DNA from: an uncultured Candidatus Saccharibacteria bacterium
GTDB lineage: Bacteria; Patescibacteriota; Dojkabacteria; SC72
Length of the DNA: 43,114 bases
Direction of reading: 5' to 3'
Assembly: GCA_964449955.1 (NCBI GenBank)
Contig: CAYVBS010000004.1
Coordinates: 1-43,114 of the forward strand
Position 1 is the stretch's first letter. Every line of letters begins with the position of its first letter. Positions 1 through 43,114 of this stretch are shown one piece after another. Both the position numbers and the translations under genes were made by a program. The notes below the pieces were generated by a model. That model worked only from the letters and a program-made list of their open reading frames with translations, had not been told where the DNA came from and made no database searches.

Positions 1-3000
1 GGAAGTATCTGGATAGATACCAATATATTGAATGGTAGCGATACAATGCTAATCTCAGCCAAAGGAGAAAAGGGTAATCTTAAAGCTACAGGTTCAGCAG
101 GAGGGGGAAGGATAGCACTTTACTACAACAGCAGTAATATAGATATTCCAACCTATGTATTGAACGGAAAAATAAATACATATGGTTCTAGTATTTCCAG
201 TGCTGAAAGTGGAGGGACAAGAGTATCTGGATCTGGAACTGTGTATATTGAAGATAGGGAGGTGTACGAAGAACATAAAGGTGATCTATATATAGATAAT
301 AATGGTCTTTCTTCACAGATTACTGATTTTGAGGCTAAAGAGTACCTCTTTAATAATTTATATATAGGACCAAACCTGTATGCAAAGGTAAAAGGTAATG
401 CAGAAAATAATTCAGGAACAGTTTTAAACTTAACTGGAGATTTTACTTTAGAAAGCGGTTCTGTAATAGATGGCGTAGGTGAGGGTTTCAGCGCAGCGGA
501 TGGTCCTGGTGCAGGAAACACGGGTACTATTCTTACTGGAGGTGGTGGAGGTGGCCATGGTGGTAGTGGAGGAAACGGCGTTTCGGGAGATGGTAATTTA
601 GCAGGAGGAGGAGTGTTCTATGGAAGTCAGCGTCAACCTCTCACTTTGGGCTCTGGAGGAGGCAATTCAGAATCTGGTGCTGTAGGTGGAAATGGGGGAG
701 GGGCATTTGCTGTATTGGCAAAGCAAGGACAAGTTAATATCTTAGGAGAAATAAATGTAAGTGGTACAGATGGAGCTCCCGCTGAAAGTGGAGGAGGAGG
801 AGGTGGTGGTGCAGGAGGCAGTCTATTTGTATATGCAAATAGCTGCAATATCTCTGGCACACTCTATGCCAATGGAGGAGATGGTGGTAGTGGCGATTTC
901 TCTGGAGGAGGGGGAGGTGGTGGTAGAGTCTCAATCCTTTACATCCAGGGACCATGTGATTTTGCTGGTGCAGTATCGGTACAATCAGGTTCAAGTGAAG
1001 GAGGGCAAGAAGGACAGGTCGGTACATTCCCATCTGAACCTAACTCTGTTCCATTCCCAACAGATTTCCAGAATCAATATGAGATAAAAGGAAGTATGGG
1101 AAGTGGCGATGCTCATGTATTAGGAGTTAATACTTCGGAAGAGTTATTAGGTACTGGAGATGCAGGTGAAGTTGTAGAAGTCCCCATTCCTTTAGGTGGT
1201 ACTGTACAGGGTAATACTATTACATTCAGATCAAGTGTCTTTGATGCTGGGGCATCTTCGCTTACACCCAAGACTCTAAAGATAGAAGTAGAACTTAAGA
1301 AAGTAGGAGAAGACTTTGATGGTACTACAAATATACACTCATCGGACTCAATACTCTTTAGTGGAGGTGATCCAGTAGTACTTGCTGTAAAGGTTGAGGA
1401 TTTAGAACTAGGGACTTCATATAAGTGGAGAGTAAGAGCTGTTAATGTGAATAATCTTCTAGCTAGTGATTGGAGAGATTTCGGTAATAACGGAGATGAA
1501 GCAGATTTTACAATTTCTCAAATCAAGGCATTAACTTTAGAATCAAGCAAAACAGAAGTTGAACTAGGAGAGAAGTTTGATTTGAGAGTAAGTATATATG
1601 ATATGTTTGACAGTATAACTGATCAGTACAGTGGAACCGTACAGTTTACTACCAATACAGATGATGGATATCTAACACCTTCTTCTATTACTTTCGAAGC
1701 AGATATCTCTGCCATAATGGACATTTCTCAGGCAGCATATTTTACTAAACCTGGAACCTATCTAATTATTGCCTACGATGATGAGAATAACCTACTGTAT
1801 GACAGTATAGAGATAACTGTTCTACCTGCTAAGGTACCAACTCTCGAGTTACTTGCAGACAGAGAAAACATAGTAGCCGGCGAAACTGTTACTTTAGCAT
1901 GGGTAAGTGAACATGTAACCAGTTTAGTTCTTTCATATGACGGTGAAGAAATAAATGTAAATGATAAAAGCTCTATCGATGTAAAGCCTACTAGAACTAC
2001 AACATATACCCTAAGTGGAACAGGTGCGAATGGTGAGGATATGAGTTCTTCTGTGGAAATTACTGTACTACCAAGCTCTGACGGGTCTGACTCCGAACTA
2101 GAGTCGGAGAATGAGCCTAAAAACCCAGAGAATGTGGAACAAGGAGGAGAACCAGTAGACGAAGGCGATAACATTCCTCCAATTATAGAAATCCCTAGAG
2201 TAGCTGTCAGTAGTTTTCTTGATAGGATACAGAACAAAGAGGTTGTATCTGCGGTTAGTGTTGCATCCTTAGCTATTGTATATACAACCTACAGTATGTT
2301 AACAACACCTGTATATTTCAAGCAATTACTTACTTTTCTTCTTCCGTTTGTTAGGGTCAGGAAGAAGAAACGTGGCTATATATTAATATATGACTCTATT
2401 ACTCGTGAACCAATAAATGGAGCTGTTGTCAGAGTAATTAACTCAGAGAACAAGTTAATTGAAACAGGGGTTTCAGATATCTTTGGAACTTTAGATCTAC
2501 CATTGAGAGAGGGAAGCTACAAACTAAAGATAATGGCGAGAGGATATTCATACCCAAGTACGATTATCACTGATAAATATGATTCTCCGTTAGAAAACAT
2601 ATATCACGGAGAAGAATTTACTGCTAAAGATGGTAAACCAATTGAATTTTCTATTCCACTTGATCCAGAAAACAATCCGACAGCAAAGTCTCTGTTAAGA
2701 ACTATTGGTAGCAAGCTCTCTATACTGTTACGGACCATTATTTATATCTTAATTGTTGTATCATTCGTACTTTTAATAGCCTCACTCACAGAGGGTATTA
2801 CAGCTATTAAAATTGTTACACTATGTGCATATATTATATTTGTGATACTGAATATTATTGCAATTATCAAAGGAAACAAGTTATACGGTGTTGTAAGAGA
2901 TTCGCAAGGAAATGCTTTAGAAGGAGTTGAGATAGGGATAAGAGATTTAGAATTTGAGCAACTAACTGCAAAGAGAGTTACCGATAAAGAGGGTAGGTAC

Positions 3001-3144
3001 AGATTTGTAATACCTTCTGGGAGATATAAAATAGAAATACTCAATCAAGACTTGGAGCTAGGGTCCGGTCAGCAGACTATGTTCCAAGAGAAAGAGGGTA
3101 GAATTATGATCATAAATCCTACTCTTACAGTAAAGAGAAGGTAA
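1..3144 (+). CDS. Giant cell-surface protein, 5'-truncated by the window edge. Contains a Gly-rich beta-helix-like region, FN3/Ig-like domains, an acidic linker, and a C-terminal TM plus two CarboxypepD_reg-like domains.
   Basis: Frame is open from nt 1 (GSIWIDTNI precedes the TTG at 28). Poly-Gly turns (GGGGGGHGGSGGNG, ESGGGGGGGAGG). FN3-like YKWRVRAVN. Linker SSDGSDSELESENEP. Hydrophobic segments near aa 740-760 and 900-950. Last ~300 aa are paralogous to 39899..41998. Confidence 0.75.
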   Translation, partial: GSIWIDTNILNGSDTMLISAKGEKGNLKATGSAGGGRIALYYNSSNIDIPTYVLNGKINTYGSSISSAESGGTRVSGSGTVYIEDREVYEEHKGDLYIDNNGLSSQITDFEAKEYLFNNLYIGPNLYAKVKGNAENNSGTVLNLTGDFTLESGSVIDGVGEGFSAADGPGAGNTGTILTGGGGGGHGGSGGNGVSGDGNLAGGGVFYGSQRQPLTLGSGGGNSESGAVGGNGGGAFAVLAKQGQVNILGEINVSGTDGAPAESGGGGGGGAGGSLFVYANSCNISGTLYANGGDGGSGDFSGGGGGGGRVSILYIQGPCDFAGAVSVQSGSSEGGQEGQVGTFPSEPNSVPFPTDFQNQYEIKGSMGSGDAHVLGVNTSEELLGTGDAGEVVEVPIPLGGTVQGNTITFRSSVFDAGASSLTPKTLKIEVELKKVGEDFDGTTNIHSSDSILFSGGDPVVLAVKVEDLELGTSYKWRVRAVNVNNLLASDWRDFGNNGDEADFTISQIKALTLESSKTEVELGEKFDLRVSIYDMFDSITDQYSGTVQFTTNTDDGYLTPSSITFEADISAIMDISQAAYFTKPGTYLIIAYDDENNLLYDSIEITVLPAKVPTLELLADRENIVAGETVTLAWVSEHVTSLVLSYDGEEINVNDKSSIDVKPTRTTTYTLSGTGANGEDMSSSVEITVLPSSDGSDSELESENEPKNPENVEQGGEPVDEGDNIPPIIEIPRVAVSSFLDRIQNKEVVSAVSVASLAIVYTTYSMLTTPVYFKQLLTFLLPFVRVRKKKRGYILIYDSITREPINGAVVRVINSENKLIETGVSDIFGTLDLPLREGSYKLKIMARGYSYPSTIITDKYDSPLENIYHGEEFTAKDGKPIEFSIPLDPENNPTAKSLLRTIGSKLSILLRTIIYILIVVSFVLLIASLTEGITAIKIVTLCAYIIFVILNIIAIIKGNKLYGVVRDSQGNALEGVEIGIRDLEFEQLTAKRVTDKEGRYRFVIPSGRYKIEILNQDLELGSGQQTMFQEKEGRIMIINPTLTVKRR

Positions 3145-3146
3145 TG

Positions 3147-3641
3147 TTAATCCTCTTCACTTTCCAAAGTACTTACATACTGAGATAGTATTGAGGGCAT
3201 AATATCATTTAGCTTCTTAGCAGCATCCTCTTCCTCTCTTAATATTGTTGCTATCATTGTCTCTATATCATGCTCATTGAACATTCTACATGCTTCTAGT
3301 ATGACCATATATGTAGCCATCTCAAAATGCTCTGTAGTATGCTCTGCTACCCAGTTCTTAACTATTTGATCATGTGCTAACTCTCCAACCTCTGCTTCAA
3401 GAAAGCCCATTGCTTTACCCAGTCCCTCTTTAACAGAGGGTATATCCTCATCGTGAGCAACTAATATATCATGTAGTCTTTCTGCTTGATTAGCTGTTAG
3501 CTCTTTGTGCTCTCTTATGAGATCTTGATACTCTGGATACTCCTCGGCATCTTTCTCATGTCTTTCCAATACAGTCTCTATCTGTTTTTCCATTACATAT
3601 GCATTCTGTATCCATTTAAAGAATTGTTCTCTGTTTGTCAT
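3147..3641 (-). CDS. Ferritin-like DUF892 (YciE/YciF family) protein
   Basis: AYVMEKQ, EHFEMATY and REEEDAAKKL segments match the YciF-type four-helix-bundle pattern (L..Y.aEKQ, EHYEIASY, EEEKATD). ATG at 3641. Confidence 0.65.
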   Translation of the reverse strand: MTNREQFFKWIQNAYVMEKQIETVLERHEKDAEEYPEYQDLIREHKELTANQAERLHDILVAHDEDIPSVKEGLGKAMGFLEAEVGELAHDQIVKNWVAEHTTEHFEMATYMVILEACRMFNEHDIETMIATILREEEDAAKKLNDIMPSILSQYVSTLESEED

Positions 3642-3803
3642 AGGCTTAAAAATAAAAAATTAAATATATTTAATTTTGTTGTTTTATGAAATTGCGAGTA
3701 GAAGTAGTTTCTGCTCGAGTAGTTTAGTTTGAATATCTAACTATATTAAATTGTACCATGTTTTGAGATATTCTGTTTGTAATTTCAAAGTTATCCACAA
3801 TCC

Positions 3804-4982
3804 ATGGTATCATTGTATATGAGTAGATACGATACACTGATTGAAAACTTGGTAAGTCAGGAAGTAGATATCAACTCTACAGATGAGTATCTAATCACGA
3901 TATACATACCTTTCAACTTTACAAATATTGAAGAAAGTAAGATCAAAGCTAAATCAGCATTGCTTGAGAAATTAAGAAATTACAAAGAGTTAAGTAAGCA
4001 GGGAAGATTCCATGAAGCTTTAGTAGATACCGTAAACTACTACATGAATCAAATACCAGTAGAGAGTAAAGGTGTAGCATTTTTCATAAGGGGGAAGGTT
4101 AGTGATGTACTGGGAGGTAAGGAAAGGAATATACCACAGAGCAATATCACAATATTACCCATATATATAGAGTTTGAATCTGATGTATATATTGGGAAGG
4201 TGTTTAACTTAGATCAGCTTGTATGGAGTAATAGGTGGGATAAAAGTGTATTGGTTGTTACTCTTGAGGTAAACAATACCCTTATCTATGTATATCGGAA
4301 TGATAGGCTAAAACAGGTGTATAAAATGGTTAAGAGCGAATGGGATTTTACTAAGCCTAAGCATTTTGCAAAGACAAATATCACAGGTTACTTTAGTGCT
4401 GTATATGGAAGCGGAAAGGACAAGTTTGAGAGGTTTGATAGGCAGACAGTGGATCTGTTTGTAGATAATGTGCTGGAGAACATAGATGAAGAACTTAGGA
4501 ATGGTATAGATGATGTGATCATATATTACAGTAATGAATTCTCCCCCTTTGTAGATGATATAGAGGAGTATATTTGGAGAAGATTTAATATTAAAGCTAA
4601 ACTAATACACAAAAATCTTAGAGAAAAGGATATTGTAGTAAGAGATGTCTTGGAGGTACTAAAGAGTGAAAGAAAAAGTGTAAAGAGTAGTCTACTTGAG
4701 AAAGCAAAAGCATCAAGTATTCTCTATGTTGAGGGGTGGGAAGATGTAACTGACATGTCTAGAGAGGGTAGAATAGGGACACTGTTTGTACGTCATAAGC
4801 TTAGTCAGGAAGGATATGTGTTGAATGGCTTGGTATATACCGGTAAGGTTGGAGATAGTGAAAGAATTGATAACATATATCCATGGTTAGTAAGAAGTAT
4901 TGTATCTGCAAGCGGAGAGCTGGTCTTGTTCTATGAGGATGACGAGGAGAATGTTGAGGTATCTGCTTTGTTAAGATACTAG
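3804..4982 (+). CDS. eRF1/Pelota-like protein (bacterial archaeo-eukaryotic release factor-like, baeRF) with a degenerate GGQ loop. The start may instead be ATG 3819.
   Basis: VYGSGKDKFERFDRQ aligns to the eRF1 loop GRGGQSALRFARLR (SGK replaces GGQ). The C-terminus ends ...VSALLRY, like eRF1/Pelota GIAAILRY/F. A beta-strand run SVLVVTLEVNNTLIYVY precedes the loop. Confidence 0.5.
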   Translation: MVSLYMSRYDTLIENLVSQEVDINSTDEYLITIYIPFNFTNIEESKIKAKSALLEKLRNYKELSKQGRFHEALVDTVNYYMNQIPVESKGVAFFIRGKVSDVLGGKERNIPQSNITILPIYIEFESDVYIGKVFNLDQLVWSNRWDKSVLVVTLEVNNTLIYVYRNDRLKQVYKMVKSEWDFTKPKHFAKTNITGYFSAVYGSGKDKFERFDRQTVDLFVDNVLENIDEELRNGIDDVIIYYSNEFSPFVDDIEEYIWRRFNIKAKLIHKNLREKDIVVRDVLEVLKSERKSVKSSLLEKAKASSILYVEGWEDVTDMSREGRIGTLFVRHKLSQEGYVLNGLVYTGKVGDSERIDNIYPWLVRSIVSASGELVLFYEDDEENVEVSALLRY

Positions 4983-5074
4983 ACTATAAGGCGGTAAATA
5001 TATTTCCATTTTTATGTTTTTTTTGATAACTTAGAACTTGTGCTTTTTCCGATTAACTTGATCTACTAGTACAC

Positions 5075-5260
5075 ATGAAAGACACATATCTAAACAAGTT
5101 TTTTGCATATACAGTAACTATTTTAATCATTGTAAGTATCATTGCTATTATCTATGTCGCATGGAAGTTTGGTAAAGATGTGAGCAATGTAAATGGTGTA
5201 ACCGATACCAATATGTCTATATTAGAAGGTGAATCCGTTGCGAGTGAGTATGTTAAGTAA
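5075..5260 (+). CDS. Small single-pass membrane protein (hypothetical)
   Basis: 61-aa ORF with one clear hydrophobic helix (YTVTILIIVSIIAIIYVAW). No recognisable family. Confidence 0.4.
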   Translation: MKDTYLNKFFAYTVTILIIVSIIAIIYVAWKFGKDVSNVNGVTDTNMSILEGESVASEYVK

Positions 5261-5263
5261 GGG

Positions 5264-5299
5264 GACTATAAGAGGTCGCCCCTCCGCTATCTTATAGTC
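5264..5299 (+). terminator. Perfect 10-bp hairpin after the small ORF; terminator-like but without a U tract
   Basis: GACTATAAGA (5264-5273) pairs with TCTTATAGTC (5290-5299) around a 16-nt GC-rich loop. It starts 4 nt after the TAA at 5258-5260. Confidence 0.3.
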
Positions 5300-5424
5300 A
5301 GTTCCTCGCATACATATTAACTGAATATTCATTCGTACTCATCAACCCTATATACATTTTTTCCTGGCTTTCTTGTTAAATTCAATCTATCATATATTGT
5401 AATTAAATTGTTAGTAATTTAATT

Positions 5425-5823
5425 ATGACAAAGAAGGAAAGATTGCTAGTTATAGCTATCATCATCTCAGTATTTGGGTTTTCAATTTTCGGTACCATTA
5501 ATCCTGTTGAAGCAAGGACCGATAGAGGTGCTGTAGTATATGAAGTTGGTAGGCATGAGAGAAGCCGAGTCAGAGCTCATGCGAATGACCTAGATGTGGA
5601 GACTAGATGCTACAGAGAGCATAGGGATTCATTTAAGCATACTAAGATGGTAGATATGCTTAGTACTGTTTTAGATATGTCTCCCGAGGATATAGAGGAT
5701 GCCCTAAGCAATGGAGCAAGACCTAAGGATATGCTTGCAGATGCGGGTATAGCAATGCATGATTTGATGGAGGAGTTCAACTTTGAGTTAGTAGGAGAGA
5801 GAGAGTTTGTAAAGTTTAGATAA
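5425..5823 (+). CDS. Small exported or membrane-anchored protein (hypothetical)
   Basis: N-terminal hydrophobic segment LLVIAIIISVFGFSIFGTINPVEA followed by a charged soluble part. No recognised domain. Confidence 0.5.
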   Translation: MTKKERLLVIAIIISVFGFSIFGTINPVEARTDRGAVVYEVGRHERSRVRAHANDLDVETRCYREHRDSFKHTKMVDMLSTVLDMSPEDIEDALSNGARPKDMLADAGIAMHDLMEEFNFELVGEREFVKFR

Positions 5824-5826
5824 AGG

Positions 5827-5854
5827 TTGATATAGTAAGGAAATTTGGTATAAT
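5827..5854 (+). promoter_or_regulatory. Near-consensus sigma70-type promoter with extended -10
   Basis: TTGATA (5827-5832), 16-nt spacer, TGgTATAAT (5846-5854). The same TTGGTATAAT-type box recurs at 8184, 32310 and 42024, the last one upstream of a tRNA. Confidence 0.55.
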
Positions 5855-5890
5855 AAAGAAGCATAACGCCTTGCGTCTATGACGAATTAA

Positions 5891-5916
5891 AACCGGCCAG
5901 CAGTGGTCGGTTTTTT
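5891..5916 (+). terminator. Rho-independent terminator; an A tract on the other side makes it potentially bidirectional
   Basis: AACCGGCCA (5891-5899) pairs with TGGTCGGTT (5904-5912), 9 bp with one G-U, GCAG loop, then a T run to 5916. Preceded by TTAAAA. Confidence 0.6.
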
Positions 5917-5933
5917 GTTAAACCGACTTACAT

Positions 5934-6059
5934 CTTTGTACTAGTGGATCGCTAGTACAAAGGTCTAAAGAAGAGACGTCTTCTTTAGCCAAAACTCTGT
6001 TAAGTGGTGTGGAGTATACTCTCTCACCATGCGGAGTCTGAGTGTACGTCGGACTTCGC
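5934..6059. ncRNA. Candidate structured RNA or long 5' leader (hairpin cluster); strand unresolved
   Basis: Perfect 11-bp stem 5934-5944/5952-5962. Perfect 10-bp stem 5965-5974/5979-5988 with GACG loop. 8-bp stem 6031-6038/6052-6059. The only ORFs here are implausible minus-strand ones. Confidence 0.35.
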
Positions 6060-6126
6060 TTCTTAACAGTTGATATATATCTTCTTTTCTGAAAAAATAG
6101 AGAGAGATAAATTAAAGACTCTTGTA

Positions 6127-6327
6127 ATGAAAGTATCAATAGATAAAAGCCTGTGCGAGATGTGTGCTACATGTGTAGCAATATGTCCTGAAGTATTTGA
6201 AATTAAGGATGACGGTAGTATAGATGTAAAAGACGAGTGGAAGGGAAAGGATATTCCAGCAGAGCTAGAGGACAAGGTTAAGCAGGCACAGGAGATGTGT
6301 CCTAAGAGTGCAATAGTAGAGGGGTAA
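6127..6327 (+). CDS. Small single-cluster ferredoxin (Fe-S)
   Basis: CEMCATCVAICP ... CPKSAI, i.e. the CxxCxxC...CP pattern. ATG at 6127 is preferred over the upstream ORF-track start at 6070. Confidence 0.75.
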   Translation: MKVSIDKSLCEMCATCVAICPEVFEIKDDGSIDVKDEWKGKDIPAELEDKVKQAQEMCPKSAIVEG

Positions 6328-6330
6328 AAT

Positions 6331-6915
6331 ATGGGAGTACATAAAGAAAAAATTCTTTGTATAGAGTCTGAGAAACTTTTTAAATATGGAAAGTGGAATG
6401 GACTTAAGACTGAGGATTTAAACAAATACAAAAAATTAATATCCACCCAAGGAGAGTTTAAAGTAAGAGATGAGCTTGAGAGTGATTCTACATATAAACA
6501 GGTAATTGCTCAGGTAGTACTTAAGTACAAGGATAAATATTTCTTACATAAACAGGTAAACCGAACGGAAGAGAGACTAAACAGCCTATGTCCACTCCCA
6601 TTAGGTGGACATATTGAAGAGTTTGATGAAGGTGATGATATAGTGGAAACAGCTCTGTTAAGAGAGCTTGATGAAGAGGCTGAGGTAAATGCTAATATCC
6701 TTAAGAAGGATTTCTTAGGTTTAGTGTATATAGAGGATGAGAATGAGGTGAATAGGGTGCATGTAGGAATGGTATATGTCTTTGAATTAGATAGTGATGA
6801 TGTGCATATTAAGGAGGATGGTCTAGAGGATGTTGGCTTTGTAAGTTTAGATTACTTAAAAACTAACAAGGAAAAACTTACATTTTGGAGTAGGATAATA
6901 ATTTATCATCTCTAA
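6331..6915 (+). CDS. NUDIX hydrolase family protein
   Basis: Nudix box GGHIEEFDEGDDIVETALLRELDEEAEV (Gx5Ex7REUxEExGU). GAGGGG SD-like motif upstream. Confidence 0.75.
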   Translation: MGVHKEKILCIESEKLFKYGKWNGLKTEDLNKYKKLISTQGEFKVRDELESDSTYKQVIAQVVLKYKDKYFLHKQVNRTEERLNSLCPLPLGGHIEEFDEGDDIVETALLRELDEEAEVNANILKKDFLGLVYIEDENEVNRVHVGMVYVFELDSDDVHIKEDGLEDVGFVSLDYLKTNKEKLTFWSRIIIYHL

Positions 6916-6919
6916 ACAT

Positions 6920-7294
6920 ATGGAAGAGTGCATATTCTGTAAGATAGTAAGAGGTGAGATACCCTCTAAAAAGATATATGAGGATGAGAGTGTATATGCA
7001 TTCTTGGATATCAATCCGAAATCAAAAGGGCATACTCTTGTAATTCCTAAGAAGCATAGTGCAGATATCTTTGAAATAGAGGAGAATGATTTGGAGGATG
7101 TAATTAAAGTAGTTCAACAGTTAGCTGTGCATATCAAGGAGAAACTAAATCCAGAGGGTATGCAGCTTAGACAGAACAATGGAGAAATCGCAGGACAGAG
7201 TGTAAATCACTTACATTTTCATATAATTCCAAAGTATACTAACGAGGATGAATATGATATTGATGAGGTACATCAACTTCTGAAAAAAGATTAG
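6920..7294 (+). CDS. HIT (histidine triad) family nucleotide hydrolase/transferase
   Basis: CIFCKI N-terminus, NPKSKGHTLVIPKKH, histidine triad HLHFHIIP. Confidence 0.85.
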   Translation: MEECIFCKIVRGEIPSKKIYEDESVYAFLDINPKSKGHTLVIPKKHSADIFEIEENDLEDVIKVVQQLAVHIKEKLNPEGMQLRQNNGEIAGQSVNHLHFHIIPKYTNEDEYDIDEVHQLLKKD

Positions 7295-8154
7295 GATTCA
7301 AAGAACACTAAAACATCATTCATATATTCTGTATCAATATCAAAATGGGTTTTACCTTCTAAACTTACCAACTCAATATCTTTTCCATATGCTTTAAGCC
7401 TATTTATAAAACCAACACTGTTTGTATATGGTACATTAACATCCTTTGTACCATGCCATATCTTCACCTCTACATCTCTTAATTCATCTACTCTTGCCTG
7501 ACTCCATTCAGAAGCTCTTACTGTAGGAGCAAGTAGTGCAACCTTAGAAATACTTTCGGAATTTTGGGTAACAAAGTTCATAGTAGGTAATCCCCCCATA
7601 CTAAATCCGATCATATTTATCTGAGGATGAATATTGTAATTCTGAGAAACCCAATCAATTAAGTTAGAGGTATCTCTAAGAGAAGCCTCATTACCCCAAT
7701 TAACACCATGCTGATTAGAAGCAGCAAAGATATAGTTGTATTGAGTAAACAGATAACCGTACTCCTTTAGATCCTGCATAAAGGGATCACTCATATCCTG
7801 TGAGACTATTGTATTGGAGCCATGACTGTATACAACTAGAACAGAGTACTCTCTATCACTAACAACCTTCGGAGCTATTACATATGACTGCTGATCTTCA
7901 ATAATGGGAAAATATTCTACAAAGTGTTCTCCTATGACAGGAGAGCTTTCTTTTTCCTGTGTTTCCTCAATGATCATACCTGTATGCTCTGTATCATTAT
8001 TCTCAACCACAGGCTCAGTATTACTATCTGCAGGAGTTACTACGAAGAGTCTGTAACAAAGATATCCGGGAAGAATCAAAAGCAGGACTAATACTATAAC
8101 TAATAGTATGTTTATTAAAACATCCTTTAGACTGTTTTCGTAATAGTGCCCCAC
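7291..8154 (-). CDS. Membrane-anchored alpha/beta hydrolase (esterase/peptidase S9-like)
   Basis: N-terminal TM (ILLVIVLVLLLILPGYL). Nucleophile elbow GFSMGG. GTG start at 8154, 8 nt downstream of a TATAAT. Confidence 0.65.
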   Translation of the reverse strand: MGHYYENSLKDVLINILLVIVLVLLLILPGYLCYRLFVVTPADSNTEPVVENNDTEHTGMIIEETQEKESSPVIGEHFVEYFPIIEDQQSYVIAPKVVSDREYSVLVVYSHGSNTIVSQDMSDPFMQDLKEYGYLFTQYNYIFAASNQHGVNWGNEASLRDTSNLIDWVSQNYNIHPQINMIGFSMGGLPTMNFVTQNSESISKVALLAPTVRASEWSQARVDELRDVEVKIWHGTKDVNVPYTNSVGFINRLKAYGKDIELVSLEGKTHFDIDTEYMNDVLVFFES

Positions 8155-8183
8155 CTGAATTTATTATAGCATTTTTTAAAACC

Positions 8184-8192
8184 TGGTATAAT
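8184..8192 (+). promoter_or_regulatory. Extended -10 promoter element upstream of the DsbA-like gene
   Basis: TGGTATAAT at 8184-8192, about 75 nt upstream of ATG 8268. Confidence 0.4.
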
Positions 8193-8267
8193 TGACTTGG
8201 TTAATGATTTAAAATAAAGTATCTTTTATCCTCTGCCCTTGATTTAATATTTATATATATATTCCTA

Positions 8268-9026
8268 ATGAGTGAGAAGAAAAGTAAAAACTCTCAGAAT
8301 GATCAGGAGGTAGTAATAAATCTTGATTCATTCGCAGTACCTGGTGCCATCATATTAGCAGGTATCATAATTGCAGCGGCAATATTTTTTACCAATAAAT
8401 CTAATCCTAATCCTGATGTAGCAGGTAATACAGATACTAATAACCAGCAGGATGCACAGGATCAGTTTACAGATGCTAGTACTAATATTGATGATGACTT
8501 CTATGTAGGTAACAAGGATAGTGCTAAGGTAGCCATAGTTGAATTTAGTGACTATCAGTGTCCTTACTGTCAGAGACATGCACAGGAAACATACTCGGAT
8601 TTGATAGAAAACTATGTAGATAGTGGCCAAGCTATATATGTATTTAGAGATTTTCCATTAGAGATGCATGGACAAATCGCTATAGATACAGCGGAAGCTT
8701 CAGAGTGTGTAGCAGAGATAGAGCCTGGTAAGTTTGTAGAGTTCCATGACAAAGCATTCATGGTTGCTGATAGAGCTGCTTTGGATAAAGTTGCAAGTGA
8801 TATGGGTATTGATAAGGGAAGGTATGATACATGTATGAGTGAGAGGAAGTACAAAGCTGAGGTCGAGAAGGATCTCTCTGATGGAATGAGTGCAGGTGTA
8901 CAGGGAACTCCTGGATTTGTAATAGGTGTGTTAGGTTCAGATGGTTCTGTAACTGGTAAGTTAGTAGCTGGGGCATATCCATTTGAAAGCTTCGCTGAGA
9001 TATTGGACGAGATGTTAGCAGAGTAA
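8268..9026 (+). CDS. DsbA-family thiol:disulfide oxidoreductase, membrane-anchored
   Basis: N-terminal TM (GAIILAGIIIAAAIFF). CPYC active site within FSDYQCPYCQRH. GTPGFVIG cis-Pro loop region. Confidence 0.8.
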   Translation: MSEKKSKNSQNDQEVVINLDSFAVPGAIILAGIIIAAAIFFTNKSNPNPDVAGNTDTNNQQDAQDQFTDASTNIDDDFYVGNKDSAKVAIVEFSDYQCPYCQRHAQETYSDLIENYVDSGQAIYVFRDFPLEMHGQIAIDTAEASECVAEIEPGKFVEFHDKAFMVADRAALDKVASDMGIDKGRYDTCMSERKYKAEVEKDLSDGMSAGVQGTPGFVIGVLGSDGSVTGKLVAGAYPFESFAEILDEMLAE

Positions 9027-9093
9027 CCCCGAGCTATCAAGAATGTAATTGTATTAGGAAAAAGTAAGAGACCCGGGTATCTTATATATTCTT
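9021..9093. repeat. Copy A of a ~73-bp intergenic cassette; copy B is at 39829-39901
   Basis: Ungapped alignment to 39829-39901 gives 47/73 identities by hand count. GTAACCCCG and ACCCGGGTAT anchors have identical 48-nt spacing. Confidence 0.55.
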
Positions 9094-9459
9094 GAATAAC
9101 CTTGATAATTTTTTGTCTAAAGTTATTAACTGAGAATTGTTTATCTTTGCTAGGAAGAGGATTATAGAATCTGTAGCTGTAAAGGAATGTTTAAGATTCG
9201 CTGTGAAATCGATGTAATCTAGAATATTCTCATCGGTCAGTGAAGGTATTTCTTCTGCCATTTCCATACTTATCTTTATACTAAAGTCTCTGAATTTCTT
9301 ATCTGCAGAAAAGCTCATAAGCTCAGCAAATACAACAGATGGAATCAAGAGGTATGAATGCTTTAGATCTTGAGCTATCCTTCGTGCTTCTCTGTGGTTT
9401 GCATTGTCCTCATTTAAAAAAGCACTGATAAAGCTTGTGTCAAGGGTATAGCTTTTCAC
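9082..9459 (-). CDS. vapC: PIN-domain toxin (VapC family)
   Basis: Acidic residues in PIN positions (LDTSF, FAEL, TATDS, ITLDKK). 4-nt overlap with the upstream antitoxin ORF. Confidence 0.75.
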   Translation of the reverse strand: MKSYTLDTSFISAFLNEDNANHREARRIAQDLKHSYLLIPSVVFAELMSFSADKKFRDFSIKISMEMAEEIPSLTDENILDYIDFTANLKHSFTATDSIILFLAKINNSQLITLDKKLSRLFKNI

Positions 9460-9734
9460 TTTTGTTCTCTTTGTTTTCTAATATACTTTGTAGCATTTGT
9501 ATATTTTTTAGAAGATATGGAATATTTGCCAAACCTTTCTAGAAAACTTTTATCAGTTTCTTTGTAAGGGGTTTCCTGTTTTGCATCAGTGTAATCTTTT
9601 ATGCTGGTTAGTACAGCAATAGGGTCTTTCATCTTTTTGTAGCCAAGATATACTATCCCTCCATCCTTTACAAAGGAAAGTGCTTTAGAGGGATTTTTAT
9701 AAAACTCGGTTGTAGTATATATTTTTTTCTTCAT
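9456..9734 (-). CDS. Antitoxin of the VapBC pair (Phd/YefM-like N-terminus)
   Basis: 92-aa ORF overlapping vapC by 4 nt. TTTEFYKNPSKALSFV...PIAVLTSIKDY resembles the Phd/YefM fold signature. Operator palindrome lies immediately upstream. Confidence 0.6.
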   Translation of the reverse strand: MKKKIYTTTEFYKNPSKALSFVKDGGIVYLGYKKMKDPIAVLTSIKDYTDAKQETPYKETDKSFLERFGKYSISSKKYTNATKYIRKQREQK

Positions 9735-9743
9735 ATTAGTAAA

Positions 9744-9772
9744 ATACTACTAATATTTTAGTAGTAAGTCAA
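9744..9772 (-). promoter_or_regulatory. Toxin-antitoxin promoter with embedded operator palindrome
   Basis: Minus strand reads TTGACT (9772-9767), 17-nt spacer, TAGTAT (9749-9744). The 9-bp inverted repeat TACTACTAA/TTAGTAGTA (9745-9753/9758-9766) fills the spacer and -10. Confidence 0.55.
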
Positions 9773-9782
9773 CAATAAAAAA

Positions 9783-9801
9783 GGGGAGTATATAGCTCCC
9801 C
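9783..9801 (-). terminator. Rho-independent terminator for 9825..10934
   Basis: GGGGAG (9783-9788) pairs with CTCCCC (9796-9801). On the minus strand it is followed by TTTTTT (plus-strand A run 9776-9782). Confidence 0.6.
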
Positions 9802-9824
9802 TTCTTTAGTACTTAGTAAATATA

Positions 9825-10934
9825 TTACTTTTTCTTACTCTTTCTAGCTTCAGACATTACATCAGCTTTTGTTCTGACTACTGCTCCTACTGCTAACATC
9901 GTTAGTGCTAAGGAGTAGAGTACTCCTACTACTGGGATTAGTCTTACTAAGACAGATAGTAATCTTCCTATTAAAAGGGATAGGTAAAGTTTCTCATCTT
10001 TCTGGTTGAGTAGATCTAATATCTTATGTCCTACTGCTATCTCTACCCATAGGGTTCCAAATATAGTTAGGAAGAGTAGTGCTCCTAATATTAACAGTGA
10101 GAGTGGTGCTCCTATAAGAGTTGCTGCAAGTAGTATTAATGGTAGGGGAATTGCAAAGAGGATCAGTAATCCAATTGCAAAACTCTTTAATGCATCTGCC
10201 CATGAGCTATTGATATTTCTCTCTATCTGTACAGTCTTAACAGGTGCTAGATATATGAAGAGTGCTCCTACAATATACATTCCCAGAAAACCGATCAGTG
10301 CAAATCCTAGGTCTACTGTTGTAAACCTATCTGCTATTGGCTCCTGTGTCACTGGTCTACTCTCCGTAGTTCTGTTAACTATCTCACCAGCTACATCTCC
10401 ATCTTCAACGGTGTATGTTCGACTTGCAAATACAAAGTCTCCTCCAACGGTTGCAGTGGAAAGTATGTCTCCGGAAACTGCTCTTACATCATCTCCAACG
10501 ACTCCTTCTAGGTTGAGTGTTCCAGTAGAGGTAGTTAGATCCCCACTAATGTCAGCACTAGAGTTTACTGTTAATCCTGCTGCCATGACGTCTCCTCCAA
10601 GGGTTCCATCTAGGTTTAGAGTAGATCCTGCTACTATGGTATTACCATATATATTACCATCAACAACTATACTGTTTGCAGCTACAAACAGGTTTCCTGT
10701 AACAGTTCCATCAATGGTAACTGTTTGTCCTGTTGCTAACACATCACCGTCTACTACTCCACTTATCGTTATATTCGTTCCTGATACATAGAGGTCGTCT
10801 TCTACTACTGATTGGCTTTCTAGTTCATAGTTTCCAAACTCAAAGGTAGCAGCTTGTACTCTACTTGGTAGTATGAAGGCAAAGAGGAGAGCAACTAGGG
10901 GTAGCAAGAAATATATTTTTCTTAGCTTTACCAT
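9825..10934 (-). CDS. Exported bactofilin-like beta-helix repeat protein with a C-terminal multi-TM anchor
   Basis: Signal peptide ending VQA-A. About 8 degenerate repeats of G.V.GD(L/V)..G..V.I.G. Four to five hydrophobic helices in the C-terminal half. KSKKK tail. Confidence 0.55.
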   Translation of the reverse strand: MVKLRKIYFLLPLVALLFAFILPSRVQAATFEFGNYELESQSVVEDDLYVSGTNITISGVVDGDVLATGQTVTIDGTVTGNLFVAANSIVVDGNIYGNTIVAGSTLNLDGTLGGDVMAAGLTVNSSADISGDLTTSTGTLNLEGVVGDDVRAVSGDILSTATVGGDFVFASRTYTVEDGDVAGEIVNRTTESRPVTQEPIADRFTTVDLGFALIGFLGMYIVGALFIYLAPVKTVQIERNINSSWADALKSFAIGLLILFAIPLPLILLAATLIGAPLSLLILGALLFLTIFGTLWVEIAVGHKILDLLNQKDEKLYLSLLIGRLLSVLVRLIPVVGVLYSLALTMLAVGAVVRTKADVMSEARKSKKK

Positions 10935-11036
10935 TTAAATATATTTAAAAGTTATATATACATATTTAAAATATATCATATTTAAATGGTATGCATAAAA
11001 CATACTTTTCTAATTCTTGAGGAATTAAATTAGGGT

Positions 11037-11987
11037 TTAATATTCTTCCCGTATGGCGTAAGTTCGAACCTTTCCATTTTCATGGTATGAACGAAGTATT
11101 AACTCTCCTAGTAGGCCAAAAGAAAGGAACTGAGTTCCCATGATTAATCCAAATACAGTGATCAGAAGAAGTGGGTTCTCTGTAAGGTCTGCTTGAGTTA
11201 GCATTTTATCCAATATTGCAGCTACTAGGCTAATAAAACTTACAAAGTATGTTATTAAAGCAAGGGGTCCCATAAACTGAATAGGAGTCTTCCTCTTCAT
11301 TGTTAAGAATTTTACATTGAGGATATCAAACATTACAGTTAAAGTTCTTCCAAAGCCATACTTACTCTTACCGTATTCTCTTCTTTTGTGGTGTACCTCT
11401 ATCTCTCCCATTTTTGCACCGTACATTCCAAGAAGGTATGACATGAATCGGTGTAACTCTCCATACAGCTTTATATCTTTAATAATGGGAGCTTTAACTA
11501 CTTTGACCATACAGCCAGTATCATGTATTCCTAGATCTCCAAATGCCATTTTCATCATTTTGTTGGCAGCTAGTGATGGCAATTTTCTTATTACATTACC
11601 CTGCCATCTGTTTTTTCTCCATCCAACTATAGCGTCTAAGTTATCTTCCTCAAGTTTCTCTATCATTTTTAGAAAATCTGCGGGGTCATCTTGATTATCA
11701 CCATCCATTGTTGCAATATATTGTCCCTTTGCTCTATCGATACCAGCCATTAATGCACCGCTTTGTCCAGTTCTGCTCATCAAGGTAATTCCATGTACAT
11801 TGGTATCCTCCAGGCTAATCCCTTTAATTATTTCCCCTGTACTATCAGAGGAACCATCATTGACCCAAATAACCTCATAGTCAATTTTACCTTCTAATTC
11901 TTCTTTCATTCTTTTGTGAATTAGGGGAATGTTCTCTTCTTCGTTGTAAACGGGTATAACTATAGATAGTTTTGGTTTGTTTAGCAT
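11037..11987 (-). CDS. GT2 polyprenyl-phosphate glycosyltransferase (GtrB/ArnC/DPM1-like)
   Basis: LSIVIPVYNEEENI, VNDGSSDST, DGDNQDDP (DxD), plus two C-terminal TM helices typical of this subfamily. Confidence 0.8.
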   Translation of the reverse strand: MLNKPKLSIVIPVYNEEENIPLIHKRMKEELEGKIDYEVIWVNDGSSDSTGEIIKGISLEDTNVHGITLMSRTGQSGALMAGIDRAKGQYIATMDGDNQDDPADFLKMIEKLEEDNLDAIVGWRKNRWQGNVIRKLPSLAANKMMKMAFGDLGIHDTGCMVKVVKAPIIKDIKLYGELHRFMSYLLGMYGAKMGEIEVHHKRREYGKSKYGFGRTLTVMFDILNVKFLTMKRKTPIQFMGPLALITYFVSFISLVAAILDKMLTQADLTENPLLLITVFGLIMGTQFLSFGLLGELILRSYHENGKVRTYAIREEY

Positions 11988-12113
11988 TACTGTTTCATTA
12001 AAATATAACTAATCACAATATTAATACCACAAATAGAGAATTTTCTCAAAGTTGCAGCTTTTAAGTTTGATGATATACTCTATAAGTTAATTTCAACTTC
12101 TTAAAATTCGCGC

Positions 12114-13502
12114 ATGAAAATCGCTATCATTGGTACCGGATATGTCGGTTTGACCCTATCAGCTCTCCTTGCTCGTGTTGGTTACAAAACATACTGTATT
12201 GATGTTGTACCAGAGAAGATCAAGACAATTAAATCCGGCAAATCATATTTCTATGAATTAGGTCTGGACAGTTTAGTTAAATATGGAATAGAAAGTGGCA
12301 ACCTAATTCCTACATTAGATTACAAAGAAGGGTTAAGTGATGTAGATATTGTATTTCTCTCTGTAGGCACACCTAGTGGTCCTAATGGTGGTTTTGATCT
12401 CTCATATATATACAGTGCAGTTGAAGATGCTGCGAAGTATGTAAAAGATGGTGTTATCTTTGTTCAAAGAAGTACTGTACCTGTTGGTACAGGTAGAGAA
12501 GCTATGAAGAGAATTGAGAAGGTAAACCCTAAACTTAAGTATACATATCTCTCATCTCCAGAGTTCTTAAGAGAGGGTGCTGCTGTACTGGATTCAATAG
12601 TACAGGATCGTATTGTAATAGGTGGGGATGATGATGAAGCTAAAGAGAAGATCTTTAAGATATTTGAGAAGATAGAGTTCCTTTCTGATGAGATATGTCA
12701 GAAGAATCCTGAGATTTCACAGTATGCTAATGCATATATGGTTAACAATAATCACTCAGAAGTGGAATTCGCAAAGAAGTGTATGAGTACTAAATTGGAA
12801 AGTGCAGAGTTGATCAAGGTATGTGCTAACTCAATGCTTGCTATGAAGATATCCTTTGCAAACAATATTGCTAGAATATGTGATAAGGTAGATGCAAATG
12901 TAAATGAAGTTATGGATGGTGTGGGAATGGATAGGAGGATTAATAGATCTTTCCTCTATGCAGGTATTGGATTCGGTGGTGGGTGTTTTCCTAAAGATGT
13001 TAAAGGTCTGATTAGATCTCTTGAAGAACATGATATCGATGCATCTCTTTTTAAAGCTGTTATGGATGTAAATATGGAACAGGTTGACTTTGTGGTAGAG
13101 AAGGTAAAGAAAGAAGCTGGAAATCCAAAGAGAGGTAAGGTAGGAGTGTTAGGTTTAGCATTTAAACCGGGTACTAGTGATATGAGGGTGTCTCCAGCAG
13201 GAAGACTTTGTAAAGCTTTAGCAAAAGAAGGCTTCAATGTAGTGGGTATGGATCCTCAAGCCATTGAAGAGGCCAAATTGGAGTTCCCAGAGGAGAAGAA
13301 TCTTAAATATGTAGAAGATGTTGAAGAGGTCTTTAAAGACTCAGAGATGGTTATACTTGCTACTGACTGGCCTGAGTTTAAAGAGTTGGACTACAAATCT
13401 CTATCCAAACTAATGAAGAAGAATAACTTCATAGATGCTAGAAACTATCTTGATGTAAAATCTATGGAGAAGATATTTAAATTTGATAATATTGGGGCAT
13501 AG
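12114..13502 (+). CDS. ugd: UDP-glucose 6-dehydrogenase
   Basis: N-terminal Rossmann motif IIGTGYVGL. Catalytic-Cys motif GFGGGCFPKD. LAFKPGTSDMR in the C-terminal domain. Confidence 0.85.
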   Translation: MKIAIIGTGYVGLTLSALLARVGYKTYCIDVVPEKIKTIKSGKSYFYELGLDSLVKYGIESGNLIPTLDYKEGLSDVDIVFLSVGTPSGPNGGFDLSYIYSAVEDAAKYVKDGVIFVQRSTVPVGTGREAMKRIEKVNPKLKYTYLSSPEFLREGAAVLDSIVQDRIVIGGDDDEAKEKIFKIFEKIEFLSDEICQKNPEISQYANAYMVNNNHSEVEFAKKCMSTKLESAELIKVCANSMLAMKISFANNIARICDKVDANVNEVMDGVGMDRRINRSFLYAGIGFGGGCFPKDVKGLIRSLEEHDIDASLFKAVMDVNMEQVDFVVEKVKKEAGNPKRGKVGVLGLAFKPGTSDMRVSPAGRLCKALAKEGFNVVGMDPQAIEEAKLEFPEEKNLKYVEDVEEVFKDSEMVILATDWPEFKELDYKSLSKLMKKNNFIDARNYLDVKSMEKIFKFDNIGA

Positions 13503-14471
13503 ATGAAGATCTTAGTAACAGGTACAGCAGGATTTATTGGTCATGCTCTCGCAAAGGTATTACTTGAAAGAGGTGATACTGTTGTAGGAGTAGATAACTT
13601 CAATGATTACTATGATGTACAGCTTAAGGAAGATAGGAACAAGGAGTTGGAGAAGTATGAAAATTTCAAATTGTACAGAGTAGATATTTCTAACCTAGAG
13701 GATCTAAAGAAGGTTTTTGATGAGAATAATTTTGATGTTGTATGTAATCTAGCTGCACAGGCAGGGGTTAGGTATTCAATAGATAATCCATATGTATATG
13801 CTGATGCTAATCTGGTAGGTTTTGTTAACATTATAAATCTTACTAAGGATAAGGGTATAAAGCATTTTGTATATGCTTCTTCTAGCTCTGTGTATGGTGA
13901 TACCGGAGAAATTCCTTTTACTGAAACTCAGGATGTTAACAATCCCATTTCTTTGTATGCTGCTAGTAAGAGGAGCAATGAGCTAATGGCATATACGTAT
14001 CATCACTTGTTTGGTTTAAGAACTATTGGTCTTAGATTTTTTACTGTCTATGGTCCATGGGGTAGACCAGATATGGCAATATTCAAATTTGCTAATCAGA
14101 TGGTTAAAGGAGAGGAGATTCCTGTGTATAACTATGGTAAGGATTTGAAGAGGGACTTCACATATATTGATGATATTGTAGATGGTGTTGTTAGAGCTAT
14201 TGATTGTAATTATGAGAATGAAATATTTAATCTTGGAAAGGGTAGCCCTGATGAATTAGGATATATGATAGATACTTTAGAGAAGCATATGGGTATTAAG
14301 GCTAAGAAGAACTTACTTCCTATGCAAAAGGGTGATGTGTTGATAACATATTCTAATACGAGTAAGGCAAAGAGGATGTTAGGTTATGACCCAAAAGTTA
14401 CATTAGATGAAGGTATAGAGAAGTTTGTGGAGTGGTATAAGGGGTATTATGAAATAAAGTATCTTAAATAA
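13503..14471 (+). CDS. UDP-glucuronate 4-epimerase (SDR, GalE-like)
   Basis: VTGTAGFIG, NFNDYYDVQLK (typical of the GlcA-epimerase clade), ASSSSVYG, YAASK. The start codon directly abuts the ugd stop. Confidence 0.75.
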   Translation: MKILVTGTAGFIGHALAKVLLERGDTVVGVDNFNDYYDVQLKEDRNKELEKYENFKLYRVDISNLEDLKKVFDENNFDVVCNLAAQAGVRYSIDNPYVYADANLVGFVNIINLTKDKGIKHFVYASSSSVYGDTGEIPFTETQDVNNPISLYAASKRSNELMAYTYHHLFGLRTIGLRFFTVYGPWGRPDMAIFKFANQMVKGEEIPVYNYGKDLKRDFTYIDDIVDGVVRAIDCNYENEIFNLGKGSPDELGYMIDTLEKHMGIKAKKNLLPMQKGDVLITYSNTSKAKRMLGYDPKVTLDEGIEKFVEWYKGYYEIKYLK

Positions 14472-14476
14472 TACTT

Positions 14477-15058
14477 ATGGTAGATTTTAGATCTAGTTAC
14501 ATTAGACTGAGAGGCGTGTTCTTTTCAAAGATACTTCAATTATTGGGAGATATTGAATTGGGAAAAAACCTTAAGCTTAGAGGTCTGCCTCTTGTGTCTA
14601 CTGAGAGAGGAGGAAAGATATATATTGGTAACAATGTAGTACTTGATTCTAAGAATAAAGGATATCATACTAACATGTTTGCACCTACAAAGCTGTACGC
14701 AAGTGGGGGAACGATACGAATTGGTGATAACTGTAGAATCCATGGCGCATCATTCCATGCAAGGGGCGATATCACTATCGGAGAACATTGTCTAATTGCT
14801 GCAAATACCATAATCATGGATTCAAACGGTCATAAGGTTGTACCAAGAAACGGTAAAAAACGAACAGAGTCTAGAGATCGTCCAAAGCCAGTAATTGTCG
14901 GAGATGATGTTTGGATAGGGATTGGTGTTTTGATACTCCCTGGTGTTAAGATTGGCAATGGTGCGGTTATAGCTGCCTGTAGCGTTGTTAGTGCTAATGT
15001 TCCAAATAACTGTATAGCAGGTGGAGTACCAGCAAAGATTATAAAAGAGCTAACTTAA
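14477..15058 (+). CDS. Left-handed beta-helix (hexapeptide repeat) sugar O-acetyltransferase
   Basis: Hexapeptide repeats IGDNCRIHG, IGEHCLIAA, VGDDVWIGIGVLILPGVKIGNGAVIAA. Confidence 0.75.
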   Translation: MVDFRSSYIRLRGVFFSKILQLLGDIELGKNLKLRGLPLVSTERGGKIYIGNNVVLDSKNKGYHTNMFAPTKLYASGGTIRIGDNCRIHGASFHARGDITIGEHCLIAANTIIMDSNGHKVVPRNGKKRTESRDRPKPVIVGDDVWIGIGVLILPGVKIGNGAVIAACSVVSANVPNNCIAGGVPAKIIKELT

Positions 15059-15069
15059 CTTATATCCCT

Positions 15070-16347
15070 ATGTTTAGTAATGTCAATTCATATCTGTCTA
15101 AGAATCTGAAACAGTCAAAGAACTTCTTTTCCTTTTCTTTGCTTAGGGCCTTAGGAGAAGGACTGTTTTACATATTACCATTGTTACTAGCAAAGTTTCT
15201 TACTCAGGAAGACTTTGCATCGTTCTCATTAATTCAAATGGTTGTGATGATACTGATAACTGTGCTTTTAACTTCCGCTCAAACCCCTATTGTTGTGTAT
15301 GCAAATAAGGAACTAGCTAAAAGTGGTTCTGTTAACAGAACATTCACTATTCAACTTCTGTTCTTGTTCATTTCAGTTGTGACTGGCGTTGGAGCTTTAC
15401 TTGTGTTTAAGTCATACTTCCTTTCTTTTACGCATATTGAAGATATATTGTTTAGCTCAGTATTTTTCTTCTATATCTCGCTAAATCTGAAAATATTCTT
15501 TGAGAATCTTTTCCTCTCACTCAACAGAAGGAACATGAATGCTCTGTATGCTATTTTAGTTGGCGTATTGAGTGTTTTACTATTATTGATTTATAACTAC
15601 TACAATCAACTGGATTTGGGTGCTGTGTTTCAAATATATTTCATATCCTCTGTAGCAGTATCCTTAATAAGTACGCTATTACTGCTTAAGGAAAAACTTT
15701 TCCCATTGGAATTTGACGGTAAGATATTAAAGGAGGTTTTTAAGTGGTCTTCATGGCAAATATTTGGACTGCTTAGTGTACAGTTAATAAACTGGGGAGA
15801 TAATATTGTGCTTAGATACTTTGTAGATCTTGAACAGATAGCTGTATACAACCTTGCATACCAGGTATTTAAAGGATTGGTTGGTGCTACCTTTATCATA
15901 AGTACTTACTTCCTACCTTATTTAACACAAAATGTAGATAATATTCAGAAACTTAAAAGTTATCTTTATGTCAAAAGAGTTAAGATTATAATATTAGCAG
16001 TACTCTTGATCTTATTTACAATAGCAATTACCCCATTAGTCCTTCCTAAAATATATGGACCAGATTATCAAGGTGCCGTACCGATTCTAATGGTTCTGTT
16101 GATAGCTTTGATGTTCCATACATACTCAGTGTTCTATGTTCCTTTGTTCAATGTTACTAATAGATACACTTTCCTTCAGATCTTTAATGTTCTTCAGGTC
16201 ATTCTAAACCTAGGATTAGATGTAATATTGATATCTAAACTAGGAATAATAGGAGGTGCCTATGCAACTCTCTTTAGCTATAGTGTGCGAGCACTCGCGA
16301 ACGAGGTTTACTTTAGAAAGAACTTCCCAGAAATAAGAAAGACTTAG
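15070..16347 (+). CDS. wzx: Wzx-type (MOP superfamily) oligosaccharide flippase, copy 1
   Basis: 425 aa with about 12 predicted TM helices. Polysaccharide-biosynthesis-protein-like N-terminus. Located in the glycan operon. Confidence 0.65.
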   Translation: MFSNVNSYLSKNLKQSKNFFSFSLLRALGEGLFYILPLLLAKFLTQEDFASFSLIQMVVMILITVLLTSAQTPIVVYANKELAKSGSVNRTFTIQLLFLFISVVTGVGALLVFKSYFLSFTHIEDILFSSVFFFYISLNLKIFFENLFLSLNRRNMNALYAILVGVLSVLLLLIYNYYNQLDLGAVFQIYFISSVAVSLISTLLLLKEKLFPLEFDGKILKEVFKWSSWQIFGLLSVQLINWGDNIVLRYFVDLEQIAVYNLAYQVFKGLVGATFIISTYFLPYLTQNVDNIQKLKSYLYVKRVKIIILAVLLILFTIAITPLVLPKIYGPDYQGAVPILMVLLIALMFHTYSVFYVPLFNVTNRYTFLQIFNVLQVILNLGLDVILISKLGIIGGAYATLFSYSVRALANEVYFRKNFPEIRKT

Positions 16348-17699
16348 ACTTCTGATAATGTATAGAGATATTTACCACTTTTTAAAGTTGGAATATCTTT
16401 GACTTCTTGCCATTCTATTTGACAGTCATTTCCCATGACTTCCTGTATGGAACTTTCAATCTTTGAAACGTACTGCTGGAAACTGTTTTTATCTTTCATT
16501 ACCACTTTTATTACTAGATAATCATAATCTTTCTGTATTACCTGGAACTTTCTAATAAATCCAGTATTAAATACTACTCCTATAAAGTGAATAAAGAATT
16601 CGCCAGGTATTAATCTGCCGTCCCTTGTTTTGAATACACTCATCTCCCTACCTTCAACACTCTTTATAAGAGGTAAGCCTCTGCCACAGGAACATTTAAT
16701 ATCTGCTGCAACTGTACCTAAATCTCCAATATCATATCGTATTAATGGCATTGAGTAATTATTAAGTGTTGTAACATATATTTTACCTGTTTCGTTAGGT
16801 TTACAAGGTTTTAAATTTTTATCTAGAATCTCAACATAGTTATGTATAACATCTACATGCAGACCTTCATTTCTTTCACAACTGCATGCCACATCTCCAA
16901 CTTCTCTTGACCCATATCGGTTAAACACTGGGGCATTGAAAGCTTTCTGGATGACAGATCTTATTTCTGGATATAGTGTGCCTGCGGAAGTAATTACTCC
17001 TTTAGGAGTATGTATATTTTTACTTTCCTTATTTATATATTGACTTATTTCGTATACTGATTGTACATAACCCTCTATAATAGTTGGCTTAAATTTGTTG
17101 ATCTCCCTTATATACTTATCAAAATTTTCTGGAGACATTCTGAAAGAATTAAGAATTCTTCGTCCAGAAAAGAAGTTCTGTATGTTAGCCTTCAATCCAT
17201 TTCCACCAACGAGAATATCTCTTTCAGAACCCCACAGTTTTATTAACCTTGAAGGATACTTACTAATGAAAGAATAGAAAAACCACTTAGTTGCCATCCC
17301 TTCTACCCAGGTTCTTCTATCTCTTATAAAATTAACAGGGTTACCTGTTGATCCACCAGAATGATTTAGATAAGACTTCCTTTTCTTCTGTTCAGCATCT
17401 CTCGATTTTAAATCATCAAAATTCTTCTGAATGATATCTTTTGTTAAAATAGGAATCTTTGAGAAATTCTTAAGATTTACCAATTTTGTTTTTGGATCAA
17501 CTACATCCGCTTGGGCTAAAACTTCTCGGTAATAAGGTACATTACTATAAGAGTGTAGAAGCACTTTCTCTAAATTCCTTCTTTGTAATTCTAGGTTTTC
17601 TTCAATATGGTTGTACTCAAGTTCCTTTAACTCGTTGTATGGTTTAAAAATATCTTTTCCAGAGAGTTTGAGTAGCACTTGTAATATCAAATTTCTCAC
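16344..17699 (-). CDS. Adenylate-forming enzyme, PaaK/CapK/F390-synthetase-like, copy 1
   Basis: SGGSTGNPV (AMP-binding core), YGSREVG, YDIGDLG, C-terminal LKSGKYLY. GTG start overlaps the upstream TGA (GTGA). Confidence 0.7.
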   Translation of the reverse strand: MRNLILQVLLKLSGKDIFKPYNELKELEYNHIEENLELQRRNLEKVLLHSYSNVPYYREVLAQADVVDPKTKLVNLKNFSKIPILTKDIIQKNFDDLKSRDAEQKKRKSYLNHSGGSTGNPVNFIRDRRTWVEGMATKWFFYSFISKYPSRLIKLWGSERDILVGGNGLKANIQNFFSGRRILNSFRMSPENFDKYIREINKFKPTIIEGYVQSVYEISQYINKESKNIHTPKGVITSAGTLYPEIRSVIQKAFNAPVFNRYGSREVGDVACSCERNEGLHVDVIHNYVEILDKNLKPCKPNETGKIYVTTLNNYSMPLIRYDIGDLGTVAADIKCSCGRGLPLIKSVEGREMSVFKTRDGRLIPGEFFIHFIGVVFNTGFIRKFQVIQKDYDYLVIKVVMKDKNSFQQYVSKIESSIQEVMGNDCQIEWQEVKDIPTLKSGKYLYTLSEV

Positions 17700-18778
17700 T
17701 TAGTTATGATCTTTAAAAACTTAGCAGAGTTTATAACAATATCATGGTTCTCTTTAGCATATTTATAAGCATTTTCAGATAAGGCATGGAGTAGTTCTGG
17801 TCTCTCCAAAACTTCTTGAAATTTAGTTTTAAGGGCATCCATATCATTATCAGTCACAAATCCACATTTATATTTTGTTATGAATTCATTTGGGTTAACA
17901 TTAAGTGAGAGTATTGGGACCTTTGATTTTGTAGCTTGTATCAGTGTGTTCTGAAAACCTTCAGAAATAGAAGTTGTAACATACATTTTAGCATGTTCAA
18001 AATAGTAATCAATCTCATCAAATGGAACAAAATCTATAAATTTTACATTTGAAAGGATCTTTGCTTTCTTCTTAATGTCTTCTGAAAACTGTGGATTTTC
18101 TGTTGAAGGTGGACAGATTATTACGAACTTCTCTTGGGGATAACTTCTAGCGAGTTCTAAAAACAGTTCAGGTCTTTTCCACGGTTCAGATCTTCCGACC
18201 CACAAAGTGTATGCCCTCTTAGAGGGTAATTGTGTGGATATTGGATATGAGGAGTTAAGTATTACTGCACTAATCTTTTTATTACTCCTTAATTGCTCTT
18301 TTTGATAGCTATTCTGTACAATAACGATATCGGAGAACCGAAAGGTTAAATTTGCTAATATCGAAGTTATAAAGTTATGTTTCTTTTCATATTCTCCATC
18401 TGTTTGGGTGTCATGTGCAATCATATATATAGTTCTTTTCCTCATCAACTTAAGTAATAGGGTTATCACCCCAGTTTGAGGAGTTAATGCACGCTGAATA
18501 TAAATATCAGCTCTCACTTGTTGTACTACTAACAATAGTTTATATACATTCCACAGAATATTCCTAGAGAAATCGAAGCTGTTCCATACACTAACTTTTT
18601 TTATATTTTCCTTTAGGGGTTGCCCAAAGTTTGAAACTAAGAAATGAATTTCTAGATTCTTGTTTTTTGTTAAAGCAGTTGCTAATAAATACATTTGTAC
18701 TTCTGCACCTCCGAAAGTTTTCTTCACCTGAGGATTAAAAAGGGGATAGGCTTTGGGTGATATAAAACAGATTCTCAT
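17696..18778 (-). CDS. GT4-family (GT-B fold) glycosyltransferase
   Basis: FGGAEVQMY N-terminal motif. C-terminal SISEGFQNTLIQATKSKVPIL (E-x7-E region). Confidence 0.7.
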   Translation of the reverse strand: MRICFISPKAYPLFNPQVKKTFGGAEVQMYLLATALTKNKNLEIHFLVSNFGQPLKENIKKVSVWNSFDFSRNILWNVYKLLLVVQQVRADIYIQRALTPQTGVITLLLKLMRKRTIYMIAHDTQTDGEYEKKHNFITSILANLTFRFSDIVIVQNSYQKEQLRSNKKISAVILNSSYPISTQLPSKRAYTLWVGRSEPWKRPELFLELARSYPQEKFVIICPPSTENPQFSEDIKKKAKILSNVKFIDFVPFDEIDYYFEHAKMYVTTSISEGFQNTLIQATKSKVPILSLNVNPNEFITKYKCGFVTDNDMDALKTKFQEVLERPELLHALSENAYKYAKENHDIVINSAKFLKIITK

Positions 18779-20118
18779 TTTATATTACAGATAGTATATA
18801 AATGCTTCCCGCTCCTAGTTTTAGGGATATCTTTTACAAAATGCCACTTAACCTTAAATTCTTTACCCATTAACATTTTTGTTTTCTCTTCTATATCTTT
18901 CATCTCCGCTTCATTCTCTTCTCCTACGATACTGATCTCTATCTTGTCATATTCATTTTGAACAGCCTGAAACTTCTTGATCCAGTTTCTAAAGAAGAGT
19001 TGTTGTACTAAAAAGTGACTATGTTTAAGGGTTCCATCTTTCTTTTTAAAGAATCCCAGCGTTCTCCCTATGACTGGTTTTGTAGTCAGGTAAGAAACAG
19101 TATCTCCTATTTTATAAGATTTATTACCTTCCTCTGCAACATCTCCAATACTGTACCTGATTAAGGGCATAGAATAGTTATCAAGACATGTTATCACTAT
19201 TTCTTTTTCAGAAGTTGAACCTTCTAATTCCAAAATTTGTCTCCAGATACATACTTCCATCTCTCCATTTTCATTTTCTAAAGAGATGGCCCCAACTTCT
19301 CTTGATCCATACTGATTAAATACTTTACTTCCAAAAGCTTTTTCAATGATAGCTCTATTCTTTTCATAAAGGGGGCCACTAGTTGTAATTATCAGTTTCG
19401 GAGAGTATAGTCTTATTTTGTTTGTCAGTATATATTTACTAAATTCATAGACTGCGTCTACATATGTCCAGTAGGAAGCGGGTTTAAAGTGGTTATTTAA
19501 CTTAACTAATTCATTCATAGCTTCTTCTGAAAAATCGTAGCAATTAAAAAACCTGCGGTTGTATAAATAGTTAATAATGCGATCTTTAATCGTCAAATTC
19601 CCTTTAATTATGTCAACGTCTGAACCCCACAATTTAACCTCTTTCTCTCCAAGATCTTTTCCATGTTTTGAAAAAAAGTAAATTTTAGTAGCAATGTTTC
19701 CATAGTCATACTCTTTATCCTGTAGAAAAGTTACAGGCTCTCCTGTGCTTCCACCAGAGGAATTTTGGTAAGAATGCCTCTGAATATGTTCTTTCGAATA
19801 TAGATTAGCTCCTTCGCGACGGATTATTTCTTTCGTTAGAATTGGAATTTTACTAAAATTCTCTAAAAATACTTCTCCATTTTTCATTACTCCTGCCTCA
19901 CTAAGGATTTTACGGTAGTAAGGAACATTTTTGTAAGAGTATAGAAGTAGATTCTTTAACTTCTCTTTTTGTATTTTTACCTTTTTATCAAAAGGATAAT
20001 TCTCTAATGTTTTTATCTCTCTTAGCTTTTGAGGTACTTTACTTCCTGATAATCTCAGAAGTAAGAGAATAGTTGGTTTACGCCAGTTTATCATATAGCC
20101 TCCTATAGCTTTGGGCAA
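18775..20118 (-). CDS. Adenylate-forming enzyme, PaaK/CapK-like, copy 2. The start may be Met9 at 20094.
   Basis: SGGSTGEPV, YGSREVG, YSIGDVA, C-terminal RSGKHLY. Clear paralogue of 16344..17699 (NVPYYR..., NFSKIPILTK shared). Confidence 0.7.
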   Translation of the reverse strand: MPKAIGGYMINWRKPTILLLLRLSGSKVPQKLREIKTLENYPFDKKVKIQKEKLKNLLLYSYKNVPYYRKILSEAGVMKNGEVFLENFSKIPILTKEIIRREGANLYSKEHIQRHSYQNSSGGSTGEPVTFLQDKEYDYGNIATKIYFFSKHGKDLGEKEVKLWGSDVDIIKGNLTIKDRIINYLYNRRFFNCYDFSEEAMNELVKLNNHFKPASYWTYVDAVYEFSKYILTNKIRLYSPKLIITTSGPLYEKNRAIIEKAFGSKVFNQYGSREVGAISLENENGEMEVCIWRQILELEGSTSEKEIVITCLDNYSMPLIRYSIGDVAEEGNKSYKIGDTVSYLTTKPVIGRTLGFFKKKDGTLKHSHFLVQQLFFRNWIKKFQAVQNEYDKIEISIVGEENEAEMKDIEEKTKMLMGKEFKVKWHFVKDIPKTRSGKHLYTICNIK

Positions 20119-21193
20119 CCTCTTGCCAACTCAAATTTTCAGCTAATTTACGAGAGGTTTTGCCCATTTTTTTAAGTAAATTACGATCGTCTTTCAATCT
20201 AAGAATTATAGAGCGTATTGCATCTGAGTCTCTCGGCTGAACTATAAAACCATTATCTTTGATTAACTCCTCTGAACCACCTACGTTTGTTGTAATAATA
20301 GGTAATCCAGATGCCATAGCTTCCAATATGGAATTACTCATACCTTCATTTAGAGAAGGTAATATAAAGAGATCTTTTTGAGCAAGAATTGAGGGTATTT
20401 TCTTGTGGGGTTGTTTATCCATAAAATCTACATTTAGTTTGCATTTCATCGCAATAGCTACAAGATTTTCTTTCTCAGGTCCGTCTCCCACTAGTGTTAG
20501 TCTGATACCTTCCATTCCTTTGATTGCTTCCAAGAGGTAATTATATCCTTTTATTGTTGCTAGTCTACCTGTTGATACAATTTCCAAGGTTTTGTTGTTT
20601 TCTTTAGCGTTGCCCGGTCTGAATTCATATATATCTACACCGTTTGTAATTATTTCTATATCTTTGTTGAGTTGAGGCATAATGCCTTTGGCAAACTCCT
20701 TCATACCTTTTGAGTTTGCTACTAGAATATTCGACTTATTCCAGATTAACTGGCTTAGTCTTTTAAAGAGTAACTTATCTAAAATTTGATGTTTTTGATT
20801 ATAGAAGGGGACATCGCTTCCTCTAAGGCTAACAATGTAGGGTAGACCTAAAAGCATTGCAATAAAGCCAGATGGTATTCCAAAAAAGGCATGGCATATA
20901 TCGTATTTATTTCTCTGCATTAGCTTTCTTGCATAAAAATATGATTTGAATGAATATGTTATAAGATCTTTATAACTTTGAAAATGCAAATTTCCCTTCT
21001 TGCCAATGTTTAATTGATGAATAGTAATATTGTTCCCTAAAGTTTCTACCTTATACTTGTCTATTGATGAAGTTACCAAATCAATGACTAAATCTTTGTT
21101 TTTAGAATATTCCTTTAACAGGTAGTAATTTGCATTTGCAGCTCCTCCTCCTAGAGGAGGGTACTCATAGTTTAGGAAAAGAATTCTCTTCAT
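20078..21193 (-). CDS. GT4-family glycosyltransferase
   Basis: YPPLGGGAANA N-terminus. PSLNEGMSNSILEAMASGLPIITTNVGG (E-x7-E). Confidence 0.8.
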   Translation of the reverse strand: MKRILFLNYEYPPLGGGAANANYYLLKEYSKNKDLVIDLVTSSIDKYKVETLGNNITIHQLNIGKKGNLHFQSYKDLITYSFKSYFYARKLMQRNKYDICHAFFGIPSGFIAMLLGLPYIVSLRGSDVPFYNQKHQILDKLLFKRLSQLIWNKSNILVANSKGMKEFAKGIMPQLNKDIEIITNGVDIYEFRPGNAKENNKTLEIVSTGRLATIKGYNYLLEAIKGMEGIRLTLVGDGPEKENLVAIAMKCKLNVDFMDKQPHKKIPSILAQKDLFILPSLNEGMSNSILEAMASGLPIITTNVGGSEELIKDNGFIVQPRDSDAIRSIILRLKDDRNLLKKMGKTSRKLAENLSWQEVAQSYRRLYDKLA

Positions 21194-21213
21194 ATATATA
21201 TTAGACTAAAATG

Positions 21214-23274
21214 TTAATTACTAATTGGTTCCCAGTAATATATATCAAAACCCTTTTCGCCCTCTGTAGAGAGTAAGTAATGAATGATGTTGTGGGCGGT
21301 GTATGAATCTTTAAGTGGGAAACCATTGCTGTTCCATTTTGTATTACGATCTTTATCAATTATCATCCATCCAGAACCTATTTTTTTCATTACTTTAGTG
21401 ATTCTTTCTTTTTCATTTAAAGTACAAACTTTATCTAGACATTCTTCTCCTAAGTAAGGAGTTGAGTACTCAGTTCCGTATCCATTATCGCTACTTATAT
21501 AATAATAATGATCTACGGTTGTATAATCATACCAGAACTCTCCATTATCTTTATACATAAACCTTTTTAAGGGATAGCTTTCGGTATCTTCTTTGTTTAT
21601 AAATGTATATTCATTCATCCAATAGCCGAACATATCTGATCTTGTAGTTATTACTTTATCTCCTGGTTTATATCCTAAATTGTAGAGAGTATCGAAAAGG
21701 ACCTTATGGTCGTAATGTGAAATTCCTGTTTTTGGGTCTAGATAATTAGGATCTTCTGTTAATAATCCTTGGATAACATTAAAAGGTGAAAAGAGGATAA
21801 ATAGAACTAATACACAAGCATATTTTATATAGTGTTTAATGGGTAGTGTTAGAACTATCTCTAACACTTTGGATATTGCTATGGATAGAATTAGTATAAA
21901 AATAGGTATAGCAAAATATATATATCGAGCACCAAAATACCGGTCTGAAAGTAGTACAAAAGGTAAGAGGGATAAAAGGAGCATTAAGTAGAAAGCAATG
22001 ATTGTAATTCTGTTCTTTTCTATTGTTAATGGCACTATAGAAAATAATATAAAGAGAGCGCTTGGTATAAGGGGTATAGCTGGATACCACATTAGTCTGA
22101 ATGAGCTTCCTCCGTATATAGGATTAAAGAGCATATTTATGTAGTCAGTGTTTATATTGAAAGAATTTATCAACCAAGAATAATCAGTTAGTATAAAGTA
22201 GACGACAGCTAAAGTAAGAACACCAAGAGTTAACATGAGAAGTACTTTATAGAATTGTTTTAGACTAAGAAACGTAATCCAGATTCTTTGCATATTCAAG
22301 ATAACGAGTAGAATTACTTCGGCTTCCCAGGTAATTAATATACCACCAGACTGTGTATCTAGGAGGAAATAAAATGCTAAGACTATATTTACTATCAAGA
22401 AGAACAGGGGTTTATATAGCTTCGTTAGTTTTACATTTTTTATAAAATCGTTAAGGATAAGTGTACTTACAATAGCTAATAGGAAGAAGAAAATAAGATA
22501 TTCATAATCTCTAATGTACCTTGCCATGCCGACAGCTAAAGGGCTAACTGAGAATAAATAGGCTGAAATAAGACCTACTTGCTTTGATATTCTAGAACCA
22601 ATAATCGACATTAAGAAAGTAGATATTACCCCTAGTAAAACTCCTGGGAGTCTTGATAGGAAGATGTTAGAGCCAAAATACTTGTAAATTACCGTTAAAA
22701 GTTCTGTTAAGAACACACTTCTGGGATATCCGAAAGATCCAGTTAAGAAGTTCTTTTTTGCAGCTAACAAATTATAGTATTCATCTACAGCAGGTGGTAA
22801 AAAATCAAGATTATAGATTCGCAGGACTAAAGCCACTATTAAGATACATATCAAGATTGCTGTATAGAAACGAGAATTAATATCTTGTGTTTGCTTTTGT
22901 CTGCGGATATACTGATTATCGAATGTGTTATATCCTATTAGTAAAAGTGTTGTAACAGATGTGAATATGAAAATGTCTGTAATATAACCTAGAGTTAGGT
23001 TTTCATGGAATTTGGATTGTAAGTATATAGAAAGTAATAAAGCTATGATACAACCTCCACCTATTCTAAGGGAGTATTTGTTAAAGATACGACACTGTGA
23101 TTGTGAAATTAAGAAGATATATGTAACTACTAACAATATACTTCCCCAGTAAAGAAAAAAATTAAACGGACTTGGTATTCTTATACCTGCCTCTGTTAAC
23201 CAAAGGGTATTAAAAAGGGTTAGAATTAGAATTAAGCTTAAACTGATTTTTTTAATAAGGTTTAGATTCTTCAT
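21214..23274 (-). CDS. GT-C fold membrane glycosyltransferase (ArnT/PMT_2-like) with a C-terminal soluble domain
   Basis: 686 aa with more than 12 TM helices. First-loop acidic motif PPAVDEYYNLLAAKK. About 170-aa non-hydrophobic C-terminal domain. Confidence 0.6.
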   Translation of the reverse strand: MKNLNLIKKISLSLILILTLFNTLWLTEAGIRIPSPFNFFLYWGSILLVVTYIFLISQSQCRIFNKYSLRIGGGCIIALLLSIYLQSKFHENLTLGYITDIFIFTSVTTLLLIGYNTFDNQYIRRQKQTQDINSRFYTAILICILIVALVLRIYNLDFLPPAVDEYYNLLAAKKNFLTGSFGYPRSVFLTELLTVIYKYFGSNIFLSRLPGVLLGVISTFLMSIIGSRISKQVGLISAYLFSVSPLAVGMARYIRDYEYLIFFFLLAIVSTLILNDFIKNVKLTKLYKPLFFLIVNIVLAFYFLLDTQSGGILITWEAEVILLVILNMQRIWITFLSLKQFYKVLLMLTLGVLTLAVVYFILTDYSWLINSFNINTDYINMLFNPIYGGSSFRLMWYPAIPLIPSALFILFSIVPLTIEKNRITIIAFYLMLLLSLLPFVLLSDRYFGARYIYFAIPIFILILSIAISKVLEIVLTLPIKHYIKYACVLVLFILFSPFNVIQGLLTEDPNYLDPKTGISHYDHKVLFDTLYNLGYKPGDKVITTRSDMFGYWMNEYTFINKEDTESYPLKRFMYKDNGEFWYDYTTVDHYYYISSDNGYGTEYSTPYLGEECLDKVCTLNEKERITKVMKKIGSGWMIIDKDRNTKWNSNGFPLKDSYTAHNIIHYLLSTEGEKGFDIYYWEPISN

Positions 23275-24875
23275 AGTGATTCTCTATATAAACGGATATT
23301 TTGGAAAACAGATGGAGAGAGGGATCTTTTGAATAGTACTTTTAGATCAGAATAATCATATATGTCAGAGTTAACAATGTTACCGCTTGGCTTAATGGAG
23401 GAGTTTTTAAATATTGTATTTATATAGACTTCTTGATTTCCTATATCTGTACTTGCGTCATATTGAGAATTGGAAGTCCAAATGTCTATCTTTGAACTAA
23501 TCTTGTGTCTGTAAAAGTTATATTCTTGTAATCTCTGGAATTCCTGTAAATCCTTACTCAGATCTAAATTCCTAAACTCAAAAAGATGGGAAACTGATTT
23601 GTTAAACATAGTATAAAAACTTTCTGTAAAACATAAGGTAGAATTTTCACCCTCTTGTTTTAAAGGTGTTATAACAATACCTGGCTCAATAAAATAATTT
23701 GCAAAAGATTCTTGGTAGAAGTTTACTACATATGGAGTCCCGAACACTTGTTTATTTGGTGCTAGGTTTATCCCCAATATGGTTACAGGGAACTCAGGAG
23801 TTTCTATCTGCACATCCCCGGGTGCAATATCAATTATTAAAGGATTTTGTGGGGTGTGTTGCTGGGTCAGAACATAATCTTTGCTATTAATAGTAAACGT
23901 AACTTCTTCGCGAAGATCAAGTTCGGGATATATAATGAGGTGTGTATTCCGAAGTATCTTAGAGTATAGAGTTGTTTTAGAGTTTATGATTGTTACTTTC
24001 TCTGTAGTGGAGTAAATAGTATTTGATTTGATCTCCCGTATACATGTTTCAGCTGTTGTTTCAGATGGATAAATATCTATGGTGTACCATCCTTCTTTGA
24101 AATTACTAATATCGTCTGCTTTTATAGAGATAACTTGGTTACTTAGTTCTTGAACGAAGTGCTTAACTGTAGAATCTAACATGTTTTGAGCTTTTAACCC
24201 TGTCGTTACTTCGTTAATGTTATCAGAACGGATCATACCTGTAGATAGCTCTAAGTAGGAGTGCTCCTTAAGATATGTATAAAGTGTTACTTCTCCACAC
24301 AGATTAGTGCCACTCGTTGTGTTTATTTCTGATAGAACGGAAATTTCTTCTCCCGGGTTGTTTATAAATTCCTCCTTGTGCAAACTAAGATATTGAGATG
24401 GCATTTCTATGTAGTTTATATCCATTGTATTTAAACACTCAGTAAGGCTAGTGCATCGATTATCTTCAGCATATAAATAGAGATTTTTTTCTAAGGTAAT
24501 AGGTCTGCGGTCTTTTAAATATTGACGGTATATAGGATCGGAATAAGCGGTATTATAATAGAGTTGCCAGTTATCCTGGGTCTTAAAGGTACCTGAAATG
24601 CACATATCCTTATTATGTATAAAAGGAGGGGTGTTCAGGGTAAGGTAAAATGCACTGCTTGGGAATTCTTTAATATCACTAATATTGCTATTGCGTTCGT
24701 AGTAGCTATTCATTAACCCAAATGCAGAGATTTGATACTCCGAAGTTTGTACGTCAGAGGTAATATCACCTATATATAAAGTAAAGGGCTTTCTTAGTAA
24801 AGCTATATATAATAGAATGAAGAAAACAAAAAAACAGATTGTTATTATAGCGGGATATTTGAAATCTTTAACCAT
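23271..24875 (-). CDS. N-terminally anchored extracytoplasmic protein of unknown function
   Basis: Single N-terminal TM (AIITICFFVFFILLYIALL). 500-aa Asn/Ser/Thr/Tyr-rich soluble part. 4-nt overlap with the downstream GT-C gene. Confidence 0.5.
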   Translation of the reverse strand: MVKDFKYPAIITICFFVFFILLYIALLRKPFTLYIGDITSDVQTSEYQISAFGLMNSYYERNSNISDIKEFPSSAFYLTLNTPPFIHNKDMCISGTFKTQDNWQLYYNTAYSDPIYRQYLKDRRPITLEKNLYLYAEDNRCTSLTECLNTMDINYIEMPSQYLSLHKEEFINNPGEEISVLSEINTTSGTNLCGEVTLYTYLKEHSYLELSTGMIRSDNINEVTTGLKAQNMLDSTVKHFVQELSNQVISIKADDISNFKEGWYTIDIYPSETTAETCIREIKSNTIYSTTEKVTIINSKTTLYSKILRNTHLIIYPELDLREEVTFTINSKDYVLTQQHTPQNPLIIDIAPGDVQIETPEFPVTILGINLAPNKQVFGTPYVVNFYQESFANYFIEPGIVITPLKQEGENSTLCFTESFYTMFNKSVSHLFEFRNLDLSKDLQEFQRLQEYNFYRHKISSKIDIWTSNSQYDASTDIGNQEVYINTIFKNSSIKPSGNIVNSDIYDYSDLKVLFKRSLSPSVFQNIRLYRESL

Positions 24876-24884
24876 TTTTACAAC

Positions 24885-25880
24885 ATGCTAAAGTACTCAG
24901 TAATTATTATAACCTGGAATAGTCTATCATACATCAAACAGACACTTCCAGCACTACTTAAACAGAAATATTCTGATATTGAATATATCTATGTAGACAA
25001 CGGATCTAATGATGGAACAGTAGAATATATTAAAGAAGAAATAGAGAGGAATAAAAATAAAAATATAAAACTAATAGAAAATAGTCAAAACCAAGGAATT
25101 AGTATTGCTAAAAATCAAGGAGTAAATGCAAGTACAGGAGAGTACCTTTTACTATTGGATGATGATATGTTAATAGAAAATCCTGATTTCGTATCAAATT
25201 TAGTTAATTACTACAATAAACTAGAAAAGCCTGCTTTTCTAATGCCATTCTTCTTAGATACAGAAGAACTCGAAAACGGTCTCACAATGACATACGGTAC
25301 TTACTATTACCCCTTTGGTGTTAAAAAGAAGAAAAAGAAAATCCACTACCAAAACATCCTCAACTATGAGAAAGAAATTCCAATAGCTATTGCACAAGGA
25401 GGAGCAATGTTTGTAAAAAGGGACATATGGAATGAACTAGGAGGTTTTGATGAATCTCAAAAGTTCAATCTAGATGACGATGATATCTCAACAAGAGCAC
25501 TAGTGTATGGCTACACGAACTACCTCTACAACAAAGAATACATTATTCACTTAGGTCTAAGTAAAAGAAAAGATCCAAAAAGATATGCATGGAATGATAG
25601 AACGTATTACTCTGGTAAAGCTAAATCAATATTAAAGAATTTTAATCCATTTACAGTACTATGGATGCTCTTCCTCTTTACAGGTAGGGCATTAACAGAA
25701 GCCTTGTATCACTCAATACAAATGAAACATGCTAATATATTCATATCTAATATCTATTCAATATATCTCTTTGTAAGAGATATCCCAGATACACTTAAAA
25801 AGAGAAGAGTAATACAGAAACACAGAAAGATATCAGATAGTAAAATTCTAGAATTAAAACAACCGGAATATGAACATTAA
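24885..25880 (+). CDS. GT2-family glycosyltransferase
   Basis: YSVIIITWNS, VDNGSNDGT, LLLDDDM (DxD). Confidence 0.8.
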   Translation: MLKYSVIIITWNSLSYIKQTLPALLKQKYSDIEYIYVDNGSNDGTVEYIKEEIERNKNKNIKLIENSQNQGISIAKNQGVNASTGEYLLLLDDDMLIENPDFVSNLVNYYNKLEKPAFLMPFFLDTEELENGLTMTYGTYYYPFGVKKKKKKIHYQNILNYEKEIPIAIAQGGAMFVKRDIWNELGGFDESQKFNLDDDDISTRALVYGYTNYLYNKEYIIHLGLSKRKDPKRYAWNDRTYYSGKAKSILKNFNPFTVLWMLFLFTGRALTEALYHSIQMKHANIFISNIYSIYLFVRDIPDTLKKRRVIQKHRKISDSKILELKQPEYEH

Positions 25881-27138
25881 AGATCTAGTAATTGAGAAGT
25901 TCAGGAAAAACAAAGAGTTCTCAAAGAATTTTGTATGGAGATTATTACAAACAGTAGGAAAGCAGGGAACTAGTTTTGTACTGTTTCTAATAGCGACATA
26001 CTTTTTGTCCAAAGAAGATCTCGGAATATATAGTTATGTGTTCTCCTTTGTTAATCTGTTAGCCATATTTGCAGATTTTGGAATATCTACAGCTACTTCA
26101 AAGTATGTAGCTGAATACAATACGGTTAACAAAGAGAAATTACCCAGAGTATTCTTTAACTCAACTCTCCTCATACTAGTCATATCTCTAATAGTAACAG
26201 CAGTTACACTTCTCTGGGGTGAGAAGTGGGTCGGTGAATACTACCCATATCTTTTGATAATTCTTCCTTTGGTCTTCTTCTCTCCAATGACAGCATTGTA
26301 TGATGGAATATATAGAGGTCTGAAGAAGTTTAAGGAGCTCTCTATCATTTCTCTTCTTACGGGGGGAATATCTTTGGTGGTAGTATTTTTTCTTGTGTAT
26401 CAGTACAGGCTTACAGGTGCCCTACTTGCACAAAACTTCTTGTATATTACTTACTTCATAATTCTTGCTTTAAGATACAATGGTTTTGAGTTAAAGGTAG
26501 ATAGGAAAGTACTGAATGATATCGGGAGATACTCTCTAGCGTTTGGTATAGCAACTCTAGGCTACTATCTCTTTTCTAGAATTAACTTAATCATTCTGGG
26601 GAGATATGGATATTTTGAGGAATTAGCCACATACGAATTGATAAACAAGTTCTTTACAGTATATCTAATACCATTCAGTATTGTAGGTCAGGTGATTGCA
26701 CCGACACTAACCGAAACGTTTGCTTTGAAGAAGTTTGACCAAGTTAGACGGCTTTACAAGCAGTTTGTATTGATATTTTCTGGTATAGCGGTAATATCTA
26801 TACCTGTTACTTTTGTAGCTATTAAGCTGGGAGTATCAATACTCTTTCCGCAATATGACACGGATGTATTCCTGATGCTGTTGATACCTGTAACTATAAC
26901 ATATGCACAGATGTCATTTAGTGCTCCAATTAATTCCGGAATTATCGTGTCCACAGGGTATGCAGGTATTAGTACTGTAATGAATGTGATCGCGGGTGGT
27001 TTTAATCTCATTGCTGCACTTTTAGCAGTTCAATACTTTGGATATTTGGGAGTAGTATGGACAACTCTCTTTACACAAACAGTTTCATTAATTACACTTA
27101 ATCTGATATTTAACTCTAAGTTAAAGAAGTTGAAATGA
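25870..27138 (+). CDS. wzx: Wzx-type (MOP superfamily) flippase, copy 2
   Basis: 422 aa, multi-TM. N-terminal Polysacc_synt-like region (LSKEDLGIYSYVFSFVNLLAIFADFGISTATSKYVAEY). Confidence 0.65.
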   Translation: MNIKDLVIEKFRKNKEFSKNFVWRLLQTVGKQGTSFVLFLIATYFLSKEDLGIYSYVFSFVNLLAIFADFGISTATSKYVAEYNTVNKEKLPRVFFNSTLLILVISLIVTAVTLLWGEKWVGEYYPYLLIILPLVFFSPMTALYDGIYRGLKKFKELSIISLLTGGISLVVVFFLVYQYRLTGALLAQNFLYITYFIILALRYNGFELKVDRKVLNDIGRYSLAFGIATLGYYLFSRINLIILGRYGYFEELATYELINKFFTVYLIPFSIVGQVIAPTLTETFALKKFDQVRRLYKQFVLIFSGIAVISIPVTFVAIKLGVSILFPQYDTDVFLMLLIPVTITYAQMSFSAPINSGIIVSTGYAGISTVMNVIAGGFNLIAALLAVQYFGYLGVVWTTLFTQTVSLITLNLIFNSKLKKLK

Positions 27139-28100
27139 GTGAAAGACCTAAAGTATCTGTAATAATGGCGGTTAGAAATAGTGAGGATACAGTATCTCAG
27201 ACTATAGATAGTATACTTTCTCAAACTTTTAGAAACTTTGAATTTGTAATTGTAGATGATGCCTCGGATGACAGTACAGGGTGCATATTAGAAAGATATG
27301 CAAAGAAGGACAAAAGAGTTAGAGTTTTAACGAACAAAGTTAGAAAAGAGAGAGCAGTGTCTAGGAATTTGGCCATTAAAGAGAGCAGGGGAGAATATGT
27401 TGCTGTAACGGATGGAGATGATATCTCTTTTTCAAATAGATTAGATGTTGAGGTTACATATCTTGAGAGGAACCCTGAAGTGTATATGGTTGGAAGTAGG
27501 GCAGAACTAATAGATGAGAGTGGTCTGAAGATAGGGAAATCATTTGGCAAGAAAGAGGCTTTAGATATTACTGATATGCTTGTGAGTGGTAATGTACTAG
27601 TACATTCTTCCATAATGTTTAGGAATACAGGAGAGTTTCAGTATAGGGAGAAGTTCAAGTATGCTCAGGACTATGATTTATTTCTGCAGATGGTTGCACA
27701 AGAGAAAAGGATAGTACTACTTCCCAATGTATTGGTGAAATACAGAAGTAAGTCAGATTTGGTATATGATGATTATCTCGTACAGCAGTACATGTACTCT
27801 GCAAAAGCTAGGCAGTTACTGAAAGAGTCCCGAAAGGGAATAGAGGGTGGGTATGAGGAGTTTAATTCTGAGAATCTTGAAGAAGAAGCTCCTTTGAAAC
27901 TTAAAACTGAGCTTAAATTCCTTAGTCTGTATACTCATGGTAAGTTTAAGGAAGCAAGGGAGCAAATGAGAGTAATATTCAAAGAGTATGGTTATACTCC
28001 TAAGCGAATACTGTATTTTATTGATACTTTTACAAAGGGTAAAATATTTCACAGTGGTAAACAGCTTAAGCGCTTCTTTATCCGTTTGCTAAAGGTTTAG
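27135..28100 (+). CDS. GT2-family glycosyltransferase
   Basis: VSVIMAVRNSEDT, VDDASDDST, TDGDDIS (DxD). ATGA overlap with the flippase stop. Confidence 0.8.
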   Translation: MSERPKVSVIMAVRNSEDTVSQTIDSILSQTFRNFEFVIVDDASDDSTGCILERYAKKDKRVRVLTNKVRKERAVSRNLAIKESRGEYVAVTDGDDISFSNRLDVEVTYLERNPEVYMVGSRAELIDESGLKIGKSFGKKEALDITDMLVSGNVLVHSSIMFRNTGEFQYREKFKYAQDYDLFLQMVAQEKRIVLLPNVLVKYRSKSDLVYDDYLVQQYMYSAKARQLLKESRKGIEGGYEEFNSENLEEEAPLKLKTELKFLSLYTHGKFKEAREQMRVIFKEYGYTPKRILYFIDTFTKGKIFHSGKQLKRFFIRLLKV

Positions 28101-29614
28101 AATTTGTACAGTTGTGGCCTTAAGAAATCCCCGACCTGTGTAATATCAGTATTAACATCTATTTGTAGATCTCTTGTTACGATATATCCGTCGCTACCTT
28201 GTATAGTAGAGTTCAAATCTGAAGCTTTAAGCAATGGGATATCAAAATACAGATCTCTTTCTCCCCATGTCCAGTTAACATTATCATCTGCGAGTACTAG
28301 ATAATCAATATTGTATCCTTTCTCATACAATGTATATGCAGAGTGGAAGTCTGTAATTAGTATGTCTCTTTCTAAGAGGTTGCTATCTAAATATGTAAAC
28401 AGATTATTGTATTGAAGCTTCTTGTGTAGGGAGAGTGAAGTAGGGGTATATGTATTGATCTCTAAAAATTCTTTAACTGATAGATAAGTGTGGAAGCAAA
28501 ATGAAATTCCTATTATCAAACTCAAAAGTATTCTAGCCCATTTTTGTTTAAAGTTCTGCCAGAGTAAAACAAAGATGTATACTGATAGTATGAGTATTAA
28601 TGGTATAACTCCCTGCCAATATCTTTCATGTTGTGCTTGTTGAAGTGAAAGAAATGCTAGTAGTGATACTATTACACTCCCCAGGTACAATATGTTGACA
28701 TCCTTTCTCTTTAGTAAGAAATATATTGATATCGGAGCTGTAACCAAGACGAATGGTAAGTTCCTTACTGTTATGATCGAGTAGTAGAGCGGGGTCAAAG
28801 TGTTAGCCCAATCTGGTGAGAGTTCCTTAAACACGACCAACAAGTTCCAACTGTCAAATTTGAGATATGTAACTAGGAAAGCAAGTAGGAGGATTAGTAT
28901 AGAGAGTAATATCTGCTTATACCTTCTTCCTAGCAAAGCATTAAGTCCAAAGAAGATGAGTAGACCTAATCCAAGTAATATGTTTATGGGTTGAGTAAGG
29001 TACGCAAGATAGAATATGGGGATAAATAGGAGAGAGTAGAGTACGTTAAGTTCCAAATCCAGGAACTTAAGCTTTACTAATCCCCATTTGGGAGGTTTTA
29101 TCATAGCTTTATAAACAAGAAATACTGAAAGAACAAAGAGAAAAGTACTCATTGCATACATTCTTGTTTCTCTAAGCATTGCTACTGAGAAGTTGGATAT
29201 GTAGTAGAGTATAGTGGCTGCAAAGGATATCCAAGTACTTTTGTTTCTTAGCTTTGTATCTTTTAGTAACTGATATGTAAATACTCCAATAATAATGGAG
29301 GTAGATACTAAGAATGGAATATTTATAATCCTGCTTCCAAGTTCACTTACCCCGAAGATGCTCATAGAAAGTGCTAGTAACTGATGATAGAGAGTAGCTC
29401 TTCCATAGTATAGTCCTGAATCATAAATAGGTTCTCCTTTTTCTATGATCATTCTTGCTGCATGGAAAGAGAAAACTTCATCAGTCCACATATACTGGCA
29501 TCCTAAACAATAGATACTAATGATTATCAATATTAAAAACAGGGATCCGAATAGTATGTATTTTCGCATATGAGAAGTATACAGTATAGTGATTACTTTT
29601 TGCGATACATCCAA
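28097..29614 (-). CDS. GT-C fold membrane glycosyltransferase (ArnT/PMT_2-like), copy 2
   Basis: 505 aa, about 11-12 TM helices. First-loop motif MWTDEVFSFHAARMI typical of PMT_2/ArnT enzymes. Confidence 0.65.
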   Translation of the reverse strand: MDVSQKVITILYTSHMRKYILFGSLFLILIIISIYCLGCQYMWTDEVFSFHAARMIIEKGEPIYDSGLYYGRATLYHQLLALSMSIFGVSELGSRIINIPFLVSTSIIIGVFTYQLLKDTKLRNKSTWISFAATILYYISNFSVAMLRETRMYAMSTFLFVLSVFLVYKAMIKPPKWGLVKLKFLDLELNVLYSLLFIPIFYLAYLTQPINILLGLGLLIFFGLNALLGRRYKQILLSILILLLAFLVTYLKFDSWNLLVVFKELSPDWANTLTPLYYSIITVRNLPFVLVTAPISIYFLLKRKDVNILYLGSVIVSLLAFLSLQQAQHERYWQGVIPLILILSVYIFVLLWQNFKQKWARILLSLIIGISFCFHTYLSVKEFLEINTYTPTSLSLHKKLQYNNLFTYLDSNLLERDILITDFHSAYTLYEKGYNIDYLVLADDNVNWTWGERDLYFDIPLLKASDLNSTIQGSDGYIVTRDLQIDVNTDITQVGDFLRPQLYKF

Positions 29615-30207
29615 AGATTATTGTACTCATCCAACCCAACCATTCTCTCTTTATCATTTGAAACAGTATAGTTTTTTAAACCCTCTCTCTCTTTACTTCT
29701 CTCCCTATCAATTTCCCCTATTCCCCTACTCTGTATTAAATATTTTCTCTGCTCTAAAAAAGCATATGCACTCTTAGCAACAACCCAATCCTTCTTACAA
29801 ACAACAGGAATTACTGTAGGAAATACATCAAAAGTATTTAATACTTTTAACTCTAAATCTTTCACTATGATCGTAGTAGAGAATTCTTCCTCACTCTGTA
29901 TCATCCTATGAACATACTCACAATATATTACACCCTCATCATACCCAGTGATACAGCTCTCACAACTCTCAAGATCTTTCTTCTCTCTACTAACAAGATC
30001 AAATGTAAAAGAGCTCTCAATATCCGAAACCAATATATTACTCTCATCGATCCAATATACATACAAGGGGTTAACACTAGAGGCTATCATGTACTCTCTT
30101 GAGTACTCAGGTTCACTACTAAGAAACATATTAAACAGAAGAACTGTAAGCAGAATATTCAATATCATATTTTCAATCTTAAAACTTAGGATGCGGGTTA
30201 TCCCCAC
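29593..30207 (-). CDS. Small membrane-anchored protein of unknown function. The start may be Met14.
   Basis: Hydrophobic N-terminus MILNILLTVLLFNMFL. Overlaps both neighbours (29 nt and 22 nt). Confidence 0.45.
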   Translation of the reverse strand: MGITRILSFKIENMILNILLTVLLFNMFLSSEPEYSREYMIASSVNPLYVYWIDESNILVSDIESSFTFDLVSREKKDLESCESCITGYDEGVIYCEYVHRMIQSEEEFSTTIIVKDLELKVLNTFDVFPTVIPVVCKKDWVVAKSAYAFLEQRKYLIQSRGIGEIDRERSKEREGLKNYTVSNDKERMVGLDEYNNLWMYRKK

Positions 30208-31603
30208 TCAACCTCTTGGGATACATATCCTTTCCTAGAGTTGGAATACTGTTCCAATCAACAGCAATATATTTAACGGGATCAACATGTGTAGAAGAGC
30301 TAGAACCTTTGTAAACACCTAAGTGAAGATGGTATCCCAAACTCTGACAATTCCACTTGCCAGTATTACCACTTACACCAATAGTTTGGCCCTTCTTTAC
30401 ACCACTACCTTTCTTAACAAGGTAATGGTCTAAGTGGAAGTAAGTACTGTGCATTCCATTACTATGCTTTATCATCACATAGTTACCACCCTGATTACAC
30501 TTACCACCATAGCTATCCCATCCAACATCTACTACAGTACCATCTCCAATTGCTACTACACTGTTTAACCTTGCTCCAAAATCAATACCCTTGTGAGGAC
30601 ATTGATACTGAGTACATCCATGCCACTGTGTAACACCAATCAATCTGTCTAGGGGAAATACAAATGGTTTGTTACTAAGATCTTTGATCTGTACTTCTGG
30701 TATTTGAATATCTAGTTTCTTGTAGCATTCGATATCTATCCATTCTTCATCTTTAAACTGTGAATATATGTTCACTAGTACATATGCCCCCTTACCATAT
30801 ATATCTTTTAAGTATGATCTTGTTACACTGTATGAGCTCTTACTGAAGCTAAAGATTGGATCAAGATCTTCCTGAGGAAATATATCTACTGTATATGTAA
30901 AATGTATATCTTTTTGAAAAGAGTCTTTTAATACTGGATTGCATCCAAACCAGGTATTAGGTTTGAGGACATTAAAGTCCTCACATTCATACATCTTTAC
31001 CTTAGCAGTAACCTTATCTTTGTAATCACCGTTTACCTCTAGAAAATACTTACTACCAGATTTTGTGTAAGAGATATTCTTTACAGTAATACCTAGATCA
31101 CAGATCATGTCTTTTACCTTACTGTTTAGTATTGAGATATTGCAGATAGATATATCCTCTTTAGTAGCAACAGAGGGAGCTGTAACTCCTTTAACAGTAC
31201 TTTCCTCTCTGAAATCAATTTTAGGAGGAAGGGTATATGTTGGGGTATCTTTCTTTTCTTTGGGCTTTGGGGAAACATTGGGTGGTGGATTTCCTGTTTG
31301 GTAGAAGCAACCAAGGTAGATATATTCGTAATGGCTCTTGCCATTTTTCAAATATCTTACTCTTCTGCATATGAATCCATCCTCTTGTATATATACAAAC
31401 TGATGTGTTCTACCACCCTCTAATATCTCATAAGGAAGCCAGCTTCTAGTTGGTGATAAGTTGTAGTTAGTGCCTCTTGCAAACTGTAGCTCTTGAAATG
31501 AGATGTTTACTGGTGTTACCCACTCATGTATTACCCAAGTATCTGCAATGGTTGGGTAGGGTGATTCTGTATATCCTAGGATCATGAAGAGTAAGGGAAG
31601 CAT
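30179..31603 (-). CDS. M23 (LytM-type) peptidoglycan metalloendopeptidase with a large N-terminal domain of unknown function
   Basis: C-terminal HKGIDFGA (HxxxD) and YHLHLGV (HxH). GDGTVV and GNYVMIKHSNGMHSTYFHL core. Confidence 0.8.
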   Translation of the reverse strand: MLPLLFMILGYTESPYPTIADTWVIHEWVTPVNISFQELQFARGTNYNLSPTRSWLPYEILEGGRTHQFVYIQEDGFICRRVRYLKNGKSHYEYIYLGCFYQTGNPPPNVSPKPKEKKDTPTYTLPPKIDFREESTVKGVTAPSVATKEDISICNISILNSKVKDMICDLGITVKNISYTKSGSKYFLEVNGDYKDKVTAKVKMYECEDFNVLKPNTWFGCNPVLKDSFQKDIHFTYTVDIFPQEDLDPIFSFSKSSYSVTRSYLKDIYGKGAYVLVNIYSQFKDEEWIDIECYKKLDIQIPEVQIKDLSNKPFVFPLDRLIGVTQWHGCTQYQCPHKGIDFGARLNSVVAIGDGTVVDVGWDSYGGKCNQGGNYVMIKHSNGMHSTYFHLDHYLVKKGSGVKKGQTIGVSGNTGKWNCQSLGYHLHLGVYKGSSSSTHVDPVKYIAVDWNSIPTLGKDMYPKRLSGDNPHPKF

Positions 31604-31681
31604 ATATATATGTTAGGGGAAGGATATTAAAAGATCTTGAACTTAAGAAATTTTTAATATGTAGAGAGTAAACTCTAAGTT

Positions 31682-32230
31682 GTGGTTAAGAGAAGGGAGT
31701 TAAAAGAGAAGAAACTTTCCAACTATGCATTTATTGATAGCCAGAATATCAATATGGGTGTTTTATCTAAAGATTGGAAACTAGATTGGGGGAAGTTTAG
31801 ATTGTTTTTAAGAAACAAATATAATGTGAAGAAAGCTTTTCTGTTTATCGGATATATTGAAAGTAATAGCGAGTTGTACAGATATCTGCAGGATATGGGC
31901 TTCATTCTAATCTTCAAAAACGTTTTGGGAATTAAAAGAGACAAGAAAATAACATACAAAGGGAATGTTGATGCAGAATTGGTTCTGCATACTATGATAC
32001 AGCTTCAGAACTTTTCAAAGGCAGTAATTGTATCAGGAGATGGGGACTTTTACTGCTTGATAGAGTATTTAGCGAAGAAGAATAAGCTGTGTAAAGTAAT
32101 AACTCCTAATAATAGATATTCATATCTGATTCGTAGATATAGTGGGTATGTAGTAAATTTGTATTTGCTTAGAAGTAAACTAGAATATGTGAAGAAAAAA
32201 GAGAGGCATTCCCGCGGCAAGCAAAGTTAA
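31682..32230 (+). CDS. NYN-domain (LabA/DUF88-like) putative RNase
   Basis: YAFIDSQNI N-terminal Asp motif and VIVSGDGDFYCLIEYL motif. GTG start. Confidence 0.65.
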   Translation: MVKRRELKEKKLSNYAFIDSQNINMGVLSKDWKLDWGKFRLFLRNKYNVKKAFLFIGYIESNSELYRYLQDMGFILIFKNVLGIKRDKKITYKGNVDAELVLHTMIQLQNFSKAVIVSGDGDFYCLIEYLAKKNKLCKVITPNNRYSYLIRRYSGYVVNLYLLRSKLEYVKKKERHSRGKQS

Positions 32231-32309
32231 CCTTTGGTAGTCCTCTCGTCGTACTAATGATAAAGTATACAACTAGTGTTTTGTAAAGTAAAGAAATTCT
32301 ACAAAAAGT

Positions 32310-32318
32310 TGGTATAGT
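32310..32318 (+). promoter_or_regulatory. Extended -10 promoter element, distal secA promoter or small-RNA promoter
   Basis: TGGTATAGT at 32310-32318. The 19-nt context AAAkTTGGTATArTAAAGA is shared with the promoter at 5846. Confidence 0.4.
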
Positions 32319-32453
32319 AAAGAGAAAAGACCAAGATCAACGGTCGGTCGAAACCTTAGGTCGCTTAGCTTGGTCATCGTGATGAAATAAATATATCACA
32401 TATGTAGACGAAGATAAACAAGCATACTGAGAAACAAAAGAGATATTCACTGT

Positions 32454-32481
32454 TTGTAGTATTGTAAAATATTGATATAAT
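32454..32481 (+). promoter_or_regulatory. Proximal secA promoter, predicted to give a leaderless or near-leaderless mRNA
   Basis: TTGTAG (32454-32459), 16-nt spacer, TGaTATAAT (32473-32481). ATG at 32490 lies 8 nt after the -10 box. No SD. Confidence 0.5.
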
Positions 32482-32489
32482 CGATAGTT

Positions 32490-35438
32490 ATGATTAAATT
32501 CCTAGAAAATCTTTTCGATTCTAACGAAAAGCAATTAAACAAAATTCAAAACATTGTAGAAAGTATAAACTCATTAGAAGATGAGTATAGTAAGCTTTCT
32601 GATGAAGAGCTTAGAGAGAAGAGTACTGAGTTTAGAAAACAGTTAAATGTGGATCTAAAACAGGCAAGAGAGGAATTTGAGACAGTAGAGAGTAAGGAGC
32701 TAAAGAAGAAGTTAGATGATGAAAGAAATGCTCTTCGAGAGATATTACCTCATGCATATGCAGCTGTGAGAGAAGCATCAAAGAGAGTTGCTAATCACAG
32801 ACACTTTGATGTACAGATGATGGCTGGATATATACTCTTTGATGGAAAAGTTGCTGAGCTGTTTACAGGAGAGGGTAAAACATTAGCTGCTAATATGCCC
32901 CTGTATCTGTATGGGTTAACGGGAAGAGGTGCTCATCTTGTTACAGTAAATGATTACCTTGCTAGAAGAGATGCAGAATGGAATGGTCATATATTGAACA
33001 GTCTTGGTATCACTGTTTCCGCTATTAACTCAGGTACACAGTACAGATTTGTTACTGATGAAGAAGCACTTAAGCTTAAGGGTGATGAAGCTAAGGAATT
33101 GATAGCTGAAAGAGAGAAGAAAGCTAAAGATGCTGGAAGACTAAAGTACGACCATATGTCTGGTGTAAATCTCATTGAGTGTAGTAAAAGAGAGGCATAT
33201 GAGTGTGACGTGGTATATGGTACTAACAATGAATTTGGTTTTGATTACCTTAGAGACAATATGGTAGGAAATCTTGATGACAGAGTGCAAGGACCTAGGT
33301 ACTTTGTCATTGTGGACGAGGCGGACTCCATCTTAATTGATGAGGCTAGAACTCCTTTGATCATATCTACAAGTGCTCAGGCTTCTAATGAGATGTACAA
33401 GCAGTTTGCTACTTTGGTAAGAAATCTTCAAAATGAAAAACACTATACCGTAGATGAGAAATCTAATGCAGTATCACTTACAGATGAGGGTATTGATGCT
33501 GTAGAGAAACTGCTTAAGGTAGAGAACATCTATGAGAATGCTCAACTAGCATATCACTTGGACAATGCACTCAAAGCTAAGGAGCTTTACAAATTGGATG
33601 ATGAATATATGGTAAGGAATGGAGAGGTATTAATTGTTGATGAGTTTACAGGAAGGGCTCTGCCTGGAAGAAGATACAGTGAGGGTCTACATCAGGCAAT
33701 TGAAGCTAAGGAGGGCGTAGAGGTCAAGAGGGAGAGTCGTACAATGGCTACAATTACTCTGCAGAACTACTTTAGATTGTATACATACCTCTCTGGTATG
33801 ACTGCTACAGCATTAACAGAGGCAGAAGAGTTCTCCTCTATCTACAATCTTGATACGGTAGTTGTTCCTACTAACCGACCAGTTGTAAGACAGGATCACA
33901 ATGATGTTGTTTACAGGAGCCAGTTGGGTAAGTTTAAAGCAATTGTAGAAGATATTAAGGAACATCATCAAAAGGGTCAGCCTATGTTGGTTGGTACAAC
34001 CTCTGTAGAGAAGTCTGAAGTGCTTTCTGAAATGCTTTCCAAGGAGGGAGTTGCGCATGAGGTACTTAATGCTAAACAGCATGAAAGAGAAGCAAAGATC
34101 GTAGCTAATGCTGGACAGAAGGGATCAGTTACCATTGCTACAAATATGGCTGGTAGAGGAACAGATATTGCATTGGGAGAGGGAGTTAAGGAGTTGGGTG
34201 GATTGTATGTGATTGGTTCTGAGAGACATGAGTCCAGAAGAATTGATAATCAGCTGAGAGGTAGATCTGGAAGACAGGGTGATCCTGGAGAATCTAGATT
34301 CTATGTATCCTTCGAAGATGAGCTAATGAGGCTCTTTGGTGGTGAACGTATGCAGGCATTAATGGGTCAGGTTGGTATGGAAGATGATGTTCCAATCTCT
34401 ATGGGTATACTTGGTAAGACCATTGAGAATGCTCAAAAGAAGGTAGAGTCTCACAACTATGATATTAGGAAGAGACTTGTTGACTATGATGATGTTTTAA
34501 ACAAGCAGAGGAATATCATATATGATCTTAGAACAAAGATTTTAAGTATTGCTAAAGAGAACAGTATTTCAACAGATGTATCTCTGAAGGATGATATTAA
34601 GGCAGTAAAGGAGATAGATGTAGAGAGTTTACAGGATGTTTTAGATGGTTTTGCAGTAACAAGAAGAGATACTTGGGACTACGGTTTACTTGATACTCTT
34701 AAGTTCAAGCTTAATCCGTTAGATATTTCTTTGCTTAAGAAGATATTTGAGCAGGTAGAGTTTCTTGTCTCCAGTCAGCTTTCTGATGATATGGAGATAG
34801 ATAATGTGGAGGAGAGAAAGCTGTTTGTTCAGTTTAAGAACTTGCTAACAGAGGAGCTGTTTGAGAAGGCTGTTAAGGATCTTGGTTTTAAGAACGGAGT
34901 AGAGTTCTTTAGGTCTCTTAATCCGGATGATGTACCTAGTACTTTGAAAGAGTTGAAGCGGGTAGTACTGGTTGCATTTGTAGAACATATATACAGTATT
35001 GGTGTAGATCCTATGAAAGAGCTTTCTAAGGTATTAATGCTTCAAACTATTGATAGCTTCTGGATGGAGCATTTGGATAATATGCAGGATTTGAGAGAGG
35101 GTATTTCTTTGCGTAATCTTGCACAGAGAGATCCATTAGTGGAGTACAAGAACGAGGGTTTTAGATTGTTTGATAGTATGCTTAGGAGTATTGATGAGAA
35201 TGTTGTTAACAGATTCTTTAAGGTAAGGGTTGTAAGGAGAGCTCCACTTACTGAGGTACCTGTAGAGGCTCAGAAGCCTGATGTAAGGAGTATTGGGAGC
35301 AAGGGGGTTGATAACAGGCCTGGTAATGTAGAGAAACAGCAGACTGTTAAGAAGAGTGTAAAGGTTGGTAGGAATGATCCTTGTCCTTGTGGTAGTGGTA
35401 AGAAGTACAAGAAGTGTCACTATCCTGAGTTTGGATAG
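32490..35438 (+). CDS. secA: Preprotein translocase ATPase SecA
   Basis: Walker [63 protein letters not shown]-terminal zinc finger [13 protein letters not shown]. Confidence 0.97.
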
Positions 35439-35467
35439 AACATTGCTTTTAAAGATTTCCTAAAAGT

Positions 35468-35654
35468 GTGTGAAATTGGTGAGGAGAACCAGGGACGGCT
35501 GTAAAAGAACAAAATATACAACCGTCCCGGTCGGGGCCTGGGATTTTCCAGAGGCTCCCCTTTGAGCACGCTTTACTCGTTCCCAGATCCCCATGAATCC
35601 AGATCTTCTCAGCTGGCTGTAGCCGAATCTTGTCTAAAGATCTGATTTCGACAC
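35468..35654. ncRNA. Candidate ~190-nt structured non-coding RNA (family not recognised)
   Basis: 384-nt ORF-free gap. Visibly GC-enriched relative to flanks. Closing helix 35468-35476/35645-35654. 7-9-bp stem 35489-35498/35522-35530. GGGG/CCCC stem 35533-35560. 8-bp stem 35600-35607/35637-35644 enclosing GGC-tgta-GCC. Confidence 0.4.
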
Positions 35655-35822
35655 CATGTTCTAGAACTACCTAATATCGGTTGTCAATACAGTATATTTG
35701 AGAAAAAAGGTGGGAACAGATTTAATACAAATGAATAGTTATTTGTTATGGGTTTCTTGACCAATCTTTCATATATGTAATATCCTAGATTAGGTCAAAA
35801 TTAGTTATCGGTTTCAATTATT

Positions 35823-36296
35823 ATGCCAAATAACAAGGAAAGTAAAAAAGTTGTAGTTCCTAGACAAAGTGTACACGTAGTATTCTTCTCATGTCCTGAC
35901 TGTGGTGAAGAAACAGAACACATTCAGATGTGTCCTGATTGCGGAAAGACAATGAGAGTAATAGATGTAGTAGAGAAGTTTGGAGAAGAAGCAGATGAGT
36001 TTCTTAAGAAGGTTAAAGAGAAAGTAGAGAATGGTACACTTAAGAAAGATGATTTCATTGCTTCTAACTCTGATGAGTCTCCTAATATCATAGTTTTAGG
36101 AGATGATGATGATGTTAATGATGATGCTACATTGGATGATATATTCCCTGATGATGAAGAAAGTTCAGCCTCTTCTGCCCCAGAGGATCTTACTGATCTT
36201 GAGGATATAGTTGCAGAATTAGATAAAGAAGAGGATGACGACTTCTCCCTTGATTCACTTGATGACTTGGGTGAAGAGGGTCTCCCCGAACTGTAG
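35823..36296 (+). CDS. Zinc-ribbon protein with a long acidic C-terminal tail
   Basis: CPDCGEETEHIQMCPDCG (CxxC-x9-CxxC). The C-terminal half is dominated by D/E/S residues. Confidence 0.55.
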   Translation: MPNNKESKKVVVPRQSVHVVFFSCPDCGEETEHIQMCPDCGKTMRVIDVVEKFGEEADEFLKKVKEKVENGTLKKDDFIASNSDESPNIIVLGDDDDVNDDATLDDIFPDDEESSASSAPEDLTDLEDIVAELDKEEDDDFSLDSLDDLGEEGLPEL

Positions 36297-36298
36297 TA

Positions 36299-37453
36299 AT
36301 GCACAAAAGTAAAGTAGAGAAAAAGTGGGGTAAGGTCGCCATTATTGCTGACCAGATGACTCAGTTTGGTGGTGCAGATAGGGAGATGTTCTCTATATTA
36401 AAACTGTTTCCTAATGCTGATATATTCACTATTCTTTTTAACAAGAATGCTTACAGTAATATTAAGCAGAAGATATATACCAGCTTTGTACAGAAGATAC
36501 CTGCCCCTAAAAGTTTTTACAGACATCTTAAAGTATTTACACCAATTGCATATGAGAGTTTCGATCTAAGAGGATATGACCTTGTGATAAGTATATCTGC
36601 TGGACCAGCGAAAGGTGTTGTCACTGGTATAGATCAACCACATGTTGCAATGGTAATGACACCTCCCCGAAGTCTGTGGGATATGGAGTTAAATGTAAGA
36701 GCTTCGCACTTAAAAAACCTCTATAGGCCAATGTCTGTTGTGATCAATAACTACATGAGAGTGTGGGATTACTCAATCTCTAAGCGAGTAGATCATTGGA
36801 CAGCTAACTCAAAATACATAGCTAGAAAGATAAAGAAGATATATGGCGCAAATGCTACTGTACTGTATCCAGGTATAGAAAAGAAGTGCTTTGAAAAGAT
36901 AAATAGTAGAAAACAGAAGGAGTTAAGAGAGAGGTTTGATATACATGGAGAATTCTTCTTAGTAGTATCCCGTCTCTTTGATTACAAGAATGTAGACCTA
37001 GCTATCAGGGCATGTAAGCAAACCGATAAACAGTTAGTAGTAATTGGGGAGGGTCCAGACCTTCCATATTTAAAGAGAGTCGCTGATGGTAATCCTAATA
37101 TTAAGTTCATTGGTTTTCTTAAATCTGATTCTGATGTAAGAGCTTTTTACAATATGTCTCAGGCATTGATATTCTGTGGAGTAGAAGATTTTGGTCTTGT
37201 TCCTGTTGAAGCTATGGCTCAGGGTACTCCTGTGATTGCATATGGGGAGGGTGGTGTTTTAGAAACTGTAGTAGAAGATGTGAGTGGAGTATTCTTTAAA
37301 ACTGAAGAGGAATTGATAAATATACTTAAGGAATTTAGTAAGAAAGGATATAATGCAGAGAGAGTAATTAATCAGGCTAGAAATTTTACTGAAGAGGAAT
37401 TTCTTAAAAATCTAGAAATATATCTAAATCACATCTATGAGAACAGAAAGTAA
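36299..37453 (+). CDS. GT4-family glycosyltransferase
   Basis: QFGGADREM N-terminus. EDFGLVPVEAMAQGTPVIAYGEGGVLETV (E-x7-E). Confidence 0.8.
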   Translation: MHKSKVEKKWGKVAIIADQMTQFGGADREMFSILKLFPNADIFTILFNKNAYSNIKQKIYTSFVQKIPAPKSFYRHLKVFTPIAYESFDLRGYDLVISISAGPAKGVVTGIDQPHVAMVMTPPRSLWDMELNVRASHLKNLYRPMSVVINNYMRVWDYSISKRVDHWTANSKYIARKIKKIYGANATVLYPGIEKKCFEKINSRKQKELRERFDIHGEFFLVVSRLFDYKNVDLAIRACKQTDKQLVVIGEGPDLPYLKRVADGNPNIKFIGFLKSDSDVRAFYNMSQALIFCGVEDFGLVPVEAMAQGTPVIAYGEGGVLETVVEDVSGVFFKTEEELINILKEFSKKGYNAERVINQARNFTEEEFLKNLEIYLNHIYENRK

Positions 37454-38612
37454 ATACAAGATAGCAGTAGTTAGTGATCCTTTGTTTAAGTTTGGTGGGG
37501 CAGAGAAACATCTGCAATATATTCTTGAGACATTTCCCAACAGTGTTTTGTATACTGCTTACTGTGATAGGGATTTTGTAAAACAGTATTTCCCAAATGT
37601 AGTTGTAAAGACTTCTTTTATGCAATATTTGCCTGGGAAGTGGAGTTTAAGATATCTGTATTTCTTGCTACAGCCATTGGCATACAGGAGTTTTAGGTTT
37701 AAGGATTTTGATGGTATTGTTTCTCTTTCTATATCGTTTGCTAAGTTTGCTAGAGGTAGGATACCTCATGTAAATATATGTATGTCTCCTTCTAAGTTTT
37801 TCTGGGAGAAGGAGGGCAGATCTCTTAAACAGGTTGAGCAGTTGAAGGGTGTTAACAGATTTCTTTTTAAGTTCTACTCCTTTTTTATGGATACATTCCT
37901 AGAGGATATCTGGAAGAGGTGGGACAGGGGAGCAGCTCAGAGAGTGGATAGGGTGATTGCAATATCTAAAGTAGTCCAAAAGAGGATTCGTGAATACTAT
38001 CAGAGGGACTCTGATGTGATATATCCTCCAGTAGAGGTCAAAGAGATTGAGAGTAAAACCAAGGGTATTAGGAAAGAGAATTGGTTTCTGTATTTAGGTA
38101 GGGTTGAGACCTACAAGGGTGTTGAGCTCGCTATTCGTGCTGCATGGGATGCTAAGGTTCCTCTTAAGATTGCTGGTACGGGAGATGATTTAGAGAATAT
38201 GAAGGATTTGGTTAAAGCTTTAAATGCTAAGGGTTTTGTAAAGTTTCTTGGTTTTGTTAGTGAGGAAGAGAAGCTGAACTTACTTGCTAAAACTAAAGCT
38301 TTGATATTTCCTGTTAGAAAGGAAGATTTTGGAATTGTACCTGTAGAGGCTAATGCTGCTGGTGCACCTGTGATTGCTTTTAAAGAGGGTGGTGTTTTAG
38401 AAACTATCTCTGATTCTAATCCTAAGACTGGTATCTTTTTTGAGAAGTATGATCACAAGGCATTGGGAAAGATCTTAAAGAAGTTTGATGGTAGGGCGTA
38501 TCGGGCAGATAACTGTAGGAAACAGGCTGAGAATTTTGCAGTAGAGATATTTAAATACAAATTGAGAACTTACGTAGAAGATGTTTTACAGAGTAGTAAA
38601 GAGAATACTTGA
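37437..38612 (+). CDS. GT4-family glycosyltransferase, tandem paralogue of 36299..37453
   Basis: KFGGAEKHL N-terminus. EDFGIVPVEANAAGAPVIAFKEGGVLETI. 17-nt overlap with the upstream gene. Confidence 0.8.
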   Translation: MRTESKYKIAVVSDPLFKFGGAEKHLQYILETFPNSVLYTAYCDRDFVKQYFPNVVVKTSFMQYLPGKWSLRYLYFLLQPLAYRSFRFKDFDGIVSLSISFAKFARGRIPHVNICMSPSKFFWEKEGRSLKQVEQLKGVNRFLFKFYSFFMDTFLEDIWKRWDRGAAQRVDRVIAISKVVQKRIREYYQRDSDVIYPPVEVKEIESKTKGIRKENWFLYLGRVETYKGVELAIRAAWDAKVPLKIAGTGDDLENMKDLVKALNAKGFVKFLGFVSEEEKLNLLAKTKALIFPVRKEDFGIVPVEANAAGAPVIAFKEGGVLETISDSNPKTGIFFEKYDHKALGKILKKFDGRAYRADNCRKQAENFAVEIFKYKLRTYVEDVLQSSKENT

Positions 38613-39219
38613 TCTCTTAGTTGCTACAACTTTGTGGATAGCGGTATCCCCCCTTATGTTGTTAATATCCATAGTGATCAAGCTTTATGATGGTGGGGAG
38701 GTCTTTGTAGGTACTCCTATGAGAAAGGGATTGAATGGTGACTATTTCTTTATGTTCAAGTTTCGTACTATGGTTGCTAATGCTTACCAGCTTGCAATGA
38801 ATGATGTTAGTATGAGGGAGGAGTTGCTTTCTAACAACAAGTTGAGTAATGATCGCAGGGTAACCAGGGTGGGTAGATTTTTAAGGAATACAGATTTGGA
38901 TGAGCTTCCTCAGTTGATAAATGTGATATTGGGGAATATGAGTTTGGTTGGTCCAAGGCCTTACTACAAAGAGGAAGTAGATTACTATTTAGAAAAGAAT
39001 CCTGCCGATGTAAAATATTTTAAGAAGATCTTTCTAGCTAAACCTGGTATTACTGGTCCTTGGCAGGTGGGAGGTAGAAACAGTATCCCTATGGGAAAGC
39101 GTATACGTATGGAAGCGGAGTATGTTTCTAATCCTAATCTTCTTACGGATCTATATATTTTGTTAAAGACTCCTTTTGTAGTTCTTACTAGGAAGGGAGT
39201 GAGGGGTAAGAATGTCTAG
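38581..39219 (+). CDS. Small monotopic phosphoglycosyl transferase (bacterial sugar transferase, WbaP/PglC-like), the initiating enzyme
   Basis: N-terminal re-entrant helix (LLVATTLWIAVSPLMLLISIVIKL). KFRTM, DELPQLINVILGNMSLVGPRP, PGITGPWQV. Confidence 0.85.
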   Translation: MFYRVVKRILDLLVATTLWIAVSPLMLLISIVIKLYDGGEVFVGTPMRKGLNGDYFFMFKFRTMVANAYQLAMNDVSMREELLSNNKLSNDRRVTRVGRFLRNTDLDELPQLINVILGNMSLVGPRPYYKEEVDYYLEKNPADVKYFKKIFLAKPGITGPWQVGGRNSIPMGKRIRMEAEYVSNPNLLTDLYILLKTPFVVLTRKGVRGKNV

Positions 39220-39829
39220 AGATATTGTTACAGTTATAAAGTCGGTTAACTATTCTGAGGCAGACAAGGTACTGACTGTTTTTGGTAAGAGTATGGGTAA
39301 GTTTCCACTTTTTGCAAAAGGTATTAGGAAGATCAATAGTAAGAACAGGGGTAATATGCAGACCCTGTGTACTAGTGATATCTCTTTCTTTGAAGGGAAG
39401 GGGTTGCCTGTATTAACTGAGTCTCAACTTCTTTACTCACCTGATCCGGATATTGTTAAGGGTAATGTTGAGAATATTGAGAGGGTGTTGATACTGCTTA
39501 ATAGGGTGGTTCCAGAGTACGATCCTAACCCTAAGGTTTTTGATTTGCTCCAGAGTGTACTTAAGAAGAGCTTCCAGACAGAGTATGTTAATAGGTTTAG
39601 AGTGCTTTTCTTGAAGGAGGTTGGTTTTTTACAGGACTTTACCCATTGTAATATTTGTGGTGGTAAGGAGAACCTTAAATATATTGATATTTCCTCTTTT
39701 GCACTTCTTTGTAAGAACTGCTACAGTAAAGTGAGAAGTAGTTATGAGTTAGGTGAGAATCCATACGGTAAAGGATTTTTTACACAAGCATTAGATGAAT
39801 ATGTAAGGAGAGTGATCGAAGAAATCTAG
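39212..39829 (+). CDS. recO: DNA repair/recombination mediator RecO
   Basis: OB-fold N-terminus (IVTVIKSVNYSEADKVLTVFGKSMGKF...AKGIRK). Zinc motif CNICGG...CKNC. 8-nt overlap with the upstream gene. Confidence 0.8.
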   Translation: MSRDIVTVIKSVNYSEADKVLTVFGKSMGKFPLFAKGIRKINSKNRGNMQTLCTSDISFFEGKGLPVLTESQLLYSPDPDIVKGNVENIERVLILLNRVVPEYDPNPKVFDLLQSVLKKSFQTEYVNRFRVLFLKEVGFLQDFTHCNICGGKENLKYIDISSFALLCKNCYSKVRSSYELGENPYGKGFFTQALDEYVRRVIEEI

Positions 39830-39847
39830 GGTAACCCCGGGGTTACC
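39830..39847 (+). terminator. Perfect 18-nt GC-rich palindrome just after the recO stop; hairpin or terminator candidate
   Basis: GGTAACCCC/GGGGTTACC, followed by GCTTTTGTTG about 8 nt downstream. Confidence 0.45.
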
Positions 39848-39876
39848 AGAGTGCTTTTGTTGTGAGATATATAAGG

Positions 39877-39891
39877 ATACCCGGGTATAAT
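39877..39891 (+). promoter_or_regulatory. -10 box overlapped by a 12-bp palindrome; predicted leaderless promoter for 39899..41998
   Basis: ATACCCGGGTAT (39877-39888) overlaps TATAAT (39886-39891). ATG at 39899 lies 7 nt downstream. No SD. Confidence 0.5.
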
Positions 39892-39898
39892 ACATACT

Positions 39899-41998
39899 AT
39901 GAAAACTGCCTGTACAAAGTTGTTAGTGGTTTTACTGTTTTTGTTCTTACCTTTTGTTGTTTTGGGTCAGGAAGAGACGCCTGTTGAAGAATATGGTGTG
40001 AATATTGGTGCTGATATTAGGGTAGACCTTTTTTCTACGGTTACACTTAAGCCCGAAAGTGTGGAGATCTTTCAACCTAGTACTGTAGAGATTAGAGTAG
40101 TTAATCCTGATGGAGAGCCACTGTCTAATCGCTCAGTGGTTATAGTTGCTTCTGGTGTGAATATTACTCAACCTTCTAGTCGTACAGATATTACAGGTAA
40201 GAGTACTGGTTTAGTATCTGTGGGTATTCCTGGTGCTTACTCCATATGTGCTAAGGATGTTACGTTTGGATATGACATAGTTATACAGTCTTGTAAGACT
40301 TTGTATGTAGTACCATTAACTACTCCCACTATGCTTCCAGAGCCTGCATATACAAAGGGAACTAGCAATACAGTCATGTGGCAGACATTGGGTTCAGGAT
40401 ACAGGTATACTGTTCAGGCGAGCAGGAATGCTGGGTTTACTGATATTGTAGCTCAAGGTACATGGATTTCGGGTACTTCACATGAGTTTAAGAATCTTTC
40501 AAATGGTCAGATGTATTTCTACCGTGTTAAGGCTAGAAATTTGTATGGAGGGGAGAGTGCTTGGTCTAATTCTGTTTTCTCTGTACAGGATTCACAGAGT
40601 CCTCAAATTGAGATATTAGAGATTGGTGATGTAGGAGAGAACAATACTGTGAAGTGGGAGAATGATTTTGTGGTGAATATGAAATTTAGAGTGACAGACA
40701 ACTTGCAGCTTAAGTCTACAACGTTTAGTTGTATTAGAAAGAGTGGTGGTGCTACGGATTGTTCTGATGGTGGTAGTATGGTAGGTGATATTTTTGAAGT
40801 GAATGTTCGGTTGGATCAGTTAGAGAGGATTTCGGGTGTATATTTGTATGAGTCGTATGGTTTCTGTGTAGAGGCCGATGATATGGCCGGAAATGTTAAC
40901 AGAGTGTGTGATATTGTGTTGAATATTCCCAAGGGTGAGATTGTAATTCCGGGTGAGGAGGAGAAGCCTCCGGTAGTGCCTACTGAGCCAACTGTCATTG
41001 AGAGGATTGAGAAGGGTTTGGATGATTTAGATGTGATATTGGATAATACGGTTGGGAATTTAGATCAGAGTAATTTAGAGACTGTAACTACTACCACTAG
41101 TCTTGTTACTGTTTCTACAGCTATTACTATTGCTGCGGGTACTTTGTGGGAGATTCCATATTTCTTGATGCAGGCTGTGTTGGGTTTGCTCTCTTGGTTG
41201 GGTTTCAGAAAGAAGGGTAAACCTTTAGGTTTTGTATATGATGCAGTAACTAAGGAGCCTGTTTCTCAAGCTATTGTTAGAATTTTTGATGAGAGTAAAA
41301 AGATGGTGTGGTCTGATGTTACTGATTCTAATGGTTACTTTAATGCTCAGTTGAGTGCGGGGAGGTACAGGATCGGGGTGAGGAGTTCGAAGTATTCATT
41401 TCCTTCTAGTATTGTGTTTGGTAAGGAGGATTATCCTTTGTCCAATATTTATCATGGTGAGGAGTTTGATATTTCTGGTGGGGAGGATATTAGGTATGCT
41501 ATTCCGATGGATCCTTTGGAGTTGTCTAAGTTTAGATTGTTTGTTGAGAGTTTCTTTGGTAGGTTTAAGTTTTTGCTTAATTTCTTGCATGTAGTACTGT
41601 TTGTTAGTGGTTTAACAGTTAGTATCTATGCTTATACTTTGTATGGAGGTACTGTTAACTTAATTATTCTTCTCCTCTTTATTCCTTCTTTCTTCCTAAT
41701 GGTTAGAAATATTCTAAGAGGTAGGGGTAGGTACGGTGTAGTTACAGATGTGGAGGGTAAGAGGGTAGAGGGTGTGGTAGTTGGTTTAAGGGAGATTGAG
41801 TTTGACAAGATTGTTGCTAAAAGGGTTACTGATAGGTTGGGGAGGTATAGGTTTGTTGTTGGGAAGGGGGAATATGAGGTAGTGGTATTGGAGACTGGTT
41901 TTAGGGTAGAGAGTGTTAGGGATGGTAGTCTGGTTTCTGTAAAGGGAGAGAGGGAGAGTGTTGTTGCTAGGGATATTACTGTTAGTAAGTTGTCTTAG
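39899..41998 (+). CDS. Cell-surface protein with signal peptide, Ig-like and FN3 domains, and a C-terminal TM/CarboxypepD_reg-like anchor module
   Basis: Signal peptide LLVVLLFLFLPFVVLG. FN3 signature YFYRVKARNLYGGESAWS. PLSNIYHGEEF and AKRVTDRLGRYRFV blocks shared with the protein at 1..3144. Confidence 0.75.
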   Translation: MKTACTKLLVVLLFLFLPFVVLGQEETPVEEYGVNIGADIRVDLFSTVTLKPESVEIFQPSTVEIRVVNPDGEPLSNRSVVIVASGVNITQPSSRTDITGKSTGLVSVGIPGAYSICAKDVTFGYDIVIQSCKTLYVVPLTTPTMLPEPAYTKGTSNTVMWQTLGSGYRYTVQASRNAGFTDIVAQGTWISGTSHEFKNLSNGQMYFYRVKARNLYGGESAWSNSVFSVQDSQSPQIEILEIGDVGENNTVKWENDFVVNMKFRVTDNLQLKSTTFSCIRKSGGATDCSDGGSMVGDIFEVNVRLDQLERISGVYLYESYGFCVEADDMAGNVNRVCDIVLNIPKGEIVIPGEEEKPPVVPTEPTVIERIEKGLDDLDVILDNTVGNLDQSNLETVTTTTSLVTVSTAITIAAGTLWEIPYFLMQAVLGLLSWLGFRKKGKPLGFVYDAVTKEPVSQAIVRIFDESKKMVWSDVTDSNGYFNAQLSAGRYRIGVRSSKYSFPSSIVFGKEDYPLSNIYHGEEFDISGGEDIRYAIPMDPLELSKFRLFVESFFGRFKFLLNFLHVVLFVSGLTVSIYAYTLYGGTVNLIILLLFIPSFFLMVRNILRGRGRYGVVTDVEGKRVEGVVVGLREIEFDKIVAKRVTDRLGRYRFVVGKGEYEVVVLETGFRVESVRDGSLVSVKGERESVVARDITVSKLS

Positions 41999-42003
41999 TA
42001 ATA

Positions 42004-42032
42004 TTGCAAAAACATCAATAGCTTGGTATTAT
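42004..42032 (+). promoter_or_regulatory. Promoter of tRNA-Lys
   Basis: TTGCAA (42004-42009), 17-nt spacer, TGgTATTAT (42024-42032), about 47 nt upstream of the tRNA. Confidence 0.55.
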
Positions 42033-42079
42033 TCTATGGTTTATACATCGTGGGTGTAGGTCCTACACTCCACTGACGT

Positions 42080-42152
42080 GGGTGTATAGCTCAACTGGTA
42101 GAGCAAACGGCTCTTAACCGTTAGGTTCAGGGTTCGAGCCCCTGTACACCCA
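42080..42152 (+). tRNA. tRNA-Lys(CUU): tRNA-Lys, anticodon CUU; CCA not encoded
   Basis: Hand-folded cloverleaf. Acceptor GGGTGTA/TACACCC. D arm GCTC-AACTGGTA-GAGC. Anticodon arm AACGG-CTCTTAA-CCGTT. Variable loop AGGTT. T arm CAGGG-TTCGAGC-CCCTG. Discriminator A. Confidence 0.95.
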
Positions 42153-42204
42153 TTTCCTCAGATTTTTATAAAAATGATATCATTAGCAGTAGGTTGGTTG
42201 GGAG

Positions 42205-42229
42205 TTGGGGAGCTCTCCAAACTATTTTT
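42205..42229 (+). terminator. Weak terminator candidate downstream of tRNA-Lys
   Basis: TTGGGG-agct-CTCCAA hairpin (6 bp including one G-U), then ACTATTTTTA. Confidence 0.35.
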
Positions 42230-42250
42230 ATAGTTTGCGATGTGATTCAT

Positions 42251-42294
42251 CTATGGGAGAAATCCTGAAGCGGTTCAAGTCCGACAACCCATAG
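42251..42294 (+). other. tRNA-like minihelix or decayed tRNA 3' fragment
   Basis: CTATGGG (42251-42257) pairs with CCCATAG (42288-42294) and encloses GCGGTTCAAGTCCGAC, a T-arm-like GGTTCAAGTCC motif with a degenerate stem. Confidence 0.4.
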
Positions 42295-42297
42295 TTA

Positions 42298-42777
42298 TTA
42301 AGAAGCTTGTTCTATCTCTATATTTCCATTGATTTCTGTTAATTGTTCTGTTGAGTATTCTTCCACTATTTTTACTTCAGGGTTGTTCTTGATCTCCTCA
42401 TACAGCTCTGATCTGGAATATTCAGTAATCCTTTCTGGTATCTGAGGTTCAGTACTATACCACTCTCCACTTCCTTTTAGTTCTTGCCAATTTCCATCTT
42501 CAGAGTCGAATTCGTATATAAATACTGTGTCTGAGAGAGTTTGTTCGTTTAGAGGATTTAGCAAGGTAACTTTAAGATTTGCAGATTTAGATAGGCTGTT
42601 TAGGTAGAAGGGCACGTTTTTTCCGAATACACAGAATATTTTCGCAACGATCTCTGATTCTGTAGCAAATATTACACCCTCAGGAGTGGGAGGTGGAAAT
42701 TTCTCTATATCTGAATGATGTAGAGGTTGGAGTGGGAATGCATCTGCTTTAATCTTACTCCCTTTATACAGTTTCAT
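42298..42777 (-). CDS. Hypothetical protein
   Basis: 159-aa ORF with no recognisable motif. Coding-like composition. Confidence 0.45.
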   Translation of the reverse strand: MKLYKGSKIKADAFPLQPLHHSDIEKFPPPTPEGVIFATESEIVAKIFCVFGKNVPFYLNSLSKSANLKVTLLNPLNEQTLSDTVFIYEFDSEDGNWQELKGSGEWYSTEPQIPERITEYSRSELYEEIKNNPEVKIVEEYSTEQLTEINGNIEIEQAS

Positions 42778-42788
42778 ATTTCAAGATA

Positions 42789-43114
42789 TTAGCTTAACTC
42801 TTTACTCATATACAAGCCTGTATCCTTAAATCCTCTCTTTGCATAGTACTCTTTAGTACCTATTGCGGAGATTACAGATAGCTTAGTATATTTATTTCTC
42901 TTAGTAATACCCTCTGCAATCTCTATCATCTTTTTACCTAAACCTAAGTGTTGAGACTCACCACTACTCTCTTTGCCAATATTAACAACAGTACCGTACA
43001 CATGTACCTCTCTAATTATTGCACTATCCCTTAATTCATCTATGAAGTTCTCTTTCTTAGGAAGAGAAAGACGAAGGAAGGAACATATTCTATCTGTAAT
43101 TTTTGTTCTGTAGG
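42789..43114 (-). CDS. elp3: Elp3-like radical-SAM/GNAT tRNA-modification enzyme. Only the C-terminal GNAT part is present; the gene continues beyond the window.
   Basis: Frame is open to the window end. ...CSFLRLSLPKKENFIDELRDSAIIREVHVYGTVVNIG...QHLGLGKKMIEIAEGI...LSVISAIGTKEYYAKRGFKDTGLYMSK matches the Elp3 C-terminus (GFLRLR...IRELHVYG...QHxGxG...VISGVGTRxYYRKxGY..GPYMxK). Confidence 0.7.
   Translation of the reverse strand, partial: YRTKITDRICSFLRLSLPKKENFIDELRDSAIIREVHVYGTVVNIGKESSGESQHLGLGKKMIEIAEGITKRNKYTKLSVISAIGTKEYYAKRGFKDTGLYMSKELS

Follow-up and report, generated by a model that had tools for sequence, protein, structure and literature searches.

Balon ribosome hibernation factors were described in 2024, and about 20% of representative bacteria encode a homologue (PMC10901736). 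Ribosome-bound structures that identify them as hibernation factors exist for three of these proteins (PMC10901736): Balon of P. urativorans (8RD8, 8RDV and 8RDW), Msmeg1130 of M. smegmatis (8V9J and 8V9L), and Rv2629 of M. tuberculosis (8V9K). Balon homologues range from 360-420 aa in length (Balon preprint), and HPF/RaiA and HSP20 are neighbours reported for Balon genes (PMC10901736). An association with HPF has also been reported for families of baeRF-1, the bacterial radiation of aeRF1 proteins (Burroughs and Aravind, 2019). Every genome with Balon is reported to encode RaiA as well, and Rv2629 and Msmeg1130 have been assayed for 70S co-sedimentation and for inhibition of in vitro translation. 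The Balon family is represented by Pfam baeRF_family3 (PF18845) and by the NCBIfam models NF052287, NF052288, and NF052289. Balon itself falls in baeRF_family3, whose model covers its middle domain.

Here we analyze a Balon-like gene in a 43-kb stretch of DNA (hereafter the window). The encoded protein is a highly divergent member of the baeRF-1 radiation that has lost the GGQ motif, and its nearest characterized relatives are the Balon factors P. urativorans Balon, Msmeg1130, and Rv2629. It thus belongs to a known kind of protein, within which it had gone unannotated, and does not represent a new kind of system; the general picture of baeRF-1/Balon proteins is unchanged by it. An initial annotation of the window had recognized an eRF1/Pelota-like (baeRF) protein but had described such proteins as rare and functionally uncharacterized in bacteria, a description that is at odds with the distribution and the ribosome-bound structures reported for Balon homologues (PMC10901736).

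The gene and its family

The gene is a 392-aa ORF with an ATG start at positions 3804-4982 of the window (forward strand). No rival ORF of at least 60 aa was found in any other frame overlapping this interval. The starts of homologues mostly match Met6, so the true start may be the alternative ATG at 3819, which would give a protein of 387 aa; with either start, the length falls in the range of Balon homologues. The ORF, the central segment YGSGKDKFERFDRQ (residues 201-214, nt 4404-4445), and the C-terminal sequence VSALLRY are all present in the translation as the initial annotation had quoted them.

Searches with the single query protein returned little. No Pfam match was obtained at an E-value below 0.1, and phmmer found nothing among PDB sequences. 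The sole direct match was to the NCBIfam Balon model NF052287 (20.4 bits, E = 3e-4, residues 122-392), well below the curated cut-off of 330 bits for that model. A word-indexed protein search with the query found one relative, to which a 51-sequence profile added one protein. Exhaustive HMMER searching gathered about 156 cluster representatives into one family; they are mostly full length and come mostly from metagenome-assembled genomes (MAGs) of Patescibacteria/CPR. We refer to the 51 closest sequences as the clade and to the approximately 156 cluster representatives as the whole family. Clade members are unnamed or labeled 'hypothetical' in public records.

Profiles established the homology. 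The whole-family profile matched Balon (8rd8_B) among PDB sequences with an E-value of 4.2e-17 over the full length, aligning profile residues 25-391 to Balon residues 16-369; Msmeg1130 (1.1e-6), Pelota (8e-5), and eRF1 (about 1e-3) were matched more weakly. Balon was also the best PDB match of the clade profile (1.7e-4), with Pelota at 5.8e-4, and hhalign aligned the clade profile to Balon over 295 columns (E = 9.5e-6). Individual clade members gave matches in the same direction. Among the NCBIfam models, 28 of the 51 members matched the Balon model NF052287 (best E-value 8.7e-16), 16 matched the MSMEG_1130 model, and seven the Rv2629 model. Pfam eRF1_3 was touched by 14/51 members and baeRF_family3 by 9/51, while families 5, 8, 10, and 12 were each touched singly. 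One member matched TIGR00111 (pelota) at 3.6e-6.

The protein shares several features with the other baeRF-1 families (Pfam baeRF_family2-12 and Host_attach), including membership of the same bacterial radiation and association with HPF. In them, as in the query, the catalytic loop is poorly conserved, a basic residue is kept on the helix downstream of it, and the Pelota-type domain carries a two-strand insert. Unlike them, the query matches none of the Pfam baeRF_family2-12 or Host_attach models. The clade carries signatures of its own that set it apart from Balon, namely Y-x-P, DLDQL[IV]W, [HY]G[TS]GxDK, and NIxPWLV.

Predicted structure and domain organization

The AlphaFold (AF2) model of the protein has a pLDDT of 88.6 and a pTM of 0.85, and its pLDDT falls under 50 in just two stretches, residues 1-3 and 183-203. 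It displays the three-domain architecture of the aeRF1 superfamily, in which an N-terminal domain is followed by an RNase H-like middle domain and an eRF1_3/Pelota-type C-terminal domain. Foldseek matched the model over its full length to structures of Balon, aRF1, eRF1, and Pelota, at E-values from 3e-17 to 1e-6. Balon structures occupied ranks 1-5 and 7 (E = 3e-17 to 8e-13, TM 0.59-0.73) in alignments of 392-420 columns, at an identity of 12-15%; aRF1/eRF1 structures (TM 0.25-0.48) ranked lower and Pelota/Dom34 structures (TM 0.2-0.4) lower still. The fold proposed in the initial annotation is therefore borne out by the family and clade profiles, the AF2 model, and Foldseek alike. That annotation had also named the findings that would speak against it, namely that the three-domain fold is missing or that the motifs do not occupy homologous positions; we find the fold to be present and the motifs to be homologous in position.

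The RNase H-like middle domain is common to many proteins, and PilM and Ppx/GppA appeared as weak Foldseek matches (E about 1e-4, TM 0.2). Together with the extreme sequence divergence from characterized relatives, this could indicate that the fold has been co-opted for a role that does not involve the ribosome. We regard such reuse as very improbable, given that the three domains match in order over the full length, that both the C-terminal LRY and the basic residue on the helix behind the loop are conserved, and that the linkage of relatives to HPF in apparent operons points to the ribosome.

The N-terminal domain (approximately residues 1-131, nt 3804-4196, forward strand) is an eRF1/Balon-like alpha/beta domain according to the AF2 secondary structure, Foldseek, and the family profile. 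Its model contains three long helices (residues 10-21, 42-58, and 67-81), and column counts in the clade show that Y34-x-P36 is conserved. There is no His-Pro dipeptide in the N domain of the query. The only His-Pro of Balon (REHPAN) aligns to F37-N41 of the query, a shorter stretch that varies within the clade, although the alignment is weak here. In Balon, the HP motif contacts the decoding centre; the query appears to differ in that no such motif is recognizable and the loop behind the first strand is shorter. As in Balon, and in contrast to aRF1/eRF1, NIKS is absent: neither NIKS nor NIKL occurs anywhere in the query sequence, and the eRF1 NIKS region aligns, non-significantly, to an RNYK that is variable in the clade.

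The N domain of Pelota is Sm-like and all-beta. The predicted N domain of the query, being helix-rich like those of eRF1 and Balon, appears not to be Sm-like, and this bears on the rescue or sensing role that the initial annotation had proposed from the loss of GGQ. Under that proposal, the protein would act like Pelota/Dom34, recognizing ribosomes that have stalled with the A site empty and promoting subunit splitting or recycling without hydrolysis of peptidyl-tRNA. Binding of Balon, by contrast, does not depend on whether mRNA occupies the A site. Pelota is a detectable homologue of the clade, is likewise non-catalytic and without GGQ, and shares with the query homologous middle and C-terminal domains and an AALLRF-type end. 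A Dom34-like, non-catalytic rescue role has moreover been raised for baeRF-1 proteins (Burroughs and Aravind, 2019). Fold similarity to Pelota/Dom34 is lower than to Balon and aRF1/eRF1, however, and genomic context, considered below, also weighs against such a role.

The middle domain (approximately residues 132-303, nt 4197-4712, forward strand) corresponds to the eRF1 M domain in the profile alignments and the AF2 model. Residues 134-141 carry its clade signature, F-[DN]-L-D-Q-L-[VI]-W. The C-terminal domain (approximately residues 304-392, nt 4713-4979, forward strand) is of the eRF1 domain 3/Pelota type, as indicated by the eRF1_3 matches and the alignments. It is predicted to contain a beta-strand insert (residues 337-355, nt 4812-4868, forward strand; AF2 strands 337-340, 343-345, and 353-355) in which G337 is invariant in the clade. 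[quoted passage not shown] The terminal VSALLRY (nt 4959-4979, forward strand) aligns to ALVTRY of Balon, AAVLRW of Msmeg1130, AALLRF of Pelota, and GGILRY of eRF1, and R391 is nearly invariant across the clade. These profile and hhalign alignments confirm the earlier reading of VSALLRY as the conserved end of domain 3. The xLR[Y/W] end is shared with Balon, as the predicted beta-strand insert probably is.

The GGQ-equivalent loop

Residues 183-203 (nt 4350-4412, forward strand) form a low-confidence, probably flexible loop that the Balon and eRF1 alignments identify as the equivalent of the eRF1 GGQ loop and the PTC-facing loop of Balon. As in Balon, the loop precedes a long middle-domain helix, here residues 204-231 in the AF2 model. 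This helix begins at the motif and carries the conserved basic residue R210. The PTC-facing loop is three residues shorter than that of Balon in the hhalign alignment. The flexible stretch at residues 183-203 is suitably placed to correspond to the lasso loop and bL27 trap in the middle domain of Balon.

Within YGSGKDKFERFDRQ (nt 4404-4445, forward strand), the clade motif is [H/Y]-G-[T/S]-G-x-[D/N]-K-x-x-[R/K]. We aligned the clade profile to human eRF1 (identical in sequence to 1dt9_A) with hhalign, which paired Y201-G-S-G-K-D206 with H180-G-R-G-G-Q185, K207-F-E-R210 with R189-F-A-R192 after a three-residue gap, and ALLRY with GILRY. The alignment to this single eRF1 sequence (probability 3.4%, E = 0.013) serves to set the loop register and not to establish homology. 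It places G204-K205-D206 (nt 4413-4421) at the position of eRF1 G183-G184-Q185, with a register uncertain by 1-2 residues; an ungapped local HMMER alignment shifts the loop by two residues relative to hhalign. The initial annotation had SGK replacing GGQ. The loss of GGQ stands, but the triplet does not, being GKD by hhalign within this uncertainty. With the classical aRF1/eRF1 (class I release factors), the protein shares superfamily and domain order, the C-terminal LRY, an HG-x-G just before the GGQ position, and, on the helix after the loop, a pattern resembling R-F-x-R; it differs from them in having GKD for GGQ and no conserved glutamine.

Taken by itself, the 14-residue resemblance to the eRF1 loop is not above chance. 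We accept the loop as a homologous position on the basis of the profile and fold evidence rather than this resemblance.

Among the 51 clade members, there is no conserved glutamine at or near the GGQ-equivalent loop, and residue 206 is variously D, N, K, E, or S. Together, hhalign and these column counts support the identification of the segment as a GGQ-loop equivalent that lacks the catalytic glutamine in query and clade. Could the protein nevertheless be catalytically active, either as a non-canonical release factor or as a peptidyl-tRNA hydrolase, with GxGxDK standing in for GGQ? The loop is flexible and largely keeps two glycines (G202 in 37/51 members and G204 in 43/51), and a few baeRF-1 families do retain the catalytic glutamine (Burroughs and Aravind, 2019). 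Given the missing glutamine, the variability of residue 206, and the fact that Balon, the closest solved relative, leaves the peptidyl-transferase centre inert (Balon paper), we consider this activity extremely unlikely. Unlike aRF1/eRF1, the query also has no eRF3-type partner, and its bacterial host presumably terminates translation with RF1/RF2.

Gene neighborhoods of relatives and proposed function

We compared 15 distinct loci of relatives. A gene for HPF/RaiA (S30AE) adjoins the Balon-like gene in seven of them, lying directly downstream in six and divergently upstream in the seventh, and an HSP20 gene is nearby in three. HPF/RaiA and HSP20 are also the neighbors of Balon genes (PMC10901736). 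No HPF gene adjoins the Balon-like gene in the window, which spans 43 kb, or at the locus of its closest relative (L001).

Neither the window nor the sampled loci of relatives contain an Hbs1-like GTPase or an ABCE1-like partner, and the recurrent neighbor in relatives is a hibernation factor and not a rescue factor. In view of this context, and of Balon as the best match in both sequence and fold, Pelota-like rescue is less well supported than hibernation, and we judge it unlikely.

A third possibility is that the protein inhibits or senses translation under stress without storing ribosomes, for example as an A-site blocker in conflict or dormancy under two-component control or as a sensor of the nucleotide state acting through EF-Tu. 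The Balon authors have speculated on sensing of GTP/GDP/ppGpp through EF-Tu(GDP). Response regulators are common, however, and at distances of up to 5 kb their linkage to the gene is weak. In the PADLOC defense library, no match was obtained for the gene, its DUF892 neighbor, or a 132-aa neighbor, and no toxin-antitoxin-like partner consistently adjoins the gene in the loci compared. The mechanism would also overlap with hibernation and be compatible with it. As a separate explanation, it seems to us quite unlikely.

Overall, the protein probably binds the A site without catalysis and serves as a hibernation factor of the Balon type. By analogy with the ribosome-bound structures of Balon, Msmeg1130, and Rv2629, we infer ribosome binding, EF-Tu contact, and a physiological role of the following kind. 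The protein would enter the 70S A site during starvation or stress, with its N domain at the decoding centre. The middle-domain loop (residues 183-206), together with the basic helix just after it (R210), would reach towards the peptidyl-transferase centre, where no peptide release by the loop would be expected because the catalytic glutamine is absent. The C-terminal domain with its beta-strand insert may contact EF-Tu. Ribosomes would thereby be reversibly silenced and protected, in many relatives probably together with the HPF/RaiA protein encoded just downstream.

More tentatively, the protein could be the founding example of a Balon-like clade centered on Patescibacteria/CPR in which the ribosome-contacting elements have been rebuilt, so that the unusual, reduced CPR ribosome is engaged differently. 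The lack of a recognizable HP motif, the clade's own signatures, and the shorter PTC-facing loop suggest such a difference. The clade might also be under adjacent OmpR-type two-component control, and the lineage of the window would lack linked HPF. We view this extension as possible but doubtful.

Patescibacteria/CPR are ultrasmall bacteria that depend on hosts and are probably inactive for much of the time. Ribosome hibernation is not known to have been studied in them, and the literature searched on Balon draws no connection with these phyla. Since the clade escapes current Pfam and NCBIfam thresholds, its recognition could improve annotation and widen the known range of Balon-type proteins. 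[quoted passage not shown]

Surroundings of the gene in the window

In place of HPF, the window gene is paired with a divergent gene for a ferritin-like DUF892 protein (3147-3641, reverse strand; Pfam E = 1.7e-28). The initial annotation had identified this neighbor correctly, but beyond the window the pairing was seen only in L001. The window and L001 are syntenic throughout the block, at 40-58% identity, and the pairing falls within this wholly syntenic block; DUF892 was therefore set aside as a functional partner. The two genes share a divergent intergenic region of 162 bp (3642-3803), in which promoter-like matches were not above shuffled expectation. Sequence blocks in this region are kept in L001, for example CTAACTATATTAAAT and, across the start, TGGTATCATTG[T/A]ATATG.

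The gene had also been described as a single-gene unit. No terminator-like site was predicted between it and the next gene, a membrane ORF of 61 aa that has the same orientation and begins after a gap of 92 nt (5075-5260, forward strand), a scan of that interval being not above shuffled expectation. Because this ORF is also kept in the syntenic locus, the single-gene description is not established, and the two genes are possibly co-transcribed. The 61-aa ORF is 40% identical to its L001 counterpart (E = 5e-14) and has a marginal match to KwaA in the PADLOC library (E = 0.004).

The open reading frame and its transcription unit

The gene at 3804..4982 (+) is a single long ORF of 392 aa, and no competing ORF of at least 60 aa is present on the other frames. 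The motif YGSGKDKFERFDRQ occupies residues 201–214 (nt 4404–4445) and the protein ends in VSALLRY, both as described in the initial annotation, and the divergent upstream gene (3147..3641, -) does encode a DUF892 protein (Pfam E 1.7e-28). Since the residue matching M6 is the first residue in most homologues, ATG 3819 (387 aa) may be the true start codon. The closest relative, P0002, encoded at the syntenic locus L001, carries GTG opposite the window's ATG 3804. Around both candidate starts, 17 of 18 nt are kept between the window and L001 (TGGTATCATTG[T/A]ATATG; window 3790–3822, L001 about 700–735), in genes whose proteins are only 53% identical. This conservation could reflect coding constraint (MVSLxM) or a translation-initiation/leader element. 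A second block conserved between the two sequences, CTAACTATATTAAAT, lies ~70 nt upstream.

The gene had been described as a single-gene unit. This organization is not established, because a 61-aa membrane ORF (5075–5260, +) lies 92 nt beyond the gene in the same orientation and is kept in L001, with no terminator-like site predicted between the two. Beyond it, also on the gene's strand, is a 132-aa protein whose N terminus resembles a signal peptide (5425–5823, +). Neither the 61-aa ORF nor the 132-aa protein has a family match, and their L001 counterparts are 40% and 58% identical, respectively. A marginal PADLOC match of the 61-aa ORF to KwaA (E 0.004) was regarded as noise.

Homology to Balon

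Searched alone, the protein matched no Pfam family, including eRF1_1–3 and all baeRF models, and phmmer returned no PDB chain. Its sole signal was a weak match (20.4 bits, E 3e-4) of residues 122–392 to positions 92–361 of the 361-position NCBIfam model NF052287, 'AOC03_06830 family ribosome hibernation factor', for which the curated cut-off is 330. A word-indexed protein search gave one relative, at 53% identity. An exhaustive HMMER search with a two-sequence profile against 1.84 billion cluster representatives recovered 156 proteins at E ≤ 1e-3 (56 at E ≤ 1e-30), mostly 380–400 aa long and aligning end to end. Relatives in species-representative genomes share at most 28% identity with the query and carry Patescibacteria group/Saccharibacteria/Dojkabacteria (six), Kosmotogaceae/Mesotoga MAG (three), or proteobacterial (two) labels.

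Two alignments were built, one of 128 near-full-length family members (A2) and one of the 51 closest members, 20–54% identical to the query (A3). Y34 and G337 are invariant across A3, and conservation reaches 90% or more at 13 further positions (L16, G90, F94, Q138, L139, W312, L327, F328, N357, P360, W361, G371, R391). Signatures of this clade are Y-x-P, F-[DN]-L-D-Q-L-[VI]-W, [H/Y]-G-[T/S]-G-x-[D/N]-K-x-x-[R/K], G-W-x-x-V, N-I-x-P-W-L-V, and A-A-x-L-R-Y.

Among PDB sequences, the top match of the A2 profile was 8rd8_B, the Balon chain of a P. urativorans ribosome structure (E 4.2e-17, profile 25–391 against chain 16–369), with Msmeg1130 (8v9j_z, 1.1e-6), Pelota (8e-5), and eRF1 (about 1e-3) behind it. 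Because remote A2 members might drive this match, the A3 profile was tested separately; Balon was still first (1.7e-4; Pelota 5.8e-4, eRF1 about 0.1), and hhalign of A3 against Balon gave E 9.5e-6 over 295 columns. The NCBIfam Balon model matched 28 of the 51 A3 members (best 8.7e-16) and 68 of the 128 in A2 (best 4e-86), while the MSMEG_1130 and Rv2629 models matched 16 and 7 A3 members. In Pfam, eRF1_3 was touched by 14/51 and baeRF_family3 by 9/51. Given that Balon remains the top match with A3 and is itself a clear baeRF_family3 member (E 4.5e-30), we place the query's clade within the baeRF-1 radiation of Burroughs and Aravind (PMC6514570), as a branch that has diverged strongly and lies either next to the Balon family or at its edge. 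In the sequence-search table, Balon chain B of 8rd8/8rdv/8rdw is named 'Methyl-accepting chemotaxis protein', which is misleading if read alone.

Predicted structure

With the 51-sequence alignment, AlphaFold2 produced a confident model (mean pLDDT 88.6, pTM 0.85), in which pLDDT falls below 50 only at residues 1–3 and 183–203. The model has the three-domain eRF1/Pelota fold that the initial annotation had expected. In a Foldseek search of the PDB, ranks 1–5 and 7 were ribosome-bound Msmeg1130, P. urativorans Balon, and Rv2629 (E 3.3e-17 to 7.9e-13, TM 0.59–0.73, 392–420 aligned columns), with aRF1 and eRF1 next (E 2.5e-14 to about 1e-10, TM 0.25–0.48) and Pelota/Dom34 after these (E 1e-9 to 1e-6, TM 0.2–0.4). 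A non-ribosomal role appears unlikely, since all three domains and a conserved basic helix are retained.

Five features of Balon are set out in the papers on it: NIKS and GGQ are both missing, the N-terminal region has an HP motif located at the decoding centre, a lasso loop and a bL27 trap lie at the peptidyl-transferase centre, and a beta-hairpin of the C domain contacts EF-Tu-GDP. Like Balon, the query is missing both NIKS and GGQ, and its predicted beta-strand insert at residues 337–355, which contains the invariant G337, aligns with the corresponding segment of the Balon C domain. Balon REHPAN falls opposite a shorter, variable query loop (F37–N41) in a weak stretch of the alignment; His-Pro is absent from the query N domain, and an HP motif is unrecognisable where the alignment is weak.

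The GGQ-equivalent loop

When the clade profile was aligned by hhalign to human eRF1 (identical to 1dt9_A), Y201-G-S-G-K-D206 paired with H180-G-R-G-G-Q185 and, after a three-residue gap, K207-F-E-R210 paired with R189-F-A-R192. These pairings put G204-K205-D206 at the GGQ position, in a register uncertain by one to two residues because an ungapped local HMMER alignment moved the loop by two. The earlier description of SGK in place of GGQ was thus right that GGQ is lost, and the replacing triplet in the hhalign register is GKD, one residue from SGK. The loss itself is independent of register: across the 51 clade members, no position in the loop holds a conserved glutamine, position 206 being D, N, K, E, or S. 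Both glycines are conserved, as is the basic character of position 210. Without such a glutamine, a role in catalytic release is less likely. Against Balon, the query loop AVYGSGKDKFER---FDRQ lies opposite GLYTTGDGGSDRSANNEN. In the model, a flexible loop precedes G204, from which a 28-residue helix begins, the same predicted arrangement as the GGQ loop and the helix behind it. The C-terminal ALLRY pairs with eRF1 GILRY in hhalign and is matched by Balon ALVTRY, Msmeg1130 AAVLRW, and Pelota AALLRF.

Gene neighbourhoods and proposed function

The block around P0002 in L001 shows synteny with the window along its whole length (DUF892, the gene, the small membrane ORF, the 132-aa secreted protein, ferredoxin, HIT, hydrolase, DsbA), with protein identities of 40–58%. 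Because the whole block is shared, the DUF892 pairing is explained by common descent and does not count as separate evidence that the two genes are linked; DUF892 was near the gene in no other locus. Within this block, the window has a NUDIX hydrolase gene (6331–6915, +) between ferredoxin and HIT, where no gene is called in L001. Two NUDIX genes lie near the Balon-like gene of another relative's locus, L004.

Across 15 distinct loci of relatives, an HPF/RaiA gene (~100-aa PF02482, Ribosomal_S30AE) comes immediately after the gene, in the same orientation, in six (L004, L006, L007, L012, L013, L017) and is divergent upstream in a seventh (L015), and an HSP20 gene is nearby in three. RaiA and Hsp20 are reported neighbours of Balon genes (PMC10901736), and HPF of baeRF-1 families (PMC6514570). 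Within the window's 43 kb, no HPF was detected with a narrow three-sequence profile, and no second copy of the Balon-like gene was found. In 8/15 loci (L002, L004, L005, L006, L012, L014, L015, L017), the Balon-like gene has an OmpR-type response regulator gene no more than 5 kb away, often accompanied by a histidine kinase; in L015 the regulator gene has the same orientation and lies 81 bp upstream. The Balon paper does not name this neighbour where it treats the genetic neighbourhood. Hibernation in these lineages may be under two-component control, or the proximity may be due to chance, as such genes are common.

Given the homology, the fold, the loss of catalytic and stop-codon motifs, and the HPF linkage in relatives, the best-supported interpretation is that the gene product is a non-catalytic A-site ribosome-binding protein, a Balon-type hibernation factor. 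By analogy with the solved relatives, it would bind the ribosome, may contact EF-Tu, and may be induced by stress. The Pelota-like rescue role proposed initially is less likely: the fold match to Pelota is poorer, the query N domain differs in type from that of Pelota, neither a partner GTPase nor ABCE1 is seen in the window or in the sampled loci of relatives, and the gene linked in relatives, HPF, encodes a hibernation factor. A role in defence or conflict is also less likely, there being no PADLOC match. The premise that such bacterial homologues are rare and uncharacterised is outdated, since they were catalogued in 2019 (PMC6514570) and Balon was characterised in 2024 and reported in ~20% of representative bacteria (PMC10901736). 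What is new is modest, namely a CPR-centred clade missed by curated models and unnamed in public records. A limited literature search found no report linking Balon with Patescibacteria and, as far as that search extends, hibernation is unexplored in CPR bacteria, where the clade is centred.

Other features of the window

The G+C content of the window is ~35%, and its genes include those for SecA, RecO, many glycosyltransferases, and a PIN toxin. Its sequence is found again in metagenomes from bioreactors, sludge, digesters, landfill, and groundwater. The DNA is probably of Patescibacteria/CPR origin. At 9082–9734 (-), an ORF for a 125-aa protein with a PIN domain (Pfam E 3e-12) shares 4 nt with the end of the 92-aa ORF upstream of it, which has no family match. 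The two look like a VapBC-type toxin-antitoxin pair and are missing from the otherwise syntenic L001. A 369-aa protein (9825–10934, -) combines N-terminal bactofilin-like repeats (Pfam E 2.8e-8) with a hydrophobic, membrane-like C-terminal half; its L001 counterpart is annotated DUF8173. A large polysaccharide or cell-envelope synthesis cluster (11037–31603), followed by an M23 peptidase, includes UDP-glucose dehydrogenase, epimerase, hexapeptide transferase, flippase, and several GT1/GT2/GT4 glycosyltransferase genes, as well as 447-aa and 686-aa ORFs without a Pfam match. Two large probable surface proteins are also encoded: one at 28–3144 (+), which combines long Gly-rich repeats and several hydrophobic segments with a CarboxypepD_reg domain at the C terminus and probably extends past the left end of the window, and one of 699 aa at 39899–41998 (+), with CarboxypepD_reg and SdrD_B-like domains.

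Follow-up and report, generated by a model that had tools for sequence, protein, structure and literature searches.

The window, meaning the whole 43,114-nt stretch of DNA that was analyzed, belongs to an uncultivated bacterium, probably of a candidate phylum. It carries a minus-strand surface-sugar operon in which two CapK-type adenylate-forming ligases alternate with two glycosyltransferases of family 4 (GT4), next to plus-strand sugar genes and a flippase gene:

23271..24875, minus strand: protein of unknown function, 534 aa, with a hydrophobic N-terminal segment; first gene of the operon, overlapping the next by 4 nt
21214..23274, minus strand: polytopic membrane protein, 686 aa; operon member, 20 nt upstream of GT4b
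20078..21193, minus strand: GT4b, GT-B family 4 glycosyltransferase, 371 aa, opening cassette 1 (Pfam Glycos_transf_1 and Glyco_transf_4)
18775..20094, minus strand: ligase B, CapK-type adenylate-forming ligase (revised ATG start; alternative TTG at 20118)
17696..18778, minus strand: GT4a, GT4 glycosyltransferase, 360 aa, opening cassette 2 (Pfam Glycos_transf_1)
16344..17699, minus strand: ligase A, CapK-type adenylate-forming ligase, 451 aa, GTG start
15070..16347, plus strand: Wzx-type flippase (Pfam Polysacc_synt, 5e-12)
14477..15058, plus strand: hexapeptide-repeat O-acetyltransferase (Pfam Hexapep; top NCBIfam model WbbJ-like)
13503..14471, plus strand: SDR 4-epimerase, most likely a UDP-GlcA 4-epimerase (PDB and NCBIfam matches)
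12114..13502, plus strand: Ugd, predicted UDP-glucose 6-dehydrogenase (TIGR03026, TuaD; three UDPG_MGDP_dh Pfam domains)
11037..11987, minus strand: ArnC/GtrB-like GT2, putative polyprenyl-phosphate glycosyltransferase (PDB ArnC/GtrB matches)

The ORF calls agree exactly with the minus-strand order GT4, ligase, GT4, ligase and with the coordinates given in an earlier note on this DNA, which had also listed overlaps of 41 or 17, 4, and 4 nt. Both 4-nt overlaps were confirmed, as an ATGA at the ligase B/GT4a junction and a GTGA at the GT4a/ligase A junction. The GT4b gene stops at TAA 20078–20080; a ligase B start at TTG 20118 gives 447 aa and the 41-nt overlap, and a start at ATG 20094, with AGGAGG 6 nt upstream, gives 439 aa and the 17-nt overlap, the latter being likelier because homologue alignments start near this ATG. 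The flippase and ligase A genes are convergent, and their stops overlap by 4 nt. As had been claimed, the two ligases are paralogous (37% identity, E 9e-93). GT4b and GT4a share only 21% identity (Glycos_transf_1 at 1.5e-33 and 2.3e-21, respectively). A local duplication of the cassettes was rejected; each belongs to an old type of its own, and the two types have been combined here.

The two ligases have the PaaK fold and are intact as adenylate-forming enzymes. The adenylation motifs read in them earlier, SGGSTG(N/E)PV, YGSREVG, RY(D/S)IGD, and SGK, are intact in each and fall in invariant columns of the family alignments. Indeed, the P-loop GGSTGxP, YGSRE, RYxIGD, the GR hinge, and the C-terminal GK are all invariant columns in both, and ligase B retains every family-invariant residue. 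The four-Cys motif is absent from ligase B and from its closest relative (L055). Structure modeling, which had been suggested as a check, gave confident PaaK-like folds (AF2 pLDDT of 91.2 for ligase A and 88.9 for ligase B; best Foldseek E ~1e-29). Over the PaaK-family structures matched, Foldseek E ranged from 1e-29 to 1e-26 and TM from 0.60 to 0.70, the best folds for ligase A being BT_0428 and PaaK1/2. PaaK-family enzymes were the best PDB matches in sequence as well as in fold, bearing out the placement of the ligases in the PaaK branch. Judging by these motifs and confident predicted folds, both window ligases look functional. Public annotations label the family phenylacetate-CoA ligase.

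With the PaaK enzymes of E. coli, Burkholderia (PaaK1/2), and Bacteroides (BT_0428), the ligases share the two-domain fold, the P-loop, YGxxE, RYxxxD, the GR hinge, and the C-terminal GK, but only 21–27% identity; the window has no paa operon, and the clade of the window ligases is set apart by a specific conserved motif, KLWGSERDIL, an N-terminal extension, and a context that is always glycan assembly. The HMM of this clade scored ligase B at 543 bits (clade members, 468–612). NCBIfam models for PaaK, for F390-synthetase-related proteins, and for DVU_1553 match the ligases, all far under their cut-offs (for PaaK, TIGR02155, 75 and 42 bits vs 646). The ligases might, like coenzyme F390 synthetase, transfer a nucleotide, attaching AMP or GMP to a glycan or cofactor hydroxyl with no carboxylate activated, and ligase A does match TIGR03335 (9e-15) and TIGR02304 (6e-20). 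However, these matches reach 54 bits vs a cut-off of 459 and 72 vs 252, weaker than the PaaK-type matches, and no structure or precedent ties such chemistry to glycans. Moreover, the phenotype of the related Vibrio cholerae VpsH is a loss of glycine, with no loss of nucleotide (PMC13463779), and nucleotidyl transfer appears highly improbable.

The gene neighborhoods of 80 related loci, with 92 ligase genes, were then surveyed. A same-strand GT4 gene lies directly upstream of 27 of the 92 ligase genes, where within-locus shuffles of gene order give 9.7 ± 2.8 and none of 2000 reached 27. Ligase similarity follows the similarity of the adjacent GT4 (Mantel r 0.58; 0 of 5000 permutations reached it). 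The pairing, translationally coupled in the window, is beyond chance, and ligase and neighboring GT4 co-diverge. GT4b-type genes lie directly upstream of ligase-B-type ligases (L055, L078, L064, L039, L036, and others), and GT4a-type genes upstream of ligase-A-type ligases (L001, L003, and L008). GT4::ligase fusions also occur, one in Heimdallarchaeota on three contigs under three accessions (P0241) and further ones from three sources (P0297, P0390, and P0391). We propose that each window ligase and its own GT4 act together as a unit. Two further fusions, each seen once, join a ligase with Wzx (P0274) or with an LPG_synthase_TM region (P0260) and count in favor of a membrane or lipid-linked stage.

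These associations bear on whether the enzymes are ordinary acid-CoA ligases making an unusual acyl-CoA, with which a separate acyltransferase (e.g., that encoded at 14477–15058) would acylate the glycan. The fold and motifs match PaaK-type CoA ligases, the gene for an LbH acyltransferase is 1.3 kb away, and the public label of the family is that of a CoA ligase. Conversely, the ligases are coupled to, co-inherited with, and sometimes fused with GT4, Wzx, and membrane regions, not acyltransferases, and a hexapeptide acyltransferase directly adjoins a ligase in only 1 of the 80 loci (L007). The window has two ligases for one acyltransferase and no paa or acid-catabolic genes, and the curated PaaK model scores both ligases far below its cut-off, all of which makes an acid-CoA ligase role distinctly unlikely.

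Other genes accompany the ligases across the family. ArnC/GtrB-like GT2 homologues are found upstream of GT4b-ligase in 17 of the 80 loci, and homologues of the 686-aa membrane protein travel with the cassettes in L001, L002, L003, L009, L015, and L017. This protein matches only TIGR03663 (Agl23, 6.7e-7), and weakly, with nothing in Pfam or the PDB; it is possibly a GT-C-type transferase. The 534-aa protein had no match in Pfam and NCBIfam searches and has a weak homologue in L009. The strongest partners of the family are DUF362 or a CapA-type protein (PGA_cap), which are mutually exclusive. Neither was found in the window, whose enzymes may do a simpler or different job than their relatives.

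The window Ugd matches TIGR03026 with 393 bits (cut-off 189.8), its best specific model being TuaD (356 bits), and is predicted to supply UDP-GlcA. The SDR matches PDB entries 5u4q (3e-107) and 6zl6–6zll (8e-48), then WbpP and WbgU, as well as NCBIfam TviC (5.7e-40). We take 6zl6 to be a UDP-GlcA 4-epimerase, and the SDR is most likely one too, which would supply UDP-GalA. The GT2 matches ArnC (9bhc, 8vxh; 1e-42) and GtrB (5ekp; 9e-23). The earlier note named UDP-GlcA and UDP-GalA as the only carboxylates provided by neighboring genes, and Pfam scans of 38 ORFs (all window ORFs of at least 90 aa but 11) found no gene for another carboxylated sugar. No gene in the window indicates a particular amine. 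Co-occurrence of the ligases with uronate genes, another check suggested earlier, is present but modest: only 20 of the 80 family loci have a gene of the Ugd family or a GAE-like one within 10 kb, or 32 of 80 with AsnB and GFO neighbors added, both being raw counts. Among the nearest relatives, uronate supply is seen in L009 (Dojkabacteria), where ugd, sdr, GT4b, a methyltransferase, the ligase, DUF362, and GT4a run in one direction; in L055, where a GAE-like sdr is directly upstream of GT4b-ligase; and in the fusion locus L090, which has Ugd and an SDR.

The earlier statement that no reaction in glycan assembly had been assigned to this family is outdated. In V. cholerae, the PaaK/CapK-like VpsH is needed for the glycine amidation of a uronate, on the lipid-linked BPP-Glc-GulNAcA and before VpsI acts; this evidence, from 2026, is genetic, and its authors left the activation chemistry undetermined (PMC13463779). 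The same paper mentions the serine transferases of E. coli K40/K54 (PMC13463779). Authentic V. cholerae VpsH (P0188) carries PF27533 (CapK_C), as does ligase A, for which the precomputed Pfam domains are CapK_C and AMP-binding, and the adenylation motifs are shared; the two proteins are 23% identical over 433 aa (E 1e-29), and GT4b is 31% identical to VpsI over 200 aa. The window-clade HMM gives VpsH orthologues 215–222 bits vs 122–142 for true PaaKs, and in an NJ tree VpsH groups with the window clade, with the PaaKs outside. The vps locus, of the Wzx/Wzy type, has in common with the window a sugar-nucleotide (6-)dehydrogenase, an LbH acetyltransferase, and Wzx, the window O-acetyltransferase being the analogue of VpsG, which adjoins VpsH. 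In addition, a 4-nt overlap joins vpsH to vpsI, the GT4 gene that follows it, exactly as with ligase B and GT4a. The predicted net reaction would be the same, a uronate carboxyl and an amine giving an amide on a lipid-linked intermediate.

There are also differences. The HMM scores of VpsH are well below those of window-clade members (468–612 bits), and VpsH is a single copy in the order ligase then GT4, whereas the window has two GT4-then-ligase cassettes, the order enriched in the clade. The uronate of the vps pathway is a HexNAcA that WecB/WecC make and a WecG-type GT adds, whereas the window genes would give GlcA and GalA. The window ligases were rejected as VpsH orthologues (23–26% identity, separate branch), and the carry-over of function to such distant enzymes may fail.

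By analogy with VpsH, ATP-dependent activation of a uronate carboxyl to give an amide is the reading with the best precedent, and amidation by the window ligases at two successive steps is our best reading, with about an even chance of being right. The central idea of the earlier note, ATP-dependent activation of a uronate carboxyl, finds support in VpsH. That the carboxylate is a uronate, which amine is used, that the step is lipid-linked (rather than on the nucleotide sugar), and how the steps are ordered are what we infer. Ugd and the 4-epimerase would provide UDP-GlcA and UDP-GalA, and at the cytoplasmic side of the membrane a GT4 would attach a sugar to an intermediate linked to polyprenyl. 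Its partner ligase, with ATP, would convert the C6 carboxylate of a uronic acid residue into an acyl-adenylate and hand the acyl group straight to an amine without CoA, forming an amide. The amine would most likely be a free amino acid, with ethanolamine and taurine as other candidates. The next GT4 would lengthen the chain and the second ligase repeat the amidation; the decorated, O-acetylated unit would then be flipped by Wzx and passed to an acceptor outside.

As this mechanism requires CoA-free acyl transfer, the behavior of NatL2, AjiA1, ClxA, and BagE/FevW is relevant, since these enzymes transfer their acyl-adenylate, with no CoA involved, directly to O or N nucleophiles. They share the fold and rank high among the matches in sequence and in fold (the natural-product enzymes ClxA, NatL2, and AjiA1 among the latter), but their substrates, in natural-product clusters, are aromatic amino-hydroxy acids and not sugars, and they are 16–22% identical to the window ligases. 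ATP-grasp uronate amidoligases, such as the C-terminal domain of C. jejuni Cj1438 and the serine transferases of E. coli K40/K54, couple an amine or amino acid to the glucuronate of a capsule, the net reaction proposed for the window, but with an unrelated fold and chemistry (acyl-phosphate vs acyl-adenylate). Scans of 38 window ORFs found no ATP-grasp domain. In O-antigen and capsule loci, glutamine amidotransferases of the AsnB type make uronamides, likewise modifying the carboxyl through an adenylate, but they belong to another family (PF00733 plus GATase) and deliver only ammonia. AsnB-type genes occur in 13 of the 80 loci of the CapK-type ligase family, and none was found in the window.

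The polarity could also be reversed, with a free small acid (amino, hydroxy, or aryl) adenylated and moved to a hydroxyl or amino group of the growing glycan to give an ester or an N-acyl sugar, so that the sugar would act as nucleophile and not as acid. The characterized PaaK-family matches use free acids: phenylacetate (PaaK), 2-hydroxyisobutyrate (HCL), 3-amino-4-hydroxybenzoate (ClxA), and salicylate analogues (NatL2). A NodB-type polysaccharide deacetylase fused to one family ligase (P0247) could expose a sugar amine and hints at a de-N-acetylated sugar amine as partner in some members, and DegT aminotransferases occur in 8 of the 80 loci. The PGA_cap neighbor is related to MslH, an epimerase of C-terminal residues (PMC10406935), which would fit any appended amino acid. 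However, no aminotransferase or deacetylase gene giving a free sugar amine was found in the window, by tblastn for DegT homologues across its whole length or by the Pfam scans of 38 ORFs, and DegT genes are rarer near the family than uronate-related genes (20–32 of 80). VpsH, the only member with genetic data, sits where the sugar gives the carboxylate, and we consider the reversed polarity rather unlikely.

Uronate amidation remains the preferred reading. Since a reaction of the family was genetically assigned in 2026, the window operon would represent no new kind of system but a plausible variation on one.

The four genes under study lie on the minus strand in the order GT4, ligase, GT4, ligase that the earlier note had described, and the ORFs bear out the coordinates claimed for them. 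Each GT4 and the ligase behind it are referred to as a cassette, and two further genes of the same operon stand upstream:

23271-24875, minus strand, ORF for a 534-aa protein of unknown function, same operon as the cassettes
21214-23274, minus strand, ORF for a 686-aa polytopic membrane protein, same operon as the cassettes
20078-21193, minus strand, ORF for GT4b
18775-20118 from TTG, or 18775-20094 from ATG, minus strand, ORF for ligase B
17696-18778, minus strand, ORF for GT4a
16344-17699, minus strand, ORF for ligase A

The 534-aa and 686-aa genes overlap by 4 nt, and a gap of 20 nt separates the end of the latter, whose product has no match in the PDB or Pfam, from GT4b. Direct reading of the sequence also reproduced the overlaps of 41 (or 17), 4, and 4 nt proposed for the cassette junctions. 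GT4b ends with a TAA at 20078-20080, which gives a 41-nt overlap if ligase B starts at the TTG at 20118; the ligase B/GT4a and GT4a/ligase A junctions are an ATGA and a GTGA overlap of 4 nt each. The alternative ligase B start, the ATG at 20094, has an AGGAGG 6 bases upstream and coincides with the beginning of the homologues, so an overlap of 17 nt, with a ligase B of 439 aa, is more likely than the 41-nt version. At the head of the operon, only 9 bp (window 24875-24885) separate the annotated divergent starts of 23271-24875 (minus strand) and of a GT2 gene at 24885-25880 (plus strand), which means that one of the starts has been miscalled or that the promoters sit within a coding region.

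The two ligases are 37% identical (E 9e-93), and the two GT4 proteins just 21%. The adenylation motifs that had been reported as intact were found in both ligases, namely a P-loop (S/T)GG(S/T)TGxP, YGxxE, (R/Y)xxGD, the GR hinge, and the catalytic C-terminal Lys, all on columns that are invariant in alignments with 33-36 homologues (G115/G116/S117/G119/P121, Y262/G263/E266, R321/Y322/D326, G350/R351, and G442/K443). AF2 models, with a pLDDT of 91.2 for ligase A and 88.9 for ligase B, showed the two-domain PaaK fold. A Foldseek search, run with the ligase A model only, matched 4r1l (E 4e-29) and PaaK1 2y27 (E ~1e-27); the best folds were BT_0428, PaaK1/2, and 2-hydroxyisobutyryl-CoA ligase, followed by ClxA, AjiA1, and NatL2. 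The last three, also of the PaaK family, transfer the adenylated acyl group to oxygen or nitrogen nucleophiles instead of CoA. By sequence and modelled fold, both ligases belong to the PaaK-like branch of the ANL superfamily. We consider it quite improbable that ligases A and B are plain CoA ligases feeding an acyltransferase.

Curated models placed the ligases near PaaK and F390-synthetase-related families, far under every cut-off. PaaK proper was rejected (TIGR02155, 74.6 bits for ligase A and 41.5 for ligase B against a cut-off of 646), as was a paa catabolic context, since the window neighbors are GT4, Wzx, Ugd, and epimerase genes and all 80 related loci are glycan loci. Coenzyme F390 synthetase lies in the same curated neighborhood, but its model, TIGR03335, gave just 54.2 and 23.9 bits against a cut-off of 459, and an F390-type nucleotidylation seems very remote. 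An ATP-grasp uronate amidoligase was also rejected, the ligases having no ATP-grasp Pfam match and their modelled folds being ANL; nor was an ATP-grasp domain found by Pfam in any other scanned window ORF (all ORFs of at least 90 aa except 11).

Ligase A carries four cysteines, C272, C274, C336, and C338, in two CxC motifs (ACSCE and KCSCGRG), a pattern present in at least 90% of its relatives that may form a metal site. Ligase B is without all four, as is its nearest relative at locus L055, and the VpsH orthologues retain both cysteines of the second CxC and a single one from the first.

The 80 loci, obtained by a genome scan of very diverse bacteria and archaea, hold 92 ligase genes, with a GT4 directly upstream on the same strand, mostly overlapping, in 27 cases. 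Gene-order shuffles within loci gave an expectation of 9.7 ± 2.8, and none of 2000 shuffles reached 27; a GT4 directly downstream of the ligase (14 cases) was not significant by the same shuffles. Ligase similarity correlated with that of the adjacent GT4 (Mantel r 0.58, 0/5000 permutations), a correlation to which shared organismal descent contributes. Fusions of the two genes recur, one in Heimdallarchaeota on three contigs (P0241) and a second cluster from three sources (P0297, P0390, and P0391). One-off fusions join the ligase to Wzx (P0274), an LPG_synthase_TM region (P0260), DUF362, a NodB deacetylase (P0247), or a second ligase, and these singletons could be gene-calling artefacts; the fusion proteins seen also include P0251, P0242, P0277, P0300, P0335, and P0372, and there is a fusion locus at L090:9717-12236.

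In the tree, ligase A groups with ligases that follow GT4a-type genes (L001 and L008) and ligase B with those that follow GT4b-type genes (L055, L078, L064, L039, and L036). Because the two ligases fall into distinct old subclades, which are paired with different types of GT4, the window combines two old cassette types, and a recent tandem duplication of cassettes was ruled out. Two to four ligases are found in 11 loci. The nearest relatives of both window ligases come from DPANN-type archaea and other candidate-phylum bacteria, among them Candidatus Dojkabacteria (L009), Pacearchaeota (L001), archaeon ADurb.Bin336 (L055), and Pacebacteria (L078). The window and L009 are syntenic (GT2c 72%, Ugd 69%, and SDR 81% identical), and the part of the window with GT4b, ligase B, GT4a, and ligase A corresponds in L009 to GT4b, methyltransferase, a single ligase, DUF362, and GT4a. 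The pattern suggests cassette turnover and exchange across the bacterial-archaeal divide.

The earlier note held that this family had no assigned reaction in glycan assembly; the genetics of VpsH in V. cholerae has overtaken that statement (PMC13463779). In a July 2026 study that profiled lipid-linked intermediates in vps mutants, ΔvpsI accumulated BPP-Glc-HexNAcA bearing glycine, while a glycine-free disaccharide built up in ΔvpsH ΔvpsI (PMC13463779). The authors call VpsH PaaK/CapK-like and leave an acyl-adenylate route open (PMC13463779). No other member of the family is known to be needed for linking an amino acid to a uronate as an amide, and for VpsH the evidence is genetic. Our literature search for a second glycan precedent of the family turned up the VpsH paper alone.

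The vps cluster was located first in a Vibrio chromosome-2-like plasmid-set record, where VpsD and VpsF score above the NCBIfam cut-offs and the order is wecB, wecC, D, E, F, G, H, I, J, K; V. cholerae VpsH and its locus were obtained by a protein search. The domain PF27533 (CapK_C) is precomputed on ligase A (P0001), its homologues, V. cholerae VpsH, and the GT4 fusion, and ligase B is tied to the family by its score of 543 bits against an HMM built from 90 clade members.

Scores against the clade HMM
Ligase A, 612 bits
Ligase B, 543 bits
Deinococcus 'CapK', 468 bits
VpsH orthologues, 215-222 bits
Bacteroides PaaK-like, 142 bits
E. coli PaaK, 122 bits

Clade members score 468-612 bits on this HMM against 215-222 for the VpsH orthologues, and in a neighbor-joining tree rooted on PaaK, VpsH is an early branch inside the clade, separate from the window ligases. 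The latter are therefore relatives of VpsH within the same family and not its orthologues, orthology being ruled out by an identity of 23-26% (for ligase A, 23% over 433 residues, E 1e-29), by the HMM gap, and by the separate branches. The genes are coupled in the same way in both systems, vpsH and the GT4 gene vpsI sharing a 4-nt overlap as ligase B and GT4a do. The V. cholerae locus has VpsB with vpsH/vpsI; the window has Ugd and a 4-epimerase 2-4 kb off, with GT4a in 4-nt overlaps, and is likewise a uronate-making polysaccharide locus in which a GT4 adjoins a CapK_C ligase.

The two genes relevant to uronate supply are:

12114-13502, Ugd, a UDP-glucose-type nucleotide-sugar dehydrogenase, above the TIGR03026 cut-off, with TuaD as the best specific model
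13503-14471, SDR 4-epimerase, matching 5u4q (3e-107) and 6zl6-6zll (8e-48) ahead of WbpP and WbgU

The structures 6zl6-6zll, for which the PDB table gives a generic name, we take to be the Bacillus cereus UDP-glucuronate 4-epimerase, and the SDR likely supplies UDP-GalA. Homologues of DegT, AsnB, GFO-type oxidoreductase, DUF362, and PGA_cap were absent from the window by whole-window tblastn, and Pfam detected no pyruvyl transferase or nonulosonate gene in 38 window ORFs (all those of at least 90 aa except 11). Hence, for the genes examined, the claim holds that no sugar carboxylates other than uronates are encoded locally.

Across the family, 20 of the 80 loci, and 16 of the 57 full-length ones, have a gene of the Ugd family or a GAE-like SDR (≥40% identity to the window SDR) within 10 kb, a raw count for which no enrichment is claimed. 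Adding AsnB-type amidotransferases and WbpB-like oxidoreductases raises it to 32/80, and DegT is found in 8/80. Among the closest relatives the association stands out more. L055 has a GAE-like SDR immediately 5′ of its GT4b-ligase pair, the fusion locus L090 has both Ugd and SDR, and L009 carries ugd, sdr, GT4b, methyltransferase, ligase, DUF362, and GT4a in a single direction. Family-wide, the co-occurrence of the ligase clade with uronate genes is modest.

An ArnC/GtrB-like GT2 lies upstream of the GT4b-ligase pair in 17 loci, often accompanied by a GAE-like SDR, a PMT_2-type GT-C, an LPG_synthase_TM protein, and methyltransferases. The module runs in the order GAE-like SDR, ArnC/GtrB-like GT2, sometimes PMT_2 GT-C, GT4b, ligase, and LPG_synthase_TM protein or methyltransferase (L002, L003, L012, L015, L017, L027, L029, L036, L039, L055, L062, and L064). 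Two window genes are candidates for the enzyme that initiates the glycan of the cassettes:

11037-11987, ArnC/GtrB-like GT2, window copy (PDB ArnC, 1e-42)
38581-39219, small phosphoglycosyl transferase (Bac_transf, 5e-54), 17 kb from the cassettes

By analogy, the GT2 module looks like assembly on a polyprenyl-phosphate carrier, flipping, and GT-C transfer, as in archaeal N-glycosylation or the Arn pathway. Methanococcus maripaludis AglU/MMP1084 is reportedly needed for a threonine amide on an N-glycan uronate, a case that is not used as evidence here.

Elsewhere in the window, 24885-29614 holds a GT2, a second Wzx, another GT2, and a membrane protein of 505 aa, the homologue of which in L015 matches PMT_2, and 36299-39219, past secA, holds two further GT4 genes and the phosphoglycosyl transferase. 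Two large predicted surface proteins, one near each end of the window (28-3144 and 39899-41998), have in common a ~265-aa module near their C-terminal ends (33% identity, E 6e-48), with hydrophobic segments and CarboxypepD_reg domains; their N-terminal parts differ, one being glycine-rich and the other Ig-like. Beside the glycan island, a 92-aa ORF (9456-9734, minus strand) is followed with a 4-nt overlap by a PIN-domain protein (9082-9459, minus strand; 3e-12), a pair that looks like a VapBC-type toxin-antitoxin.

The strongest neighbor association of the ligase is with DUF362, which lies immediately 3′ of it for 14 of the 18 DUF362 genes (for example L009:9751-11205), where 1.6 were expected and 0/2000 shuffles matched. 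A PGA_cap/CapA-type protein of metallophosphoesterase fold flanks the ligase in 14 other loci (for example L030:825-1982). The two are mutually exclusive, either one occurring in 32 loci and both in none, and both are absent from the window and from the vps clusters, VpsJ being unrelated to DUF362 and to CapA. Single-sequence and profile searches found no relative of DUF362 with a solved structure. MslH, a Ca-dependent enzyme that epimerises C-terminal residues (PMC10406935), is distantly related to the PGA_cap proteins, and one may speculate from this kinship that the latter process an appended amino acid.

In the main proposal, which is the best explanation and which we judge about as likely as not, each of the two GT4 enzymes has a VpsH-like step tied to it, and both steps would amidate carboxyls of uronates carried by a lipid-linked intermediate. 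Activation of a uronate carboxyl at two steps, as first proposed from the operon, is favored by the VpsH precedent, the shared PF27533, and the adjoining uronate genes, and is weakened by the modest family-wide uronate link. A transfer of a free acid onto the sugar by the ligases is unlikely.

Uronate amidation by a member of the family has been known genetically since 2026, and the operon of the window would be a variant of it. As far as we found, three things are new: evidence that GT4 and ligase make up cassettes that are inherited together and at times fused, the presence of two stacked cassette types in one candidate-phylum bacterium, and the DUF362/PGA_cap partners of the ligase across the family. 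A bolder reading, which as a whole we hold to be doubtful, would make these portable and stackable GT4-CapK modules of the type 'add sugar, decorate its carboxyl', exchanged between archaea (DPANN and Asgard) and candidate-phylum bacteria. In it, two to four ligases would write distinct amides in a defined series or, stepwise, a short peptide on the uronate, and in numerous lineages a dedicated DUF362 or CapA/MslH-like partner would process the residue further, for example by epimerisation to the D form. Such a peptide would be built much as Mur ligases build the peptidoglycan stem stepwise, but via acyl-adenylates. If true, amino acids would reach surface glycans by a non-ribosomal route that is both widespread and uncharacterised.

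Capsules, O-antigens, biofilm matrices, and archaeal N-glycans change in charge and antigenicity when their uronic acids bear amide-linked amino acids or amines, and the enzymes that attach amines to uronates are known in few cases. The CapK_C family has ~3,200 representatives at 50% clustering (E ≤ 1e-30) in bacteria and archaea, still annotated as 'phenylacetate-CoA ligase'. If window-type enzymes act as VpsH appears to, a function could be assigned to thousands of misannotated genes, one could predict from the GT4-ligase pairing which repeat-unit sugar is decorated, and the small two-cassette operon would be a handy biochemical system. The surface-glycan chemistry of unculturable candidate-phylum bacteria would also come into view for the first time.
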